A DNA stretch of 64,000 nt, taken from NCBI GenBank assembly GCA_964566055.1, contig CAZMHI010000004.1, positions 20,053 to 84,052 of the forward strand. Direction: 5' to 3'. Origin of the DNA: an uncultured Rhodospirillaceae bacterium. Its GTDB lineage: Bacteria; Pseudomonadota; Alphaproteobacteria; Rhodospirillales; UBA2165. The notes beneath the pieces are model-generated. The model made no database searches. It saw only the letters and a list, made by a program, of their open reading frames with translations, and was not told the origin of the DNA. Shown here one piece after another: positions 1 to 64,000 of this stretch; position 1 is the stretch's first letter; every line of letters starts with the position of its first letter. The translations under genes and the position numbers were made by a program.

Positions 1-778
1 GAGGAGAATTATAGGTGCCGCCAGACAAGATAACCTCTCCGGTTGCCGTAGCCTCTTTGATTTCTCCTTGGTGGAGGTAGCGCACACCAACGGCACGCCG
101 ATTTTCGGTTAGAACTTTATGTGCATGGGCGCGGGTGAGTACTGTTAAATTGGCGCGTTTCGCTGCCGGGCGTAAAAAAGCCCGGGCAGTTGATGAGCGT
201 CTGCCATGTCCGATCGTCATATCCGGTCGGGCCAGTCCTTCAGGATCGATGCCGTTGAAATCTTCGGTTATCGGTACACCAATTTTTTCAGCAGCCTCGT
301 GTAAAAGTTTATGTAAGGGATTTTTTACGCCACTTGGCGAAACTTTTAATGGCCCGCTGCCGCCATGAAAATCGCTGTCTCCACCCCAATGTCTCTCTGA
401 TCTCTTGAAATAAGGCAGCACATCTTGATAGCTCCATCCTTTCAAGCCCGACTGGTGCCATTGATCGTAGTCACTCGGATGTCCCCGGGCGTAAATCATC
501 GCATTAACAGATGACGTGCCGCCAAGAAGCTTTCCTCTGGGAGGTTCAAACACCCGATTGTTGCAATAAGGTTCAGGCTCAGTTTTGATGTTCCACAGAA
601 ATTTATTTGGGCCGACCGATACTTTTGGCATCGCCAGCGGAATGTGGATGAAAGGGTGCCGGTCTGGGCCGCCAGATTCCAATAACAAAACGCTATTGCT
701 TGAGTCCTCACTTAACCGGTTAGCCAATACACAGCCCGCTGAACCTGCTCCGATGATGATGTAGTCAAAGGAAATCAT
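1..778 (-). CDS. GMC-family FAD oxidoreductase (choline/alcohol dehydrogenase-like), N-terminal ~259 aa; the 3' end lies beyond the window start
   Basis: Absent from the ORF track because it runs off the edge. Reverse-strand translation from ATG (776-778) reads MISFDYIIIGAGSAGCVLANRLSEDSSNSVLLLESGGPD...GKLLGGTSSVNAMIYARG. That is a GxGxxG FAD fold plus the GMC signature. The frame is open to position 1. Confidence 0.85.
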   Translation of the reverse strand, partial: MISFDYIIIGAGSAGCVLANRLSEDSSNSVLLLESGGPDRHPFIHIPLAMPKVSVGPNKFLWNIKTEPEPYCNNRVFEPPRGKLLGGTSSVNAMIYARGHPSDYDQWHQSGLKGWSYQDVLPYFKRSERHWGGDSDFHGGSGPLKVSPSGVKNPLHKLLHEAAEKIGVPITEDFNGIDPEGLARPDMTIGHGRRSSTARAFLRPAAKRANLTVLTRAHAHKVLTENRRAVGVRYLHQGEIKEATATGEVILSGGTYNSP

Positions 779-792
779 GTAGTTCCGCCACT

Positions 793-1470
793 TTAATCCA
801 GTTGAGGTGCTTCAAGCGCTTTCCAATCTGCCGATTGTTGAAGAGGGGCGCCGGTCTTGTCTTGCAATTCTTCAAATGAAAGCTCTGCGATATGTTCCAG
901 AACAACCAAGCCTGCTAGCGTCACTTCAATGATCGCGAGATCGGTATAAATCCGATCAACACAAGCGAGGCCGGTTAAGGGCAGGGTGCACTTTTCGACT
1001 ATTTTAGGCCCACCGTCCCGGGCGTTATGATCGGTTAAGACAAACACGCGCTTGGCGCCGACAGCTAAATCCATTGCCCCGCCAACTGTTGGTGTGCGGA
1101 CGCCATCGCCCAAATTCCAATTCGCCAGATCACCATTGGCGGCAACTTGAAAAGCGCCGAGGGCGCAAATATCGATATGACCGCCCCTGATCATGGCGAA
1201 GGAGTCAGCATGGTGAAAATAACTGCCGCCTGGCAGCAGCGTAGTGGCCATGGTGCCGGCATTAACCAGTTCCCAATCCTCCTCGCCTTCCTTGGCGGGC
1301 GGGCCCATGCCAAGCAGACCGTTCTCGCTGTGCAGGATAACCTCGCGTTCCTCAGGAATAAAATTTGGAATACCGAGCGGCATGCCGATGCCGAGATTGA
1401 CAATCGCGCCATCTGGGATGTCTTGAGCTGCCCGCCAGGCAATTTGAGGTCGTGAAAGAGGGTGCGTCAT
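793..1470 (-). CDS. Family I CoA-transferase, subunit B (3-oxoacid/3-oxoadipate CoA-transferase beta-like)
   Basis: 225-aa ORF. The N-terminal region (IAWRAAQDIPDGAIVNLGIGMP...ILHSENGLLGMGP) is typical of B subunits. It overlaps the A-subunit gene by 4 nt. Confidence 0.85.
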   Translation of the reverse strand: MTHPLSRPQIAWRAAQDIPDGAIVNLGIGMPLGIPNFIPEEREVILHSENGLLGMGPPAKEGEEDWELVNAGTMATTLLPGGSYFHHADSFAMIRGGHIDICALGAFQVAANGDLANWNLGDGVRTPTVGGAMDLAVGAKRVFVLTDHNARDGGPKIVEKCTLPLTGLACVDRIYTDLAIIEVTLAGLVVLEHIAELSFEELQDKTGAPLQQSADWKALEAPQLD

Positions 1471-2156
1471 GGTTCACCATATAGCGTTGCCGGGATTTCG
1501 ACTTTGATGACCCGGTCAACGAAAATGCCAGGGGTCGCAATTCTTTCAGGGTCGAGTTCGCCAAGCTCGGCTATTTCTTCGACCTGGACGATGGTTAGCT
1601 CTGCCGCCATCGCCATAATCGGATTAAAGTTACGGCAGGATTTGACATATTCCAAATTACCCCAGCGATCAGCCCGTTTGGCCATAATGAGGGCAACATC
1701 GGCCTTAATAGCCCGTTCAAAAACGTATTCCCTGCCGTCAATTTCACGGGTTTCCTTACCCTCCGCCAAGGGAGTACCAAAAGCTGTGCCGGTATAAAAT
1801 CCGGGAATGCCTGCGCCTCCCGCTCGAATACGTTCGGCTAGCGTTCCTTGCGGCACCACCTCCAACTCAATATTTTCTGTTGGAGTTCCGGCATCAAATA
1901 TTGTCGTCCCGGGACCGCGCGGAAACGAAGCAATATATTTATCGACACAGCCGGCGGTAATTATCCGGCCTTGACCAAAATCCTCGGCGACAACGCCATT
2001 GCCTATGAGGGTCAGTCCTTTGAGCTGGCGCTCCATGAGGCCATGTATTAGATCGTTTGGTGAGCCTGCATCACCGAACCCGCCCGCCATAATAGTCATG
2101 CCATCGGCAATTCCAGCCAAAGCCTCGGTGAGATTAGATACCTGCTTGTTGATCAT
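1467..2156 (-). CDS. Family I CoA-transferase, subunit A
   Basis: 229-aa ORF beginning MINKQVSNLTEALAGIADGMTIMAGGFGDAGSPNDLI, typical of ScoA/PcaI/AtoD-type A subunits. Stop and start overlap with subunit B. Confidence 0.85.
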   Translation of the reverse strand: MINKQVSNLTEALAGIADGMTIMAGGFGDAGSPNDLIHGLMERQLKGLTLIGNGVVAEDFGQGRIITAGCVDKYIASFPRGPGTTIFDAGTPTENIELEVVPQGTLAERIRAGGAGIPGFYTGTAFGTPLAEGKETREIDGREYVFERAIKADVALIMAKRADRWGNLEYVKSCRNFNPIMAMAAELTIVQVEEIAELGELDPERIATPGIFVDRVIKVEIPATLYGEP

Positions 2157-2246
2157 AATATATACGGCTAACCTAAATTGAAGCGCGAGTTTATAGCCTC
2201 AGTGAATGAAGGCAATACCGGTCAAAAAAGACGGGAGGAAAAATAC

Positions 2247-3179
2247 ATGAAGGCTATGGTGATGCACGAGTTTGGCGGTCCGGAAGTCCTAAAACTCGAA
2301 GATGTGCCAGTACCGGAGATTGCCGACGGTGAAGTTTTGGTTGATGTCAAAGCCGTTGGTCTTAATCCCATTGACTATGTGGCGCGGACTAATGGCGGCC
2401 CCATGCGGAATAGTTTAGAGCAAGCCCTGCCGGCGATTTTAGGCTGGGATATTGCTGGTACAGTCAGTGAAACCAAGTCGGATCAGTTTCAAGCGGGAGA
2501 CCGGATATTTGCGCTCTCGAAGTTTCCCTATGTTGCTGGCGGCTATGCTGAGTTTGCCGCTGTGCCAGCCGGTGAAGCCGTCGCCATGCCGGCAAATCTC
2601 AGTTTTGAACAAGCTGCCGCCGTGCCGCTGGCTGCTCTTACCGCCTGGCAGGCCTTGGTTCAGACAGCGGATGTTCAAGCGGGTCAGAGCGTGCTTGTCC
2701 ATGCCGCTGCTGGTGGTGTCGGGCATTTCGCCGTCCAGATTGCCAAACACAAAGGCGCTTATATCATCGGCACGGCGTCAGCACGTAATACAGATTTTCT
2801 GAAGGGGCTCGGTATCGATGAAGTTGTTGATTACTCATCGCAAAATGTCGCCGAGGTGGTTTCTGATGTGGATATTGTGCTTCATGCCCTGCCGCCGGAT
2901 TTACGTGAAGGTGTTTCCTGGCCCTGCCTGAAAGAAAGCGGTTTGCTGCTTTCTTTGCTGGGTCCGGTGCCTGAGGAAGAAACAGCCAAATACAAGACGC
3001 GCGCAGCACAGATCGGGGTCCGCCCAAATCAGGCTCAATTGAAGGAAATTGCTGAACTGCTGGAAGATGGCACCTTTAAAGTTACGCTCGACAAGACCTA
3101 CCCACTGGAAGAAGTCGGCGCTGCTCATATCCAAATCGCAGAACGTCACACCCGCGGCAAGGTCGTGCTAACAGTTTAA
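2247..3179 (+). CDS. Medium-chain dehydrogenase/reductase, NADPH:quinone oxidoreductase-like
   Basis: The ORF track starts at 2178. I prefer ATG 2247, preceded by GGGAGGA (2233-2239), giving MKAMVMHEFGGPEVLKLEDVPVPEIADGEVLVDVKAVGLNPID plus the Rossmann motif AAAGGVGHFAVQIAK. Confidence 0.8.
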   Translation: MKAMVMHEFGGPEVLKLEDVPVPEIADGEVLVDVKAVGLNPIDYVARTNGGPMRNSLEQALPAILGWDIAGTVSETKSDQFQAGDRIFALSKFPYVAGGYAEFAAVPAGEAVAMPANLSFEQAAAVPLAALTAWQALVQTADVQAGQSVLVHAAAGGVGHFAVQIAKHKGAYIIGTASARNTDFLKGLGIDEVVDYSSQNVAEVVSDVDIVLHALPPDLREGVSWPCLKESGLLLSLLGPVPEEETAKYKTRAAQIGVRPNQAQLKEIAELLEDGTFKVTLDKTYPLEEVGAAHIQIAERHTRGKVVLTV

Positions 3180-3198
3180 TAGTATTGAGGAATAGTCG

Positions 3199-4209
3199 AT
3201 GAAAATTGCTACTGAAGAAGCCTTCACCACCCCGGAATTGGTTAAAGGGTGGAAAGAATTGTTGGATGCTGGATCACCCGCTGAGCCTGGTTTGCCGTTA
3301 TTAGCCGGTCTCTATCAAAATATGGAAATTGAGCGATCTTCCGAAGTTGCAATTAATTTGGCCGATCTCGGTGAGGGACGTATCGCCCATATGGATGAAG
3401 CCGGCGTTGATATGCAGGTAATTTTTATCACCGCCCCTGGTGTCCAGGTGTTTGATGCGGACACCGGTTGTGGCCTGGCTGAGAACGCCAACGATATTCT
3501 GGCCGAAGCCATCAAAACTCACCCGAGCAGATTTGCCGGGCTGGCCGCTATTGCGCCGCAAGCACCCGAACGCGCTGCCCGAGAATTGGAGCGGGCCGTT
3601 GGCTTGGGTCTTAAAGGCGCTGTTGTTAACTCTCATACCAAAGGACAATATCTTGATGCGCCGGAGTTTTGGCCGATCTTAGAGGCCGCTGAAAGTCTGG
3701 ATGTGCCTATTTATATTCATCCGCGGGAATCGGCTCCGGCGATGCTGACGCCTTTTGCCGAACGGCATCTGGAGAAAGCGATGTGGGGGTTTCAAACTGA
3801 AGTTGGTCTTCATGCCTTACGCATGATCGTCTCCGGCGTGTTTGATAGATTTCCCAAATTACAAATCGGCATCGGTCATTTAGGGGAGGGTATCCCCTTC
3901 TGGCTCGACCGTCAGGACAGATTTTATCTCCGCTACCGCCAAGCTCCCGATGCCTATCCACATTTTAAGGCCGAGCATGTGCCGAGCAAGTATTTTCTGG
4001 AAAATTTCTTCGTGACGACGAGCGGGCACAATTGGGATCCGGCGCTGCGATTTGTCGAAGAAGTGATTGGCGAAGATCGTCTGTTGTTTGCCGTCGATTA
4101 TCCGTATGAAAATTGTGTGCAGCAAACCGAACAAGCAGACGCAGTCACGGTAAAAAATCCGGATAAATTCTATCACTTGAACGCTAAGAAATTTTTTAAA
4201 CTCGATTAA
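3199..4209 (+). CDS. Amidohydrolase-2 (ACMSD/LigW-like) family protein, probable non-oxidative aromatic-acid decarboxylase or hydratase
   Basis: 336-aa ORF with N-terminal KIATEEAF and C-terminal FAVDYPYE motifs characteristic of the metal-dependent amidohydrolase_2 decarboxylase family. RBS GAGGAA lies upstream. Confidence 0.7.
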   Translation: MKIATEEAFTTPELVKGWKELLDAGSPAEPGLPLLAGLYQNMEIERSSEVAINLADLGEGRIAHMDEAGVDMQVIFITAPGVQVFDADTGCGLAENANDILAEAIKTHPSRFAGLAAIAPQAPERAARELERAVGLGLKGAVVNSHTKGQYLDAPEFWPILEAAESLDVPIYIHPRESAPAMLTPFAERHLEKAMWGFQTEVGLHALRMIVSGVFDRFPKLQIGIGHLGEGIPFWLDRQDRFYLRYRQAPDAYPHFKAEHVPSKYFLENFFVTTSGHNWDPALRFVEEVIGEDRLLFAVDYPYENCVQQTEQADAVTVKNPDKFYHLNAKKFFKLD

Positions 4210-5993
4210 AGTGATTGGATCGTTTCGGATTTTTTTAACCGGTAGGCCAGTTGCGGGCGAGTGAGGCCGAGCGTGCGGGCCGCTTGGGCAAGGTTGCCGT
4301 TAGCCCGCGCCACCGCTTCTTTCAGCAATTGTCCTTCCATTTCACCAAGTGGAATGCCGCGATCAAGAAAGCGGTCGAGCAAGTCAACATGCTCGGCTGC
4401 TTCAGCGCTCTCAGTATCTTGCTGTAAATTTCCGGTCTCATTGAGTGTCATCATTATCTCCGGAATCCTGCGGGCATCGGCAAACAGATCGGCGACATCG
4501 ATTGGCTGGTCTGAATCAACCAATATAACGGCCCGCTCGATCAGATTTTCCAATTCACGGACATTGCCGGGATAGTCATACTCATAAAGCGCATCAACAG
4601 CCTGCTCGGTAAAGCCAGGTACGGTGCGGCTGTGAGCGCTGGTGTAGCGTTGGAGAAAATGTCCCATCAATAGCGGGATGTCATCGCGGCGTTCGCGCAG
4701 GGGCGGAATATTGACCGGAAATACGTTGAGCCGGAACAATAAGTCCTCGCGAAATTGCTTGTCCCGCACTTTGTCGTCGAGACTTTCATTGGTCGCGGCG
4801 ACAATACGCACATTTGCCTTTCGCACCGTAGTGCCGCCAACCCGCTCGATTTCTTTCTCTTGTAAGGCCCGCAATAGCTTGATCTGAACCTGCAGATTAA
4901 GCGAGCCGATCTCATCTAAAAATAACGTGCCGCCTTCGGCGCGTTCGAAACGGCCGGGGCGTGATGCAACCGCACCGGTATAAGCGCCTTTCTCAACTCC
5001 GAAGAGCTCGGCCTCTACCAGGTTTTCCGGAATAGCGGCGCAGTTAACGGCGATGAAGGGTTTATCCGCGCGCGGTCCAATGCGATGAAGGGTGCGGGCG
5101 AAAATTTCTTTACCAACACCAGTTTCCCCCAAGAATAAAACCGTCGCGTCTGTGTCGGAGACTTTCTGGATCAGATGGCAGGTGGCGTTAAATCCTGGTG
5201 AGGCGCCAATGAGGTCATCGGCAAAGCGATCAGCCTCGGCAGTGTTTTCAACCGGCGTAATAGTTTTGCTTTGGCTGGAGCGGCGATTGGCAAAGGCTTC
5301 CGGCTGGAGGGCTCTCAACTCGGTTTCAATATCATCCCAGTCCTCAACCGGTTTGCCGATGATGCGGCAATGCGGCCCGCTGGCGGCGCGGCATTCAACT
5401 TCTTTAAACACCACCGAGCGGCCCATAAAAGTACTGGCATAACCGCTCGAATAGCCGCTTTGCATCCAACAGACCGCTTCATGGGTTAGGCCGTAGGTCG
5501 CAATATGGGTGTCGGCCTCGTAGGATTCCGGAAAAGTCGCTTCGGAATAAAAATGACCGTTACGTACGTCGATCTCAAACTTTACGGGCTCAAGTGCCGT
5601 CACACCTTGCAGTTTACGCAATTGCGGTCCGACGGCATAGGCATCACGTGTGGTGTGGTGAGGCCGCAGTTTGCGGGCGATATTGGCATCACGCGAACCG
5701 GAAGCGTAACCCATGCGCGTGAAAAAGCCGCGCGCTTCGTCAAGGCCTAGCTTGTCGATCATTTCGGCCCGCAAGGAAGCCAGCGTTGACAAATGGATCA
5801 GGGCTACTCGTTGAGTGTCGAGCCAGATGCGGCCGTTATTTAGAGAAAACCGGAGCCTGGAAACCAGATCGCTGAGATCTTCCGAATGATGCTCATCTTC
5901 CAACTGAGGTTCGATCAGCCGTCCTGTGGTCAATCTGGCTGCATCCGCCTGGCTGATAATCTCATCTGGACCGCCGGTAATTTGATCCGCCAT
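4206..5993 (-). CDS. Sigma-54-dependent transcriptional activator with an XylR_N/V4R aromatic-sensing domain (DmpR/MopR/XylR type)
   Basis: 595 aa. The N-terminus reads GRIWLDTQRVALIHLSTLASLRAEM...GYASGSRDA (XylR_N). The V4R region has C-x22-E-x2-C-x7-C. AAA+ motifs are Walker A GETGVGKE and GAYTGA (a GAFTGA variant). The C-terminal Fis-type HTH reads NLAQAARTLGLTRPQLAYRLKK. Confidence 0.9.
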   Translation of the reverse strand: MADQITGGPDEIISQADAARLTTGRLIEPQLEDEHHSEDLSDLVSRLRFSLNNGRIWLDTQRVALIHLSTLASLRAEMIDKLGLDEARGFFTRMGYASGSRDANIARKLRPHHTTRDAYAVGPQLRKLQGVTALEPVKFEIDVRNGHFYSEATFPESYEADTHIATYGLTHEAVCWMQSGYSSGYASTFMGRSVVFKEVECRAASGPHCRIIGKPVEDWDDIETELRALQPEAFANRRSSQSKTITPVENTAEADRFADDLIGASPGFNATCHLIQKVSDTDATVLFLGETGVGKEIFARTLHRIGPRADKPFIAVNCAAIPENLVEAELFGVEKGAYTGAVASRPGRFERAEGGTLFLDEIGSLNLQVQIKLLRALQEKEIERVGGTTVRKANVRIVAATNESLDDKVRDKQFREDLLFRLNVFPVNIPPLRERRDDIPLLMGHFLQRYTSAHSRTVPGFTEQAVDALYEYDYPGNVRELENLIERAVILVDSDQPIDVADLFADARRIPEIMMTLNETGNLQQDTESAEAAEHVDLLDRFLDRGIPLGEMEGQLLKEAVARANGNLAQAARTLGLTRPQLAYRLKKSETIQSL

Positions 5994-6070
5994 AGCACTC
6001 TCCGGAATTAGATGTAGAATCTATTCAATTGATTAAATCCTTACATTTTTTGTGGCTATTGGCAAATTAG

Positions 6071-6156
6071 ATTTGATCATTTGATAAACTATTTGATCAA
6101 TTAGTAATGTTACTAATTCTCATTTGATGAATTTAGTGCCTTTAGAATTAGATCAA
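6071..6156. promoter_or_regulatory. Candidate upstream activating sequences (repeated TTGAT[C/G]A half-sites and a palindrome) for the sigma-54 activator
   Basis: ATTTGATCA occurs at 6071-6079 and 6091-6099, ATTTGATGA at 6122-6130, and an inverted TTGATC at 6151-6156. A 7-2-7 palindrome TTAGTAA-TG-TTACTAA sits at 6101-6116. The sites lie 85-170 bp upstream of the -24/-12 box in AT-rich DNA. Confidence 0.4.
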
Positions 6157-6240
6157 TCAAAAAGCTAACTTCCTTGAATCAGGCTGCTTTTCAAATCAGC
6201 GAAAAATTAAACCACATTAAAAATCTCTAATACGTGAATC

Positions 6241-6256
6241 TGGCACGCTCCTTGCG
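6241..6256 (+). promoter_or_regulatory. Sigma-54 (-24/-12) promoter
   Basis: TGGCAC-GCTCC-TTGC matches the TGGCAC-N5-TTGC consensus exactly. It faces the operon starting at 6532 and is divergent from the sigma-54 activator gene. Confidence 0.7.
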
Positions 6257-6531
6257 ATTACGCTCCTAAGCATAAGCAGGGGGTGCGACCCGAGAATAGA
6301 ATATAAAAATTGAATAAAAAGTTTTGGTTAAAGGGGACACCAGCCGACCGGTGAACTAATGGTTGGTTGTCTCGGATATCTCAGCACTAGCAGGCGCGTT
6401 CGCATCTGCAACTCCTGTTTAAACCGATGGTTATAGAGCCAATAAATTGGCCGCCATGAAACTACTGAACATTCGGCTCTGCCGGATAGAAGTTTAACAG
6501 GAAGTAATTAACCCTAGCTGGGAGATTAAAC

Positions 6532-8364
6532 ATGTCTAAAAGTTTTCTAAATCCCCATGAAATCGAGGCCATACCCGGTACCGAAGGATGGGAACGGATG
6601 TATCCGTACCAATATCAATTCGTAACGGATGATCCGGAACGAAAAAAATACGAAGAAGAAACTTTCTGGTTCTATGACGGGTTGCATTACCCGGAACCGC
6701 TTTATCCGTTTGATACCATTTGGGATGAAGCCTGGTATCTGGCTTTATCACAATACAATACGCGCATTTTCTCATTGCCGCCGGTCTACGGTGTCGATCA
6801 CCGTATGATCAATGGCTACGTCTATATCTCACCCGTGCCGGTCACCGACCCCTCGGTCGTCGAGGCGCGTGTTCCCGATTTCATGGAACGCGCCGGTTAT
6901 TACTATCAAAACTGGGATGAGCTTGAGGCCAAATGGGAAGAGAAAATGAAAGGCACCATTGCCGAATTGGAGGCTTTGGAAATCGCCGCTCTACCCGATT
7001 TGGAAGAAAAAGGTGTAGTTGATGAGGCGATTGGCGAATCCAAGGGCTATCATCTGCTCAAATCCTATGACGATCTGATCGACCTTGGTATTCGCTGCTG
7101 GCAGTACCATTTCGAGTTCTTGAATTTGGGTTATGCGGCTTATGTCACTTTCATGGGACATTGCCAAAAGTTGTTCCCGGATATTCCGCCACAACGCGTT
7201 ACCCAAATGATATCGGGTATCGATGTGATCATGTATCAGCCGGATGAGGAACTCAAAAACCTCGCCCGCAAAGCGGTTGAACTTGGTGTCGTGGAAGCCG
7301 TCAAATTCAGCAATTCTTTTGATGAAGTCAAAGCCGGTCTGGAAAAAACCGATCCCGGTAAAGAATGGCTAGCTGCTTTGGAAAAAGCACGTTATCCGTG
7401 GTTCTATGTTTCGACCGGTACCGGCTGGTATCACCATGATCGCAGCTGGAACGATGATCTCGATGTTCCATTGGGTTCGATTGTCATTTATATCGAGAAA
7501 ATTATGGCCGGTGAAACCATCGACCGTCCCATGGAGCAGGTTCAACAGGAACGTGACCGCATCACCGCTGAGTATCGCGCGCTGATCGAAAACGAAGAAG
7601 ATCTGGGCGCCTTTGACGAATTGCTGCAAACCGCCAAAACTGTGTTCCCATACGTCGAAAACCATCTGTTCTATGTTGAGCATTGGTTCCATTCAGTGTT
7701 CTGGAACAAAGTGCGTGAAGTTGGCGAGATTATGAAAGCTCATGGTTTCATCAATGACGTCGAGGATATCTGGTATCTCAAACGGGGCGAAATTAAAGAC
7801 GCCTTGTGGGATCTCGTGACTGCTTGGGCGACCAATGTTAATCCTCGTGGTCCGGCAGTTTGGCCGAAAGAAATCGAAGAGCGTAAAGGCATCATGGCGA
7901 AGTTCCGTGAATGGTCTCCACCGCCAGCGATTGGTCCGGCTCCGGAAGTCATTCAAGAGCCGTTTACGGTTGTGCTCTGGGGCGTCACCAACGAGTCGCT
8001 TGAAAACTGGGCCGAAATCGATGAAGCCGCGGATATGGATAGCATTTCCGAATTCAAAGGCTTTGCCGGCAGTCCCGGTACGGTTGAAGGTAAAGCGCGG
8101 GTCTGCCGCACTGTTGCCGATATCGGTATGCTCGAAGAAGGCGAAATTCTGGTGGCCCCGACCACCTCGCCGTCCTGGGCTCCAGCTTTCACTAAGATCC
8201 AAGCCTGCGTCACGGACGTTGGTGGCGTGATGTGTCACGCAGCCATCGTCTGCCGTGAATATGGCGTGCCGGCGGTTGTCGGTACGGGTCATGCAACCAA
8301 GATCGTCAAGACGGGTCAAACCGTCCGGGTCAATGGTAGCACCGGTGAAATTTCCATCGTGTAA
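6532..8364 (+). CDS. PEP-utilising-enzyme family protein, phenylphosphate synthase alpha (PpsA)-like phosphohistidine carrier or substrate-binding subunit
   Basis: 610 aa. The C-terminal mobile domain carries GSPGTVEGKARV...LVAPTTSPSWAPAF...TDVGGVMCHAAIVCREYGVPAVVGT, the phosphohistidine signature. There is no ATP-grasp half. RBS GGGAG lies upstream. Confidence 0.7.
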   Translation: MSKSFLNPHEIEAIPGTEGWERMYPYQYQFVTDDPERKKYEEETFWFYDGLHYPEPLYPFDTIWDEAWYLALSQYNTRIFSLPPVYGVDHRMINGYVYISPVPVTDPSVVEARVPDFMERAGYYYQNWDELEAKWEEKMKGTIAELEALEIAALPDLEEKGVVDEAIGESKGYHLLKSYDDLIDLGIRCWQYHFEFLNLGYAAYVTFMGHCQKLFPDIPPQRVTQMISGIDVIMYQPDEELKNLARKAVELGVVEAVKFSNSFDEVKAGLEKTDPGKEWLAALEKARYPWFYVSTGTGWYHHDRSWNDDLDVPLGSIVIYIEKIMAGETIDRPMEQVQQERDRITAEYRALIENEEDLGAFDELLQTAKTVFPYVENHLFYVEHWFHSVFWNKVREVGEIMKAHGFINDVEDIWYLKRGEIKDALWDLVTAWATNVNPRGPAVWPKEIEERKGIMAKFREWSPPPAIGPAPEVIQEPFTVVLWGVTNESLENWAEIDEAADMDSISEFKGFAGSPGTVEGKARVCRTVADIGMLEEGEILVAPTTSPSWAPAFTKIQACVTDVGGVMCHAAIVCREYGVPAVVGTGHATKIVKTGQTVRVNGSTGEISIV

Positions 8365-8380
8365 GTAACCAACTGCTTGC

Positions 8381-8403
8381 CCACCCGGTCTTTGGCCGGG
8401 TGG
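8381..8403 (+). other. Intra-operon GC-rich hairpin (no T-tract)
   Basis: CCACCCGG-tctttgg-CCGGGTGG, a perfect 8-bp stem between the ppsA-like stop (8364) and the ppsB-like start (8430). Confidence 0.4.
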
Positions 8404-8429
8404 TGCGGGTGGTTAATTTGGAGGGATCG

Positions 8430-9509
8430 ATGGGTTCCGTTTCACCGATCGTTTGCTGGTTCGAAGATTGCAATAAAGATTCCGTTGATTTGGTTGGCGG
8501 TAAATGTTCGTCGCTGGGTGAGCTTATCAATGCCGGTATTCGGGTGCCGCCGGGCTTTGCCGTAACGACCGAAGGCTATCTGCGTTTTATGTCCGAAGGC
8601 GGCATGAGCAAGCAAATATTTAAGACTCTCGAAGGATTGGATCACGAAGATTTGCCGGCGCTTGAGGCGGCCAGTACCGAAATCCGTGATTTGATCGAAA
8701 ATCTGCCATTCTCGGAAGATTTCGAGGACGACGTTGCTGAATACTATCGTCAACTCTCTACCATCTGCTGTGTTCCGGCCGTACCGGTCGCCGTCCGCTC
8801 TAGTGCTACGGCTGAAGATTTACCCGATGCCAGTTTTGCCGGTCAGCAAGATACTTTTCTTTGGGTCCGTGGCATTGATGATGTCCTGACCCATGTCAAA
8901 AAATGTTTTTCCAGCCTGTTTACCGCCCGGGCCATCGCCTATCGCATTCAGATGAATTTTCCGCATGATCAAGTGGCGATTAGTGTCGGCGTACAGAAAA
9001 TGGCGAATTCTCATACTGCTGGCGTGATGTTCACAATCAATCCGGCAAATGGCGACCGTGCTTCCATCGTCATCAATTCAAGCTTCGGTTTTGGCGAGGC
9101 TGTGGTTTCCGGCGAAGTCACACCGGACGAATTCCTGGTTAATAAGATTTCAATGGAGATGCTTAACCGGGTGATTTCCAAGAAAGAGCTTTATTACACG
9201 GTCGATTTTGTCAGCCAAACCTCAAAGCTCTACGACGTGCCGGTTGAGCGGCAATCCATTCAATCTATTGTCGACGAGGAAGTTATAGATCTCGCCGAAA
9301 TGGGAAAACGCATCGAAAAGCATTATGGCCGTCCGATGGATATCGAATGGGCTGTCGACAAAGACATGCCGGCCGATGCCAATATTTTCATTCTCCAAGC
9401 ACGGCCTGAAACCGTGTGGAGTTCCAAGAAAAAAGAACCTGTTGCCGTCACCGGCAGCGCTATGGACCACATTTTAGCGTCAGTGATGGAGGGCAAAAGT
9501 CTCAACTAA
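8430..9509 (+). CDS. PEP synthase/PPDK N-terminal (ATP-grasp) domain protein, phenylphosphate synthase beta (PpsB)-like
   Basis: The ORF track starts at 8400. I prefer ATG 8430 after GGAGGGA. The sequence VDLVGGKCSSLGELINAGIRVPPGFAVTTEGY...VAVRSSATAEDLPDASFAGQQDTFL is the PPDK_N nucleotide-binding half only. Confidence 0.75.
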   Translation: MGSVSPIVCWFEDCNKDSVDLVGGKCSSLGELINAGIRVPPGFAVTTEGYLRFMSEGGMSKQIFKTLEGLDHEDLPALEAASTEIRDLIENLPFSEDFEDDVAEYYRQLSTICCVPAVPVAVRSSATAEDLPDASFAGQQDTFLWVRGIDDVLTHVKKCFSSLFTARAIAYRIQMNFPHDQVAISVGVQKMANSHTAGVMFTINPANGDRASIVINSSFGFGEAVVSGEVTPDEFLVNKISMEMLNRVISKKELYYTVDFVSQTSKLYDVPVERQSIQSIVDEEVIDLAEMGKRIEKHYGRPMDIEWAVDKDMPADANIFILQARPETVWSSKKKEPVAVTGSAMDHILASVMEGKSLN

Positions 9510-9601
9510 GAAATCAATTTGAAGCACCAGAATACCGGCTCAATCCACCAAGGATACCGGGAAATTATCACAATTATCTAGATTCAAAATAGGAGAGAAA
9601 A

Positions 9602-11101
9602 ATGGATAAACAACTTAAACCAAATGCGATTGATGATATTCGATCATACATTGCAGCGCTTGATGCTGCGGGAGAACTACATCGGGTTAAAACCGAAGTC
9701 GATTGGGAATATGAGCTTTGCCATGTTTCCAAGGTGAACGAAGAACAAGATGGTCCAGCGTTGCTATATGAAAACGTCAAAGACAATACGGTTCCGGTTT
9801 TCACCAGCGCCTTCACCACCAAAGAACGCTTGGCCATTGCGCTTGAGCAGGAACCAGGTCTTTCGATGAGTGATCTCGCCCAGAAATGGATGGAATTGAC
9901 CACTCAGGGACTTATACCGCCGGAATATGTTGATGAAGTTCCGGTCATGGAAAACCAGATGGTTGGTGACGATATCGATATCACCAAGTTTCCTGTGCCG
10001 TGGTTCTATCCCGATGATGGTGGCCGCTTCTTTGTGACTGCTGGTTATCTGATTACCGAAGATCCGGATACCGGCTGGTCCAACCTTGGTACTTATCGTT
10101 CGCAAGTCTTGGGACCGGATCTTCTGGGTTCGCAAATCCTGCCTGGTAAGCACGGTGAGTTCCACATGAAGAAATATCAGGAACGTGGTGAATTGATGCC
10201 GGCTGCTGCCGTGGTTGGTTGTGATCCTGTGCTGTTCCTGGCGGGCTCGACCTTGGTCAGTTCCGATGTCTCCGAATATGATGTCGCCGGTGCATTGCGC
10301 CAGCGTCCGGTACCGGTCTTTAAATCCGACGTGACCGGCCTGACTTTGCCGGCCAATGCGGAGATTATCGCTGAAGGCTTTGTTGATCCGAACGAGTTGA
10401 TGGATGAAGGTCCGTTTGGCGAATATACCGGTTACTATTCGGGTAACAAAGGTAAAGACTTCCCAAAACCGGTGCTGCGTATCAAACGTATCCTTTACCG
10501 GAACAAGCCGGTTATGTGGTCAACCACGGTTGGTAAACCAATCAATGACATTCACATGATCCAATCGCTTAACCGGACGGCAACGCTCTGGCATGATCTC
10601 GAAACCATGAAAGTGCCAGGTATCGAAAGTGTCTACATTCCACCGGAAGCTTGTGGCCGGTTCTGGGCTATCGTTTCGGTGCGCCAGAAATATCCGGGTC
10701 ACTCCAACCATGTCGGTAACGCGGTGATCGCGTCAACCACAGGTCACTATGGCATCAAGGGTGTGATTACGGTCGATCATGATATCCAGGCGGATGACTG
10801 GGATCGCGTGATGTGGGCCTTGTCGACCCGCTTCGATCCGAAACGTTCAGCCCAGATCATTGATCGTGGCCGCTCGACGGTGCTTGATCCGGGTCTGCCA
10901 ATCGATGCGCGTAAAATCACCAGCCGTATTCTGCTGGATGCTTGTACGCCGTATGAATGGGAAAATAAACCAAACGAGATTTTCATGGATCGCAAAGTTC
11001 TGCAGAAAGTCTCTGACCGGTGGAATGATTATGGCTTCGAAGGGACTAGCCCGGTTGCCAATATGATTGACCGGCTGACCAAACCGGAAACGGCTGAATA
11101 A
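9602..11101 (+). CDS. UbiD-family prFMN-dependent (de)carboxylase
   Basis: 499 aa. It has a UbiD-type N-terminus (DIRSYIAALDAAGELHRVKTEVDWEYEL) and UbiD-typical length and layout. RBS AGGAGA. UbiX and an LpdD-like gene lie in the same operon. Confidence 0.85.
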   Translation: MDKQLKPNAIDDIRSYIAALDAAGELHRVKTEVDWEYELCHVSKVNEEQDGPALLYENVKDNTVPVFTSAFTTKERLAIALEQEPGLSMSDLAQKWMELTTQGLIPPEYVDEVPVMENQMVGDDIDITKFPVPWFYPDDGGRFFVTAGYLITEDPDTGWSNLGTYRSQVLGPDLLGSQILPGKHGEFHMKKYQERGELMPAAAVVGCDPVLFLAGSTLVSSDVSEYDVAGALRQRPVPVFKSDVTGLTLPANAEIIAEGFVDPNELMDEGPFGEYTGYYSGNKGKDFPKPVLRIKRILYRNKPVMWSTTVGKPINDIHMIQSLNRTATLWHDLETMKVPGIESVYIPPEACGRFWAIVSVRQKYPGHSNHVGNAVIASTTGHYGIKGVITVDHDIQADDWDRVMWALSTRFDPKRSAQIIDRGRSTVLDPGLPIDARKITSRILLDACTPYEWENKPNEIFMDRKVLQKVSDRWNDYGFEGTSPVANMIDRLTKPETAE

Positions 11102-11114
11102 TATCCCAGCTAAA

Positions 11115-11152
11115 TAGGGGGGGTGGGTTCAACTCACTCCCCTAATTTTTTT
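11115..11152 (+). terminator. Candidate intrinsic terminator or attenuator inside the operon
   Basis: TAGGGG(gg)GTG...CAC(t)CCCCTA forms a GC-rich stem followed by AATTTTTTT (T-run 11146-11152). It lies between the UbiD stop and the UPF0261 start. Confidence 0.45.
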
Positions 11153-11184
11153 CAAGATTTAAAGTAAATAGGAATTACGGCGTC

Positions 11185-12447
11185 ATGGTTGAAAAAAAAG
11201 GAATTGTCATTATCTGCAACCTCGATACCAGGGGTGAAGATATCATCTTTGTCAAAGAGATGATCGAAGAGCGCGGCCACAATGCCGTGCTGGTCGATGT
11301 CAGTATGGAGGAACCACCACCTTTTGCCGGTGACGTTACGTGTGAAGAAGTTGCTGAACGCGGCGGTAAGACAATCGAGGAAGTGCGTAGATGTTACCGC
11401 GAAGACCGCGATGAGGCGACCCAAAACCAAATCAGAGGTGCGGCGGCAATTGTCGATGATCTCCTCAAAGAAGGTAAAGTCCACGGAATTTTTGGCGTTG
11501 GCGGCGGAACGGCGACGCTGATCTCAACTGCCATTATGAGGAAACTGCCATTTGGTATGCCGAAAGTCATGGCTTCGCCAATGGCCGCACATCCCCGCTA
11601 TATCGATAAATATGTCGGTACCAGCGACCTCACCATGCATCACACCATACTCGATATTGTCAAAATGAATCCGCTTCTGAAAGCGCAGATCACAAATGCG
11701 ATTGGCGCCATCTGCGGTATGGTCGAGATGACCATGGGCACTGAGTTTAAATTTGATAAGCCGGTGGTCGCGATCACCGCTTTTAGTTTCGGTGAAATGG
11801 CCGTGCAAACGGCTGTAAGGATGCTGGAAGAGGAAGGCTTTACGCCGATTGTTTGTCATTCCCAGGGTAAGGGCGACCGCGCCATGGAAGAAATGATTAA
11901 AGACGGCGCCTTTGATGGCATTATTGATATCTGCACCGGCGGCATTATGGAGCATCTTTATGATGGCAATCGTGATCCGGGCCCGGACCGTCTCAAAGCC
12001 GCGGCTGCGGCAGGTATCCCAGCCGTGCTGGCTCCCTGCGGGCTTGATATTCTGAGTTATGGCGGGCGGGAAGATAAAATCGAGCAATCCAAAGACCGGG
12101 TGCAATTTGTCCAGGATGCCCTGCGCGTCCAGGTGCGAACCAATGCAGAGGAACTTACCCAAGCAGCAGATGTGATTGCCGAGCGGCTCAACCAGTCGAC
12201 CGGCCCGTTTACTTTTATGCTGCCGATGCAGGGATGGTCGTCTCTGGACCGGGAAGGCTGCCCAATTTACGATCTTGAGGCTGATGCGGTTTTTGCCGAA
12301 CGCCTACAAGAGAAAATTGATGATAAGACCGCGGTTAAAGAAGTTGACCTGCACCTCTATACGCCGGAATTTGCCAGGGCGGCGGTTGATGAATTTAAGC
12401 GCCTCTATGAACTGAGCAATTCTTCCGAGATGGATAAAGCGGGATAA
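11185..12447 (+). CDS. UPF0261 / Tm-1-like ATP-binding domain protein (function unknown)
   Basis: 420 aa. The N-terminus MVEKKGIVIICNLDTRGEDIIFVKEMIEERGHNAVLVDVS resembles the UPF0261 family pattern (IxxxGTLDTKGEE...). Family assignment is from memory. Confidence 0.6.
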   Translation: MVEKKGIVIICNLDTRGEDIIFVKEMIEERGHNAVLVDVSMEEPPPFAGDVTCEEVAERGGKTIEEVRRCYREDRDEATQNQIRGAAAIVDDLLKEGKVHGIFGVGGGTATLISTAIMRKLPFGMPKVMASPMAAHPRYIDKYVGTSDLTMHHTILDIVKMNPLLKAQITNAIGAICGMVEMTMGTEFKFDKPVVAITAFSFGEMAVQTAVRMLEEEGFTPIVCHSQGKGDRAMEEMIKDGAFDGIIDICTGGIMEHLYDGNRDPGPDRLKAAAAAGIPAVLAPCGLDILSYGGREDKIEQSKDRVQFVQDALRVQVRTNAEELTQAADVIAERLNQSTGPFTFMLPMQGWSSLDREGCPIYDLEADAVFAERLQEKIDDKTAVKEVDLHLYTPEFARAAVDEFKRLYELSNSSEMDKAG

Positions 12448-12461
12448 TTGGAGGGCCTGTT

Positions 12462-13139
12462 ATGCTTGTGCAAAATTGGATGAAAAGTAATCCGGAAACA
12501 GTCACCAGTGATACTCTGGTTTCCGAGGCCAAGCGTCTTTTGACGGAAAAAAATCTGCGCGCCTTGCCGGTGGTGGATGACGACCGCTTGCGGGGGCTGA
12601 TTACGCGGGCCAATTGCCTGCGCGCTGCTGAGTTTGTTTCCCGTGGCCAGGACCCCAACGAATTTGATTTTTTCGCCAATCGTTTAAAAGTTAAAGACCT
12701 TATGTCCCGCCGCCCGGCAACGGTCAGTGCCGATGACACCATGGAGCATTGCCTGAGGCGTGGTCAGGATGAAGACATCAGCCAGTTTCCGGTCGTCGAT
12801 GGTGACAAGCTTATCGGTATAATTTCGGCATCGGAGATTTTCGGCTTGGCCGCTCATGTGCTGGGCGCTTGGGACAGCTGGAGCGGCATTACTCTATCCC
12901 CAATGATTATCGATAAAGGCACTTTGGGCGAGATTGCCGGCATTGTCGAAGACAACGGCGGCACACTGCAATCCATGTTCACGGTGGATGAAAACGGCAG
13001 TGATTTGAAACGGGTAATCTTAAGATTTCAGGCCGATGACTTTGATGCAGTGGGTGCAGCCCTGACAGATGCTGGATTTACGCTCTTGGAAGCTTGCCCT
13101 GAGGTGCAAAATAATCAAAATACGAGCGATGCAGGATAA
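12462..13139 (+). CDS. Tandem-CBS plus ACT-like domain protein (AcuB-like), phenylphosphate synthase stimulatory subunit (PpsC)-like
   Basis: 225 aa. Two CBS motifs are visible (LRALPVVDDDRLRGLITRAN; ISQFPVVDGDKLIGIISASEI) with a C-terminal ACT-like region. RBS GGAGGG. Confidence 0.7.
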   Translation: MLVQNWMKSNPETVTSDTLVSEAKRLLTEKNLRALPVVDDDRLRGLITRANCLRAAEFVSRGQDPNEFDFFANRLKVKDLMSRRPATVSADDTMEHCLRRGQDEDISQFPVVDGDKLIGIISASEIFGLAAHVLGAWDSWSGITLSPMIIDKGTLGEIAGIVEDNGGTLQSMFTVDENGSDLKRVILRFQADDFDAVGAALTDAGFTLLEACPEVQNNQNTSDAG

Positions 13140-13545
13140 TTCTGACAATCTTGAGAAATTTGCCGTTAGCAGCAGCGATGTGATATACACGGTTTGCGCC
13201 GAAGCAGTTAAAATCGGCAATGACTATCTGGTATATTTATGGGGTGGTGAAGCGCCTCATATCGGTGCTGTTGCAGCGGCCCAGCCCCGGCCCAGCTTGG
13301 TAGACCCGGCAGAAACCAGTGCGTCATCCTCGGTGTTGACCTATGTCGGTCATAAAGAGGATATTGTGGCCAAACAGGTCGCCGAAGATTTATCCAGTGC
13401 GCTTGATGAAAATGTTGTTGTCACCGCCGGGATTCATTGGGATAACATCGAAAAAACCGGTATCGAAAAAGTGGTTGCAGGATGCCGGGAAGTTACCGAA
13501 GCACTGATTGAGGTGCTCGGCAAACACAGCAAGGAAACGAAATGA
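13129..13545 (+). CDS. LpdD-like small protein (putative prenylated-flavin chaperone or accessory subunit of the UbiD enzyme)
   Basis: The ORF track starts at 13069, inside the CBS gene. I prefer ATG 13129, which overlaps the CBS stop. The motifs WGGEAPHIGAVA and VTAGIHWDNI resemble the GGxxPHIG and TAGIH motifs I recall from Lactobacillus LpdD. The stop overlaps the ubiX start (ATGA). Confidence 0.45.
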   Translation: MQDNSDNLEKFAVSSSDVIYTVCAEAVKIGNDYLVYLWGGEAPHIGAVAAAQPRPSLVDPAETSASSSVLTYVGHKEDIVAKQVAEDLSSALDENVVVTAGIHWDNIEKTGIEKVVAGCREVTEALIEVLGKHSKETK

Positions 13546-14192
13546 CACACCCTCTTGTCGTCGCTGTTACCGGTGCCACCGGCGTGATTTACGGCGTTGA
13601 ATTGCTTAAAGTTCTGAAAGAACTTGGCGAGGAAACCCATCTGATTTTAAGTGAATCAGCCGGCCGCAATTTGAAAATCGAGACTGAATATAATCTCGAT
13701 GATGTGCGCGCTTTGGCTGATGTTGTCTACAGCAACAAGGACATTGGTGCCGCGGTCGCCAGTGGATCTTTCCTGACCCGGGGTATGGTGGTCGTGCCCT
13801 GCACAATCAAAAGCCTTTCGGCGATTGCCAATTCCTACAATGACAATCTCGTTGCCCGGGCAGCCGATGTGACTTTGAAGGAGAAGCGCCGCTTGGTGCT
13901 GATGGTAAGGGAAACACCCTTGCACAAAGGCCATCTCGATTTGATGTCCCGTAGCGCTGATTTGGGGGCGACGATCCTGCCGCCGATGCCGTCCTTTTAT
14001 CACGGACCGCAAACCATCCAGGACATTATTAACCAAAGTATCGGTAAGGTGCTGGATCAGTTCAGCATCGAGCATAGTCTTTTCCGCCGCTGGAAAGGCG
14101 ATGAGCGGGTGACCGATCGGGAAGTTAAAACGCCTAGCAAAGATAGAGTAGAAGAGCTGGAATCCCGCTTCGGTGAAATCAAGCGTATGTAG
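13542..14192 (+). CDS. ubiX: UbiX-family flavin prenyltransferase (prFMN synthase)
   Basis: 216 aa. VVAVTGATGVIYGVELLKVL...MVVVPCTIKSLSAIANSYNDNLVARAADVTLKEKRRLVLMVRETPL is a classic UbiX/Pad1 sequence. Confidence 0.9.
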   Translation: MTHPLVVAVTGATGVIYGVELLKVLKELGEETHLILSESAGRNLKIETEYNLDDVRALADVVYSNKDIGAAVASGSFLTRGMVVVPCTIKSLSAIANSYNDNLVARAADVTLKEKRRLVLMVRETPLHKGHLDLMSRSADLGATILPPMPSFYHGPQTIQDIINQSIGKVLDQFSIEHSLFRRWKGDERVTDREVKTPSKDRVEELESRFGEIKRM

Positions 14193-14198
14193 GCTGGG

Positions 14199-16526
14199 CT
14201 ACTCCTGTTGCTCCAGCACGTCCAAGACTTTTTCAGGTGTCATTGGTAGAGAATTTGGCCGCCCGCCAATAGCATCATCAATGGCATTGGCAATTGCTGG
14301 CGCGACGCCAACCATCGCCGGTTCACCGACACCCTTGGCGCCGAAAGGTCCAGCTGGTTCCGGGTCTTCAACAATTATCGTCTGAACTTTGGGCACTTCT
14401 TTGACGCCCGGCACTTTGTATTCCATCAGCGTTGGATTGACCAAACGGCCATTGTCCCAGACCATTTCTTCAAACAGCGCATAGCCCATGCCTTGGGCGA
14501 AACCACCTTGGATTTGGCCTTCAATATTTGTCGGATTAATCGCCTTACCGACATCAGCGGCAGCCCAGGCTTTGACCACTTCAACCTGGCCGGTGACTTC
14601 GTCAACATCAACGGCGGCACCCTGAACGCCGTAAATATAGGCGCCCATATTACCGAAGACGACGGCTTTCATCTTGGAGCCTTCACGATCGAAGGGCGGT
14701 CCATCAAAAACAAACGTATGGGTGCCGATGATCGGTCCGCCAACCCCATAATGCGCACGCAACGAGGCCTCTTTAAAAGTGATGGTGCGGTTGACCAAAG
14801 GACTGTCTGTAACGTCAGCTTTTACGCCGACCTGGCCGCCTGAAATTAACGTCAGCTGAGCCGGGTCACAGTCGAGCATAGCAGCTGCGTGTTCCATGAT
14901 CTGATCGGCAACGTCTTCGGCTGCCGCCTTAACTGCCCGGCCCGTGGTGTAGGTGGTGCGGCTGCCGACAGATTTGTAATTGTAGGGTGTCGTGTCGGTA
15001 TCAGGCTCGGTTACATTTATGGCTTCGATCGGCAGCTTAAGAGCTTCGGCGCAAATTTGCGCCAAGATGGTACTCGCGCCCTGGCCGATCTCAATACCGC
15101 CGGTATTCATGGTAATGGTGCCGTCTTCACGCAGTTGCACTGAAGCACCGCTGGCCAAAAAACTGCTGATATGGGCAAAACCTGAAAAACCAAAGCCGCG
15201 TTTTTTACCGGCTACAGGTGGCGGCAATTGATCTTTATCTAGTTCCGCCGCCTTTTGTACTTCTTCGAGGCATTGGGCAAAGCCGCAGGCCGGCACTTCC
15301 TGGCCGCCCAGCCATTTATCGCCGGCCACCATGGCGTTCTTTTGGCGCACTTCCATTGGTGACAGCTCAAGCGCTTGGGCGAGGCGGTCAATCAGGCATT
15401 CACGGGCGATGGTGGTTTGCGGATTGCCGAAGCCCCGGAACGAGCCGGCTCGTAGTTTATTGGTGTAAAATGCCCGGGCTGAGCCGCGGAAATTTGGGAT
15501 CCGGTAGGGCCCCCGCGCCATCATCAGGCCGAAACTTGCAACCGCCGGGGTTTCGTCCATGAAAGAGCCGCCATCGAACAATAGTTCGGCTTCCTGAGCG
15601 ATAAAAGTGCCGTCTTTCTTAGCGCCCATTTTCATGCGCACGCGTGACGGGTGACGCGACCGGCAGGTTTCAAAATCCAAGGTGCGAGAGAGAGTAATTT
15701 TAACCGGTTTGCTGGCTTTAAGCGCCAGGGCAGCGGCAATCGGCTGCATATGAGGCCCAGCCCGGCCACCAAAGCCACCACCAACAGCTGGAGAAATTGC
15801 CCGCACTTTGGTAAGCGGCAGGCCGAGATAATCAGCTGTCCGGGTTTGAATGAAATGAACACCCTGGTTCGGCCCCCAAACCGTTACTTTACCATTAGCG
15901 TCGACATCGGCGAGAGCAGAGGCTGGCTCTAAATAGAGATGATGCTGAGCCTGGGTCTCAAATGTTTCTTCGACCACGGCATCGCACTCAGCCCAGGCAG
16001 CATCAACATCACCTTCCTCTGCCGAGGTTGCCCAGCATTCATTGCCGCTAACCTCGAGGTCCGTTACTTTCATTTGGTAGGTAGAGAAATCCGGGTGGAT
16101 GATCGGCAGATCAGGATTCATCGCATCATCAATCGAGAGAATTGGCGTCAGCTCTTCATACTCGACTTGGATCAAGCGGGTGGCTTCTTCAGCGGCTTCT
16201 CGCGAGCGAGCGGCAACGGCGGCAACCGGCTCACCGATATAGCGGACCCTGCCTTTGGCCAGCAAGGTTTCGTCTTTGACGTGGCCACCGCTGCGAAACC
16301 AATCATAGTCATCACCGGTGATGACGGCTTTGACGCCGGGCACCTTAAGGGCTGCAGAAATATCGTAAGATACTATGGTGGCATGGGCGTGCGGGCTTGT
16401 AGCAATGGCCCCAAAGAGCATGCCGGGCAAGGTCATGTCATCGGTATAGCGGGCGCGACCGATTGCTTTATCTTTACCTTCGAGCCGGGTAACGCGTTGG
16501 CCAATCGTGTCTAAGACTTCGGTCAT
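14199..16526 (-). CDS. Xanthine-dehydrogenase-family molybdopterin-binding large subunit (set 1)
   Basis: 775 aa. It has an Ald_Xan_dh N-terminal domain (GRARYTDDMTLPGMLFGAIATSPHAHA) and the GGGFGGR Mo-cofactor motif. It overlaps the 2Fe-2S subunit gene by 4 nt. Confidence 0.9.
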   Translation of the reverse strand: MTEVLDTIGQRVTRLEGKDKAIGRARYTDDMTLPGMLFGAIATSPHAHATIVSYDISAALKVPGVKAVITGDDYDWFRSGGHVKDETLLAKGRVRYIGEPVAAVAARSREAAEEATRLIQVEYEELTPILSIDDAMNPDLPIIHPDFSTYQMKVTDLEVSGNECWATSAEEGDVDAAWAECDAVVEETFETQAQHHLYLEPASALADVDANGKVTVWGPNQGVHFIQTRTADYLGLPLTKVRAISPAVGGGFGGRAGPHMQPIAAALALKASKPVKITLSRTLDFETCRSRHPSRVRMKMGAKKDGTFIAQEAELLFDGGSFMDETPAVASFGLMMARGPYRIPNFRGSARAFYTNKLRAGSFRGFGNPQTTIARECLIDRLAQALELSPMEVRQKNAMVAGDKWLGGQEVPACGFAQCLEEVQKAAELDKDQLPPPVAGKKRGFGFSGFAHISSFLASGASVQLREDGTITMNTGGIEIGQGASTILAQICAEALKLPIEAINVTEPDTDTTPYNYKSVGSRTTYTTGRAVKAAAEDVADQIMEHAAAMLDCDPAQLTLISGGQVGVKADVTDSPLVNRTITFKEASLRAHYGVGGPIIGTHTFVFDGPPFDREGSKMKAVVFGNMGAYIYGVQGAAVDVDEVTGQVEVVKAWAAADVGKAINPTNIEGQIQGGFAQGMGYALFEEMVWDNGRLVNPTLMEYKVPGVKEVPKVQTIIVEDPEPAGPFGAKGVGEPAMVGVAPAIANAIDDAIGGRPNSLPMTPEKVLDVLEQQE

Positions 16527-17008
16527 TGCGCTGCTCCCTTGAGTTGACCGGCAGCTTGAACGGCCGAGGCGATAATTTTTTCATAGCCGGTACAGCGGCA
16601 GATGTTGCCTGAAATACCTTCACGAATCTCGGCTTTGCCCGCCTCGGGATTGCTTTTAAGGATGGAACTGACGGTCAGGATCATACCGGACGAACAAAAA
16701 CCGCATTGAATGCCGCCGGTATCAACGAAGGATTGTTGCACAACGTCCAAACCTTCGGGTGTGGCCAGTCCCTCGATGGTGGTTATCTCAGCACCTTCGC
16801 AGAGGGCAGCGATAGTTAAACAGCCCCGTACCGGTTCACCATTGATCAAAACCGTGCAGGTGCCGCAGACGCCCTGATCGCAGCCCCGTTTGGCACCGGT
16901 TAAATTAAGTCTTTCGCGCAGCACAGTCAGTAGAGTTTCCTGAGCCGGCGCCGTGACGGTTTCAATCTCGCCATTAATATTGAGATCGTAAGTTAAAGTA
17001 TCACTCAT
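16523..17008 (-). CDS. (2Fe-2S)-binding small subunit of the Mo hydroxylase (set 1)
   Basis: 161 aa with both cluster motifs: CDQGVCGTCTV...C and QCGFCSSGM...CRCTGY. Confidence 0.9.
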   Translation of the reverse strand: MSDTLTYDLNINGEIETVTAPAQETLLTVLRERLNLTGAKRGCDQGVCGTCTVLINGEPVRGCLTIAALCEGAEITTIEGLATPEGLDVVQQSFVDTGGIQCGFCSSGMILTVSSILKSNPEAGKAEIREGISGNICRCTGYEKIIASAVQAAGQLKGAAQ

Positions 17009-24611: not shown

Positions 24612-26936
24612 ATGGGAATGAAACCATCTCCCTTTGGGACCCAAATACCTTATGAGGAAAAAGAACTTAAAGTCGTCGGCACCAACCCGGAAGCTCGGCC
24701 GGATGCTGTCGACAAAGTAACTGGCAAGGCGCGCTACGCCGCCGATATCAACGTGCCAGGGCAATTAATTGGTAAGGTACTGAGAAGCCCGCACGCGCAT
24801 GCTGTCATCAAGTCCATCGATACTTCGGAAGCTGAAAAGCTAAAAGGCGTCAAGGCGGTAATATGCCGTGATGATTTACCGGATATGCCGGTCATGCACG
24901 CGGCAGCCGGTGAGATTATGGTTAATTTCCGTGATGTCACCCGTGCCATAATGGCGCGTGAGAAAGCTTTGTTTGATGGTCATCCCGTGGCTGCTGTGGC
25001 TGCCACCAGTGAATCTGTCGCCAAGGCGGCCCTCAAGCTGATTAAAGTAGAGTATGAAGTGCTGCCCCATGTTATTGATGTGGTTGATGCCATGAAACCG
25101 GATGCGCCACTTCTTAATGAAGAACAATTTACCAAAGGTGTTGAACCGGCGCCCGATAAGCCCTCCAACATCGCTGCACGAATGACCAGCGTACTGGGTG
25201 ACGTTGAAGAAGGATTTGGACAGGCTGATCTGGTCGTCGAACGCGAATTTAATACCAAGGCCGCTCATCAAGGCTATATCGAGCCCCATGCCAGTCTGGC
25301 CATTTATACCGAGGGCGGAAACGCCGAGGTTTGGACCAGTACTCAGGGTCATTTCCTGATCCGCGCCCAGACCGCTAAGATTCTGGAAATGGATGTCTCC
25401 CGCGTTAAGGTAACACCGGCGGAACTCGGTGGCGGTTTCGGCGGTAAAAACATGATTTATCTGGAGCCGCTGGCCATCGTTTTGTCTAAGAAATCGGGAC
25501 GACCGGTGAAAATGGTGATGACGCGGGACGAGGTGTTCCGCGCTTCGGGTCCGACCTCAGGCACAAACATTATCATTAAGATCGGTGTCACCAAGGACGG
25601 CAGGATAACGGCCGCTCAGGCGATTTTAAATTATCAATCGGGTTGTTTCCCGGGTTCTTCGCTGCCGCTCTGCACGCCGACCGCCTTCACCCGCTATGAT
25701 ATCGCCAACGTCCTGGTGATCGGCAATGACGTTGTCTGTAACCGGCCGAAAGTTACAGCCTACCGGGCGCCAGGAGCCCCGATGATCGCCTTTGGCGTTG
25801 AAACGGTGATGGATGAAATTGCTGAAGAGCTGGATATTGATCGTCTCGAAATCCGGCTTATGAATGCCGCCAAAGAAGGCACCCAGACCCATTTCGGGCC
25901 AAAACTGGGACCGATCGGCTTTATTGAAACGCTGGAAGCGGCAAAAGCTCATGACCATCTGAAGGAGAAGCTCGGACCCAATCAGGGCCGCGGTATTGCC
26001 ACCGGTTTCTGGAACACGCTGGGTATGGAAACGTCAGCAACTCTCAACGTCAACCAGGACGGCACAGCCTCCCTGATTTATGGTACGGTTGATGTGGCGG
26101 GCGGTATGCGCGCTGCCTATTCACAGATTGTTGCTGAAGAATTAGGTATTCCGTTTGAGAAAGTGCGGGCGATCCAGAGCGATACCACGTCTTTGGGTTT
26201 CAACTTTACGACAGCCGGCAGCCGGGGCACGGCGGCGGGCGGAATGGCGGCGGTTAAAGCCAGCCGCGATGCCATCACCCGCATGTGCGAGGTGGCTGCC
26301 CGTATCTGGGAAGTGGAGCCGGACCAAGTCGTTTGGGAAAACGGTCATGCCCGCCCGGCCAGTTCCAATGTCGGCGAGTTTGAGCCCTTGTCGCTGGCCG
26401 AGATCGCCATGAAAGCAGGCTTTTTTGGCGGCACCATTGCAGGCCATGCGGAAATTAATGTGACCGGCGGTGGGCCCGGCTTCGGCACTCATCTGGTAGA
26501 CGTCGAAGTTGACCGGGAAACCGGTGCGGTTAAAGTGCTGCGCTATACTATTGTCCAGGATGCCGGCAAGGCCGTGTTCCCGGATTATGTCAAAGCTCAG
26601 TTCCACGGTGCTGCGGTTCAAGGTATCGGCTTGGCTCTGAACGAGGAATATATCTATGACGAAAACGGCGTGATGGCCAATCCGGGATTCTTGGATTACC
26701 GGGTGCCGGTTGCCTCAGACATTCCGCCTATTGAAACCGTGATCGTTGAAGTACCGAATCCGAACCATCCTTACGGCATTAGAGGTGTTGGTGAAGTGCC
26801 GATCATTCCGCCACTTGGGGCGATTTCTAACGCGATTTATGACGCCGTTGGTATTCGGATGCGGGATCATCCGATGTCGCCACCAAAAGTCCTGGCCGCT
26901 CTAGATGAAGCCGAACCGGCGGCAGCGGCGGAGTAA
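24612..26936 (+). CDS. Xanthine-dehydrogenase-family molybdopterin-binding large subunit (set 2)
   Basis: 774 aa. GKARYAADINVPGQLIGKVLRSPHAHA and the GGGFGGK motif. It is tightly spaced with the S and M subunit genes. Confidence 0.9.
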   Translation: MGMKPSPFGTQIPYEEKELKVVGTNPEARPDAVDKVTGKARYAADINVPGQLIGKVLRSPHAHAVIKSIDTSEAEKLKGVKAVICRDDLPDMPVMHAAAGEIMVNFRDVTRAIMAREKALFDGHPVAAVAATSESVAKAALKLIKVEYEVLPHVIDVVDAMKPDAPLLNEEQFTKGVEPAPDKPSNIAARMTSVLGDVEEGFGQADLVVEREFNTKAAHQGYIEPHASLAIYTEGGNAEVWTSTQGHFLIRAQTAKILEMDVSRVKVTPAELGGGFGGKNMIYLEPLAIVLSKKSGRPVKMVMTRDEVFRASGPTSGTNIIIKIGVTKDGRITAAQAILNYQSGCFPGSSLPLCTPTAFTRYDIANVLVIGNDVVCNRPKVTAYRAPGAPMIAFGVETVMDEIAEELDIDRLEIRLMNAAKEGTQTHFGPKLGPIGFIETLEAAKAHDHLKEKLGPNQGRGIATGFWNTLGMETSATLNVNQDGTASLIYGTVDVAGGMRAAYSQIVAEELGIPFEKVRAIQSDTTSLGFNFTTAGSRGTAAGGMAAVKASRDAITRMCEVAARIWEVEPDQVVWENGHARPASSNVGEFEPLSLAEIAMKAGFFGGTIAGHAEINVTGGGPGFGTHLVDVEVDRETGAVKVLRYTIVQDAGKAVFPDYVKAQFHGAAVQGIGLALNEEYIYDENGVMANPGFLDYRVPVASDIPPIETVIVEVPNPNHPYGIRGVGEVPIIPPLGAISNAIYDAVGIRMRDHPMSPPKVLAALDEAEPAAAAE

Positions 26937-26942
26937 TATTTT

Positions 26943-26984
26943 CGGTGACAGTCTACTTTTCAGGAGTTTTGTAAACTGTCACCG
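26943..26984. terminator. Hairpin between convergent genes (possible bidirectional terminator)
   Basis: CGGTGACAGT-(22 nt)-ACTGTCACCG, perfect 10-bp arms. It lies between the stop at 26936 (+) and the stop at 26992 (-). There is no clean T-tract. Confidence 0.4.
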
Positions 26985-26991
26985 AATTAGC

Positions 26992-28017
26992 TTAGGACCA
27001 GACGCCGAAAGTATTGGCGTTACCGGTACCCGCATCAGATCGGTAGCAGGGCACGTAATCCAGCAAATCAAACTTGAGACCTGAGCCTTGAGTTGCGCCC
27101 ATGGCGGCGATCCAGTTTTTAATTTCGGAACTGCCTGACTGATAAGAGTATTCTGGCTCATTGATGATGGCCGCTTCATCACCATCAGCAATGGCTTTAA
27201 GAATGCGGTGATCAAGCTCTTCATCAATGACGAAGTGGCTAAAGCCACCCGAGGCGGCAATGCCGACGCGCTTGTCGCTTTTCCACGACCGGATCGCGTT
27301 GCCGACAGCTTTGCCGAAATTCAAAACCCGTTTGGCGGTAGGCTGGTTAGGCGGGAAGAAGGTGTTGATAAAAATCGGCAGGGTCGCCATGTCTTTGCAT
27401 GCTTCGAAGTCGTTCAATATACGATGATAGAAAAAGCCAAAGGCGTGGCCGATGCCGTTCTCACCCCATTTACCATCTGGCATTTTGCTCGAAACCGAAA
27501 CATCAAACTCATCAACCATCAATGAGGAAACAACATAGTTAGCCAAATCTGGCTCTCCGGCATATTCGAGATCTTGATTTTCCGGCACGTTGGTCCAGGC
27601 GGCAATAGCGATACCGGGTGGCATCGCGTCAAGACGTTCCTGGCTCAATACTTTGTTGAGTACTTTCTCGCCGTTATAAACCGAAAAAGCAGGTGACTGT
27701 TCAGGCAAAAAACATTCCCGCTGGTCGTCCCCGAATATGACCAGAACATCCAGATCGGCAGCGCGAATTTTATCGCCCAACTGATCAAGCACTTTCTGAC
27801 TGGCCTGATGGCGCTCTTCGCGGACTTCTGGCGTGTGTTGAGCGGCGAGATTTTCGCCTTTCCGCAATTCCGCCAATTCTTCATAAGTGTAAACGCCACC
27901 CCGGAAGGGGTGAGCCGGATTGTTACGGTCCGCTTCGGCGCGCTGATCCCAATCTTCCGGTTGGGTGCCCAGCATCGGCGTGTGGGAAGAACCCACTCCA
28001 AATACAATTTCAGCCAT
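26992..28017 (-). CDS. Class III extradiol ring-cleavage dioxygenase (LigB family)
   Basis: 341 aa. It begins MAEIVFGVGSSHTPML and contains IAASGGFSHFVIDEE, both typical LigB-family catalytic-subunit features. Confidence 0.7.
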   Translation of the reverse strand: MAEIVFGVGSSHTPMLGTQPEDWDQRAEADRNNPAHPFRGGVYTYEELAELRKGENLAAQHTPEVREERHQASQKVLDQLGDKIRAADLDVLVIFGDDQRECFLPEQSPAFSVYNGEKVLNKVLSQERLDAMPPGIAIAAWTNVPENQDLEYAGEPDLANYVVSSLMVDEFDVSVSSKMPDGKWGENGIGHAFGFFYHRILNDFEACKDMATLPIFINTFFPPNQPTAKRVLNFGKAVGNAIRSWKSDKRVGIAASGGFSHFVIDEELDHRILKAIADGDEAAIINEPEYSYQSGSSEIKNWIAAMGATQGSGLKFDLLDYVPCYRSDAGTGNANTFGVWS

Positions 28018-28085
28018 GATTACCTCCTTGATATTAGCTTTGCCAAATTAGTTGCATTTTTATAATTAGTGTTCCCTGATGCTGA

Positions 28086-28826
28086 TCAGTTATTTTCCTT
28101 GTCGGGACGGTAAATTTCAGTGTTACCGCCAAGCGATCTGGTCAATCCTGCCACTGCATGCAAGAGGCCCTGTTTCATCGCCGTCATGATATCTTCCGAC
28201 AGGCGATATTGCGGACCTGAGAGTTGGAGCGCGCCCAATAATTCGCTTCCTGCGCCAAACAGCGGGCAAGCTATGGCGGCAGCATCCGGATATAAAGTGC
28301 CGAAGGAAGTGGCATGGATGTCGCTTCGGATTTGTTTAAAGTTTTCGCCCGCTTCGCCCGAAAAGGCGCGGAGCACTTGTGATGAGGCGCCATTATTGAG
28401 ATCATAACGGTCGCCGATACTGGACCCGGCATCGCGAATACCTTGTGCCGGTTCAACTTTGTGCAGGCAGACGACACTGTCGCCATCGCGCACGGTAAAG
28501 GTCGCACATTCCTTAAATTCCCCGACCAAGGCCTGCATCACCGGATCAATGACATCAACTATCTGAAAGCTTCGCTGGTAGGCCGAGCCGAGATGGAATA
28601 ACGCCGCACCTAACTGGAACCAGCCGTCTTCACGGCGTTTGATAAAACCCTGACGCTCTAGCGAAACACAAAGCCGTAAAATGGTGCTTTTGTTGAGACC
28701 GGTGATTTCAGCGAGATCGGTGAGGCGAAGGGCACTTCGTTCATTGCCGAAGGCCGACAATAGGGAGAGCCCGCGTTCGAGAGCAATAACGCCGCCTTTA
28801 GGTTCTGGTCTTAAATCTCCATCCAC
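28086..28826 (-). CDS. IclR-family transcriptional regulator
   Basis: 246 aa. N-terminal wHTH (RGLSLLSAFGNERSALRLTDLAEITGLNKSTILRLCVSLERQGFI) plus a C-terminal IclR effector domain. Confidence 0.85.
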   Translation of the reverse strand: MDGDLRPEPKGGVIALERGLSLLSAFGNERSALRLTDLAEITGLNKSTILRLCVSLERQGFIKRREDGWFQLGAALFHLGSAYQRSFQIVDVIDPVMQALVGEFKECATFTVRDGDSVVCLHKVEPAQGIRDAGSSIGDRYDLNNGASSQVLRAFSGEAGENFKQIRSDIHATSFGTLYPDAAAIACPLFGAGSELLGALQLSGPQYRLSEDIMTAMKQGLLHAVAGLTRSLGGNTEIYRPDKENN

Positions 28827-28897
28827 AATTTATTTCCTTATCCACACAAAATATGTTGCTTTGTGAATTGACCTGTTGTTATACTACACGAAATAAA

Positions 28898-28914
28898 GTT
28901 TCATGCAATGAAAC
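28898..28914. promoter_or_regulatory. Candidate operator (7-3-7 perfect inverted repeat) in the IclR / Mo-enzyme divergent region
   Basis: GTTTCAT-GCA-ATGAAAC. It lies between the divergent starts at 28826 (-) and 28948 (+). Confidence 0.35.
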
Positions 28915-28947
28915 AATTTAAAATTATGAGAATGGGTCGAAAAATCT

Positions 28948-29364
28948 ATGAATAAAATTCTTGGACCGGATGAATCAGCACCGATTTGGTACAGCGCTTC
29001 AAGCAAGCGCGGCGGCAATACTGACAGTTCGGCCGATCTGCCGGCGGATGAGGCAACCGAAAATTCCGCCGATATCACCTTGAATATCGCACTCTTCGGC
29101 TATCTCTCGACCAAAGCCGAAAATGACCGTTTAACGCTGAGCGTTCCCGGGAATGCCAAAGTGCGAGATGTGATCGAAACTATCGGCGAAGCCTGCGGTC
29201 CCGAAATAGCAGCGACTTTCAATAATGACAGTGGTGAATTTATTGAATGCTGCCGGATTTTTGTTGAAGGCGTGCTGCTGGACGATCTTGAGGCGAGGAT
29301 TAGTTCAAAAGGCGGCCCAACTGATATTGAAATAATACTGTTGATGGCGAATGAAGCTGGTTAA
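28948..29364 (+). CDS. Hypothetical protein with a MoaD/ThiS-like beta-grasp C-terminal region that ends -EAG rather than -GG
   Basis: 138 aa. Residues ~50-138 (ITLNIALFGYL...LTLSVPGNAKVRDVIETI...RIFVEG...IEIILLMANEAG) follow the MoaD layout. The N-terminal ~50 aa are low-complexity and the start is uncertain. Confidence 0.3.
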   Translation: MNKILGPDESAPIWYSASSKRGGNTDSSADLPADEATENSADITLNIALFGYLSTKAENDRLTLSVPGNAKVRDVIETIGEACGPEIAATFNNDSGEFIECCRIFVEGVLLDDLEARISSKGGPTDIEIILLMANEAG

Positions 29365-29382
29365 TTAAGGTAGGAAAAAACA

Positions 29383-31998
29383 ATGGATGATGTCCCTCAA
29401 AATTTAACTGATTCAGCCGACACGACTGACAAAGTAGATGACAAATGGATCTCCTCATCCTGCAGTCTTTGCTATTCGTCCTGTTCGATCAAAGCTCACC
29501 GGGTAAACGGTACGGTCGTTAAAATCGAAGGCAACCCGGAAAGTGAAGTTGGCAAGGGCCGGCTTTGCGGCAAAGGGGTCAGCGGCATTATGTCCCATTA
29601 TGATCCCAACCGTCTCAACAAACCGATGAAGCGCACCAACCCTGAAAAAGGCAAAGGCATCGACCCAATGTGGGAAGAGATTTCCTGGGATGAGGCGCTC
29701 GATACCGTGGCTGAAAAACTAAAAGCACTGCGTGAAGATGACCCGCGTAAATTATTTATCATGCGGACGACCACGGTAATGACCCAGCACATTCCGCCCT
29801 TTGCCTTTATGTCAGCCTTTGGCACCCCGAATGCCTCGGCGGCCGGTGGCGGACTGCATTGCGGTAATGGCGCTCATTTAATCAGCGGCATCATGCATTC
29901 GTCCTGGTCGATTGTGCCGGATTTTCAATATTGCAATTACGCGGTTTATTTCGGCGCTTCGAAAGGCCACGCCGCCGGTCACGCGTCTTGCTCCAATATG
30001 ACGATGGCGGCGGATGCCAGGGCGCGCGGTATGAAAATGGTGGTGGTTGATCCCTTCGCCAATCAGGCAGGAGCTAATTCCACCGAATGGGTGCCGATCC
30101 GGGTTGGCACCGATGCCGGCTTGGCGCTCTCAATGGCCAATGTTCTGGTCAATGAGCTGGAAATGTATGACGTCGCTTATCTCAAAGCCAAAACCAATAT
30201 GCCGTATTTGATTGGTGATGATACCCGCTACATTCGCGATCCCGAAACCAATAAGCCCATGGTCTGGGACAGCGAAACCGGTCAGGCGTGCACCTTTGAT
30301 GCGACAGATTCAGCTGACATGGCGCTTGAGGGCACCTATATGGTCGACGGCAAGCAATGCCGCCCGGGCTTCGTGCTGATGAAGGAGCATCTGAAAACCT
30401 ATACGGTTGAGCGTGGTGAGGAAATCACCACCATACCGGCTGAAAACATCCGCCGGATCGCTACTGAGTTTGCTGAAGAAGCGCGCATCGGCAGCACCAT
30501 CGTCATTGATGGCGTGACGGTGCCGTACCGCCCGGTGGCGGCGATCGCTTTCCGCGGCTCGCAAGGCCACAAGAACTCAACCTACAATATGCTGTCGGTT
30601 GATCTGCTGAACCATTTGGTCGGCGCTGCCGATGTTGCTGGTGGTTGTCTCGGCTTTAACCCGGCCTGCGATGGTTATCCTGAAACCGGACGCTTGAAAT
30701 ATATTCCTCATCCTGATCCGGATGGCTTGATGATTACCGGCTCCTGGATGGGCCCGCACGGACCGTATCCGATCAATGATCCAGCCCCACCGGAAAGGGT
30801 TGGTTTACAGAATTTATTCCCAATGGCGATGGGCTCAGTATTCCAGGCTTCCACCGATCAGGAGGAAATGTGGGAAAAATTTGATTTCGATTACCGCCCT
30901 GAGTTTTTGCTCAATCTCGGCGCCAATCAGATCATGAGTGTCGGCAATAGTGAAGCCACCGAAGCCTCCTTGAAAAAATTCAAGTTCATTGTTTCTTTTG
31001 ATATTTTCGCCACTGAAACCACCGAATTTGCTGATATCGTATTCCCCGATTGCGGCTATCTTGAAACCACCGATTCCCGCTCGAATTTTCCGTTTATATT
31101 CAGTTTGCCTGCTGGTTTGGGTGATTGGTGCTGGCCGATCCGCCAGGAAGTTGTTGAGCCCGAAGGCGAGCGACGACTATTTGCTGATGTCCTGCAAGAA
31201 CTGGCAGACCGGATTGGCATTACGCCCGATTTAAACGCCGCATACAACGCCTGGTTCGAGCTTGAAGGCGAGAACCGGCTGAAACCAGACCGCAAATATA
31301 CCTTTGCCGAGATCGGCGATCACGATTTGAAGGATAAGTTCGGTCCCGATAAAGGCCTCGAATACTTTAAGGAACATGGTTTGGTCAAATGGCCGAAAAA
31401 ACCCAATGAGGTGTATTGGCGCGCCTTTACCGATGTCAGGGTGCCGCTCTATTGGGAGTGGATGACTGATACCTGGGAGAAAACAGTGGCAATCGCCGGG
31501 CCTAAAGGCTTGGATATTCCGCAAGAATATTACAGCCCTTTGCCGGATTGGCTGCCCTGTCCGTCCCATGAATGTAACCATGAAGATTTTGATTTCTATG
31601 CTTTCTATTACCGTGACATTGTTCACACCAATAGTCTGACGATGGAAAACGCCTGGCTGGACGAGGCTGCTCAGCTCGATCCTTATTCTTATAACATTGC
31701 GATCAATGCCGGAGTGGGTCGCGAAAAAGGATTGCAGTCAGGCGACCTTATCTCGGTGGAGAACGAGCACGGCCACAAGGTCGAGGGCCGCGCACGGCTG
31801 ACCGAAACCATCCACCCCGAAGGCTTAGGCATTGGCGCCTGTGCCGGTCATTGGGCGCGCCGTATGCCGACCGCCAAAGGCAAGGGCGTTTTCTTCAATG
31901 ATCTGGTTGAGCTCGATTGGGAACATTCAAGCCCGAACAATCTAACCGTTGATCTTTGCGCCAAAGTAAAGGTCACCAAATTGGAGGCAGCACAATGA
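29383..31998 (+). CDS. Mo/W-bis(pyranopterin guanine dinucleotide) oxidoreductase catalytic subunit (DMSO-reductase superfamily), with no Tat signal
   Basis: 871 aa. N-terminal FS0 motif C-x2-C-x3-C...C (CSLCYSSC...GRLCGKG). The first 26 aa (MDDVPQNLTDSADTTDKVDDKWISSS) have no RR motif and no hydrophobic segment. Confidence 0.85.
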   Translation: MDDVPQNLTDSADTTDKVDDKWISSSCSLCYSSCSIKAHRVNGTVVKIEGNPESEVGKGRLCGKGVSGIMSHYDPNRLNKPMKRTNPEKGKGIDPMWEEISWDEALDTVAEKLKALREDDPRKLFIMRTTTVMTQHIPPFAFMSAFGTPNASAAGGGLHCGNGAHLISGIMHSSWSIVPDFQYCNYAVYFGASKGHAAGHASCSNMTMAADARARGMKMVVVDPFANQAGANSTEWVPIRVGTDAGLALSMANVLVNELEMYDVAYLKAKTNMPYLIGDDTRYIRDPETNKPMVWDSETGQACTFDATDSADMALEGTYMVDGKQCRPGFVLMKEHLKTYTVERGEEITTIPAENIRRIATEFAEEARIGSTIVIDGVTVPYRPVAAIAFRGSQGHKNSTYNMLSVDLLNHLVGAADVAGGCLGFNPACDGYPETGRLKYIPHPDPDGLMITGSWMGPHGPYPINDPAPPERVGLQNLFPMAMGSVFQASTDQEEMWEKFDFDYRPEFLLNLGANQIMSVGNSEATEASLKKFKFIVSFDIFATETTEFADIVFPDCGYLETTDSRSNFPFIFSLPAGLGDWCWPIRQEVVEPEGERRLFADVLQELADRIGITPDLNAAYNAWFELEGENRLKPDRKYTFAEIGDHDLKDKFGPDKGLEYFKEHGLVKWPKKPNEVYWRAFTDVRVPLYWEWMTDTWEKTVAIAGPKGLDIPQEYYSPLPDWLPCPSHECNHEDFDFYAFYYRDIVHTNSLTMENAWLDEAAQLDPYSYNIAINAGVGREKGLQSGDLISVENEHGHKVEGRARLTETIHPEGLGIGACAGHWARRMPTAKGKGVFFNDLVELDWEHSSPNNLTVDLCAKVKVTKLEAAQ

Positions 31999-32603
31999 GA
32001 TGGGGTATGGTGATCGACTTGAAGCGCTGCATCGGCTGCTATGGCTGTCAGCTTTCCTGCAAGGCTGAAAATGGCACGCCCCCCGGCGTCTTTTTCGCCC
32101 GCGTCCACAAACAGGAAGAAGGCCAGTATCCGACGGCGCAGACGACCTTCCTGCCTGTTTTGTGTAATCACTGTGATGATCCGCCTTGTGTCGATGTCTG
32201 CCCAACCGGCGCCAGTTTCGTTTGGGAAGATGACGGTATTGTCGATATCGATGCTGATAAATGCGTTGGCTGCCGGTCCTGCATGATGGCCTGCCCGTAT
32301 TCGCAGCGCTTCCTCAATGATGAGCCCCAGAATTATTACGGCGATCAGGGAGCGACCCCTTACGAAGAAGCGCGCGTTCAGCAGCATCAAGAGGGCGTGG
32401 TTATGAAATGTAACTTCTGCCGCGACCGGGTGCGTAACGGTCAGAATCCTGCCTGCGTTGAAAACTGTCCGACTATTGCCCGCTATTTTGGTGATCTCGA
32501 TGATCCGAAGAGCGAAGTGTCGCGTTTGATCCGAGAGCGTAGCGGCTTCCCGCTGCACCCGGAAAAAGGCACCAATCCAAACGTTTACTATTTGCCGGCT
32601 TGA
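31995..32603 (+). CDS. 4Fe-4S ferredoxin-type electron-transfer subunit (DmsB/PsrB-like)
   Basis: I prefer ATG 31995, an ATGA overlap with the alpha-subunit stop. MRWGMVIDLKRCIGCYGCQLSCK...CNHCDDPPCVDVCP...CVGCRSCMMACP...CNFCRDR...PACVENCP shows four Cys clusters. Confidence 0.85.
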   Translation: MRWGMVIDLKRCIGCYGCQLSCKAENGTPPGVFFARVHKQEEGQYPTAQTTFLPVLCNHCDDPPCVDVCPTGASFVWEDDGIVDIDADKCVGCRSCMMACPYSQRFLNDEPQNYYGDQGATPYEEARVQQHQEGVVMKCNFCRDRVRNGQNPACVENCPTIARYFGDLDDPKSEVSRLIRERSGFPLHPEKGTNPNVYYLPA

Positions 32604-32619
32604 TTGGGGAGGGGAAATA

Positions 32620-33573
32620 ATGTCAGCCACGAATTCAGGACGCTATCAACAGCTCATCAAGGATTATCAAACCGAATACCGGCCTCAACGGGAATGGTCA
32701 GAGGGCCGCGGCTTTTATCTCATCCTTGGCCACTTTCTGGTCGGCGTTGCCGCCGGCGCCTGGCTGTTTGGTCTGTTCTTCGACGATTTGATTTCCCTGC
32801 TGGCCGGTTTTGTCCTGGCCGGTCTCGGCGGTTTGGCGCATTTGGTTAATTTGGCGCGGCCGGAGCGGTTTATCTTGATGATGCTGAGAACGGCAACGTC
32901 CTGGGTGTCGCGTGGATTTTGGGGGCTGACGTTGTTTTTGATCGGCAGCGTGATCTATCTGCCATCCCTAATATTTACTGACACTTTCTGGCACAGTGAT
33001 TCGCCTTTCGCCAATCTAGGCATTGCGCTTTCGATTGCCGGCTCCATCGTCATGATGGCCTATATGGGATTTGTCTATACGGCGTCGAAGGCTATCGCCT
33101 TTTGGAACTCAACCCTGCATCCTGTGCTCTATATCGCTTATGCCTTGCGCGGAGGGGCAGCAGCCTATCTGTTGTCACTCGCCTTTCAGGGCGAAGCTGT
33201 CAGTGGCGGCTCCGATATCCTGATATTCTGGGTTGCTGTCACGGCGACCGTCATTGTGCTCTGGATATTTGAAATCCAAGGTGCGCTCACCAGCGGTGAA
33301 GAAGCAGCGGTACGCTCGGTTCACGATATCCTGGCGGGCCGTCTGGCGCTCTATTTCTATGTTGGCATTCTACTGGTTGGTCTGGTTGTGCCGGTGTTCC
33401 TGATGGCTGGCATTATCGCGCCTCTCTCACCAACTCTCTTTGCCATTATCGGATTATCGTCGGTTGCTGGTGATTTCTTTATGAAATTCTCCTCGATCAA
33501 AGCAGGCGTTTTCAGTCCGGTCCGGCTCTATAGCGGCAATAACAGAAGAGCAACACGTCGCCGAAAAATCTAA
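32620..33573 (+). CDS. NrfD/DmsC/PsrC-like integral membrane (quinone-interacting) subunit
   Basis: 317 aa. Multiple long hydrophobic segments are visible throughout. Its position follows the Mo and FeS subunit genes. Confidence 0.65.
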   Translation: MSATNSGRYQQLIKDYQTEYRPQREWSEGRGFYLILGHFLVGVAAGAWLFGLFFDDLISLLAGFVLAGLGGLAHLVNLARPERFILMMLRTATSWVSRGFWGLTLFLIGSVIYLPSLIFTDTFWHSDSPFANLGIALSIAGSIVMMAYMGFVYTASKAIAFWNSTLHPVLYIAYALRGGAAAYLLSLAFQGEAVSGGSDILIFWVAVTATVIVLWIFEIQGALTSGEEAAVRSVHDILAGRLALYFYVGILLVGLVVPVFLMAGIIAPLSPTLFAIIGLSSVAGDFFMKFSSIKAGVFSPVRLYSGNNRRATRRRKI

Positions 33574-33604
33574 ATTAACTCTGAAAGATAACGGGAGCCC
33601 CACC

Positions 33605-34582
33605 TTGATTATCGATTGGCAACATCACGCATCACCCAAAGTGTTTTTTGACCGCCGCGGCGGCAAAGCAGGTGCGCCGGTGATCCAGAACGGCAAGGTC
33701 AATCTGCGGCTGCGTCCCGAGGTCTACCAAATCGATATGCAGCTCGACTATATGGATGCTGCCGGTATTGATATCTCGGTGCTGTCGGCGACCCTGGAAA
33801 ATCATGATGATTGCTCAATTACCAGTGAATTCTACGCCGAAGTTGTGAGCGATCATCCGGACCGCTTTGTCTGTCTGGCGCCTTGTTTACCGCTGCACGG
33901 ACCGGAAGCGCTTACCGAGCTTAAACGCGCCATCACTGATTTGGGCCTGAAAGGCGTGGTGATCTCACCGCAGAATGGCGGCGAGGCGATGGATTCCAAA
34001 AAAATGTGGCCGTTCTATGAATTGGTGCAAAAGCTCGATGTGCCGATCTTCGTGCATATATCCGGCGTGCCGGTTGGCTATGACGCGCTCGAAGCCGACT
34101 GGAACATCAATGTAACTATGACCCGGGAGTTCGATGTCGCCTCCAACGCTATCCGTCTGGTCAATGGCGGTGTGCTGACCGAGTTTCCTGAACTGAATTT
34201 CGTTATCGCTCATTTCGGCGGCGGCGTCTCCTCGATTTACGAACGGGTCGAGCGATACGTCGATTCCTGGGGAGATCGTTTCTGGGAAGACCAAGGCGGC
34301 AAAGCACCTTTCGCCCAACCTTATAAACAAAGTTTCCGGGAGGCCTTTGACCGGCTCTATTTTGATATGGCGGGATTTGAAGGTGGCATGAACGCCGTCA
34401 ATTGTGCGCTTACGACCATTCGCCCGGACCGCCTGCTCTTCGCGACCGATTATCCCTACAATTTTTCCGACGATCCGGAAATGGTGAAGCACTATGTCGA
34501 GAACATCCGTGCGCTAGATCTGGCGCCGGAAATTATCGATGACATTCTGGGCGGCACAGCGGCCCAGCTTTTGAAACTCTAA
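33605..34582 (+). CDS. Amidohydrolase-2 (ACMSD/LigW-like) family protein, second copy
   Basis: 325 aa with a TTG start after GGGAG. IDWQHH... at the N-terminus and FATDYPYN near the C-terminus are amidohydrolase_2 decarboxylase-type features. Confidence 0.7.
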   Translation: MIIDWQHHASPKVFFDRRGGKAGAPVIQNGKVNLRLRPEVYQIDMQLDYMDAAGIDISVLSATLENHDDCSITSEFYAEVVSDHPDRFVCLAPCLPLHGPEALTELKRAITDLGLKGVVISPQNGGEAMDSKKMWPFYELVQKLDVPIFVHISGVPVGYDALEADWNINVTMTREFDVASNAIRLVNGGVLTEFPELNFVIAHFGGGVSSIYERVERYVDSWGDRFWEDQGGKAPFAQPYKQSFREAFDRLYFDMAGFEGGMNAVNCALTTIRPDRLLFATDYPYNFSDDPEMVKHYVENIRALDLAPEIIDDILGGTAAQLLKL

Positions 34583-34598
34583 AAAGGGAGATTGCCCC

Positions 34599-36134
34599 AT
34601 GACTGAAGCAACCAAAACAGCGCCTGTCGATGCCGATATGGCCCTTGGCGCCATGACTGGTGAACGCTATATCAAAAGTCTGCAGGATGACCGCGAAGTC
34701 TTTATCGATGGCGAGCAAGTTAAAGATGTTACCAAGCACCCGGCCTTTACCGGCATCATCAATGAAATGGCCCGTCTCTATGATTTGCAGAACAGCGATG
34801 AATATAAAGACGAAATGACCTTCGTTGATCCTGCGTCGGGGGTACGCTCTTCGGTTTCCTGGATGGTGCCGAAATCAGCCGATGATCTGAAACGCAAACG
34901 CCGCAACAGCCAAATTTGGAACCAGCAAACCTGGGGGCAGCTTGGCCGCTCTCATGATATTCTGGCGCCCTATATTATCGGTGCGCTCAACCGCAAGGAT
35001 CTCTTCAGCGAGGTTAAGCATGACAAATGTGATTTTGGTGAGAATCTCGAGAATTATTATAACTACTGCATGAAGAACGATCTGTTTCTGACCCATGCGC
35101 TGGGTGATCCGCAAGTGGATCGCAGCGCCACGGCGCAGAATGAGAAGCAAAAAACCCAGGAAGATTTGGAAGTCGCTTTGCATGTGGTCGAGGAAACCGC
35201 CGACGGCGTGATTGTGACCGGCGGTAAGCAGCTCTCAACGGCAGCCACCCATGCCAATGAATGCTACATTTCATTATCAGCGACGTTTGCCCGCCGCAAT
35301 GATCCAAACTGCGTGCTGGCCTTCTCCATTCCGCAAAACACACCCGGCCTGAAAGCGCTGGCCCGTGAGCCGAATTCCCGCTGGTTCGGGTCTTGGGGAC
35401 ATCCTTTGCAAAATCTTGATGAGCAGGATTGTATGCTGTTCTTTGATAACGTTTTGGTGCCTTGGGACCGCCTGTTTATGCTCTATGATCCCTCGCCGAT
35501 GGCGAAAATTCTGGGTGCCGGCGGCGGCAGTGTGAACTTTAATTTCTTGGGCTGGGCCAATTTGTGCCGGGCTGAAGAACGCATGAAGCTGATCACGGCG
35601 GTAGCCACCATGGTGGCCGAATCTATCGGTGTTATCCAATACCGCGAAGTTGCCTCCAAGCTTGGTGAGCTGGTGACCTATTGTCACGTTTGGGATCACG
35701 CCATGGAAGGCGTCGAGCATGAAGCGATTGAATCGCCGAGCGGCCAGTGGTCCCTGGGCCATGCCCGTGGCCTGCATATTTGGTTTGCTCAGGTTTCCGG
35801 GCGGATGCTTGAAATCCTGCGCGAGATTTGCGGCGCCGGCATCACCATGCAGCCGAGCGAAAAAGACCTCGCCAATCCGGACATCCGCCAATATCTCGAT
35901 AAATATATGCGCGGTAAGGATTGCGATGTTGAGTATAAGTCACGGCTCTTCCGTCTGGCCCACGATCTGGCAGCCTCTTCCTTCGGCCTGCGCCAGGATA
36001 TTTACGAATACTGGCACGGTGGCGATCCGAGCCGCAACCGCATCAATCTGCTGAACGGCTATGATCAAAGCGAGATCATGGACCGTGTGAAAGACTTGAT
36101 CAGCCGGCCCCTGCCGCATGGTGTTGAGAAGTAG
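34599..36134 (+). CDS. HpaB-family flavin-dependent aromatic monooxygenase, oxygenase component
   Basis: 511 aa. GERYIKSLQDDREVFIDGEQVKDVTKHPAF...ARLYDLQ and THALGDPQVDRS parallel the Thermus HpaB blocks (GAEYIEALK..., THALTNPQVNR). No reductase component is adjacent. Confidence 0.8.
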   Translation: MTEATKTAPVDADMALGAMTGERYIKSLQDDREVFIDGEQVKDVTKHPAFTGIINEMARLYDLQNSDEYKDEMTFVDPASGVRSSVSWMVPKSADDLKRKRRNSQIWNQQTWGQLGRSHDILAPYIIGALNRKDLFSEVKHDKCDFGENLENYYNYCMKNDLFLTHALGDPQVDRSATAQNEKQKTQEDLEVALHVVEETADGVIVTGGKQLSTAATHANECYISLSATFARRNDPNCVLAFSIPQNTPGLKALAREPNSRWFGSWGHPLQNLDEQDCMLFFDNVLVPWDRLFMLYDPSPMAKILGAGGGSVNFNFLGWANLCRAEERMKLITAVATMVAESIGVIQYREVASKLGELVTYCHVWDHAMEGVEHEAIESPSGQWSLGHARGLHIWFAQVSGRMLEILREICGAGITMQPSEKDLANPDIRQYLDKYMRGKDCDVEYKSRLFRLAHDLAASSFGLRQDIYEYWHGGDPSRNRINLLNGYDQSEIMDRVKDLISRPLPHGVEK

Positions 36135-36157
36135 GAACATCTGAAACGGATTAAAGG

Positions 36158-36194
36158 CGCCGGGAGGGTCGAGAGATGCTCCCGGCGTTTTTTT
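36158..36194 (+). terminator. Rho-independent terminator
   Basis: CGCCGGGAG-(12 nt)-CTCCCGGCG, a perfect 9-bp stem followed by TTTTTTT (36188-36194). It lies between convergent genes. Confidence 0.75.
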
Positions 36195-37776
36195 ATTCCC
36201 CGACGGCTTTCGCCATCAAAGCTGCCGTTTCTGCTGGCGCATTATTACCGCACCAAACGACGTAGTGGTCCGGGCGGATCAGGATGTAGCGGCTCTCATA
36301 AGCCTCGCGGGGTCCGGCGAAGGTGTCGCGGATGATACTGAACGGGATATTTTGTGCTTGAGCAGCGGTTTCGAAAGCGCTGGTCACCGAGTCTTCGCCA
36401 TCCAATGACAAAAGCGAAAAGTCATTGCTAAGCTCTTCATAAATATTTTTACCGGACGACATTTCAAGCGGCGCCAGATGGTGTCCGGCCTGAGCTTTAA
36501 AAGTATGCTTGCCATGGGCCGAGCAAACGCCACCTTCTGGGCCATCTATCACGCCCGAGCCTTCGTAGTTGGGCTCATAGCTTAGCATAGTTCCCTTGGC
36601 GCCGGCCTTTCTATCCTCCCAGGCTTTAAGAAAGGCGTCCAAGTCTTTATCCGGATTGTAGGTCGACAGAAATTGATTTTCGCGTTCGATGCCGGTGGCG
36701 ATAAAATCCTCACCGGTTTCTTTGAAAATCGGATGGCGCTCGACGCTGTAGGAGTCGAGCAGGGCCTCGCCGCCCCAACCCTGCAATACGCCAGCAAGCT
36801 TCCAGCCGAGATTGCGCGCATCTTCAAGCCCGTTATTGACGCCAAAGCCGCCATAAGGCGGGTGGGAGTGAGCGGCATCTCCGGCGATGAAAACCCGGCC
36901 GACCTGATAGGTCTCGGCGACGGCGACCCGCAAATCCCAAAATCCGACATGGTCAAACTCGCAAGCGAACTCAAAACCGGCGGCTTTTTGGATCAAGGCT
37001 TTAAAATCATAGTTATCGACAGTAGTATCCATCGGCACCGGGGCATGGAAAAACCAGCCTTCGCCGACATCGATGCGGCCAAAAAACTGCCAATAGCCGT
37101 TCAGTTCCGGGTCCATGGCGCGGTAGGTGCTGCGTTCGGGAAAGCGTTTGAGACCTTCATGCAGCTCTTTCGAACGGAAGACCGCCAGCACCATTTTCTG
37201 ATCAAAGTCGGAGCCTTTGCGTTCAATACCGATGGCATCCCGCACCATCGAATGAGCGCCATCGCAGCCGACCAGATAATCCCCTTCGAGGGTCTGGCTT
37301 TCCTCGCCGTCCTCTATCTTGATGATGACACTGACACCGCTTTCATCCTGCTCTAAGGCCTCGGCTTTCCAGCCGAAATACGTTTCGACCTCTGGCATTT
37401 CTGCCACTTTTTTCTGCAGCACTTCTTCCATGCAATATTGCGGCATCCGTTCATTGGCCTGAAAGAAAAAATCTTTGACCAATTCGCGCTGGGGCGGGGA
37501 ATACCAATACTTGCTCATTAAATTGCCATAGGCGACGATGCCGCCAATCGGGGATTTGGCCGGCATGACCCGGGCAGCGCGCATTTCTTTGATGATACCC
37601 CAGCTATCGAAGTGATCGAGCGTGCGCTGCATCAGATTTTGGCCTTTGGGGATGCGATGGGGCTCGGTGCGGCGCTCGATGATGGCAGATGAAATACCCC
37701 GCAAGCCAAGTTCAATGGCGAGGCCCATTCCGACCGGCCCGCCGCCGACAATCAAAACCTGTTGCCGATAGCTCAT
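36193..37776 (-). CDS. FAD-dependent aromatic-ring hydroxylase (PheA/TfdB/MhpA/PcpB-type group A monooxygenase)
   Basis: 527 aa. It has the dinucleotide fold VLIVGGGPVGMGLAIELGLRG, the motif FIAGDAAHSHPPYGGFGVNNGLEDARNLGWKL and a C-terminal Trx-like extension. Confidence 0.85.
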   Translation of the reverse strand: MSYRQQVLIVGGGPVGMGLAIELGLRGISSAIIERRTEPHRIPKGQNLMQRTLDHFDSWGIIKEMRAARVMPAKSPIGGIVAYGNLMSKYWYSPPQRELVKDFFFQANERMPQYCMEEVLQKKVAEMPEVETYFGWKAEALEQDESGVSVIIKIEDGEESQTLEGDYLVGCDGAHSMVRDAIGIERKGSDFDQKMVLAVFRSKELHEGLKRFPERSTYRAMDPELNGYWQFFGRIDVGEGWFFHAPVPMDTTVDNYDFKALIQKAAGFEFACEFDHVGFWDLRVAVAETYQVGRVFIAGDAAHSHPPYGGFGVNNGLEDARNLGWKLAGVLQGWGGEALLDSYSVERHPIFKETGEDFIATGIERENQFLSTYNPDKDLDAFLKAWEDRKAGAKGTMLSYEPNYEGSGVIDGPEGGVCSAHGKHTFKAQAGHHLAPLEMSSGKNIYEELSNDFSLLSLDGEDSVTSAFETAAQAQNIPFSIIRDTFAGPREAYESRYILIRPDHYVVWCGNNAPAETAALMAKAVGE

Positions 37777-37791
37777 TGAATTCCCCTCTGG

Positions 37792-38526
37792 TTACGCCTC
37801 GCTATCCAGCTCCGGATAATGGCGGAACACACCCATGGTGTTGAACGGAATGCGCCGCTCGGAGGCTAAATAGGCCGCCGTATTTGGCCGTTCCGCCACC
37901 GCCTCATGAAGCGCGATCATCTGCGGATAATTGCCTTCAACTTTAGCAAAGGCCTTGGGGAATGCATAGCGGAGCCCTTCCACAATCTGGAATAACGACA
38001 AATCGGGATAGGTGAGGGCGTCACCAATCAGCCAGCCTGATTTGGCTGGATTGTTGGCAAGTATGCTTTCGTAATAGCCCATATGTTTGGGAATACGATG
38101 CTCGATGAAATTGGCGGCGCGTTTTTTAGATTCTTCGACCTGATCCTCGTAATAAAGCGCGCTGGCAATCGGATGATGGGTGTCGTGCACCTCCATCAAT
38201 AAATCCGTCACCGTGAGCTGAAGCTGATGGGCGAACACTTGATCCGCTTCGCTCTTAGGCGCGAGGCCGATCTTGGGCGCAAGGTAGTTCAGAATATTGG
38301 CGGCCTGTGCGATGGTCACATCACCATCGATCAGGAAAGGCGGTGCGAAGGGTGGGCGGGTCTGACTGGCATCTTGCAGGATTTCCAATATTGCTGCCCG
38401 GTTGTCTTCTTGTTCGCTTGGCAAGCGGGCGACATCAACGTAGTCGGCGCCGGCTTCTTCAAGGGCCAGGCGCACAACTTCACCCCGTCCCTGGATCATC
38501 GGCCAGTAATAGAATTGGTACGCCAT
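37792..38526 (-). CDS. Glutathione S-transferase family protein (Tyr-type N-terminus resembling alpha/mu/pi/sigma classes)
   Basis: 244 aa. The N-terminus YQFYYWPMIQGRGEVVRLALEEAG resembles the Y(F/W)xxRGRxExxR pattern. Its ATG directly abuts the upstream stop (TAGATG). Confidence 0.65.
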   Translation of the reverse strand: MAYQFYYWPMIQGRGEVVRLALEEAGADYVDVARLPSEQEDNRAAILEILQDASQTRPPFAPPFLIDGDVTIAQAANILNYLAPKIGLAPKSEADQVFAHQLQLTVTDLLMEVHDTHHPIASALYYEDQVEESKKRAANFIEHRIPKHMGYYESILANNPAKSGWLIGDALTYPDLSLFQIVEGLRYAFPKAFAKVEGNYPQMIALHEAVAERPNTAAYLASERRIPFNTMGVFRHYPELDSEA

Positions 38527-39135
38527 CTAACTATGCGACCAGTTGTCGGGATCATCGGAATCGTTAGGCGACAATCCTAAAATGTCTCCCTCGGTTGAGC
38601 AGCCGAGACCCACGACCGTGCGGTTGGCATAAGCGAAATAGGAGACCAACTGGTTGATTTCCAGAATCTCACCATCATCATAGCCGGCATCCCGCATGTC
38701 TTTCACCAACTGCTCCGGCATGTCAGTGACGTCGACGGTGAGAGCTCTCGCATAACGTAGTGCCGCCGCTTCCTGATCTGAGAACACGCCTTCAAATTGA
38801 TCGGTCTCCAAGGCTGCTCGAATGGCAGTCGAAAGTTCTTCATTATCCAGCAAACGCGTTAGACCCGCGAAATGATGCTCGACACAATAATGACAATTGT
38901 TGAGATGACTGACATAAACGCCGAGAGTTTCCAGAAACCACTTGGGCACCTGATTGGCCGAATGATGGATGACATACTTATAAATGGTCATATGCGCCTC
39001 CATCGTGTGCGGACGGAGGCTGTGCATCATCATGATATTATCGACGTTATTATCGGGGCCTTTCACTTTGTCATAAAGCGATTTCAGGCGGCCTTCAGCA
39101 TCGTCGTAGTCGACGACATCAATCCATGGGGTCAT
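38527..39135 (-). CDS. AhpD-like / carboxymuconolactone decarboxylase-family protein (uncharacterised peroxidase-related enzyme type), Cys form
   Basis: 202 aa with the CxxC redox motif in the context LGVYVSHLNNCHYCVEHH. It lies 11 nt downstream of the peroxiredoxin gene. Confidence 0.75.
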   Translation of the reverse strand: MTPWIDVVDYDDAEGRLKSLYDKVKGPDNNVDNIMMMHSLRPHTMEAHMTIYKYVIHHSANQVPKWFLETLGVYVSHLNNCHYCVEHHFAGLTRLLDNEELSTAIRAALETDQFEGVFSDQEAAALRYARALTVDVTDMPEQLVKDMRDAGYDDGEILEINQLVSYFAYANRTVVGLGCSTEGDILGLSPNDSDDPDNWSHS

Positions 39136-39146
39136 TCGTACTTCCT

Positions 39147-39590
39147 TTAAAGTGAGGCTAAATCAGCCAGTACCTGATCCGGATGCTCCGCCGGTGTCAC
39201 TGTCTCATACGCTTTGGCCACCGACCCATCCGGTGCAACCAGTACCGATATCCGGCTGGCATTGCCGGTATCCGAGGTGACGACGCCATAAGCTGTCGAG
39301 GCCGCTCGATCCCCATCTGTTAACAGATCATACGGAAAGTCGAACTTGTCTTTGAACGCTTTGTTATCGGCGTTGCTGTCGAAACTCACCCCGAGAATGA
39401 CACAATTTTTATCATTAAAGTCTTGGATTCGATCACGGAACCCATTGCCTTCGATGGTTCAACCTGGTGTATCGGCTTTGGGATACCACCAGAGCAAAAC
39501 ATATTTGCCCGAAAAGTCATCAAGCGACACAGCCGCGCCGTCTTGATTGGTAAAGGAAAAGGCCGGAGCCTGCTCACCTGCTGCTATCAT
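39147..39590 (-). CDS. Bcp-type peroxiredoxin with an in-frame UGA (predicted selenocysteine) at the peroxidatic position
   Basis: ORF-track pieces 39459..39653 and 39147..39389 are in the same frame. Read through TGA (39459-39461) the protein is MIAAGEQAPAFSF...YVLLWWYPKADTPG-U-TIEGNGFRDRIQDFNDKNCVILGVSFDS..., 147 aa. The UGA aligns with the Cys of the PGCT Prx motif. RBS AGGTGG lies upstream of ATG 39590. Confidence 0.7.
39425..39443 (-). other. Candidate bacterial SECIS hairpin for the peroxiredoxin UGA
   Basis: The mRNA reads GGGUUC-CGUGAUC-GAAUCC (6 bp including one G-U pair, 7-nt loop containing GU). It begins 16 nt after the UGA codon. An alternative stem GAACCAU/AUG(G)GUUC overlaps the UGA. 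Confidence 0.35.
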
Positions 39591-39797
39591 GGTTTTGTTC
39601 CACCTTTCTATTTTTGAAATAAGCCAAAAAAGTGCCCTGAGTAAATGTCTCATCCAACCAGCTTAGCGCGCTGCCATGCGTTGTAAAGACCGCTCTGAGA
39701 TTCAAGTTGACTCTGAATCGGCCTACGCTAAAGTATGTTTAGATACTAAATCAATGTTTTATATATGAAACGTTCTGGTACCTAAAGGTATTCATAA

Positions 39798-40619
39798 ATG
39801 CTCGATAGCCCCAACAATTATCGCATTGAATATCGTGGCGTTGGCAAGCAATTCGTCAACACCCAGCCGAATGCCAGTGATGAATTTATCATTGCTGTGA
39901 GAAAAGTTGATTTAGCGGTTCGTGACGGCGAGGTGGTGTCATTGATCGGCCCGAGCGGTTGCGGCAAATCAACCTTGTTAAATATGGGCTCAGGGCTCTA
40001 TCAACCGAGCGCCGGTGATGTTTATGTTGATCAGGAGATAGTTGACCGTCCGAACGCCCATGTCGGCTTCATGCTGCAGAAAGACTTGCTGCTGGCGTGG
40101 CGCACCATTCGGAAAAATGTTGAGTTTGGCTTGGAAATTCAAGGTGTGCCGGCGAGTGTTCGTCACGAGCGTTCTTCCGACTTGCTGGAGAAATGCCGTC
40201 TCAGCGGATTTGAAGATCACTATCCTCATCAGTTATCCGGTGGTATGCGCCAACGCGCGGCGCTGGCTAGAACGCTGGCCGCTGAACCAAGTGTGTTGCT
40301 GCTGGATGAGCCGTTTTCGGCCCTTGATGCCCAGACCAAAATGATATTGCAGCAGGATTTAGCGGAAACTCTCGCAGCTGAGAAAAAAACCGCCCTTTTT
40401 ATTACCCATGATCTCGCGGAATCAGTCGCTTTGTCTGACCGCGTTTTTGTGATGAGTCAACGGCCCGGAACGATAATTGAGGAAATCGATATCGATTTGC
40501 CACTCCGGGAAAATCCGATGGCTCGCCGGCAAGAATTACAGAAAGACGTTGGCGACTATGTCTCCCGTCTGATGGAACTATTGCATGTCGGTGAATTGGC
40601 ATCGGAAGTAGAAATTTAG
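39798..40619 (+). CDS. ABC transporter ATP-binding protein (NitT/TauT aliphatic sulfonate/nitrate/taurine family type)
   Basis: 273 aa. Walker A GPSGCGKST, signature LSGGMRQR, Walker B LLLDEPFSALD. Confidence 0.9.
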   Translation: MLDSPNNYRIEYRGVGKQFVNTQPNASDEFIIAVRKVDLAVRDGEVVSLIGPSGCGKSTLLNMGSGLYQPSAGDVYVDQEIVDRPNAHVGFMLQKDLLLAWRTIRKNVEFGLEIQGVPASVRHERSSDLLEKCRLSGFEDHYPHQLSGGMRQRAALARTLAAEPSVLLLDEPFSALDAQTKMILQQDLAETLAAEKKTALFITHDLAESVALSDRVFVMSQRPGTIIEEIDIDLPLRENPMARRQELQKDVGDYVSRLMELLHVGELASEVEI

Positions 40620-40676
40620 TCAACAGGGAAAACCAACTACAAATATTTTATCTGTTTAACAATGGAGGTATCTAAA

Positions 40677-41600
40677 ATGTTACATCAAAATAAGCTTCTA
40701 AAATTACTGGCCGTACCAGTTTTGGCGGTTGGTACTCTCATCGCTACCGCACCGGCGCAAACTGCCGCGGCGAAAGACGTCACCTATTTACTACCTGCAC
40801 CTGGCTTCCTGCCGGCTTTTGCTCCTTGGATGCTGGCGCAGGCCCGTGGCTATTACAAAGCCGAAGGCCTCAATGTAAAATTTCAGACGGCTCGCGGCGG
40901 TGTAGATGTGGCCAAACAAGTTGGCGCCGGCAACGCTGTAGTCGGCGGTGGTCTTGGTGATACGCCTATTATTGTGCGCCCTAATGGCATTCCGGTAAAA
41001 GCAGTTGCCGTTTTGGGTGGCCGTTCATTGATGCAATTGGTGACCCGCAATGACCGGGGTATCAAATCGCTTAAAGACCTCAAAGGTAAAACCATTACGT
41101 CGATATCACTGCAAGACACCACTTACTATGCCCTGCTGGGTATGCTAGCGACCGCGGGTCTGACCAAAAACGATGTTAAAGCCCAAGCTGCGGGCCCGGT
41201 TGGCGTCTGGAAACTTTTCCTTGCCGGTAAATCTGATGCCATGGCGGCCGTACCAGATTGGATTGGCATTGCGAGGGGAGCCAAGGTGAAGCTCACAATT
41301 TGGCCGGCCGATGATCATTTCAAAAGTATGGCTCAAGCGATCCTTGCAGCGGATAAAACCATCAAGGAGAATCCGCAACTGATTGGAAAACTTGTGCGGG
41401 CCACGCTCAAAGGTTTGAAAGACATCATGAAGGACTCAGATGGAGTAATTGCCGATTACATCAAACATGTTCCAAAAAACAAAGGCAAAGAGAAATACCT
41501 TTCCGGCGTGTTTAAGCTCTACAACAAATATGTCTATCCGGGACAGAAAACTGTCGGCGAGATGGATCGCGCGCGTTTGAAAGCATTGCAGGAGTTCTAG
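40677..41600 (+). CDS. ABC transporter periplasmic substrate-binding protein (NMT1/SsuA-like)
   Basis: I prefer ATG 40677, with GGAGG 7 nt upstream. It has a signal peptide (LLKLLAVPVLAVGTLIATAPAQTAAA). Gene order places it between the ATPase and the permease. Confidence 0.7.
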   Translation: MLHQNKLLKLLAVPVLAVGTLIATAPAQTAAAKDVTYLLPAPGFLPAFAPWMLAQARGYYKAEGLNVKFQTARGGVDVAKQVGAGNAVVGGGLGDTPIIVRPNGIPVKAVAVLGGRSLMQLVTRNDRGIKSLKDLKGKTITSISLQDTTYYALLGMLATAGLTKNDVKAQAAGPVGVWKLFLAGKSDAMAAVPDWIGIARGAKVKLTIWPADDHFKSMAQAILAADKTIKENPQLIGKLVRATLKGLKDIMKDSDGVIADYIKHVPKNKGKEKYLSGVFKLYNKYVYPGQKTVGEMDRARLKALQEF

Positions 41601-41696
41601 GTTGGCCAAGGTGTCTTGCGTAAATCCTCAAAGCTTGACGATCTCTATACCAATCAGTTCGTCAACTAAGTCAAATAAGAGCCGAAGAAGCAGATC

Positions 41697-42497
41697 ATGT
41701 CTGATACAGCCAAGCCGAAAACCAACGGAAATCAGGGCAGCATCGGTGCCAGTATTGCCGTTGCCGTTGTTTTCCTCATCGGTTGGGAATGGGGACCGGG
41801 ATTTTTCAACATTCCGCCCTATATCATCCCGTCTGCTTCTTCGGTTTATTTTGAATTTTTTGATGCCATCGAACGGGAAAATCTGCTCGTTCACACCGGC
41901 ATTACTTTGCTGGAAACGATTGCCGGCTTTATCATTGGCTCCCTGATGGGCATGATCATCGGCTATATCCTGGGAATATCGCCGAAAGCGGAGTTTGTTT
42001 TCTCACCCTATATTTTAGCCTTGCAGATTGCGCCAAAGGTGGCTTTTGCGCCGCTGTTTGTTGTCTGGTTTGGCTTTACAGTTTATCCGAAAATTCTGGT
42101 TGCCGTGTTGATCGTATTTTTCCCGATCATGGTGAATGTATTAGGCGCCGTTCGCAGGGTTGATCCGGATATGGTTAATCTTGCCCGAACCTTTAATGCC
42201 ACGCGCTGGCAAATATTTAAAATGATCGAATTTCGGGACGCCATGCCGCCTCTGTTCTCCGGTCTGCGCATCGGGGCCACTTTGGCCATCATTGGTGTCG
42301 CGGTCGGTGAAATGATGGGCGGCAGCCAAGGACTTGGCGCGGTGCTGATTTTCGGCGGCGGGTCTGGCAATACAGCCCTGACGTTTGTCGCCATTATCAT
42401 GCTGACTTTTGTCGGTATCTTGGCTTATGTCGCCGTCGTCATCGTAGAAAAGCGTGTGCTGCACTATCTGCCGCGCAGTGAGTTTAATTCAGTTTAG
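41697..42497 (+). CDS. ABC transporter permease (binding-protein-dependent transport family)
   Basis: 266 aa, polytopic and hydrophobic, with an EAA-like loop region (NLARTFNATRWQIFKMIEFRDAMPPLFSGLRIG). Confidence 0.85.
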   Translation: MSDTAKPKTNGNQGSIGASIAVAVVFLIGWEWGPGFFNIPPYIIPSASSVYFEFFDAIERENLLVHTGITLLETIAGFIIGSLMGMIIGYILGISPKAEFVFSPYILALQIAPKVAFAPLFVVWFGFTVYPKILVAVLIVFFPIMVNVLGAVRRVDPDMVNLARTFNATRWQIFKMIEFRDAMPPLFSGLRIGATLAIIGVAVGEMMGGSQGLGAVLIFGGGSGNTALTFVAIIMLTFVGILAYVAVVIVEKRVLHYLPRSEFNSV

Positions 42498-42583
42498 TTT
42501 TGCAGTTAAAAAGTCGTCATTAGTTGAGGGCATTAAATGACTGAAGTGACCAAAATTAACCCGCTTGAGCTTCGAGGAGGCTG

Positions 42584-43429
42584 GTGATGCCGGATGCCGA
42601 TAAGCTTGCAGGTGATTTTAAAGACCAGGATATTGCACAGAAATACATTGTGCCGGGATTGCAGCGTGGCTTGCAAATCCTTCAAGCTTTTAACCGCGAC
42701 CGCCCCAATATTGGCGCCCCGGAGATAGCCAAAGAGCTGGGAATTCCACGTTCGACGGTATTTAGGTTGATGCAGACTCTCGAATTTATGGGATTTTTGG
42801 AGAAGCTTGAGAATTCCAGCGAATATCGCTTGGGCGTCGGTGTCTTGTCTTTGGGCTTTGAATATTTTGCCTCGCTTGAGGTGACAGAATTAGCGCGTCC
42901 GATCTTGGAAAAGCTGCGCGATGATACTGGATTTTCGGCGCATTTGGTTATTCGCGATGGTTGGGATGTGGTTTTTATCTTAAAAGCCGCTGCCAAGGAC
43001 ACCTTTTCGAATTCGGTCAATGTCGGCTTACGGTTGCCCGCGCATAGTTCGATTCTCGGGCGGATGTTGCTGGCTGATTTATCGGATGCTGAACTTAAGC
43101 AGGTATTCCCTGTAGGTGAGCTTACAAAGTTTTCAGATCAAACGCCGACAACTTTGGCCGAGATGACCAAGTTGCTTCAAGAAGACCGCAAAAATGGTTA
43201 CGCCGTAGGTGCGTCCTATTTTCAAAGTGGCATCGGCTCAATTTCTGCTCAGGTACGGGATAACTCCCGCCGAGTGGTCGCCGCTATTAACGTGATTTAT
43301 CACGACAGCACGGTCAAAAAATCAGATGCCGAAGGAAAATACTTGGATCGAGTCCTACAAGCTGCGCATGAGATATCCCGGCTGTTGGATTACCATCCCG
43401 GTGGTATGGAAGGGAGTGGCCGCGGCTAA
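42584..43429 (+). CDS. IclR-family transcriptional regulator (second)
   Basis: 281 aa. wHTH region LQRGLQILQAFNRDRPNIGAPEIAKELGIPRSTVFRLMQTLEFMGFL plus an IclR effector domain. RBS GAGGAGG. Confidence 0.85.
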   Translation: MMPDADKLAGDFKDQDIAQKYIVPGLQRGLQILQAFNRDRPNIGAPEIAKELGIPRSTVFRLMQTLEFMGFLEKLENSSEYRLGVGVLSLGFEYFASLEVTELARPILEKLRDDTGFSAHLVIRDGWDVVFILKAAAKDTFSNSVNVGLRLPAHSSILGRMLLADLSDAELKQVFPVGELTKFSDQTPTTLAEMTKLLQEDRKNGYAVGASYFQSGIGSISAQVRDNSRRVVAAINVIYHDSTVKKSDAEGKYLDRVLQAAHEISRLLDYHPGGMEGSGRG

Positions 43430-43431
43430 TG

Positions 43432-44100
43432 CTATTGGGCATCTGCTCCAGCTGTCGGTAGGCCAGCCGCTTTCCATTCAGGCAGGCCTTCGTCCAACCG
43501 GCGGGCGTTGAACCCCTGAGTACGCAGCGCCGCCACGGCTTCAAACGACAGCACGCAATAGGCGCTCCGGCAGTAGGCGACGACTTCTTTGTCTGGATCG
43601 AGATCACCCAGCCGGGTTTCTAAATCATTGAGCGGAATATTGACCGCACCGGCAAGATGCCCTTGGGCAAATTCATCAGGAGGCCGGACGTCCAGCACAG
43701 TGACCATGCCGGCACGCGTGCGTTCGAGAAGCTCATCCCGAGAGACCGGCTCCATATCATCGCGATCATCGAAATAGCCGTGCACAATGCGATCCACCTC
43801 GGCAATGTTGCGTTCCGCCACTATCCTGAGAGTGTTTAATAATTCCAGGACAGAATCATCAGAGAGCCGGTACAGGATGAATTTGCCTTCGCGCCGCGAA
43901 GTTACCAGCCCAGCCCGCCGCAGATGCTGTAAATGCTGTGACGTATTGGCGATTGAGAGATCGATAGTGGAGGCCAAGGCATCAACGCCGCGTTCTCCCT
44001 GAGCTAAATGTTCTAGAATTTCCAATCTATTGGCATGTCCAACGGCGCGGGCGACGGTAGCGAATTCTTCAAACAATGCCTGTTTCGGACCTCTTGACAT
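43432..44100 (-). CDS. ArsR/SmtB-family regulator fused to a rhodanese domain
   Basis: I prefer ATG 44100 (MSRGPKQALFEEF...). The ArsR HTH reads HANRLEILEHLAQGERGVDALAS...ANTSQHLQHLRRAGLV. The C-terminal rhodanese carries the loop VVAYCRSAYC. Confidence 0.8.
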   Translation of the reverse strand: MSRGPKQALFEEFATVARAVGHANRLEILEHLAQGERGVDALASTIDLSIANTSQHLQHLRRAGLVTSRREGKFILYRLSDDSVLELLNTLRIVAERNIAEVDRIVHGYFDDRDDMEPVSRDELLERTRAGMVTVLDVRPPDEFAQGHLAGAVNIPLNDLETRLGDLDPDKEVVAYCRSAYCVLSFEAVAALRTQGFNARRLDEGLPEWKAAGLPTAGADAQ

Positions 44101-44182
44101 TTTGAACTCCATTAGATATAACATTCAATTGAATGATTGAATAATAAAGATAAAGGGCGCCCAGCGCAAGGAAAAAATACAA

Positions 44183-45028
44183 TTGTCTGAATTTTTATTG
44201 ACCAACGAACCAATAATCAGACTATCGGCTTTTCTCGGTATTCTTGTTGTTATGATGATCTGGGAAGTGGCGTCGCCCTGCCGCAGACTTGAAATTCCTA
44301 GGCTTATTCGCTGGTCAAATAATCTCGGTATCGTTGCCGTTAATACAATTGTGGTGCGTCTTACATTTCCCATTGTTGCCGTTGGGCTAGCCCTTCATGC
44401 GGAAAGCCAGAATTGGGGATTGTTCAATTTAATTGAACTGCCAATGTGGCTGGCAATTGTCATTTCCGTAGTGCTGCTTGATCTGGTGATTTATTTGCAG
44501 CATGTGATGGTTCATGCCATTCCCATATTGTGGCGGCTGCATCGCCTGCACCATGCTGATTTAGACTACGACGTCACCACTGGATTGCGCTTTCACCCTT
44601 TTGAAATAATTTTATCGATGGCGATTAAGCTGGTCGTCATTTTCGCGCTCGGACCGCCCGCAGCAGCGGTTTTAATCTTTGAAGTTCTCTTGAACGGTAC
44701 GGCCATGTTCAATCATGGTAATGTCCGGTTACCTTTAGTATTAGACAAGGTGTTGCGTTGGATCGTTGTGACGCCGGATATGCACCGCGTTCACCACTCC
44801 GTCAGGCCCGAGGAAGCCAACAGTAATTTCGGCTTCAACTTGCCGTGGTGGGATCGCTTACTCGGGACCTATCGCGAGCAGCCCCAGGATGGTCACGCCG
44901 AAATGACCATCGGTATTGAGCAATTTCGGAACCCGCGCGATCTCTGGCTGGATCGATTGCTGGTGCAGCCGTGGCTGGGACCCGCCGGCGGTTATCCAAT
45001 TAACCGGCAAAGGGACATCAGTGAATGA
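44183..45028 (+). CDS. Fatty acid hydroxylase / sterol desaturase-family membrane di-iron enzyme
   Basis: 281 aa. It is hydrophobic at the N-terminus and has His boxes HVMVH, HRLHHAD and HRVHH. Confidence 0.8.
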   Translation: MSEFLLTNEPIIRLSAFLGILVVMMIWEVASPCRRLEIPRLIRWSNNLGIVAVNTIVVRLTFPIVAVGLALHAESQNWGLFNLIELPMWLAIVISVVLLDLVIYLQHVMVHAIPILWRLHRLHHADLDYDVTTGLRFHPFEIILSMAIKLVVIFALGPPAAAVLIFEVLLNGTAMFNHGNVRLPLVLDKVLRWIVVTPDMHRVHHSVRPEEANSNFGFNLPWWDRLLGTYREQPQDGHAEMTIGIEQFRNPRDLWLDRLLVQPWLGPAGGYPINRQRDISE

Positions 45029-45699
45029 AAATGTCACGAATTATCCCTCGTCTGATTCTGCTTACCGGTATTGTGGCAGCGATTATCTGGGTTGGCCGGA
45101 ATTTTGATCAGCTGGATTCTGCAGCGCTTGATGTCTGGCTTTCGGAGTTTGGGATTTGGGCGCCGCTCGCTTTTATAGTTCTTTATATAATTGCCACAGT
45201 TATTTTTATGCCGGGGTCACTGTTTGCGCTCGCCGCCGGGGCTTTGTTCGGCCCAATTTGGGGCTCCCTGTTAAGTTTATTGGGCGCGACCTTGGGGGCC
45301 GGCATGGCGTTTGTGATCGCCCGCTACTTTGCCGGTGATTGGGTCGCCCGAAAAACCGGCGGTGGGTTAAAAAAATTTATCGAGGGCGTTGAGGCTGAAA
45401 ACTGGCGCTTCGTTGCCTTTGTGCGCCTGGTGCCGTTATTCCCGTTTAATTTAACCAATTATGCGCTGGGCCTTACGCGCATAAAATTAGTGCCTTATGT
45501 TATCACCTCTTTCATTTGCATGGCACCCGGTGGCGTGGCCTACACTTGGCTAGGTCATGCAGGACGCGAAGCCTTTGACGGCAATATTGCTGCTATTCAA
45601 TGGGGCATATTGGCTCTGGCCTTACTCGCCGCAATTGCCTTTTTGCCGCGCCTCGTGCGCCGCCTGAAAGAAAATGGCGCGCCTCAACTTTCTGCTTAG
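45025..45699 (+). CDS. TVP38/TMEM64 (DedA/VTT-domain) family membrane protein
   Basis: 224 aa and multi-TM. The motifs FMPGSLFALAAGALFG and VRLVPLFPFNLTNYALGLT are typical of the VTT domain. It overlaps the upstream gene via ATGA. Confidence 0.75.
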   Translation: MKMSRIIPRLILLTGIVAAIIWVGRNFDQLDSAALDVWLSEFGIWAPLAFIVLYIIATVIFMPGSLFALAAGALFGPIWGSLLSLLGATLGAGMAFVIARYFAGDWVARKTGGGLKKFIEGVEAENWRFVAFVRLVPLFPFNLTNYALGLTRIKLVPYVITSFICMAPGGVAYTWLGHAGREAFDGNIAAIQWGILALALLAAIAFLPRLVRRLKENGAPQLSA

Positions 45700-47990
45700 T
45701 TCTGCTTTGTTGCTTGTATCACCTGCCAGATAGACTCGGCTGTTGCAGGAGTATCGATATGATGGATACCTAACGGTGAGAGCGCATCAACCAAAGCATT
45801 GACGATGGTGGCAACGGCGCAGCCGGTGCCGATCTCACCCGCACCCTTGACGCCGAGCGGATTAACTTCGGTCGAGCTTGGATTGTCATAAGTTTCAATA
45901 AAGCACATATCTTTGGCTTTGGGCATGGCGTAATCCATGTAGGAGCCGGATAACAGTTGGCCGGTCTCAGCATCGTAGGCGATATTTTCGGATAAGACCT
46001 GCCCCAGCGCCTGGACAATGCCGCCTTTGACCTGGCCTTCAACTTGAGTAGGGTTAATCGACTTGCCGACATCGGTAACGGCAATATAGCGTTTAATCTC
46101 AACGCCACCGGTATCCGGGTCAACCTCAAGCTCGCAGATATGACAACCCGAAGGGAAGGTCGGCGCGCTGGTTTTGTGAGTGCCGACAACCGTCAGGTCG
46201 TTTTCTTTGGCCAATTCGGCGAAGGTGATGGCGCGATCCGTACCGGCGACAGTAAAGGTTTGATCAGCAAAATCGATATCGGCTTCAGCTGCTTCCAAAT
46301 GTTCGGCGGCGAGCTCTTTGCCTTTCTCAATGATCATACCGGTGGTTACAAATACAGCTGAGCCGCCTATACCTGATACTTTTGAGCCACCTGCACCAAA
46401 GCCTTTTTCCAACGTGCTGGTGTCACCTTCGACGATCTGTACTTGATCTGGGCTCATCCCCAATTTCTCACAGATGATTTGGGTGTACATGGTGGCGTGG
46501 CCCTGGCCTTGATCCGTGGAGCCTGCGTAGAGCAGGGCGTTGCCATCCGCATCAATGCCGAGTTTGGCAAATTCCTGGCCGGGTGGCGCTGAGCTCTCTA
46601 CATTGTTGCCCATGCCGAGGCCGAGCATTTTTCCCCGCTCTTGAGCTTCCTTGCGCCGCGCCGCGAAGCCGTCGTATTCAGCTTTAGTCAATGCCACTTC
46701 TTGGTTTTTCGGGAAATGTCCGGAATCATAAGGCGGGCCAAGGGCCGGTTTAAACGGCATCATGTCTTCGGCAATGAGATTGCGGCGGCGAAGTTCTGCC
46801 GGGTCAATGTCCAATTCCCGGGCCGCGATATCAATGATGCGCTCGATGACGTAGCCTGCATCGGGCCGGCCCGAGCCGCGATAGGGCGACATTGGGTTTG
46901 AATTCGAAAACACTGCTGTGGCGTGATAGTGAATGGCCGGTGTTTTATAGGCGCCGGCGAGGCCGCTGGTCGACATAATGATCGGGAAGGTCGACGTGGT
47001 TGAATAATAAGCGCCCGTGTTGGCTATCGAATGAACTCTAAGCGCCAGAAAATTAAAATTGTCATCCAAGGCGAGCTCTGCCTCGATGATTTTATCACGG
47101 GCATGATTGTCGCTGACAAAGGCTTCCGAGCGGTCGCTGATCCATTTTACCGGCCGCCCATGTTTTTGTGAGGCCCAAACGGCGAGCGGCGTTTCGGAAT
47201 ACATTGAGCCCTTCATACCGAAGCTGCCACCGATATCGCCGGTAACCACCCGGAAATTCTCTTCTGGCTGATTGAAAAATTTATTGGCGAGAATCCCACG
47301 AGAACCAAAGGCAGCTTGAGTTGGCAAATGAACGGTGGTGAATTTGGTTTCAGGATTATAGTCGGCGACGACTCCCCTTGTTTCAATTGTGCTTGCGGTT
47401 AAGCGGTTGATGCGAATTTGATGTTTGACGATATGAGTCGCTGCAGCAAAGGCTTGGTCGGTGGCCTCGATATCCCCCTGATGATACTCGTAGGCAATAT
47501 TATTAGGACAGTCATCCCGGACCAGCGGCGCACCATCAGATATTGCTTGGGCCGGGCCAACCACAGCTGGCAGTATTTTATACTCAACATTTATTAACTC
47601 GGCGGCATCCTGGGCCTGTGTCTTGCTTTCAGCGACAATGAAGGCGACGCCATCGCCGACATAGCGGACCCGCTCGGCGGCCAGGGGATAATGTTTGGCT
47701 GGATAAATTTTCTCCGGATCAAAGGTCGGCAGGGTAGCCAAATTATGCGGCATTTCGCCGAGCCCAGCAGCCAGATAATCAGCGCCGGTGAACACATCGA
47801 CCACACCCGGTGCAGCTTTGGCAGTGCCAACATCAATTGTTACTATCTCAGCATGCGCGTGCGGTGAGCGCAGCATGTGGCCATAGAGCTGATTGGGCAG
47901 GATATTATCATCAATAAACTGGCCATTACCCTTGAGTAAGCGCGGGTCTTCGGTCCGGACTACGGGTGAATTGGGGCTGAATTTATTCAT
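45696..47990 (-). CDS. Xanthine-dehydrogenase-family molybdopterin-binding large subunit (CoxL-like, orphan: no adjacent FeS or FAD subunit genes)
   Basis: 764 aa. VVRTEDPRLLKGNGQFIDD...LYGHMLRSPHAHAEI, a GGSFG motif, and YRGSGRP in place of the CODH active-site loop. Confidence 0.85.
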   Translation of the reverse strand: MNKFSPNSPVVRTEDPRLLKGNGQFIDDNILPNQLYGHMLRSPHAHAEIVTIDVGTAKAAPGVVDVFTGADYLAAGLGEMPHNLATLPTFDPEKIYPAKHYPLAAERVRYVGDGVAFIVAESKTQAQDAAELINVEYKILPAVVGPAQAISDGAPLVRDDCPNNIAYEYHQGDIEATDQAFAAATHIVKHQIRINRLTASTIETRGVVADYNPETKFTTVHLPTQAAFGSRGILANKFFNQPEENFRVVTGDIGGSFGMKGSMYSETPLAVWASQKHGRPVKWISDRSEAFVSDNHARDKIIEAELALDDNFNFLALRVHSIANTGAYYSTTSTFPIIMSTSGLAGAYKTPAIHYHATAVFSNSNPMSPYRGSGRPDAGYVIERIIDIAARELDIDPAELRRRNLIAEDMMPFKPALGPPYDSGHFPKNQEVALTKAEYDGFAARRKEAQERGKMLGLGMGNNVESSAPPGQEFAKLGIDADGNALLYAGSTDQGQGHATMYTQIICEKLGMSPDQVQIVEGDTSTLEKGFGAGGSKVSGIGGSAVFVTTGMIIEKGKELAAEHLEAAEADIDFADQTFTVAGTDRAITFAELAKENDLTVVGTHKTSAPTFPSGCHICELEVDPDTGGVEIKRYIAVTDVGKSINPTQVEGQVKGGIVQALGQVLSENIAYDAETGQLLSGSYMDYAMPKAKDMCFIETYDNPSSTEVNPLGVKGAGEIGTGCAVATIVNALVDALSPLGIHHIDTPATAESIWQVIQATKQN

Positions 47991-48134
47991 GCATTGCTAC
48001 CCTGAAAGTATAATTATTTTCGCTACTGTAGAGAGCAAATTCGGGACCTGCAAGCGATCTCAGAGCGGCTGTTAAGGGGGTGTTATTGCGGCGAATTACG
48101 GTTATAGATAGCGCTAATTTTAAGGAGTTTTCTG

Positions 48135-48347
48135 GTGGGTAAAATTTTCGTGCCATTGTTTGTCATCGTGTTGATTGCGGTTTCTTTCTGGATGTTCCGC
48201 TACCAATATTTCGACAAGGAATTTGAGGGGCGAAAATATACCACCCGCCGTCATATCGTTACCGGTGAAGAGTGTTACTTTGTCGGCGAATTCAAGCGTT
48301 CTGAAATTAAACGTTTGAACCTCGTGCATTGTGCGATGGCGGAGTAG
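48135..48347 (+). CDS. Hypothetical small membrane protein
   Basis: 70 aa with a GTG start 6 nt after a strong AAGGAG RBS. One N-terminal TM segment (IFVPLFVIVLIAVSFWMF). I recognise no family. Confidence 0.3.
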   Translation: MGKIFVPLFVIVLIAVSFWMFRYQYFDKEFEGRKYTTRRHIVTGEECYFVGEFKRSEIKRLNLVHCAMAE

Positions 48348-48351
48348 AGAT

Positions 48352-49653
48352 TTATCCCCGCTCAAACAGCGCAACCAATTCGACATGCGCGGAATATTTA
48401 AATTGATCGACCGGCGTGACGCATTTCAGCTCATAGCCGCCTCCGACCAGTGTTGCAGCGTCTCTCGCAAAACTCACCGGATCACAGGATACAGCGACGA
48501 CGGATTTGACACTTGAGGCAGCAAGCTGTTCGGCTTGCACTTTGGCGCCGGCACGCGGTGGATCAAACAGCACGGCCTCAAATTTATTAAGTTCGGCTGG
48601 CATGAGCGGCCTTTCAAATAGATCTCGCTCGACGGCTTCAACAGGTTTCAGATTTTGGGCGTTGTTGGCCGCATGAGTCAAAGCGGCGATGCTGGGTGCA
48701 TCATTGTCGGCGGCAAAAACCGCGGCAAATTCAGCAAGCCGAAGCGCGAAGGGTCCAACACCGCAAAAGAGATCGGCGATTTTGAGGGCTTCTTCGAGAT
48801 GTTCCAGTACTAGATTGGTGAGTATTTCCTCTCCGGCCTGAGTTGCTTGCAAAAAACAGGCGGGTGGTAAAATTAGCTTGGTGTCACCGATTTCGATACT
48901 CGGCGATTGGCGTTCAATAATTGTTTCACCATCAAAGGTGATGCGGGCCAGGTTATGCTCATTTGCTAACTCGGTGATCTCGGTAAAAATTTCAGCACCG
49001 TCTATGGCCGCGCCGCGAATATTGCAGTCGAGCCCGTTATCGGTGGTTGTAAATTGAATATCCAGAGGTTTGGAGCGCGTCGGCACCAAATTGGCCAATG
49101 CGCGGGCGATGTCCAAACCTGAAGTGAGTTTAGGCTCCAGAATAGGACATGCATCGAGGTCGAGAATGCGGTGGCTGCGGGCTTTCATAAAACCCGCGTT
49201 GATTTCATTTTTTTCTCGTTTGGCATGGAACGTCACCCGGCGGCGGCCTTCGCCATGGCTATCGATCAGCGGATCGATTTCAGGTGCAAGGCCCTTATGG
49301 GAAAGGGCGGTTTCGACAATCCCGCGTTTCCAATCTTGGTAGAGGGCAGGGGAGACATGCTGCAACGCACAACCGCCACAAATGCCAAAATGGGGACAGA
49401 TCGGTTCGACCCGATCCGCCGAGGCGGTTTTGATGGTTAGAATTTGGGAACGGTTGCCAGTGCGCTCAATATCGACGATTTCACCAGCCAGCGAAAAGGG
49501 CACGAAGCAGGTCTCGCCATTTGCCAGGGTGGCAATGCCATCACCACGCCGGCCAAGCTCGGTAATCTCAACCGTTTCCTGAATTTTTTCCGGGGCAGTG
49601 TAGTTCTGCGGCCGGGCTTTGCGACGAGGTTTACGATGGCGCGCCATCAGCAC
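48352..49653 (-). CDS. TRAM-domain, Fe-S-containing RNA (uracil-5)-methyltransferase (RlmD/RumA/TrmA family)
   Basis: 433 aa. It has a TRAM region (ELGRRGDGIA...FVPFSLAGE), a Cys cluster (CPHFGICGGCALQH) and a SAM motif (DLFCGVGPF). Confidence 0.8.
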   Translation of the reverse strand: MLMARHRKPRRKARPQNYTAPEKIQETVEITELGRRGDGIATLANGETCFVPFSLAGEIVDIERTGNRSQILTIKTASADRVEPICPHFGICGGCALQHVSPALYQDWKRGIVETALSHKGLAPEIDPLIDSHGEGRRRVTFHAKREKNEINAGFMKARSHRILDLDACPILEPKLTSGLDIARALANLVPTRSKPLDIQFTTTDNGLDCNIRGAAIDGAEIFTEITELANEHNLARITFDGETIIERQSPSIEIGDTKLILPPACFLQATQAGEEILTNLVLEHLEEALKIADLFCGVGPFALRLAEFAAVFAADNDAPSIAALTHAANNAQNLKPVEAVERDLFERPLMPAELNKFEAVLFDPPRAGAKVQAEQLAASSVKSVVAVSCDPVSFARDAATLVGGGYELKCVTPVDQFKYSAHVELVALFERG

Positions 49654-49656
49654 TCC

Positions 49657-50163
49657 TTATTTCGGCATGTTTTGTTTTAGGGGCAGAATATGCCATTCAA
49701 CTTCGGGTTCGATCCCGGCATCATCCAGTAAGGCGCCAATCGGGCAACGATCAATTGAAAGCTGTTTAAGACGTTCGACCTTGGTATCAGGCTCGTCGGT
49801 TTCGATGCTGATGATCATTTTTGCTCCAACAAAACGCAAAATCTTACTATCAGCTTCACGTCCTTCGCCCATACCAGAATCAATGATCGCATCAATTTTA
49901 ATTTCACCATACTTAAGCCGCATCGCTTCAGCGACCTTGACGACTTGCACGGTTTGACAGGAGGCGAGGGCAGCGGAGAAATGGAGGAGGGGAGATGCCC
50001 CGTCATCCTTGCCGCCGCGTTCCGGCGGCTCATCAATGATGATGGCATGATTGTCCATTTGAATATCACATCTGACAGTGCCAGCTGCTGTAACGGAGCG
50101 CGCCGTCCTGGTGCGCGGTTCTGGTTTTTCTTTGAGTTTGATGGCGCTCATTCTGTTCCCCAA
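49657..50163 (-). CDS. OsmC/Ohr-family protein
   Basis: 168 aa. DEPPERGGKDDGASPLLHFSAALASCQ and the C-terminal ...SIDRCPIGALL are OsmC-like. Confidence 0.7.
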   Translation of the reverse strand: MGNRMSAIKLKEKPEPRTRTARSVTAAGTVRCDIQMDNHAIIIDEPPERGGKDDGASPLLHFSAALASCQTVQVVKVAEAMRLKYGEIKIDAIIDSGMGEGREADSKILRFVGAKMIISIETDEPDTKVERLKQLSIDRCPIGALLDDAGIEPEVEWHILPLKQNMPK

Positions 50164-50252
50164 TAATTTTAGTGTGCGTGAAGCCCGGCATTTTAGGTTT
50201 CATCACCCCGATAGCAAACGTTTACAATTATCATTGACTCATTTTTTAAAAA

Positions 50253-50271
50253 TAGCTAAGTTACTTAGCTA
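50253..50271. promoter_or_regulatory. Perfect 19-bp palindrome, candidate MarR operator
   Basis: TAGCTAAGT-T-ACTTAGCTA. It ends 16 bp upstream of the UbiD-2 start (50288). A MarR gene closes the same operon. Confidence 0.45.
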
Positions 50272-50287
50272 AATAAGGGAGGGTAGA

Positions 50288-51658
50288 ATGGCGAAGAACC
50301 AACTTGATCCCGATCTCAGGGGCTATCTGGAAACCAATAAGGATATTCTGACGGTTATTGAAAAGCCGGTGAGCATCAATGATATCGGTGCGCTGTCGGC
50401 GCAAAGCGACGGTCCAATCCTGTTTGAGAATATAAAGGAACATCCGGGCTTTAGATTGTGCGATATGCTGGTGCGTCACCGCTGGTCGCAATGCCGGGCA
50501 TTAGGTGTTGAAGAAAAGGACTATCTGCCGACATTAGCACAGCGCTTGCGCAAACCGCCGCGGGGTTTAGTTGATGTTGAGACCGGCCCGGTTAAAGAAG
50601 TGATCTGGACTGGCAAAGAGGCAGACTGGCTCAAATTGCCGATTCCCATTCATTCTGAGCAGGAAGACAAGCCCTATGTCACGGCGATGAATATCGTCAA
50701 AGACCCAGAGACCAGCTTTTATAATTCATCCCATGCCGGCACTCAGGCGGTCGGCCCTCAAAAAGGGTTGGTGAGTTTTATCACGCCCCATACCCACGCC
50801 ATTATCCAAAAATATTTGGCCCGGGGTGAAAAAGAAATGCCGATTGCGGTGGTGTTTGGCATCCCGCCCGCATTTGAAATTATGGGTAATTTTTCCGGCC
50901 TTCATATGGATTTGTGGGGTGAGATGGAAATGGTTGGCACGATCATGGATATGGATATTGAAATGGTGCCCTGTGAAACCATTCCGCTGACCGTGCCGGC
51001 TCATGCCGAAATTATCGTGGAGGCGGTGGTCGACCTAGAAAGCCAGACTGATATTGGTGTTGGTGTCTCACCTTCAATGTATTATCTGCCGAAGACTGCG
51101 ACTTTGCCGGATATGCATATTAAGGCGATTACCATGCGGGAAGACCGGCCGATCTATCGCAATCATCTTACGACGCCGGATACAGATCATCAGACCCTGC
51201 CGCGCTTGTGTCACGAAGCCGTGCTTTTTAACCGGCTCACAGAGATTGGTGTCAAAGTCCACGATGTACAGTTCCCAACCTGGGGAGCCGCACTTTCCTG
51301 TATAATCCAGCTTGAGGCGCCTCGGGAAGGCTTTATCAACGACGCGTTATTACAAGCGATGGGATCACCCTGGCTCAACACCAAAATGGTCGTTGCCGTC
51401 AGCCCGGACACCGATATTTCAAATGCGCAAGAAGTTTATCATGCCATAGCGACGCGCTGCGATCCGTCCCGGGACATAATTATTGCTGACAATACGAGGG
51501 GCTCACCGTTCGATCCATCGGGTGAGCCAATCGATGCATTTTGGCGGACGGTCGGCAAGATCGGTATTGATGCCACCGCCAAATCACGGAATTTAGCCGA
51601 TCATGAACGCGCCTGGCCTTTGAATTGGGGCAAGGTCAAACTCGAAGACTATTTATAA
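50288..51658 (+). CDS. UbiD-family (de)carboxylase, second copy
   Basis: 456 aa. It has a UbiD-like N-terminus (DLRGYLETNKDILTVIEKPVSINDIGAL) and UbiD-like overall length. RBS AGGGAGGG. Confidence 0.8.
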   Translation: MAKNQLDPDLRGYLETNKDILTVIEKPVSINDIGALSAQSDGPILFENIKEHPGFRLCDMLVRHRWSQCRALGVEEKDYLPTLAQRLRKPPRGLVDVETGPVKEVIWTGKEADWLKLPIPIHSEQEDKPYVTAMNIVKDPETSFYNSSHAGTQAVGPQKGLVSFITPHTHAIIQKYLARGEKEMPIAVVFGIPPAFEIMGNFSGLHMDLWGEMEMVGTIMDMDIEMVPCETIPLTVPAHAEIIVEAVVDLESQTDIGVGVSPSMYYLPKTATLPDMHIKAITMREDRPIYRNHLTTPDTDHQTLPRLCHEAVLFNRLTEIGVKVHDVQFPTWGAALSCIIQLEAPREGFINDALLQAMGSPWLNTKMVVAVSPDTDISNAQEVYHAIATRCDPSRDIIIADNTRGSPFDPSGEPIDAFWRTVGKIGIDATAKSRNLADHERAWPLNWGKVKLEDYL

Positions 51659-51670
51659 GGAGGAAGTCAT

Positions 51671-52291
51671 ATGGATGCACCAAACCCTAAAATTACCAAA
51701 GAAGAAGAACCGTTTATTCCTTATGTTGAGGAAGAAAACTATCCGGAAAGCCTGCAGCCTCTGCTTGGGCCCTATATTGAGCGGATGGGATTCTTACCCA
51801 ACGCCTTGAAACTATATATGCACCGGCCGGAAATCGCCGGCACGCTTTTTGCGCTCAACAGTAACATTATGCGCGATCCATCTTCGACCCTGGATCAGCA
51901 GCTCAAACGTAAATTGGGCACGGTTGCGAGTAAGATCAACGGGTGCACCTATTGAACAAGCCATGGCTGCGGCGTGCTGCAGAACGATGGTGAAGACGGT
52001 GCCGAAGGCTGGGATTTTGACAACGAAGAACTTTCCGAGTTGTTGACCGATCCGCAGCCCAAGGACGATTTCGAAAAGGCTTGTTTTGACTATGTTGAAG
52101 CGGCTTCTTTCGACCCGGCCAATGTGCCGGACGAGGTGTTGGAAAATCTCAAAAAGCACCTCACGCCCCCGCAAGTGGTTGAACTCGCTTGTGTTGTTGG
52201 CTTCTGGAAGATGTACAATACTATCCACGACAGTTTGAAGATTCCGCTTGAGAAGCATCTTCATGCGGTTTCGGGTTTTGTTGATCTTTAG
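51671..52291 (+). CDS. AhpD-like / carboxymuconolactone decarboxylase-family protein with an in-frame UGA (predicted selenocysteine) in a C-x-x-U motif
   Basis: ORF-track pieces 51671..51955 and 51974..52291 share a frame. Read through TGA (51953-51955) the protein is ...LGTVASKINGCTY-U-TSHGCGVLQ..., 206 aa. This aligns with the LGVYVSHLNNCHYCVEHH motif of the Cys paralogue at 38527-39135. RBS AAGGAGGAA. Confidence 0.7.
51961..51990 (+). other. Candidate SECIS hairpin for the AhpD-like UGA
   Basis: Lower stem CCAU/AUGG (51961-64 / 51987-90). Upper stem CUGCGG/CUGCAG (CUGC:GCAG plus G-U and G-C pairs). Apical loop CGUG. It starts 6 nt after the UGA codon. Confidence 0.35.
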
Positions 52292-52299
52292 AACTTTCA

Positions 52300-52806
52300 A
52301 TGAAACTTAAATCTACCAACCGAGATGAATTGCTGGAAGCGGGTTCAGATGTCCGCTTCCGGCAGCTTGTCTATGATTTGTTTACGATCTCGACGCATAT
52401 GCAAAGCGTGCGCGATCATGTCGCCGAGCGCATCGGCGTTACCGGTCCGCAATACAGTATCCTGTTGGCGATCGCAGAAATGGGAAATGATGTCGGGGTC
52501 AGCGTAAAGCGCGTTGCCGAGCATCTGCATGTTAGCGGCGCCTTTGTCACCGCCGAGACCGGTAAATTGATAAAGACCGGATACTTGAATAAGCAGCAAG
52601 ACCAGGATGACCGGCGCGCTGTGCGCCTGACTTTATCAACAAAAGGTCTTACGGAGATTGAACGCGTGTTGCCCGAGCTTAGAGAGATAAATGACACTTT
52701 CTTTGGCAGCTTGAATAAACCTGAATTTGAAGATTTGTCTACTATCATTGCTGGCATGATCGGAGGCGCCGAGCGTGCAACCGAAAATACAAACTCTGAC
52801 GGGTGA
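52300..52806 (+). CDS. MarR-family transcriptional regulator
   Basis: 168 aa. wHTH region (GVTGPQYSILLAIAEMGNDVGVSVKRVAEHLHVSGAFVTAETGKLIKTGYL...DRRAVRLTLS). It starts 8 nt after the upstream stop. Confidence 0.8.
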   Translation: MKLKSTNRDELLEAGSDVRFRQLVYDLFTISTHMQSVRDHVAERIGVTGPQYSILLAIAEMGNDVGVSVKRVAEHLHVSGAFVTAETGKLIKTGYLNKQQDQDDRRAVRLTLSTKGLTEIERVLPELREINDTFFGSLNKPEFEDLSTIIAGMIGGAERATENTNSDG

Positions 52807-52872
52807 CAATCATTATTCTGCATGTTAGAAGAATTCCAAAGTTGATTTTGCTAATAATGATGGGGAAAAAAT

Positions 52873-53658
52873 ATGCTAGCTCTCGTATCGCCGGCGAAAA
52901 AAATGGACTTTGCCGACCTTGGCCGGTCGCTGTCGTATACTGAACCCGACTTTCCGAGTGATACCAGGCATTTGGTGGCCCGGGCTCGGAAACTAAAAAA
53001 ATCCGATATTCAACAGTTGATGAATCTTAGCGACGACTTGACGGATTTAAATTATCAAAGGTTCAAAGCATTTTCACGGCATCCCTCGCCAGATAACGCT
53101 AAGCAAGCTGTGATGGCTTTTGCGGGTGATACCTATCTTGGTCTCGATTCGGCAACCCTTGCCGATAAGGATTTGGATTATGCCCAGGATCATCTACGCA
53201 TTTTGTCAGGTCTGTACGGATTGTTGCGCCCTCTTGATCTGATCCAGCCTTACCGACTTGAAATGGGCCGGCGGCTAACCAACAAGCGGGGTGAAAATCT
53301 TTATGATTTTTGGGGCGACAAGCTCGCCAAGGGCATCAATAAAATTGTCAAAGATCATCAGGATTCAACAGTGATTAATTTGGCTTCCAATGAATATTTT
53401 AAAGCAGCCAACCAAAAAGCCATTAAATCACGCATTATTAGGCCGGTGTTTAAGGAGATCAAAGGCGATCGTGCGATGGTTATTGGTTTCCTGGCTAAAA
53501 AGGCGCGTGGTACGATGGCCCGCTTTATTATTCAAAACCAGGTAGAAAAATCTGAGGACTTGAAAGCCTTCGCAGAAGACCGTTTTAAATTCCAAGCCGA
53601 TCAATCAGATGATAAAAAATGGGTGTTCAGCCGTAAATTTATCCCGGTCGGCAGCTAG
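52873..53658 (+). CDS. yaaA: Peroxide stress protein YaaA (UPF0246)
   Basis: 261 aa. MLALVSPAKKMDF..., LRILSGLYGLLRPLDLIQPYRLEMG and INLASNEYFK are close to the E. coli YaaA blocks. Confidence 0.85.
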   Translation: MLALVSPAKKMDFADLGRSLSYTEPDFPSDTRHLVARARKLKKSDIQQLMNLSDDLTDLNYQRFKAFSRHPSPDNAKQAVMAFAGDTYLGLDSATLADKDLDYAQDHLRILSGLYGLLRPLDLIQPYRLEMGRRLTNKRGENLYDFWGDKLAKGINKIVKDHQDSTVINLASNEYFKAANQKAIKSRIIRPVFKEIKGDRAMVIGFLAKKARGTMARFIIQNQVEKSEDLKAFAEDRFKFQADQSDDKKWVFSRKFIPVGS

Positions 53659-53689
53659 CCGTTATACCCAGTTATAATCGTTATCGTTT

Positions 53690-54142
53690 TCAAGAATGCG
53701 AAGGTACAATTGTGTCTTTCAGACGTTTTGAAACATCGTAATTCACGTCCAATTCCAGCCATTCCTTCGCTGATTCAATATCAGTGAATACTTCACTATT
53801 GATTTCCGGGATATTTTTCATGGTTTCTATCATGCCATCAAAAAATTCAAGGAGATTCTCGTTGACTAAACAGGCCATTTTACTTTGTTTAAAAGAGCCG
53901 AAGAGAGATCGTAATCGAGAACGATAGATATCTCTCTCTCCCGGCGGTATGGTGTCTTTGTCGACATTGAATTCCGGCGGCACCTCGTCCCGGTGGTCAA
54001 AAAACATATTGAGACCTGATGTAAAATCTGCGTGCAGCAAAATCTCTTCCAATTGAGCACATAAATCTGCGCTGGAAACACGGCCAATGTGGCGAACGAA
54101 GATTACGTCGACCGTTCGGTCAATATGATAAAAATAAGGCAT
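53690..54142 (-). CDS. Hypothetical protein
   Basis: 150-aa ORF in an AT-rich stretch. I recognise no motif. Confidence 0.3.
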   Translation of the reverse strand: MPYFYHIDRTVDVIFVRHIGRVSSADLCAQLEEILLHADFTSGLNMFFDHRDEVPPEFNVDKDTIPPGERDIYRSRLRSLFGSFKQSKMACLVNENLLEFFDGMIETMKNIPEINSEVFTDIESAKEWLELDVNYDVSKRLKDTIVPSHS

Positions 54143-54253
54143 TGGAAAACAGAAATAACCTAAGTTGAAAATATGGCTACGTATATATTTATATGGTTGT
54201 TTTCTTGTTATTTTTGAAGGACTTAGGTGGCCAAACTGCCCACCAACTGCAAA

Positions 54254-54631
54254 TTATTCATATTCAAGAATTCGTTGCATTGACTCTGTATTGGCGCTAA
54301 TCGCCTCAGCGATCCAATCATCAAGAAATTTTATTGCCAGTTGAGTGATGTGAACCATTGTTTCGCTTTTCATTTCTTCAATTGTAACCCAACCCAATGT
54401 TTCCATGTTGGTCAGGCGTCTGCGAATGGTGCGGCGCGGCGCATCAAGAATATTGGACAAAGAGCTGACATTAATCCCACGATTCCCACTATCTTCATCG
54501 GCATCACGTAAAATTATCAGTATCTCAAATCCAAAATCTCCTAAATCTCCAAATATTTTTCTGCGCTGCGCTGCCTCTGCTAATTGAAGTTTTCGAAACA
54601 GCTGGAATTTCGTTTTATTTGATTTAGACAT
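54254..54631 (-). CDS. Hypothetical protein, possible winged-helix DNA-binding protein
   Basis: 125 aa. The segment VSSLSNILDAPRRTIRRRLTNMETLGWV looks like an HTH recognition region. The family call is weak. Confidence 0.3.
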   Translation of the reverse strand: MSKSNKTKFQLFRKLQLAEAAQRRKIFGDLGDFGFEILIILRDADEDSGNRGINVSSLSNILDAPRRTIRRRLTNMETLGWVTIEEMKSETMVHITQLAIKFLDDWIAEAISANTESMQRILEYE

Positions 54632-54834
54632 AATTTATTTTCATTTTTAACCCTCGGTAGCATTTAGGCCAAGACTATCTCTATGCAGGATAGTTCGAAA
54701 CCCAGTAATGTGGCCAAAACGCCCATAGAAATAGCCAAAGTTAGTTTCCATCTAAGTACGGTGGTACTCACATTTAACGGTACTTCCTTTGCAAATATTG
54801 TATATCTTGCCTGTCCAAGGCGCATCCCTTAGCG

Positions 54835-54880
54835 TTACAATAAATAGTGGTTATTATTAAATAGGTACTATTTATTGTAA
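54835..54880. promoter_or_regulatory. 14-bp perfect inverted repeat with an 18-nt spacer (candidate operator)
   Basis: TTACAATAAATAGT-(18 nt)-ACTATTTATTGTAA. It lies about 80 bp upstream of the 2-hydroxyacid dehydrogenase start in a 327-bp AT-rich intergenic region. Confidence 0.35.
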
Positions 54881-54958
54881 CTACAAATTTGCAGGCTTTT
54901 ACACCTTACCTCTGATCTATAAACTGATCGGAAAAATGGCGGTCAGGGGAGGATTATT

Positions 54959-56017
54959 TTGTCAAAGCCTAAAGTTTTTATCTATACGCCGGTGGATCAA
55001 ACCGGTGAATCACATCGTCAATTGGAGGCCGTGGGATGCGATCTCAAGCTCGGTGAAATTTCATGGAACAAGCTTGAAGGTGACTTGGATATTGTCGCCG
55101 ACGTGGCGGAAGATACTGCAGCATTGGTTGGTGTGGCGGTGCGTAAGATTCCGATCACTCGCGAGGTTATGCTGAAATCTCCAAATCTCCGCATTGTCGC
55201 GAAATATACGGTTGGCACCGATGACGTCGATGTAGAGGCGGCCACAGAGCTTGGTATTTTAGTCACTCATTGCCCGACCGAAGCCAATTGGTCCGGCGTT
55301 GCCGAAGGCGCAATGGCGTTTATGCTGGCGTTGCTAAAAAAAGTCCGGGAGCGGGACCAATATGTCAAAGATGGCAATTGGCGGGATGAAAACCTGCAGG
55401 GTACTTATCTTGGCCGCCGCCAGGATGGCTATGACGGTATCACCATCGGCATTGTCGGTTTGGGCCGCATTGGCTCACGCCTGGCAGATTTACTAGCGCC
55501 ATGGCGGGTGCGGTTGATCGCCTATGATCCATATAAAGGCGACCAGCAGTTTATTCATCACAATGTCGAACGCGTAGAATTGGATGAACTGCTGGCCACC
55601 GCCGATGTCGTTACCCTGCATACCAACCTCACCGAAGAAACCCGTGGCCTGATGGGAGCAGTTGAATTGTCTAAAATGAAAGAGACCGCTTATTTGCTTA
55701 ACACTTCAAGGGGCGCAGTGGTTGATGAAAGCGCCCTCTATGATGCTTTGGACAAGGATCAGATTGCCGGCGCTGCGATTGATGTGTTCGAAGAAGAACC
55801 TCTGCCGAAACAATCAGCTTTGCTTGGACTAGGTAATAAGATATTGCTGTCACCGCATGTTATCACTTTTAATGTTGGTGCTGGCCTCACCACCGCGATT
55901 CCCTGGGCGACAGAGCATGTGACCCAAGCATTGAAAGGTGAAGTCCCGGAACATGTCTATAATGAGGCCGTCATTGGACGCTGGGTTGAGCGTTTTGGGG
56001 GCAATAGTCTTTTATAA
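54959..56017 (+). CDS. D-isomer-specific 2-hydroxyacid dehydrogenase family protein
   Basis: 352 aa with a TTG start after GGGGAGGA. NAD motif IGIVGLGRIGSRLA and catalytic region LLNTSRGAVVDESAL...AAIDVFEEEP. Confidence 0.85.
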   Translation: MSKPKVFIYTPVDQTGESHRQLEAVGCDLKLGEISWNKLEGDLDIVADVAEDTAALVGVAVRKIPITREVMLKSPNLRIVAKYTVGTDDVDVEAATELGILVTHCPTEANWSGVAEGAMAFMLALLKKVRERDQYVKDGNWRDENLQGTYLGRRQDGYDGITIGIVGLGRIGSRLADLLAPWRVRLIAYDPYKGDQQFIHHNVERVELDELLATADVVTLHTNLTEETRGLMGAVELSKMKETAYLLNTSRGAVVDESALYDALDKDQIAGAAIDVFEEEPLPKQSALLGLGNKILLSPHVITFNVGAGLTTAIPWATEHVTQALKGEVPEHVYNEAVIGRWVERFGGNSLL

Positions 56018-56030
56018 TCTGGAGAAGTAA

Positions 56031-56837
56031 GTGCCTTCCAAAAATGTCGGCGGCGTGACCGTCAATTATCATGATGTCGGTTCTGGTCAACCCATTGTCC
56101 TGATCCATTGTTCTTCCAGTTCGCACCGCCAATGGCGGGCACTGTGGGAATTGTTGCAGGATACTCATCGAGTAATTGCAATTGATATGCTGGATTGGGG
56201 CGGTACGGATGCCTGGTCCAACCATGAAGGCTCTTTGTTCGCCGATGAAGTTGCGTTAATTCATGCTATTACTGGAGATATCGAAGAGCCGTTTCACTTG
56301 GTTGGGCATTCTTATGGTGGAGGCGTTTCTTATCACTTGGCGATGACGACACCGGACCGGGTTAAAAGTTTGACCCTGATCGAGCCCATGATTGGCTGGA
56401 TACTCGACCCTTTAGAAGATCAGATATTTTATGATGAAATCTTAGGTGTCGCAGAAAATTTTTGGCGAAAATTTGAGGCCGGCAAAGCGGAAGAAGGCAT
56501 CAATCATTATTTCGATTATTGGAACGGCGAAGGTGCCTGGGACACTTTGGATCAAGGATTGGCGGATTATGTGCTCGCCGGTGCTCAAAAAAATTATCAT
56601 GAGTTCAAAGTGATTTTTAATGGTGGTACAGATTTGCCCGCGCCCGAAGCGTTTTTAAAACCGACTTTGCTGATGGGTGGAGAGCAATCAAAAAAACCGA
56701 CGCTGAGGATCCTTGAGATATTAGAAACAAAGTTTCCCGATGCTCGGAGAAGTCTTGTTTCAGGAGCCGGTCATATGTCCCCGATCACTCATAGCGATCA
56801 GGTCAACGCCATCATCGAAGGGTTTATACGGCGCTAA
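56031..56837 (+). CDS. Alpha/beta-fold hydrolase
   Basis: 268 aa. It has an HGxxSS-like start (IVLIHCSSSS), the nucleophile elbow GHSYGG and a C-terminal GAGHMSP. Confidence 0.8.
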   Translation: MPSKNVGGVTVNYHDVGSGQPIVLIHCSSSSHRQWRALWELLQDTHRVIAIDMLDWGGTDAWSNHEGSLFADEVALIHAITGDIEEPFHLVGHSYGGGVSYHLAMTTPDRVKSLTLIEPMIGWILDPLEDQIFYDEILGVAENFWRKFEAGKAEEGINHYFDYWNGEGAWDTLDQGLADYVLAGAQKNYHEFKVIFNGGTDLPAPEAFLKPTLLMGGEQSKKPTLRILEILETKFPDARRSLVSGAGHMSPITHSDQVNAIIEGFIRR

Positions 56838-57334
56838 TCTCCACCATTTTCTTTGTGGAGCGGTGCCGAGTATTGCACATCGGTATCCCAGGGAAAGAAT
56901 ACCCAGTAATTCTGAGGTACTTCATGGACAAATGTATCGACTGATGGTCGCCCCATCTCTTTGGCGTAAACTGTGGCGATGTGGCAATCAGGTAAAAGTT
57001 CTCGAGCTGCTTTAATAGTTGTGCCGGTATCCACCAGATCATCAATCATCAGCCAGCCTTCACCTTTCTCAGCGACCGCAATTTCCGGCACTTTGATCAT
57101 GTTGACATCACCTATATGTTGCTCGTCATAGGTGGCGATACAAATGGTATCGATATTGCGGATATCCATTTCCCGGGCGATGATGGCCGCCGGGATCAAG
57201 CCGCCGCGCGTAATGGCGATAATGCCTTTCCAATCTCCAGTGCCGATGAGTTTCCTCGCGAGAAGCTTGGTATCACGGTGAACCTCTGACCAAGTCACCA
57301 CATAATCAACGACGTCGTCCCGGAGTTCATTCAT
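56834..57334 (-). CDS. gpt: Xanthine-guanine phosphoribosyltransferase
   Basis: 166 aa. VVTWSEVHRDTKLLARKL...WKGIIAITRGGLIPAAIIAREM and LMIDDLVDTGTT (PRPP motif) are collinear with E. coli Gpt. Confidence 0.85.
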   Translation of the reverse strand: MNELRDDVVDYVVTWSEVHRDTKLLARKLIGTGDWKGIIAITRGGLIPAAIIAREMDIRNIDTICIATYDEQHIGDVNMIKVPEIAVAEKGEGWLMIDDLVDTGTTIKAARELLPDCHIATVYAKEMGRPSVDTFVHEVPQNYWVFFPWDTDVQYSAPLHKENGGD

Positions 57335-57471
57335 TTGATTTTTTCGCCCCCTGATTTTCTTGTTTCATCAGATCAATTATTACACTGAAAAGAAGTTTAG
57401 CATTGGATTGTGTCATGGCAAGTCCGAGGGTATGGTCTCCTCGAGCATTACCCTGCGATATGAAATTGTGA

Positions 57472-58146
57472 GTGAAAATGTCATTTGAAGAATATTTGAA
57501 ACCGGGAAAGTTTATTGATAGCGATCATCCCGACGTTATCGAATATGCCAAAAAGCATGTTGGCAACGGCACCACCGATACCGAAAAAACTTTAAGTCTG
57601 TTTTACGCCATCCGTGATGGCATTCGCTACAACCCTTATATGGATATCATCAGTCCGACCGCCTATCGGGCCAGTGATGCGGTTAAGTCAGGCGAAGGAT
57701 GGTGCGTGCCGAAAGCCTCGCTGATGGCGGCGTGTTTGCGGATATATGGCATCCCGGCACGACCCGGCTATGCCGATGTGAAGAACCATCTGGCATCAAA
57801 GCGCCTGTTAGATCTGATGGGGACCGATACTTTTCCCTGGCATTCTTATTGCGAAGTTTATCTTGAAGGTAAATGGGTCAAAGCAACACCATCTTTCAAT
57901 CTGTCCCTTTGCGAGAAATTTGGCCTCAAGCCGTTGGATTTTGATGGCAAAAACGATTCGCTGTTCCATGAGTTTGACCAAGCCGGCAACAAGCATATGG
58001 ATTACATCAAAGATCGCGGTACCTTTGTAGACGTGCCGATGGACGAGATTGTCAAAACTTTTCAGGAACTCTATCGGCCAGAATACTTCGAAAGCGTTGG
58101 TGGCGATTTATACGCCGAAGCCGATGCTGAAAGGGCTGCAGACTAG
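57472..58146 (+). CDS. Transglutaminase-like superfamily protein
   Basis: 224 aa. The Cys-containing core GEGWCVPKASLMAACLR with downstream H and D residues is typical of the transglutaminase-like fold. The start is GTG 57472 or ATG 57478. Confidence 0.65.
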   Translation: MKMSFEEYLKPGKFIDSDHPDVIEYAKKHVGNGTTDTEKTLSLFYAIRDGIRYNPYMDIISPTAYRASDAVKSGEGWCVPKASLMAACLRIYGIPARPGYADVKNHLASKRLLDLMGTDTFPWHSYCEVYLEGKWVKATPSFNLSLCEKFGLKPLDFDGKNDSLFHEFDQAGNKHMDYIKDRGTFVDVPMDEIVKTFQELYRPEYFESVGGDLYAEADAERAAD

Positions 58147-58763
58147 TCTTTCGCTTGATCGAACATCAGCTCAATATAGTTGCGATAATGGCCCAGTTGC
58201 ACCGCCGTCATCACCGGATCGTTGAGCGTTTTTGACATGATAAAGACGCCTTCATAGACAACCAAAATCATATCGGCGAGACTTTCCGGCGTGAAATCAA
58301 ATTTTGGCGGATATTTCTCCATTATTTGTTTAAATTTGGCGCTGAGGCGCTGACGCCAAACAAGCATGACATCTTCAATGATTTTATGGGTGTCATCAGT
58401 AAAGAGCTGAGCTTCATAGCAATAGGACGCATAAAGGCAGCCAGGGAAGGGTTCAGTTAATCCTTCCATTTCCTCTTTAAGCAAACCGGTGAAAATCAGC
58501 ATCTGTTGCAGCGGGTCGCGGCTGAGTTCTTCCGCCCGCGTCATATTCAATTCAAGGTGTTCCCGGTCGACCTCGGCATAGCGTTCAACCAATGCCAAGG
58601 CCAGATCTGCCTTAGCGTCAAAGTGATAGTAAAAGGCGCCTTTGGTAATACCGGTTTTTTCGATTACGGCATCAACCGACGTCGCCGAAAAACCCTGATC
58701 CAGAATAAGCTCCTGGGCCGAATCCATGATCGACGTGCGGGTAATGTTTCCGTCTCTGGGCAT
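58143..58763 (-). CDS. TetR/AcrR-family transcriptional regulator
   Basis: 206 aa. N-terminal HTH: ILDSAQELILDQGFSATSVDAVIEKTGITKGAFYYHF. Confidence 0.85.
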   Translation of the reverse strand: MPRDGNITRTSIMDSAQELILDQGFSATSVDAVIEKTGITKGAFYYHFDAKADLALALVERYAEVDREHLELNMTRAEELSRDPLQQMLIFTGLLKEEMEGLTEPFPGCLYASYCYEAQLFTDDTHKIIEDVMLVWRQRLSAKFKQIMEKYPPKFDFTPESLADMILVVYEGVFIMSKTLNDPVMTAVQLGHYRNYIELMFDQAKD

Positions 58764-58987
58764 TTAATCGCTCCTGAAGTTCAATTAGACCATACTATAC
58801 TAAATAGTCTGTTTCAATCAATTTGCCATGAATATTTTTTTCTAAAAAATAATTATTAATTATCAAATAGTTATTCATAATTAAGTGTACCAGGTACACT
58901 TTAAGTAGATTTTACCTGTTGACTCTTAATCCGAATCAGTTTTATTTATACCGACTAGTTGGTTTAAATAAAACTTTGGAGAGTGAT

Positions 58988-60115
58988 ATGTTGGCAATTG
59001 ACGAATTTGATATGGTTAAAGCAGAAGCGTTTGAAGAAAAGATGGTGGACATCCTGAATTCGGGCGCAGTGAATTTGATGATTTCGGTTGGCCATCGGAC
59101 CGGCTTGTTCGATGTAATGGCTAAAATGAAACCCGCAACCAGTCAGGAAATTTCTGATCAAGCAAAATTAAACGAGCGCTATGTACGTGAATGGCTGGGC
59201 GCGATGACGGCGTCTGGATTTGTTGATGTCGATGCTGATGCAACAACGCACGACCACGATCACGGCCATAGCCACTACAATGAGGCAGCTTTATTCAAAC
59301 TGCCTGCCGAGCATGCGGCCTGTCTGACCCGCGAGGCTTCGCCCAACAATGTCGCCGTGTTCTCGCAATATATTGCTGTCTTAGGTGGCGTCGAGGATGA
59401 TATCGTTGAATGTTTCCATAATGGCGGCGGCGTACCTTACGAGCGCTTTGGCCGCTTTAATGAAGTGATGGCGGAAGATAGCGGCCAAACTGTATTACCC
59501 GCGTTACACGATCACATTCTGCCGCTGATTCCTGGTCTGGTAGAGAAACTAACCGAAGGTATGCGGGTGCTTGATGCCGGTTGCGGCCGGGGCCGGGCGA
59601 TAACCATGCTCGCTCAGGATTTTCCGAAAAGCACTTTTATTGGCTATGATCTGCTTCAAGACACGGTTGATTTTGGCAACGCGGAAGCCGAACGCCTTGG
59701 TCTCGACAATCTGCAATTCGTACAGAAAGATCTGACCGCGTTTGATGATGACGTTGATAAGGGTTCGTTTGATTTCATCACCACTTTTGATGCCATCCAT
59801 GATCAGGGTGATCCCGGCGGTATGCTGCGGGGAATCAGAAAAGCCCTGGCGGTAGATGGTGTATATCTGGCTCAGGATATTAACAGCTCCAGCCACGTCC
59901 ACAATAATATGGATCACCCGATTGGCCCATTGCTTTACACGATATCATGCATGCATTGCATGACGGTTTCCCTGGCTCAGGACGGTGACGGACTTGGCGC
60001 CATGTGGGGCCGCGAAAAAGCAGCTCAAATGTTTGAAGCAGCCGGTTTTGATCATGTCGAAGTTCATGAACTCGAACACGATATTCAAAACTGCTACTAT
60101 GTTGTTCGGCCTTAA
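58988..60115 (+). CDS. Class I SAM-dependent methyltransferase with an N-terminal winged-helix/dimerisation-like domain and a His-rich insert
   Basis: I prefer ATG 58988 after GGAGAG. SAM motif VLDAGCGRGRAI. The His-rich stretch THDHDHGHSHY sits at codons 87-97. Confidence 0.75.
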   Translation: MLAIDEFDMVKAEAFEEKMVDILNSGAVNLMISVGHRTGLFDVMAKMKPATSQEISDQAKLNERYVREWLGAMTASGFVDVDADATTHDHDHGHSHYNEAALFKLPAEHAACLTREASPNNVAVFSQYIAVLGGVEDDIVECFHNGGGVPYERFGRFNEVMAEDSGQTVLPALHDHILPLIPGLVEKLTEGMRVLDAGCGRGRAITMLAQDFPKSTFIGYDLLQDTVDFGNAEAERLGLDNLQFVQKDLTAFDDDVDKGSFDFITTFDAIHDQGDPGGMLRGIRKALAVDGVYLAQDINSSSHVHNNMDHPIGPLLYTISCMHCMTVSLAQDGDGLGAMWGREKAAQMFEAAGFDHVEVHELEHDIQNCYYVVRP

Positions 60116-60131
60116 GATAGCTAAAGAGGAA

Positions 60132-60938
60132 ATGATGGATACCCAATCGCGCCGAGTGGAAGACGTCGAGTTAGCTGCCTTTATCGATTTTAGTGAAGCG
60201 GCGGCCGGCTTGGAGCCCTTGGCTCTACACCATGAAATTATCGACAATGCTTTAATCATGGTAGCGGCGGGTGATCCTCATTTCCTCATTAATCGCGTGA
60301 TCGGGCTTGGTGTGTCTGCACCGGCCCAGCGCGAAACGATTACTCACTTCAAACAAGTTTTCGATGCCGCTGATATTGGACGGTATTTCGTTCATATTAC
60401 CGATGACGCCCAACCGGCAGAGTTAAATGACTGGCTGACAGCAGAGAATCTCGTGCCTCAGCGCCGCTGGATGAAATTCATTCACAAAGGCGGGCTTGCT
60501 CCAGACTCCGGCTCTGATCTCGAAGTAAAACAAATTGGCGGAGAGCATGGTCAGGCTTTCGGAGAAATTGTCGCTGCCAGCTTTGATATGGGTGAGGCGT
60601 CTATTCCAGCGCTTGCCAAACTACCTGATCGTGAGAATTGGCACATCTATATGGGCTTTGCCGATGGAGAGCCGGCCGCCACCGGTGCACTATTTGTTGA
60701 TCAAGGTGTCGGCTGGTGTGATTTTGGCGCAACGTCACCCAAGTTTCGACGGCGTGGTGGACAGCGGGCAATGCTGGCGGCGCGCATTCAGGCGGCCCGA
60801 GATCTCGGCTGTGACTTGATCGCGACTGAAACTGGTGAAGCGGTTGAGGGTGACGCCCAGCACTCCTATCACAACATTCAATGGGCCGGTTTTGAAGAGT
60901 CTTACCTCCGCGCCAATTACGCACCGGCTAGAGACTAA
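60132..60938 (+). CDS. GNAT-family N-acetyltransferase
   Basis: I prefer ATG 60132 after AAGAGGA; the ORF-track start 59985 lies inside the preceding gene. The acetyl-CoA motif region reads FRRRGGQRAMLAARIQAARDLGC. Confidence 0.65.
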   Translation: MMDTQSRRVEDVELAAFIDFSEAAAGLEPLALHHEIIDNALIMVAAGDPHFLINRVIGLGVSAPAQRETITHFKQVFDAADIGRYFVHITDDAQPAELNDWLTAENLVPQRRWMKFIHKGGLAPDSGSDLEVKQIGGEHGQAFGEIVAASFDMGEASIPALAKLPDRENWHIYMGFADGEPAATGALFVDQGVGWCDFGATSPKFRRRGGQRAMLAARIQAARDLGCDLIATETGEAVEGDAQHSYHNIQWAGFEESYLRANYAPARD

Positions 60939-61040
60939 GCACCAAAAGGTGCCCAAATTCCCTATTTTGTGATTGGTTACTCCCCCTTTGACCGGCTATA
61001 AGGTTATCCGGAACACTAACTAACCAAAGGAAATCCGGAC

Positions 61041-64000: not shown

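Follow-up and report, generated by a model that had tools for sequence, protein, structure and literature searches.

A conserved unit of a remodelled UbiD-family protein, an AhpD-like selenoprotein and a MarR regulator in an uncultured Rhodospirillaceae bacterium

Introduction

In enzymes of the prenylated flavin (prFMN) family UbiD, a Glu-Arg-Glu network is needed for catalysis, and oxidative maturation depends on its arginine, R173 in Fdc1 (Bailey et al., 2018; PMC5818171). Within the same family, the specificity of HmfF for furans is set by a histidine, H297 (PMC7976604). AhpD-like proteins with a CxxU motif are a known family of redox selenoproteins (PMC1088965; PMC2398784). Ligand-responsive MarR autorepressors such as HpaR, HcaR, PcaV and HudR control the catabolism of aromatic acids. 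A partnership between a UbiD-family protein and an AhpD-like protein was not known to the initial annotation of the DNA analysed here, and a literature search likewise found no description of one. Here, a three-gene unit that joins these families is described from a 64,000-nucleotide stretch of an uncultured Rhodospirillaceae genome (the window), in which the unit consists of a UbiD-family gene (UbiD-2), a CMD/AhpD-like selenoprotein gene and a marR gene. The unit is widespread yet undescribed.

Organization and distribution of the unit

The features of the initial annotation, namely the palindrome, the three open reading frames, the flanking genes and UbiX, are all found in the window sequence, and the coordinates that it gives are correct (Table 1).

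Table 1. Features of the unit and related genes in the window
Feature	Position	Strand	Description
-35-like hexamer	50234-50239	+	TTGACT; 13 nt upstream of palindrome
Palindrome	50253-50271	strandless	TAGCTAAGT-T-ACTTAGCTA; perfect 9-1-9; probable MarR operator
UbiD-2 (UbiD-like ORF)	50288-51658	+	456 aa; Pfam UbiD 3e-32, UbiD_C 5e-22, UbiD_N also matched
CMD/AhpD-like ORF	51671-52291	+	206 aa; 12 nt past UbiD-2 stop
In-frame UGA (Sec)	51953-51955	+	aligned with invariant second Cys of CxxC
SECIS-like hairpin	51960-51991	+	lower stem CCAU/AUGG; upper stem-loop CUGCGG-CGUG-CUGCAG (51967-51982)
MarR ORF	52300-52806	+	168 aa; 8 nt past CMD-like stop; Pfam MarR_2 6.7e-11, MarR 2.2e-07
OsmC	49657-50163	-	flanks unit
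YaaA	52873-53658		flanks unit
UbiX flavin prenyltransferase	13542-14192	+	NCBIfam NF004685, 252 bits (cutoff 188)
SelD (selenophosphate synthetase)	61038-62087	+	NCBIfam NF002098, 452 bits (cutoff 299)

The adjacency of the UbiD and AhpD-like genes, to which the initial annotation had drawn attention, proved strongly conserved in both directions. Of the 80 genome loci recovered with the CMD-like protein, 74 carry a UbiD-2 ortholog (64-95% identity) directly upstream, while the CMD-like gene lies directly downstream in 68 of the 69 metagenome loci that were found through UbiD-2 and have room for it. The marR gene follows directly 3' of the CMD-like gene in 66/74 genome loci and in 56/59 metagenome loci with room, and the gaps between the genes are mostly -4 to +20 nt. 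Carriers are found in the Alpha-, Beta- and Gammaproteobacteria and the Acidobacteria, with Rhodospirillaceae, Xanthobacteraceae, Burkholderiales, Acidobacteriaceae and Bryobacteraceae among them, and the unit appears to move by horizontal transfer. Since conservation across about 160 independent loci holds for the adjacency, for the operator motif and for the Cys/Sec column alike, the arrangement is far beyond chance, and the locus represents one instance of a conserved unit made up of an operator, UbiD-2, an AhpD/Bmp8-like CxxC(U) protein and MarR. An in-frame fusion of UbiD-2 to the CMD-like protein was not found among the 160 loci. In one close relative (L092; UbiD-2 86% identical), UbiD-2 and MarR are present and the CMD-like gene is absent, which may mean that the partner can be dispensed with or is provided in trans.

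UbiX is the sole prFMN synthase in the window and lies about 36-37 kb from the unit; like SelD, it would act on the unit in trans. That it is the only one in the window and far away had been recognized before. However, the lack of an adjoining UbiX is a trait of this lineage; elsewhere, UbiX orthologs lie no more than about 2.6 kb from the unit in 15/80 genome loci and 15-17/80 metagenome loci (about 20%).

The selenocysteine codon

The AhpD-like protein carries the motif C92-T-Y-U95-T-S-H98-G-C100 (G-C-T-Y-U-T-S-H around the TGA), in which the UGA falls in the column of the invariant second CxxC cysteine of 20 aligned homologs. Of 80 genome loci, 76 have TGC or TGT at this position and four have TGA, with the window as a further case of TGA. 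The five distinct TGA-bearing sequence variants are diverged (dS 0.56-1.39), their frames are intact, and dN/dS is 0.04-0.10 on either side of the TGA. Because TGA serves as an ordinary stop elsewhere, as at the end of marR, the genome is not recoded. At this redox-active position, the TGA genuinely encodes selenocysteine, and the earlier reading of C-T-Y-U as part of a selenoprotein is borne out.

The upper stem-loop of the SECIS-like hairpin begins exactly 11 nt past the UGA and is identical in all five TGA variants, whereas a Cys-encoding ortholog (L013) has a different sequence and no equivalent hairpin. The fold energy of the hairpin alone is not significant (z = 0.17), and an Rfam search of it returned no match. 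The same window also encodes a selenocysteine-containing SelD, whose own in-frame UGA (61089-61091; upstream translation ..LSHGGG*GCKVAPSVL..) stands at what we take to be the position of Cys17 in E. coli SelD.

Public gene calls break the AhpD-like gene into ORFs of 94 and 105 residues, and on the minus strand the palindrome was listed as a weak hairpin resembling a terminator. Together with the fold energy, these points would suit a nonsense mutation or sequencing error in a decaying gene that stands beside a terminator or chance repeat. However, the identical UbiD-2 protein occurs on 23 contigs from different samples, and the 94-residue call ends at the TGA in 7/7 places where the sequence extends past it. 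In addition, the palindrome has no minus-strand gene ending upstream of it, and its hairpin has only three G-C pairs. With the TGA retained in diverged variants, a dN/dS of about 0.05 after the codon and an operator motif kept upstream of UbiD-2 in 115 loci, the conservation data effectively refute an artefact, which retains almost no probability.

A remodelled UbiD-family active site

Over its full length, UbiD-2 is closest among solved structures to HmfF (6h6x/6h6v, E about 1e-38 to 2e-38). The residues that bind the metal and the cofactor, N146, H168 and E212, do not vary, with N146 and E212 matching the metal ligands N175 and E241 of E. coli UbiD. Profile-profile alignment (probability 100%) places G151, I256 and S260 of UbiD-2 opposite R180, E285 and D290 of E. 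coli UbiD, the equivalents of which in Fdc1 are R173, E277 and E282. Judged from this alignment, UbiD-2 is without the arginine and both acidic residues in the Glu-Arg-Glu network and is not a canonical prFMN decarboxylase; the initial annotation, which had treated it as a prFMN decarboxylase, overlooked this loss. By sequence, UbiD-2 belongs to the UbiD (prFMN) family, is related to HmfF and has a remodelled active site, and its conserved ligands suggest that it depends on prFMN. Among the nearest full-length 50%-cluster representatives, the arginine is kept in 78/82 and all three network residues in 69/82. The Arg-bearing sister clusters with usable context (P0244 and P0250) have no CMD-like neighbour; a third, P0251, lies on a 1.6-kb contig with no neighbours. 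The correlation between loss of the arginine and gain of the partner draws on two informative outgroup contexts only. In an AF2 model of UbiD-2 (pLDDT 76.7), the family-specific active-site loops are the least confident parts.

Many members of this family are called '2,5-furandicarboxylate decarboxylase 1' by JGI, which would make UbiD-2 an ordinary HmfF with incidental neighbours. HmfF being the closest solved homolog agrees with this label, as does the furan-specificity histidine, which is retained in that UbiD-2 H301 aligns with HmfF His296/297. However, the lost Glu-Arg-Glu network makes the label doubtful, identity to HmfF is low, hmf pathway genes are not among the recurrent neighbours of the unit, and the neighbours within the unit are so strongly conserved as to be far from incidental. 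An ordinary HmfF is therefore very improbable.

The AhpD-like partner

The AhpD-like protein is of the COG2128/TIGR01926 type. As it falls below the cutoffs of both NCBIfam TIGR01926 (2e-15) and Pfam CMD, it represents a divergent subfamily, with more than 1000 full-length Cys homologs at 60-77% identity. Cysteines C100 and C138 are additional invariant residues of this subfamily, and C174 is near-invariant. Among solved structures, Bmp8 is the best match by sequence (E 1.5e-11) as well as by fold, for which the model of a 77%-identical homolog (pLDDT 93) was compared (TM 0.76/0.83), while uncharacterised 'peroxidase-related' structures and AhpD score nearly as high.

The similarity to Bmp8, a thiol-dependent debrominase that shares the G-C-x-Y-C-x-S-H motif and the CxxCxxH spacing, allows for UbiD-2 and the CMD-like protein being consecutive enzymes of a pathway. 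UbiD-2 would then decarboxylate a (hetero)aromatic acid by means of substitute residues, and the CMD-like protein would act separately, either by a thiol/selenol-dependent reductive dehalogenation of free substrate or product, as in Bmp8, or by reducing a product that is an autoxidisable quinone or hydroquinone. According to the title of its structural study, Bmp8 reportedly has its strategy in common with iodothyronine deiodinase, a Sec enzyme. Further in keeping with consecutive enzymes, a protein of an Opitutaceae MAG (L063) joins a member of the CMD-like subfamily to a phenol-type flavin monooxygenase of the HpaB type, HpaB-family genes lie near the unit in 37/160 loci, and UbiD-2 persists without the partner in L092. 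The HpaB family includes dehalogenating halophenol monooxygenases. Nevertheless, identity to Bmp8 is 18-25%, with the near-equal scores of the other structures, halogenase, P450 and other bmp-type genes are not recurrent near the unit, and the invariant C100 and C138 are absent from Bmp8. On balance, consecutive pathway enzymes are a somewhat unlikely explanation.

Probable operator and promoter, and the regulator

The palindrome occurs once in the window, against 0.01 expected from dinucleotide shuffles, and ends 16 nt before the UbiD-2 ATG at 50288. A scan for WAAGYNRCTTW with at most one mismatch, within 160 nt upstream of UbiD-2 orthologs, found the motif in 115/145 loci (0.018 expected per 172 nt). 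The resulting consensus is ATAGTAAAGT-T-ACTTAACTAA, a conserved motif of about 21 bp in which positions beyond the search pattern are also kept (T2 98%, A3 90%, A20 100%). The earlier proposal of an operator-like element is thus strengthened, as the motif travels with the marR gene; binding is predicted from sequence. In four relatives that have diverged (L009/L150, L013/L090, L012/L091), TTGAC(T/C) again stands 13 nt from the palindrome although the spacer sequence differs, so that TTGACT is a putative -35 of the unit promoter. A 17-nt spacer would lead from it to a -10 of TAAGTT (50257-50262) within the palindrome, and as this -10 matches just three of six positions, the promoter was not called by a consensus scan. 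Most likely, MarR binds the 19-21-bp palindrome overlapping the -10 region of its own promoter, and it is probably an autoregulator of its operon. The MarR of the window has no cysteine, and the aligned part lacks cysteine in 93/120 orthologs; it is therefore probably ligand-sensing rather than oxidant-sensing.

Genomic context

YaaA adjoins the unit in L009, L012 and L013 and lies about 2.3 kb away in L092, and OsmC flanks it in L012. Both flanks are confined to the closest marine relatives and lie outside the conserved unit. In other lineages, catabolic genes and transporters are the recurrent neighbours, including genes for a Liv-type ABC transporter, HpaB, OYE, cupin, EthD and DUF2848, and at least one catabolic gene (DUF2848, HpaB, OYE, EthD, Cupin_7 or amidase) is present in 63/90 large loci. 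The argument from a peroxide-stress context, made in the initial annotation on the basis of OsmC and YaaA, is therefore weak. Genes of aromatic catabolism are also plentiful in the window itself.

The initial annotation had suggested that the AhpD-like protein may protect prFMN or act on the decarboxylation product, and this context bears on the first suggestion, developed here as a peroxide guard. In this reading, the AhpD-like selenoprotein would be a built-in hydroperoxide or disulfide reductase that protects oxygen-sensitive prFMN or clears the H2O2 of maturation, with no part in the substrate reaction. The fold and the CxxC(U)xxH motif are those of the AhpD/alkylhydroperoxidase superfamily, selenocysteine occupies what we take to be the site of the attacking Cys133 of M. 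tuberculosis AhpD, the L063 fusion, in which the flavoenzyme is of the O2-activating HpaB type, would suit a guard of flavoenzymes, and the two peroxide-stress genes do flank the unit in the lineage of the window. However, these flanks are lost outside close relatives, MarR lacks an OhrR-type sensing cysteine, so that induction is probably by a ligand and not by oxidants, and an AhpC/Prx partner is not recurrent near the unit. Moreover, other UbiD enzymes, including UbiD-1 of the window, have no such guard, and a near-universal dedicated partner (98% adjacency) would be unusual for generic protection. Taken together, a peroxide guard is unlikely.

A possible two-protein system

The explanation we tentatively prefer, with a likelihood somewhat short of even, is that UbiD-2 and the AhpD-like protein form one ligand-induced enzyme system of the prFMN/thiol(selenol) type, with an aromatic acid as its substrate. 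MarR bound at the palindrome would repress the unit until an aromatic or heteroaromatic acid releases it, whereupon the two tightly coupled upstream genes would be expressed. UbiD-2 has kept its Mn/K- and prFMN-binding residues and lost the network on which canonical UbiD enzymes rely for acid-base catalysis and O2-dependent cofactor maturation. Its partner would be a dedicated thiol oxidoreductase, in which the second CxxC residue is Sec in the marine Rhodospirillaceae lineage, presumably decoded via the SECIS hairpin. UbiD-2 may hold the substrate at the prFMN site, with both proteins acting on the same small molecule and the C92/U95 pair supplying redox or proton chemistry in place of the lost network. 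This pair might make the prFMN cofactor or keep it in its active redox state, or it might reduce the immediate product or an intermediate bound to the cofactor or to the enzyme.

The prFMN link is suggested by the adjoining UbiX in about 20% of loci, and a redox role of the partner by the Sec/Cys exchange at the invariant CxxC, the known CxxU family and the HpaB fusion. The catabolic neighbours and the aromatic-catabolism genes of the window point to an aromatic substrate. We infer the type of substrate, and also that the two proteins are coupled, physically or functionally. Genes of successive enzymes in a pathway are just as typically found in tight operons, other conserved residues such as H149, H301 and C308-H309-E310 could replace the lost network without a partner, and UbiD-2 is kept without the partner in L092 and is unfused in all 160 loci; these points weigh against a two-protein system, as do the small number of informative outgroup contexts and the low confidence of the modelled active-site loops. 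The pairing of UbiD-2 with the AhpD-like protein may point to a new mode of use of the prenylated flavin cofactor.

Comparison with known systems

UbiD-2 shares with HmfF, Fdc1, E. coli UbiD, AroY and HudA the three-domain architecture and the ligands for Mn/K and the prFMN phosphate; with HmfF, the counterpart of the furan-specificity histidine; and with canonical UbiD enzymes generally, a UbiX in the genome. In P. aeruginosa, hudA also has a MarR neighbour (hudR). In contrast to the canonical network, the UbiD-2 family has G in place of R, a variable residue in place of E and S/G/T in place of E/D, and it has invariant motifs of its own (NFSGLHMDxWGE, LPRLCHEA and WGAAxSC). Among the UbiD proteins compared here (with UbiD-1 of the window, P0244 and P0250), UbiD-2 alone has, in nearly every case, a CxxC(U) AhpD-like gene downstream of it, and unlike HmfF it has no hmf pathway genes nearby.

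The partner resembles the AhpD-like 1 selenoproteins (COG2128, CxxU; TIGR01926) in its all-helical AhpD/CMD fold, marine source, CxxU motif with Sec second and abundant Cys homologs. It differs in the extra cysteines C100, C138 and C174 and in its dedicated genomic partner, of which the selenoproteome surveys consulted make no mention. With Bmp8 (tetrabromopyrrole debrominase; PDB 6ohi/6ohj), the likeness may extend to thiol-based chemistry directed at a small aromatic molecule and not at a peroxiredoxin, although the bmp biosynthetic context is absent here. M. tuberculosis AhpD has a CxxC on the same fold; however, its histidine spacing is CxxCxxxH rather than CxxCxxH, and the partner here is a UbiD-fold protein in place of AhpC.

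Like HpaR, HcaR, PcaV and HudR, the MarR of the unit has a winged-helix domain without a sensing cysteine, is encoded inside an operon that its product probably controls, and has an AT-rich pseudo-palindromic operator over the promoter. In contrast to these regulators, its gene is the last of the operon and is not divergently transcribed, and an operator consensus of the TAGTAAAGT-T-ACTTTACTA kind is peculiar to the unit described here.

Organization and conservation of the UbiD-2 unit

The palindrome, the UbiD-family gene UbiD-2, a gene for a CMD-like (AhpD-like) selenoprotein and a MarR-family gene are closely spaced in the window, and all of the sequence features described in the initial annotation are present where it had placed them. 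A GGAGG ribosome-binding site lies 3' of the palindrome, with the UbiD-2 ATG 16 nt beyond the palindrome. The source of the window is a marine metagenomic lineage whose nearest genomes are Rhodospirillaceae MAGs, and an identical copy of the UbiD-2 protein occurs on 23 contigs from several samples. Public gene calls break the AhpD-like gene into two ORFs of 94 and 105 aa.

Features of the UbiD-2 unit and of related genes in the window
Feature	Position	Strand	Length	Remarks
XylR-type sigma-54 activator	4206-5993	minus		
PEP-utilising and PPDK_N proteins	6532-9509			
UbiD-1 (other UbiD gene)	9602-11101			above NCBIfam 'phenylphosphate carboxylase subunit beta' cutoff
UbiX	13542-14192			sole UbiX of the window
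OsmC	49657-50163	minus		flanks the unit
Palindrome TAGCTAAGT-T-ACTTAGCTA	50253-50271			unique in the window; 0.01 matches expected (dinucleotide shuffles)
UbiD-2	50288-51658		456 aa	Pfam UbiD domains
AhpD-like frame	51671-52291		206 codons	starts 12 nt past the UbiD-2 stop
In-frame TGA	51953-51955			context G-C-T-Y-*-T-S-H
MarR-family gene	52300-52806		168 aa	begins 8 nt past the AhpD-like frame
YaaA	52873-53658			flanks the unit, on the other side from OsmC
SelD	61038-62087	plus		NF002098, 452 bits
In-frame TGA of SelD	61089-61091			motif SHGGG-U-GCKV

Conservation was assessed in two sets of 80 loci each, one from species-representative genomes, queried with an AhpD-like protein alignment, and the other, reciprocally, from metagenome contigs, queried with a UbiD-2 alignment. 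The initial annotation had proposed neighbourhood statistics for UbiD and CMD-family genes, and the adjacency proved to be conserved in both directions: a UbiD-2 ortholog (64-95% identity) lies immediately 5' of the AhpD-like gene in 74/80 genome loci, and the AhpD-like gene lies directly 3' of UbiD-2 in 68/69 metagenome loci in which 700 nt or more follow UbiD-2. A MarR ortholog follows immediately in 66 of the 74 UbiD-2-bearing genome loci and is next in order in 56 of the 59 metagenome loci having room for it. UbiD-2 and its partner are mostly separated by -4 to +20 nt, with the two genes overlapping by 4 nt in about ten metagenome loci. Comparison of these loci establishes operator, UbiD-2, CxxC(U) protein and MarR as one conserved unit. 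By annotation, its carriers include Rhodospirillaceae/Rhodospirillales, Xanthobacteraceae and other Hyphomicrobiales, Burkholderiales/Betaproteobacteria, Gammaproteobacteria, Acidobacteriaceae and Bryobacteraceae, and the spread of the unit was probably horizontal. Rhodoplanes, Pseudolabrys and Pseudorhodoplanes are examples of carriers in culture.

Among the 69 metagenome loci, the sole true locus with UbiD-2 and MarR but without the CMD-like gene is L092, whose UbiD-2 is 86% identical. There (L092:5001-6874, metagenome contig PVBE010026255.1), MarR begins 38 nt after UbiD-2, and the palindrome of the upstream region is rearranged to TACTTTACTAA...TTAGTAAAGTA. Two further arrangements were observed: a pair of UbiD-2 paralogs in divergent orientation (L024:4789-7963), and a canonical UbiD that retains its Arg and Glu, adjoining UbiD-2 (L017:4708-7961 and L014:6604-12805). 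No in-frame UbiD-2::CMD-like fusion was found in a Rosetta-stone search of the loci.

Outside the closest marine relatives, the recurrent neighbours of the unit are a Liv-type ABC transporter, an HpaB-family monooxygenase, an Old-Yellow-Enzyme, cupins, EthD, DUF2848 (on which a literature search returned nothing) and an amidase. At least one of six catabolic genes within these neighbours is present in 63/90 large loci; accessory genes were counted by tblastn, as plain ORF calling yields shadow ORFs in high-GC loci. The UbiX of the window lies apart, in a cluster that also includes phenylphosphate-synthase-like and phenylphosphate-carboxylase-like genes, and UbiX is found within about 2.6 kb of the unit in 15/80 genome loci and 15-17/80 metagenome loci.

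The window itself looks, from its gene content, like an aromatic-catabolism island. The cluster at 4206-14192 resembles a phenylphosphate synthase/carboxylase system with only one UbiD-type subunit, and in addition to the genes listed in the table it encodes UPF0261, a CBS protein and a PAC_bac protein. Further aromatic-catabolism genes occupy 14199-17847 (minus strand), 23264-26936 (plus), 45696-47990 (minus), 26992-28017 (minus) and 34599-37776, comprising three molybdenum hydroxylase (xanthine-dehydrogenase family) sets, a LigB-type extradiol dioxygenase, an HpaB-like monooxygenase and an FAD ring hydroxylase.

The operator motif and the MarR regulator

Related palindromes are found 5' of UbiD-2 in distant loci as well. 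With at most one mismatch allowed, 115/145 loci have the pattern WAAGYNRCTTW in the 160 nt upstream of the UbiD-2 start, compared with an expectation of 0.018 per 172 nt taken from the rest of the same loci. The consensus across loci is ATAGTAAAGT-T-ACTTAACTAA, and symmetric conservation extends beyond the search pattern (T2 98%, A3 90%, A20 100%). Four diverged close relatives have a TTGAC(T/C) hexamer exactly 13 nt 5' of the palindrome while the spacer sequence differs; this fixed distance suggests that the palindrome covers the probable -10 region. A generic promoter scan made no call for a promoter at the palindrome. A terminator was rejected: for the palindrome the scan gives no more than a weak terminator-like hairpin, on the minus strand, and no gene ends there.

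The MarR protein has the winged-helix domain of its family (Pfam PF12802, 6.7e-11; PF01047, 2.2e-07). In the initial annotation the palindrome was described as an ideal autoregulatory operator of MarR; the motif is conserved and co-occurs with the MarR gene, and binding of the palindrome by MarR is inferred. The window protein contains no cysteine, and neither does the aligned part of 93/120 orthologs; an OhrR-type thiol-sensing MarR was therefore rejected for lack of the sensing Cys, and a ligand-responsive repressor is likelier than an oxidant-sensing one.

This distinction bears on the suggestion in the initial annotation that the AhpD-like protein could act as a peroxide guard of oxidation-sensitive prFMN, the prenylated flavin cofactor, in the company of the peroxide-stress proteins OsmC and YaaA. 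Both flanking genes are indeed present in the window and in its closest marine relatives, but as companions of the unit they are absent elsewhere, and a peroxide guard, one of the main rivals of the reading preferred below, is considered unlikely.

Selenocysteine in the CMD-like protein

More than 1,000 full-length homologs of the AhpD-like protein share 60-77% identity with it. Alignment with homologs (21 sequences in all) shows that the TGA corresponds to an invariant Cys, the second of the C-x-Y-C-T-[AS]-H motif. The codon at this column across the 80 genome loci is TGC in 69, TGT in 7 and TGA in 4, the window likewise having TGA; all four TGA genome loci are from marine Rhodospirillaceae MAGs, and four further TGA loci occur in the metagenome set. 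Between the window and the four TGA genomes, dN/dS is 0.03-0.08 before the UGA and 0.05-0.06 after it (dS 0.56-1.39); ratios after the UGA extend over 0.04-0.10 (dS 0.56-1.28), and this low ratio beyond the TGA indicates that the downstream half is translated. Artefact readings of the TGA and of the palindrome are essentially excluded.

Downstream of the UGA, a hairpin (CUGCGG-CGUG-CUGCAG) starts after exactly 11 nt, with CCAU/AUGG as its lower stem. In the minimal E. coli fdhF SECIS the spacing is likewise 11 nt, and a G/U is typical of the apical loop. The stem-loop, with its apical loop CGUG, is identical in five distinct TGA-bearing sequences, while in the Cys-encoding ortholog L013 the sequence of the same region differs and an equivalent hairpin is absent. 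The energy test of the SECIS was not significant (z = 0.17), so that the SECIS call rests on position and conservation. Rfam gave zero matches over the whole window at gathering thresholds and only a spurious miRNA match over the locus at relaxed thresholds, indicating that no curated SECIS or riboswitch model applies.

A tRNA scan of the window found no tRNA-Sec, and neither selA nor selB was found among the scanned ORFs, which are a part of the ORFs of the window. SelD carries an in-frame TGA of its own, and since its start was set at 61113 by both the ORF finder and the public gene calls, the N-terminus with Sec was missed. Directly after SelD, UbiT and UbiU, of O2-independent ubiquinone biosynthesis, are encoded at 62119-63677 (plus strand), suggesting a low-oxygen lifestyle. 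At 43432-44124 (minus strand), an ArsR/SmtB-type regulator is fused to a rhodanese domain that gives weak matches to rhodanese-related (seleno)protein models and is of the Cys form.

By sequence comparison, Sec in the AhpD-like protein of this lineage is established. 'AhpD-like' proteins with CxxU form a selenoprotein family that is known, and abundant, in the marine environment (PMC1088965, PMC2398784), and thus the selenoprotein as such is not new.

The active site of UbiD-2

The N-terminal, prFMN-binding ('Rift-related') and C-terminal domains of the UbiD family are recognised in UbiD-2, which matches PF01977 (3e-32) and PF20696 (5e-22), with a weak match to PF20695 (7e-4), and aligns with canonical UbiDs at 100% probability in hhalign. 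Its active-site residues were assigned from three independent, agreeing alignments: HMMER against HmfF, MAFFT with 68 orthologs and hhalign against canonical UbiDs. The ligands of the metal and the prFMN phosphate are kept as N146, H168 and E212 (Fdc1 N168/H191/E233), which are invariant in 14-68 orthologs; N146 and E212 align with N175 and E241 of E. coli UbiD. At the Glu-Arg-Glu network columns (Fdc1 R173, E277 and E282; E. coli R180, E285 and D290), UbiD-2 instead has G151 (Gly in at least 90% of orthologs), I256 (variable) and S260 (S/G/T). Loss of the canonical catalytic network is thereby established at the level of alignment. An intact network is needed for efficient catalysis, and R173 for oxidative prFMN maturation (Bailey et al., PMC5818171), and in HudA the corresponding Glu has been termed the key acid-base catalyst (PMC7976604). 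The initial annotation of UbiD-2 as a prFMN decarboxylase, if of the usual type, is contradicted by the replacement of the Arg and of both acidic network residues.

In an exhaustive search of 50%-identity cluster representatives, the UbiD-2 family forms one cluster. Among its 82 nearest full-length relatives, the Arg is kept in 78 and all three network residues in 69. The sister clusters nearest to it (38-42% identity) retain the Arg, but their two acidic positions are already occupied by Asp and Ser/Gly. No CMD-like gene was found near P0244 or P0250, the two sister clusters with neighbouring genes on the contig, while the contig of P0251 is too short. P0244, the nearest (42% identity, Arg kept, second acid lost), is located in L170:5001-11365 (contig k141_49496) beside genes for a ThiS-like protein, an aldehyde:ferredoxin oxidoreductase, an Fe-ADH and another UbiD, a different and likewise uncharacterised context. 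The invariant family-specific motifs of UbiD-2 include LPRL-C308-H309-E310-A, located on a long helix (303-319), and the confidence of its AF2 model is lowest in the family-specific loops 202-207, 259-270 and 294-303.

The CMD-like partner

The partner protein scores below the curated cutoffs of its families, with 56.9 bits against 81.8 for TIGR01926, 16.7 against 23 for Pfam CMD and 31.9 against 175 for NF041238, placing it in a divergent subfamily within the COG2128/TIGR01926 branch of the AhpD/CMD superfamily. The positions C92, C95 and H98 are invariant across 40 homologs, the window motif being C92-T-Y-U95-T-S-H98, and the exchange of Sec and Cys at this CxxC marks a redox-catalytic residue. 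Its fold was compared through the AF2 model of P0001, a 77%-identical Cys homolog (pLDDT 93.1). The top Foldseek matches of this model in the PDB are Bmp8, AhpD and 'peroxidase-related' proteins (TM 0.72-0.83), and the partner is accordingly assigned the all-alpha AhpD fold.

One 716-aa ORF of an Opitutaceae MAG (L063:6444-8594, JAUSID010000286.1) is an in-frame HpaB-family flavin monooxygenase::CMD-like fusion, the CMD-like domain of which belongs to the subfamily of the partner (65% identity) and is of the Cys form. CMD-like genes without UbiD-2 were observed around position 8000 of four loci from Binataceae/'Deltaproteobacteria' MAGs (L015, L018, L030 and L037). In L018 and L030, the gene is near genes for a methylamine-dehydrogenase heavy-chain-like protein, a MauD-like thioredoxin and MauE; in L015, only the heavy-chain-like gene of this set is present, or none, and L037 has Cupin_7 and EthD genes 5' of the CMD-like gene instead.

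Proposed function and significance

The reading that we tentatively prefer, at slightly less than even confidence, is that UbiD-2 and its partner form one functional system acting on a (hetero)aromatic acid. This acid would be the substrate of both proteins and also the ligand of MarR, and the dithiol or selenol-thiol partner would supply the redox or proton chemistry missing from the remodelled prFMN site, either by activating or maintaining the cofactor or by reducing a bound intermediate or product. A more far-reaching claim, that the pair is a new kind of prFMN enzyme in which a dithiol (here selenol-thiol) protein takes over from the Glu-Arg-Glu network, is less likely than not but has a realistic chance of being right. 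In one version, the partner would drive thiol/disulfide redox maturation or cycling of prFMN independently of the route through Arg and O2; in another, the pair would catalyse a reductive reaction, such as a dehalogenating or reductive decarboxylation, unlike that of any known UbiD enzyme. To our knowledge, the maturation of prFMN without the canonical route is an open question.

The UbiD/prFMN family is intensely studied for reversible (de)carboxylation and CO2 fixation, and its mechanism in the literature is centred on the conserved Glu-Arg-Glu network beside the cofactor. The clade without this network comprises more than 3,000 database proteins with 65-72% identity across phyla, is nearly always accompanied in the genome by genes for a MarR regulator and a dedicated redox protein with CxxC (or CxxU), and represents a testable candidate for new prFMN chemistry or an alternative route of cofactor activation. 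Its components are all from known families; no description of the obligate pairing, the dedicated operator or the network-less clade was found in the literature. Searches for UbiD with carboxymuconolactone decarboxylase, AhpD or MarR returned no relevant match, and the initial impression that no UbiD/AhpD-like partnership had been described held after literature searches that included annotation strings.

Additionally, one branch of the 'AhpD-like' selenoproteins gains in UbiD-2 a concrete genomic partner and hence a lead towards its function. For comparison, and without implying membership of the present partner, AhpD-like 1 (CxxU) ranks fourth by number among the selenoprotein families of the GOS ocean survey (PMC2398784); the literature found gives no biochemical function for it.

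Comparison with HmfF and Bmp8

What is said here of HmfF and Bmp8 draws on their PDB titles, on a review (PMC7918430), on the study of HudA (PMC7976604) and on general background. HmfF is the closest solved relative of UbiD-2, but a distant one (E about 2e-38). The furan-specificity His of HmfF (H297, PMC7976604) aligns with the conserved H301 of UbiD-2, and the JGI label of the family is '2,5-furandicarboxylate decarboxylase 1'. No hmf-type genes (hmfG/H, furoyl-CoA pathway) were found among the recurrent neighbours of the unit. With the network absent and no such recurrent neighbours, annotation of UbiD-2 as HmfF is essentially excluded, and thousands of UbiD-2-type genes probably bear a wrong automatic label, '2,5-furandicarboxylate decarboxylase'.

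For the partner, the best solved relative in a profile search is the debrominase Bmp8 (E 1.5e-11), with which it has the motif G-C-x-Y-C-x-S-H in common and which is also the best match by fold (TM 0.76/0.83, P0001 model). This likeness is consistent with the other main rival explanation, in which UbiD-2 and its partner would catalyse consecutive steps of a pathway and the partner would be a Bmp8-like reductive dehalogenase or a quinone reductase. The pair would then still be a useful new operon with a defined operator, although much less remarkable. No halogenated-metabolite context (bmp halogenases, P450) was found among the recurrent neighbours of the unit, and this explanation is regarded as on the unlikely side. 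Bmp8 and the partner share 18-25% identity, with AhpD and uncharacterised 'peroxidase-related' structures barely behind Bmp8, and the partner subfamily is further distinguished by two extra invariant cysteines, C100 and C138, that Bmp8 lacks.

Follow-up and report, generated by a model that had tools for sequence, protein, structure and literature searches.

An AhpD-like gene from a marine Rhodospirillaceae lineage with an in-frame UGA followed by a SECIS-type hairpin

The locus 51671..52291 (Table 1) very probably holds a real gene, whose product is a small redox protein in which selenocysteine (Sec) takes the place of one active-site cysteine. To the reading that it is one selenoprotein gene, AhpD-like, with its UGA read as Sec via the hairpin immediately downstream, we assign a probability of about 0.92. 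Positions are those of the window, i.e., the whole stretch of 64,000 nucleotides that was analysed, which belongs to a contig of an uncultured marine Rhodospirillaceae lineage. The product is a good example of the AhpD-like selenoproteins that are already common in marine bacteria, and not a novel type; the locus adds a well-supported, currently mis-annotated gene to a known and abundant marine family, and leaves the current understanding of Sec decoding unchanged.

Table 1. Features of the window discussed in the text, in order of position.
Feature	Position	Strand	Details
Cys AhpD-like paralogue	38527..39135	-	202 aa, NNCHYCVEHH; followed by a GST-like gene, 37792..38526
Peroxiredoxin (BCP/PrxQ-like)	39147..39653	-	in-frame TGA 39459-39461 (TPG-U-T); likely start Met 39588-39590
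OsmC/Ohr-like	49657..50163	-	divergent, upstream of the UbiD-like gene; Pfam OsmC 3.4e-12
UbiD-family (prFMN-type) decarboxylase	50288..51658	+	ends 12 nt before the AhpD-like start; Pfam UbiD, UbiD_C, UbiD_N
Shine-Dalgarno AGGAGG	51658..51663	+	7 nt upstream of ATG 51671; read from the sequence
AhpD/CMD-fold selenoprotein gene (very probable)	51671..52291	+	206 codons; ATG 51671; predicted Sec-UGA at codon 95; stop TAG 52289-52291
In-frame TGA, residue 95 of the C92-T-Y-U95 motif	51953..51955	+	Cys in 120/120 listed homologues; kept across assemblies
Bacterial SECIS-type hairpin	51960..51991	+	+8..+39, with U of UGA as +1
MarR-family regulator	52300..52806	+	starts 8 nt past the AhpD-like stop; Pfam MarR_2 6.7e-11
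YaaA peroxide-stress protein	52873..53658	+	downstream; Pfam H2O2_YaaD 1.6e-82
SelD (selenide, water dikinase)	61041..62087	+	in-frame TGA 61089-61091 (GGG-U-GCK); hairpin 61103-61117, loop GUC

The ORFs 51671..51955 and 51974..52291 lie in the same frame, with the TGA at 51953-51955 as the sole interruption; sequence and translation thus bear out the single-TGA shared frame that an earlier, sequence-only reading of this DNA had proposed. Translated across the TGA, the joined product reads ...KRKLGTVASKINGCTY*TSHGCGVLQ..., and the predicted peptide across residue 95 (U standing for the TGA) is INGCTY-U-TSHGCGVLQNDGEDGAEGWDFDNEELSELLTDPQPK. A true split gene, with the TGA as the stop of a 94-residue protein and GTG 51974 as the beginning of a second one of 105 residues, the two perhaps reassociating, would accord with the existence of both ORFs as called and with GTG as a permitted start codon, but we consider it very unlikely. 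As read from the sequence, GTG 51974 is preceded by no ribosome-binding site comparable to AGGAGG and lies inside the hairpin loop, which argues against an independent start of the downstream ORF. Splitting would also leave codons 96-101 (T-S-H-G-C-G) untranslated, yet His98 and Cys100 are invariant in 120/120 listed homologues; the second active-site residue would be lost, and no homologue examined is naturally split at this point without a TGA.

More than 1000 full-length homologues of the 206-residue protein were found, the best 120 of which share 60-77% identity with it over 94-100% of its length. All 120 of these listed homologues carry Cys at the position of residue 95, within the signature NGC-x-Y-C-T-x-H-x-C, and K79 R80, N90 G C92, Y94, H98 and C100 are invariant among them. 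Beyond the CxxC pair, the invariant residues of the 206-residue group comprise Arg80, His98, Cys100, Cys138 and Cys174, and the alignment of the Sec protein with the Cys forms extends to the C-terminus. The proposal that UGA takes the place of the second redox-active Cys in a CxxC of AhpD type is therefore supported, Cys being found there in all homologues examined.

The identical TGA, with the same 94 + 105 aa split, occurs in at least six independent assemblies (JGI, ENA, Logan) from different samples, and the TGA recurs in diverged sequence in three MAGs and four other metagenome contigs. That TGA 51953 arose from faulty sequencing or assembly, for which only the general possibility of such errors in metagenome assemblies speaks, is against these observations a negligible prospect. 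Four diverged variants (L011; L012/L014/L015; L013/L016; L017), drawn from MAGs of Rhodospirillaceae and from marine metagenomes, retain the TGA and differ at 74-109 of 621 nt. Among five TGA-bearing variants, the dN/dS values before and after the TGA alike are 0.03-0.10, with pS of 0.29-0.78. A pseudogene, produced by a nonsense mutation of TGC or TGT to TGA in a Cys-type AhpD-like gene whose downstream part is no longer translated, would require only one base change and would fit the division of the locus by gene callers into 94- and 105-residue products. It is nonetheless highly improbable: the TGA and both halves are intact in five lineages whose synonymous divergence is close to saturation (pS up to 0.78), the downstream dN/dS of 0.03-0.10 equals that upstream and contradicts a loss of translation, and the codon is followed by a structured element that is particular to the TGA-bearing forms.

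This element, the two-tier hairpin that the sequence-only reading had described after the UGA, proved on inspection of the sequence and on folding to be as claimed in its stems, its CGUG loop and its 6-nt start. The lower tier (GCCAU/AUGGU) pairs 51960-51964 with 51987-51991 and starts at the sixth nucleotide past the UGA, and the upper stem (CUGCGG/CUGCAG) pairs 51967-51972 with 51977-51982, enclosing the apical loop CGUG at 51973-51976 with its G22 and U23. The 45-nt fold has an energy of -14.2 kcal/mol. The published model of the bacterial SECIS (bSECIS) specifies an apical loop of 3-9 nt, an upper stem of 4-16 bp, a G in the first two loop positions, 16-37 nt from UGA to loop, and an MFE <= -7.5 kcal/mol (PMC13188914 Fig. 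2). All of these published constraints, applied directly to the fold and not through a dedicated SECIS-prediction program, are satisfied by the hairpin, with its 4-nt loop CGUG (G second), upper stem of 6-7 bp, spacing of 17 nt and energy of -14.2 kcal/mol.

Across the five Sec variants, positions +15 to +38 contain zero variable sites, whereas 63% of third codon positions vary gene-wide; varying third positions number 2 of 11 inside the hairpin and 129 of 196 outside (Fisher p = 0.0024). The sole stem change among these variants, C9 to U, preserves pairing as G-U, and no compensatory covariation was found in the hairpin stems of the five variants because the stems are invariant, leaving no compensatory change to count. 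Part of the nucleotide conservation could come from the conserved peptide CGVLQ. P0001, P0002 and P0003, which are the nearest Cys orthologues, have no such hairpin and fold differently or weakly (-12.7, -6.9 and -3.9 kcal/mol).

In comparison with shuffled sequences, the folding energy alone is unremarkable over 76 nt (z = -0.22) and only mildly better over 45 nt (z = -1.88). Loose stem and loop criteria are matched by 61% of the TGA trinucleotides in the window and were therefore not relied upon. A strict descriptor, set post hoc, is matched by only 13 of the 2558 window TGAs, including TGA 51953 and that of SelD. An Rfam scan of the whole window at gathering thresholds gave no match, including at any of the three hairpins (AhpD-like, SelD and peroxiredoxin). 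What raises the hairpin at TGA 51953 above chance is the combination of Cys in 120/120 listed homologues, low downstream dN/dS and the loss of synonymous variation.

The SECIS of E. coli fdhF is alike in its coding-region position, with the upper stem about 11 nt after the UGA, and in a 4-nt apical loop with G-U at about +22 to +24; its geometry is the same as that of the 6-bp stem and CGUG loop with G22 and U23 found here. Unlike the fdhF element, the present hairpin has no bulged U in its upper stem, has an internal loop between its two tiers, and is a candidate SelB site.

Further genes on the contig carry in-frame TGAs at redox or SelD motifs. The joined SelD scores 500.8 bits against NF002098 SelD (cut-off 299), and its hairpin folds at -13.9 kcal/mol with the loop beginning at +21. 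The peroxiredoxin is called as fragments of 64 aa and 80 aa, each with an AhpC-TSA match; joined, it matches BCP PRK09437 across residues 2-145 with 105 bits, and its hairpin loop is CGUGAUC at +25. A UGSC-family protein with the motif GVGL-U-STC is encoded on the same contig, just outside the window. A read-through ORF scan of the window returned 94 mechanical candidates, among which only those at 39459, 51953 and 61089 had redox or SelD motifs together with homologue support. From the four Sec-type genes on one contig we infer that the source lineage is able to decode Sec. The machinery itself, which the sequence-only reading had put forward as a check, was seen in part: SelD is present and would itself need Sec decoding, whereas precomputed Pfam annotation tiled over ~84 kb of the 102-kb source contig contains no selA or selB, and ARAGORN, run on the window and ten fetched loci for tRNA-Sec (selC), reported no tRNA at all.

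That the ~84 kb inspected showed no selA, selB or selC would also suit a read-through of the UGA as Trp, Cys or Gly, by near-cognate suppression or a reassigned code, in which case a full-length protein would still be produced. We give this explanation very little credence. TGA serves as an ordinary stop in the window, closing 5 of its 39 long ORFs; only three TGAs in 64 kb fall at a conserved Cys of redox or SelD motifs, all three in known selenoprotein families; a Sec-containing SelD would be purposeless without Sec insertion; and the SECIS-type hairpin is under selection.

The AlphaFold model of the 206-residue protein (pLDDT 94.5, pTM 0.90) predicts the all-helical AhpD/CMD fold and places the redox motif where a helix begins. 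Foldseek matched the model to the AhpD-fold structures 6ohi, 2prr, 2pfx, 3c1l and 6k40 with probability 1.00 and TM 0.70-0.83, and a profile search hit the same five at E = 6e-16 to 2e-10. Among sequence families, the best NCBIfam match is TIGR01926 over residues 14-193, at 56.9 bits and below the cut-off of 81.8, and Pfam CMD gives 16.7, below the threshold of 23; homologues bear the JGI names 'uncharacterized peroxidase-related enzyme' or 'alkylhydroperoxidase family enzyme'. Two other families were considered and rejected: NF041238 AhpD_rel_CFYUT, a family of 357 residues with a similar C-[FT]-Y-U-T motif (31.9 bits, cut-off 175), and the (seleno)protein family NF053654 GroundWater_YciW (28 bits, cut-off 310).

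AhpD-like selenoproteins had correctly been said to be known from marine surveys: the Sargasso Sea yielded 27 sequences (PMC1088965) and GOS 299 of 'AhpD-like 1', with CxxU (PMC2398784); the CxxU motif is listed for the family (PMC2398784, PMC13188914). The marine AhpD-like CxxU family (COG2128 / TIGR01926) and the present protein have in common the superfamily, the fold and a CxxU with Sec second; both are marine and bacterial, with many Cys homologues and a bacterial SECIS directly past the UGA. The present protein falls below the TIGR01926 cut-off and belongs to a distinct 206-residue group with a UbiD/MarR context, the two being set apart on the basis of published descriptions.

The canonical AhpD relay consists of a Glu 12 residues before the first Cys and a His 4 residues after the second (PMC3141380). 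This relay is absent from the Sec protein: the invariant Arg80 occupies -12, His98 lies at +3, and position +4 is Gly in the Sec protein and variable in the family. At position x2, the aromatic or proton-relay residue is Tyr94, as in P. aeruginosa PA0269 (PMC3141380). M. tuberculosis AhpD, which reduces AhpC, shares the all-helical fold of the AhpD/CMD superfamily, as well as a Cys-x-x-Cys-type pair that opens a helix; the Sec protein differs from it in the Arg in place of the relay Glu, the His at +3 instead of +4, Sec in place of the second Cys, and the lack of an adjacent ahpC. In Foldseek, the M. tuberculosis structure 1gu9 is a very weak match (E = 2.2). No AhpC-type peroxiredoxin partner adjoins 51671..52291, whose neighbors encode UbiD-like, MarR, YaaA and OsmC proteins.

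The operon probably begins with the UbiD-like gene, for which the closest solved relative is HmfF (6h6x; 135.8 bits, full length). The UbiD-like / AhpD-like / MarR module is kept at Cys orthologues in two alphaproteobacterial genomes and one Burkholderiales genome, and provides a lead, open to testing, on what this AhpD-like subgroup does. YaaA is kept near the module at loci L020/L021 and L022; the OsmC/Ohr-like gene is not conserved at its position in the Cys-form loci examined.

In the mechanism that we propose, SelB with Sec-tRNA(Sec) would bind the apical part of the hairpin (the 6-bp stem and CGUG loop) and insert Sec at the UGA. The product would be a 206-residue, all-helical AhpD/CMD-fold protein with the redox centre C92-T-Y-U95, followed by the invariant His98 and Cys100. 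Sec95 would act as the attacking nucleophile and form a selenenylsulfide with Cys92 (or Cys100), the centre would be re-reduced by a thiol donor, and the protein may thus function as a thiol/selenol oxidoreductase. Given the UbiD-like / AhpD-like / MarR module with YaaA downstream and OsmC upstream, the substrate is probably an oxidised or electrophilic species, a peroxide or otherwise, that is linked with the decarboxylase of the UbiD family or with peroxide stress.

A genuine selenoprotein could, however, carry out thiol/selenol chemistry that is not that of a peroxidase and is tied to the UbiD-family decarboxylase, e.g., a Bmp8-like reductive dehalogenation of (hetero)aromatics or the redox maintenance of the decarboxylase. 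The best Foldseek match to the model is Bmp8, the tetrabromopyrrole debrominase (6ohi/6ohj; TM 0.76/0.83), which has the same local motif G-C-x-Y-C-x-S-H (GCMYCKSH in Bmp8), His at +3 and no relay Glu (PMC3141380) at -12, the position of the invariant Arg80 in the present family. Conservation of the UbiD / AhpD-like / MarR module across Alpha- and Betaproteobacteria points in the same direction, as does the relation of the UbiD neighbor to HmfF, a heteroaromatic-acid decarboxylase. For Bmp8, it is proposed that the substrate is reduced and debrominated by the enzyme's own cysteines, which are oxidised to a disulfide (PMC5577590, a review). On the other hand, Bmp8 is only ~18% identical to the Sec protein, has Cys at the position of Sec, comes from a natural-product cluster and is without the Cys100/Cys138/Cys174 set. 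Its profile score of 53 bits is slightly exceeded by those of 'peroxidase-related' proteins (61.7) and D. radiodurans AhpD (57.5); the YaaA and OsmC neighbors suggest peroxide stress; one distant homologue (Binataceae) has no UbiD neighbor; and no halogenase or halogen-related gene is found near 51671..52291. On balance we consider such UbiD-linked chemistry unlikely.

A more specific form, which we hold to be quite unlikely, would have the 206-residue family serve a UbiD-family (HmfF-like) heteroaromatic-acid decarboxylase as its dedicated redox partner and not act as an AhpD-type peroxidase adaptor, e.g., in a Bmp8-like reductive dehalogenation or a different reduction at the substrate level, with the attacking Cys upgraded to Sec in the Rhodospirillaceae clade. 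Sec is used for dehalogenation by the iodothyronine deiodinases. If true, the protein would be the first selenium-dependent member of a UbiD-linked pathway.

The window also holds a Cys AhpD-like protein, which had been presented as a paralogue that puts Sec and Cys forms side by side for a natural comparison. This protein reads ...LETLGVYVSHLNNCHYCVEHH, and its CxxC does align with C92/U95 as claimed; the gene, however, lies on the minus strand, the plus-strand translation of 38527..39135 being full of stops, and the protein is only 19% identical to the Sec protein (BLASTP E = 5e-07). The two have the AhpD/CMD superfamily and a similar length in common. The paralogue passes TIGR01926 (83.8 bits, cut-off 81.8), keeps the canonical Glu(-12) and His(+4), unlike the Sec protein, and sits directly downstream of the Sec-peroxiredoxin and before the GST-like gene, in an AhpC/AhpD-like arrangement. 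With 19% identity, the relay kept and a different operon behind the Sec-peroxiredoxin, the side-by-side comparison is weak. Judged by sequence, the paralogue is a distant superfamily relative and no matched Cys form of the Sec protein, and the proper Cys counterparts are the syntenic orthologues in other genomes, which are 72-77% identical to the Sec protein. These orthologues, compared with and without the SECIS hairpin, make a clean natural pair for the coevolution of a Cys codon turned UGA with its SECIS, and they also suit a comparison of Sec and Cys catalysis.

A pattern scan for TGA-bearing orthologues, keyed on the local motif, so that Sec forms with a different local motif lie outside its reach, found three genome and four metagenome loci, all of one clade. 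Among the loci matched by such local-motif scans, Sec within the 206-residue orthologous group is thus found in only one Rhodospirillaceae clade. This restriction of Sec use suggests that Cys was exchanged for Sec within that clade, which is small, marine and rich in selenoproteins.

The contig carries at least four selenoprotein genes, each of which gene callers split or cut short at its TGA. We note that public assemblies annotate the 51671..52291 locus as two hypothetical ORFs, the gene callers giving products of 94 and 105 aa.

The joined translation of the AhpD-like gene comprises 206 residues, with SKINGCTY and TSHGCGVLQ on either side of the in-frame TGA, and the two open reading frames share a single frame across this one TGA, as the sequence-only reading had proposed. 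No Shine–Dalgarno sequence comparable to that of the ATG was found in front of GTG 51974, at which the second frame nominally begins and which lies within the hairpin loop. A protein-collection search with the joined query gave 1036 matches, and the best 120 of these (195–225 residues, 60–77% identity) cover 94–100% of the query, extending past the TGA in both directions. Every one of these 120 best homologues has cysteine at the TGA position, in agreement with the proposal that UGA replaces the second redox cysteine. The signature K79 R80 ... N90-G-C92-x-Y94-C95-T-x-H98-x-C100 is invariant among the same 120, with further signature residues E112-G-W114, E135, C138, E171, C174, F178-W179, N183 and H186. 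Among the Cys forms, the nearest are genuine orthologues: those of two Alphaproteobacteria (P0002 and P0003) and of a member of the Burkholderiales (P0100) lie in the same UbiD-like/AhpD-like/MarR arrangement as in the window.

Positions of the features discussed (hairpin numbering takes the U of UGA as +1; loci L001 and L026 have their own coordinates)
Feature	Position	Strand	Remarks
Sec AhpD-like gene	ATG 51671 to TAG 52289-52291	+	frame open across TGA 51953-51955
Shine–Dalgarno AGGAGG	51658-51663	+	strong, 5' of ATG 51671
Lower stem	+8..+12 / +35..+39		GCCAU/AUGGU
Upper stem	+15..+20 / +25..+30		CUGCGG/CUGCAG; extra pair G14-C33
Apical loop	C21 G22 U23 G24		CGUG
UbiD-family decarboxylase gene	12 nt upstream of AhpD-like gene		closest solved relative HmfF, 135.8 bits
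MarR regulator gene	8 nt downstream of AhpD-like gene		
YaaA (peroxide stress) gene	downstream		
OsmC gene			divergently transcribed
SelD	61041..62087	+	TGA 61089-61091; MDGDHLRLTQLSHGGG-U-GCKVAPS...
BCP/PrxQ-like peroxiredoxin	39147..39653	-	TGA 39459-39461; ...WWYPKADTPG-U-TIEGNGF...
AhpD-like Cys paralogue	38527..39135	-	
GST-like gene	37792..38526	-	
UGSC-domain protein	L026 15683..17317	+	TGA 15971-15973; ...AILGVGL-U-STCSPT...
Molybdenum hydroxylase set	14199..17847	-	
Molybdenum hydroxylase set	23264..26936	+	
Molybdenum hydroxylase set	about 45.7-48.0 kb (L001 5409..7703)	-	

The split into 94 and 105 residues is called identically in JGI, ENA and Logan assemblies of different samples; in one ENA assembly (locus L007, about 1000..1060) the 105-residue frame is uncalled because a stretch of masked or scaffolded N falls in the downstream half. 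A degenerate DNA pattern with TGA required inside the motif, scanned against two collections, matched three Rhodospirillaceae MAGs and four metagenome contigs, which represent four further sequence variants differing from the window at 74–109 of 621 nt; in each of them the TGA and the open frame on either side of it are preserved. Among the TGA-bearing variants, dN/dS (Nei–Gojobori) is 0.03–0.07 upstream and 0.03–0.10 downstream of the TGA, with 0.29–0.78 synonymous differences per site. The downstream half has therefore been translated in the same frame for as long as these lineages have been diverging, which excludes both a sequencing error at the TGA and a pseudogene. The genetic code is standard and TGA is elsewhere an ordinary stop, terminating 5 of the 39 long ORFs in the window.

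The two-tier hairpin said to follow the UGA was found with both tiers and the CGUG loop. Its 45-nt fold (-14.2 kcal/mol) satisfies every constraint of the bSECIS model, i.e., a loop of 3–9 nt, an upper stem of 4–16 bp, a G in the first two loop positions, a UGA–loop spacing of 16–37 nt and an MFE of at most -7.5 kcal/mol (PMC13188914). These rules are loose, being satisfied by a stem and loop at 61% of the 2558 TGA trinucleotides in the window, and the energy z-score is only -1.88 (45 nt). Stronger evidence for a SECIS than rule fit or energy comes from comparison. Among the five Sec variants (the window and the four others), 131 of 207 third codon positions vary, and no site varies at +15..+38; inside +8..+40 the varying third positions are 2 of 11, versus 129 of 196 outside (Fisher p = 0.0024). 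One of the two inside sites changes C9 to U, so that the pair is kept as G–U, and the other lies just beyond the stem. As all five variants have identical stems, there is no compensatory covariation to draw on. The hairpin does not form in any of the three closest Cys orthologues, whose 45-nt folds are differently shaped (-12.7, -6.9 and -3.9 kcal/mol). The Cys orthologue P0002 (L020 6283..6327) reads CUGCGG CAUG UUGCUG, compared with CUGCGG CGUG CUGCAG in the Sec forms; five of the six upper-stem pairs are possible by eye, the predicted fold does without them, and the sequence may be a SECIS precursor or remnant. A strict descriptor (at least 6 contiguous pairs, a loop of 3–5 nt containing GU, and a loop start at +19..+25) matches 13 of the 2558 window TGAs (0.5%), including those of the AhpD-like and SelD genes, a count that is illustrative only, the descriptor having been set after the hairpin was seen.

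Three more TGA-interrupted genes of the Sec type occur in the window and its contig, encoding SelD, a peroxiredoxin and, as the fourth selenoprotein gene in all, a UGSC-domain protein; SelD, Prx (TxxU) and UGSC-containing proteins are listed among known selenoproteins (PMC1088965, PMC2398784, PMC13188914). With the SelD equivalog NF002098 (cut-off 299), joined SelD reaches 500.8 bits, and a 6-bp hairpin with loop GUC (61103-61117, loop start +21) follows its TGA. SelD is a selenoprotein in its own right (GGG-U-GCK); the start that gene callers assign to it, GTG 61113, cuts off 24 N-terminal residues and with them the active-site Sec. Because SelD itself needs Sec, its presence implies a working Sec-insertion system in the genome, and we infer the Sec-decoding step. 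Absence of the Sec machinery had been named as grounds for rejecting the Sec assignment: SelD is present, but selA, selB and tRNA-Sec were not seen in the roughly 84 kb of contig searched. The peroxiredoxin is called as fragments of 64 and 80 residues, each matching AhpC-TSA, and joined it matches BCP across the TGA, where Sec probably replaces the peroxidatic cysteine (TPG-U-T). The UGSC gene lies on JGI contig Ga0115653_1000221, which carries the same locus, about 6–8 kb left of the window start, and its TGA precedes a hairpin of 8 bp whose loop, GGUC, is at +21; the gene stands after a thioredoxin-reductase-like (Pyr_redox_2) gene. Beyond those named, no convincing candidate emerged when all read-through ORFs of the window were scanned mechanically.

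The Sec protein falls below threshold for Pfam CMD (16.7 versus 23 bits); its best NCBIfam match is TIGR01926 'peroxidase-related enzyme' (56.9 bits, residues 14-193, cut-off 81.8), and the dedicated models NF041238 (CFYUT) and NF053654 match only faintly. Membership of the AhpD fold is nevertheless secure, because the family profile matches the AhpD-fold structures 2pfx, 6k40 (D. radiodurans AhpD), 6ohi (debrominase Bmp8), 2oyo and 3c1l (E = 6e-16 to 5e-12), and the predicted AlphaFold model (pLDDT 94.5) resembles the same set with TM 0.70–0.83, Bmp8 ranking first. The proton relay comprises Glu118, Cys130, His132, Cys133 and His137 in M. tuberculosis AhpD, and Glu36, Cys48, Tyr50, Cys51 and His55 in P. 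aeruginosa PA0269 (PMC3141380). This relay is only partly kept in the Sec protein: Cys92, Tyr94 and Sec95 correspond, whereas the family has an invariant Arg instead of Glu 12 positions before Cys92, and its invariant His is at +3 rather than +4; an invariant Cys is at +5.

The paralogue exists, and its NNCHYCVEHH aligns with GCTY-U-TSHG, as had been claimed; however, it is on the minus strand and only 19% identical to the Sec protein (BLASTP E = 5e-07). Both Glu(-12) and His(+4) are present in it, it scores above the TIGR01926 cut-off (83.8 bits), and its gene follows the Sec-peroxiredoxin gene, like an AhpC/AhpD pair. By these features the two proteins are different superfamily members and not a Sec/Cys pair of one enzyme, and the suggested side-by-side comparison is weak. 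After the peroxiredoxin gene come an 11-nt gap, the paralogue and, with no gap, the GST-like gene, which together look like an operon resembling AhpC/AhpD.

In the proposed mechanism, SelB with Sec-tRNA(Sec) would recognise the hairpin and Sec95 would be inserted, directly preceding helix 97-104 of the AlphaFold model. Sec95 would be the attacking nucleophile, forming a selenenylsulfide with Cys92, or possibly Cys100, to be reduced afterwards by a thiol donor. The second cysteine of CxxC is the more reactive one in M. tuberculosis AhpD, which Sec at this position would fit. The cellular role would be tied to the UbiD/AhpD-like/MarR module, the core of which is kept in Alpha- and Betaproteobacteria and not in the locus of a Binataceae homologue; HmfF is a furandicarboxylate decarboxylase. 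We favour a thiol/selenol oxidoreductase that detoxifies peroxides or electrophiles. The minority alternative, which we consider improbable, is a substrate-level role, for instance reductive dehalogenation of the Bmp8 kind. Bmp8 (GCMYCKSH), like the Sec protein, has His(+3) and no Glu, and it is proposed to act by oxidising its own cysteines to a disulfide (PMC5577590).

AhpD-like selenoproteins were rightly said to be known from marine surveys. AhpD-like CxxU proteins were reported as new selenoproteins from the Sargasso Sea (27 sequences; PMC1088965), 'AhpD-like 1' (COG2128, CxxU) is the fourth most abundant selenoprotein family in GOS, represented by 299 Sec sequences alongside 902 Cys homologues (PMC2398784), and a 2026 review lists 'AhpD-like protein, TIGR01926, CxxU' (PMC13188914). 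The window gene is therefore a known kind of selenoprotein, correctly recognised. New at most are that the UbiD-linked orthologous group falls under the cut-offs of existing models, that public assemblies call the gene as two hypothetical ORFs, and that, within this group, the pattern scan of the two collections places Sec in one marine Rhodospirillaceae clade only, which suggests a lineage-specific Cys-to-Sec switch.

Elsewhere in the window, 29383..33573 (+) encodes a molybdopterin oxidoreductase (871 aa, Molybdop_Fe4S4), a 4Fe-4S protein and an NrfD-type membrane subunit, a putative PsrABC-like complex, in the genes of which no in-frame TGA was seen. A cluster at about 4206..14192 resembles anaerobic phenol or phenolic-acid carboxylation, with a sigma-54 XylR-type regulator, PEP-utilizer and PPDK_N proteins (phenylphosphate-synthase-like), a second UbiD-family enzyme (9602..11101), UPF0261, a CBS protein, an LpdD-like chaperone and a UbiX-type flavoprotein (13542..14192). 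Three xanthine-dehydrogenase-family molybdenum hydroxylase sets (Ald_Xan_dh_C/MoCoBD), two with Fer2 and FAD_binding_5 subunits, share the contig with SelD. Directly 3' of selD (62119..63677 and beyond; L007 11037..14681) are genes for SCP2, two peptidase-U32 and radical-SAM/SPASM proteins, a layout like that of UbiT/UbiU/UbiV in O2-independent ubiquinone synthesis; genes for cobalamin synthesis lie further along (L008).
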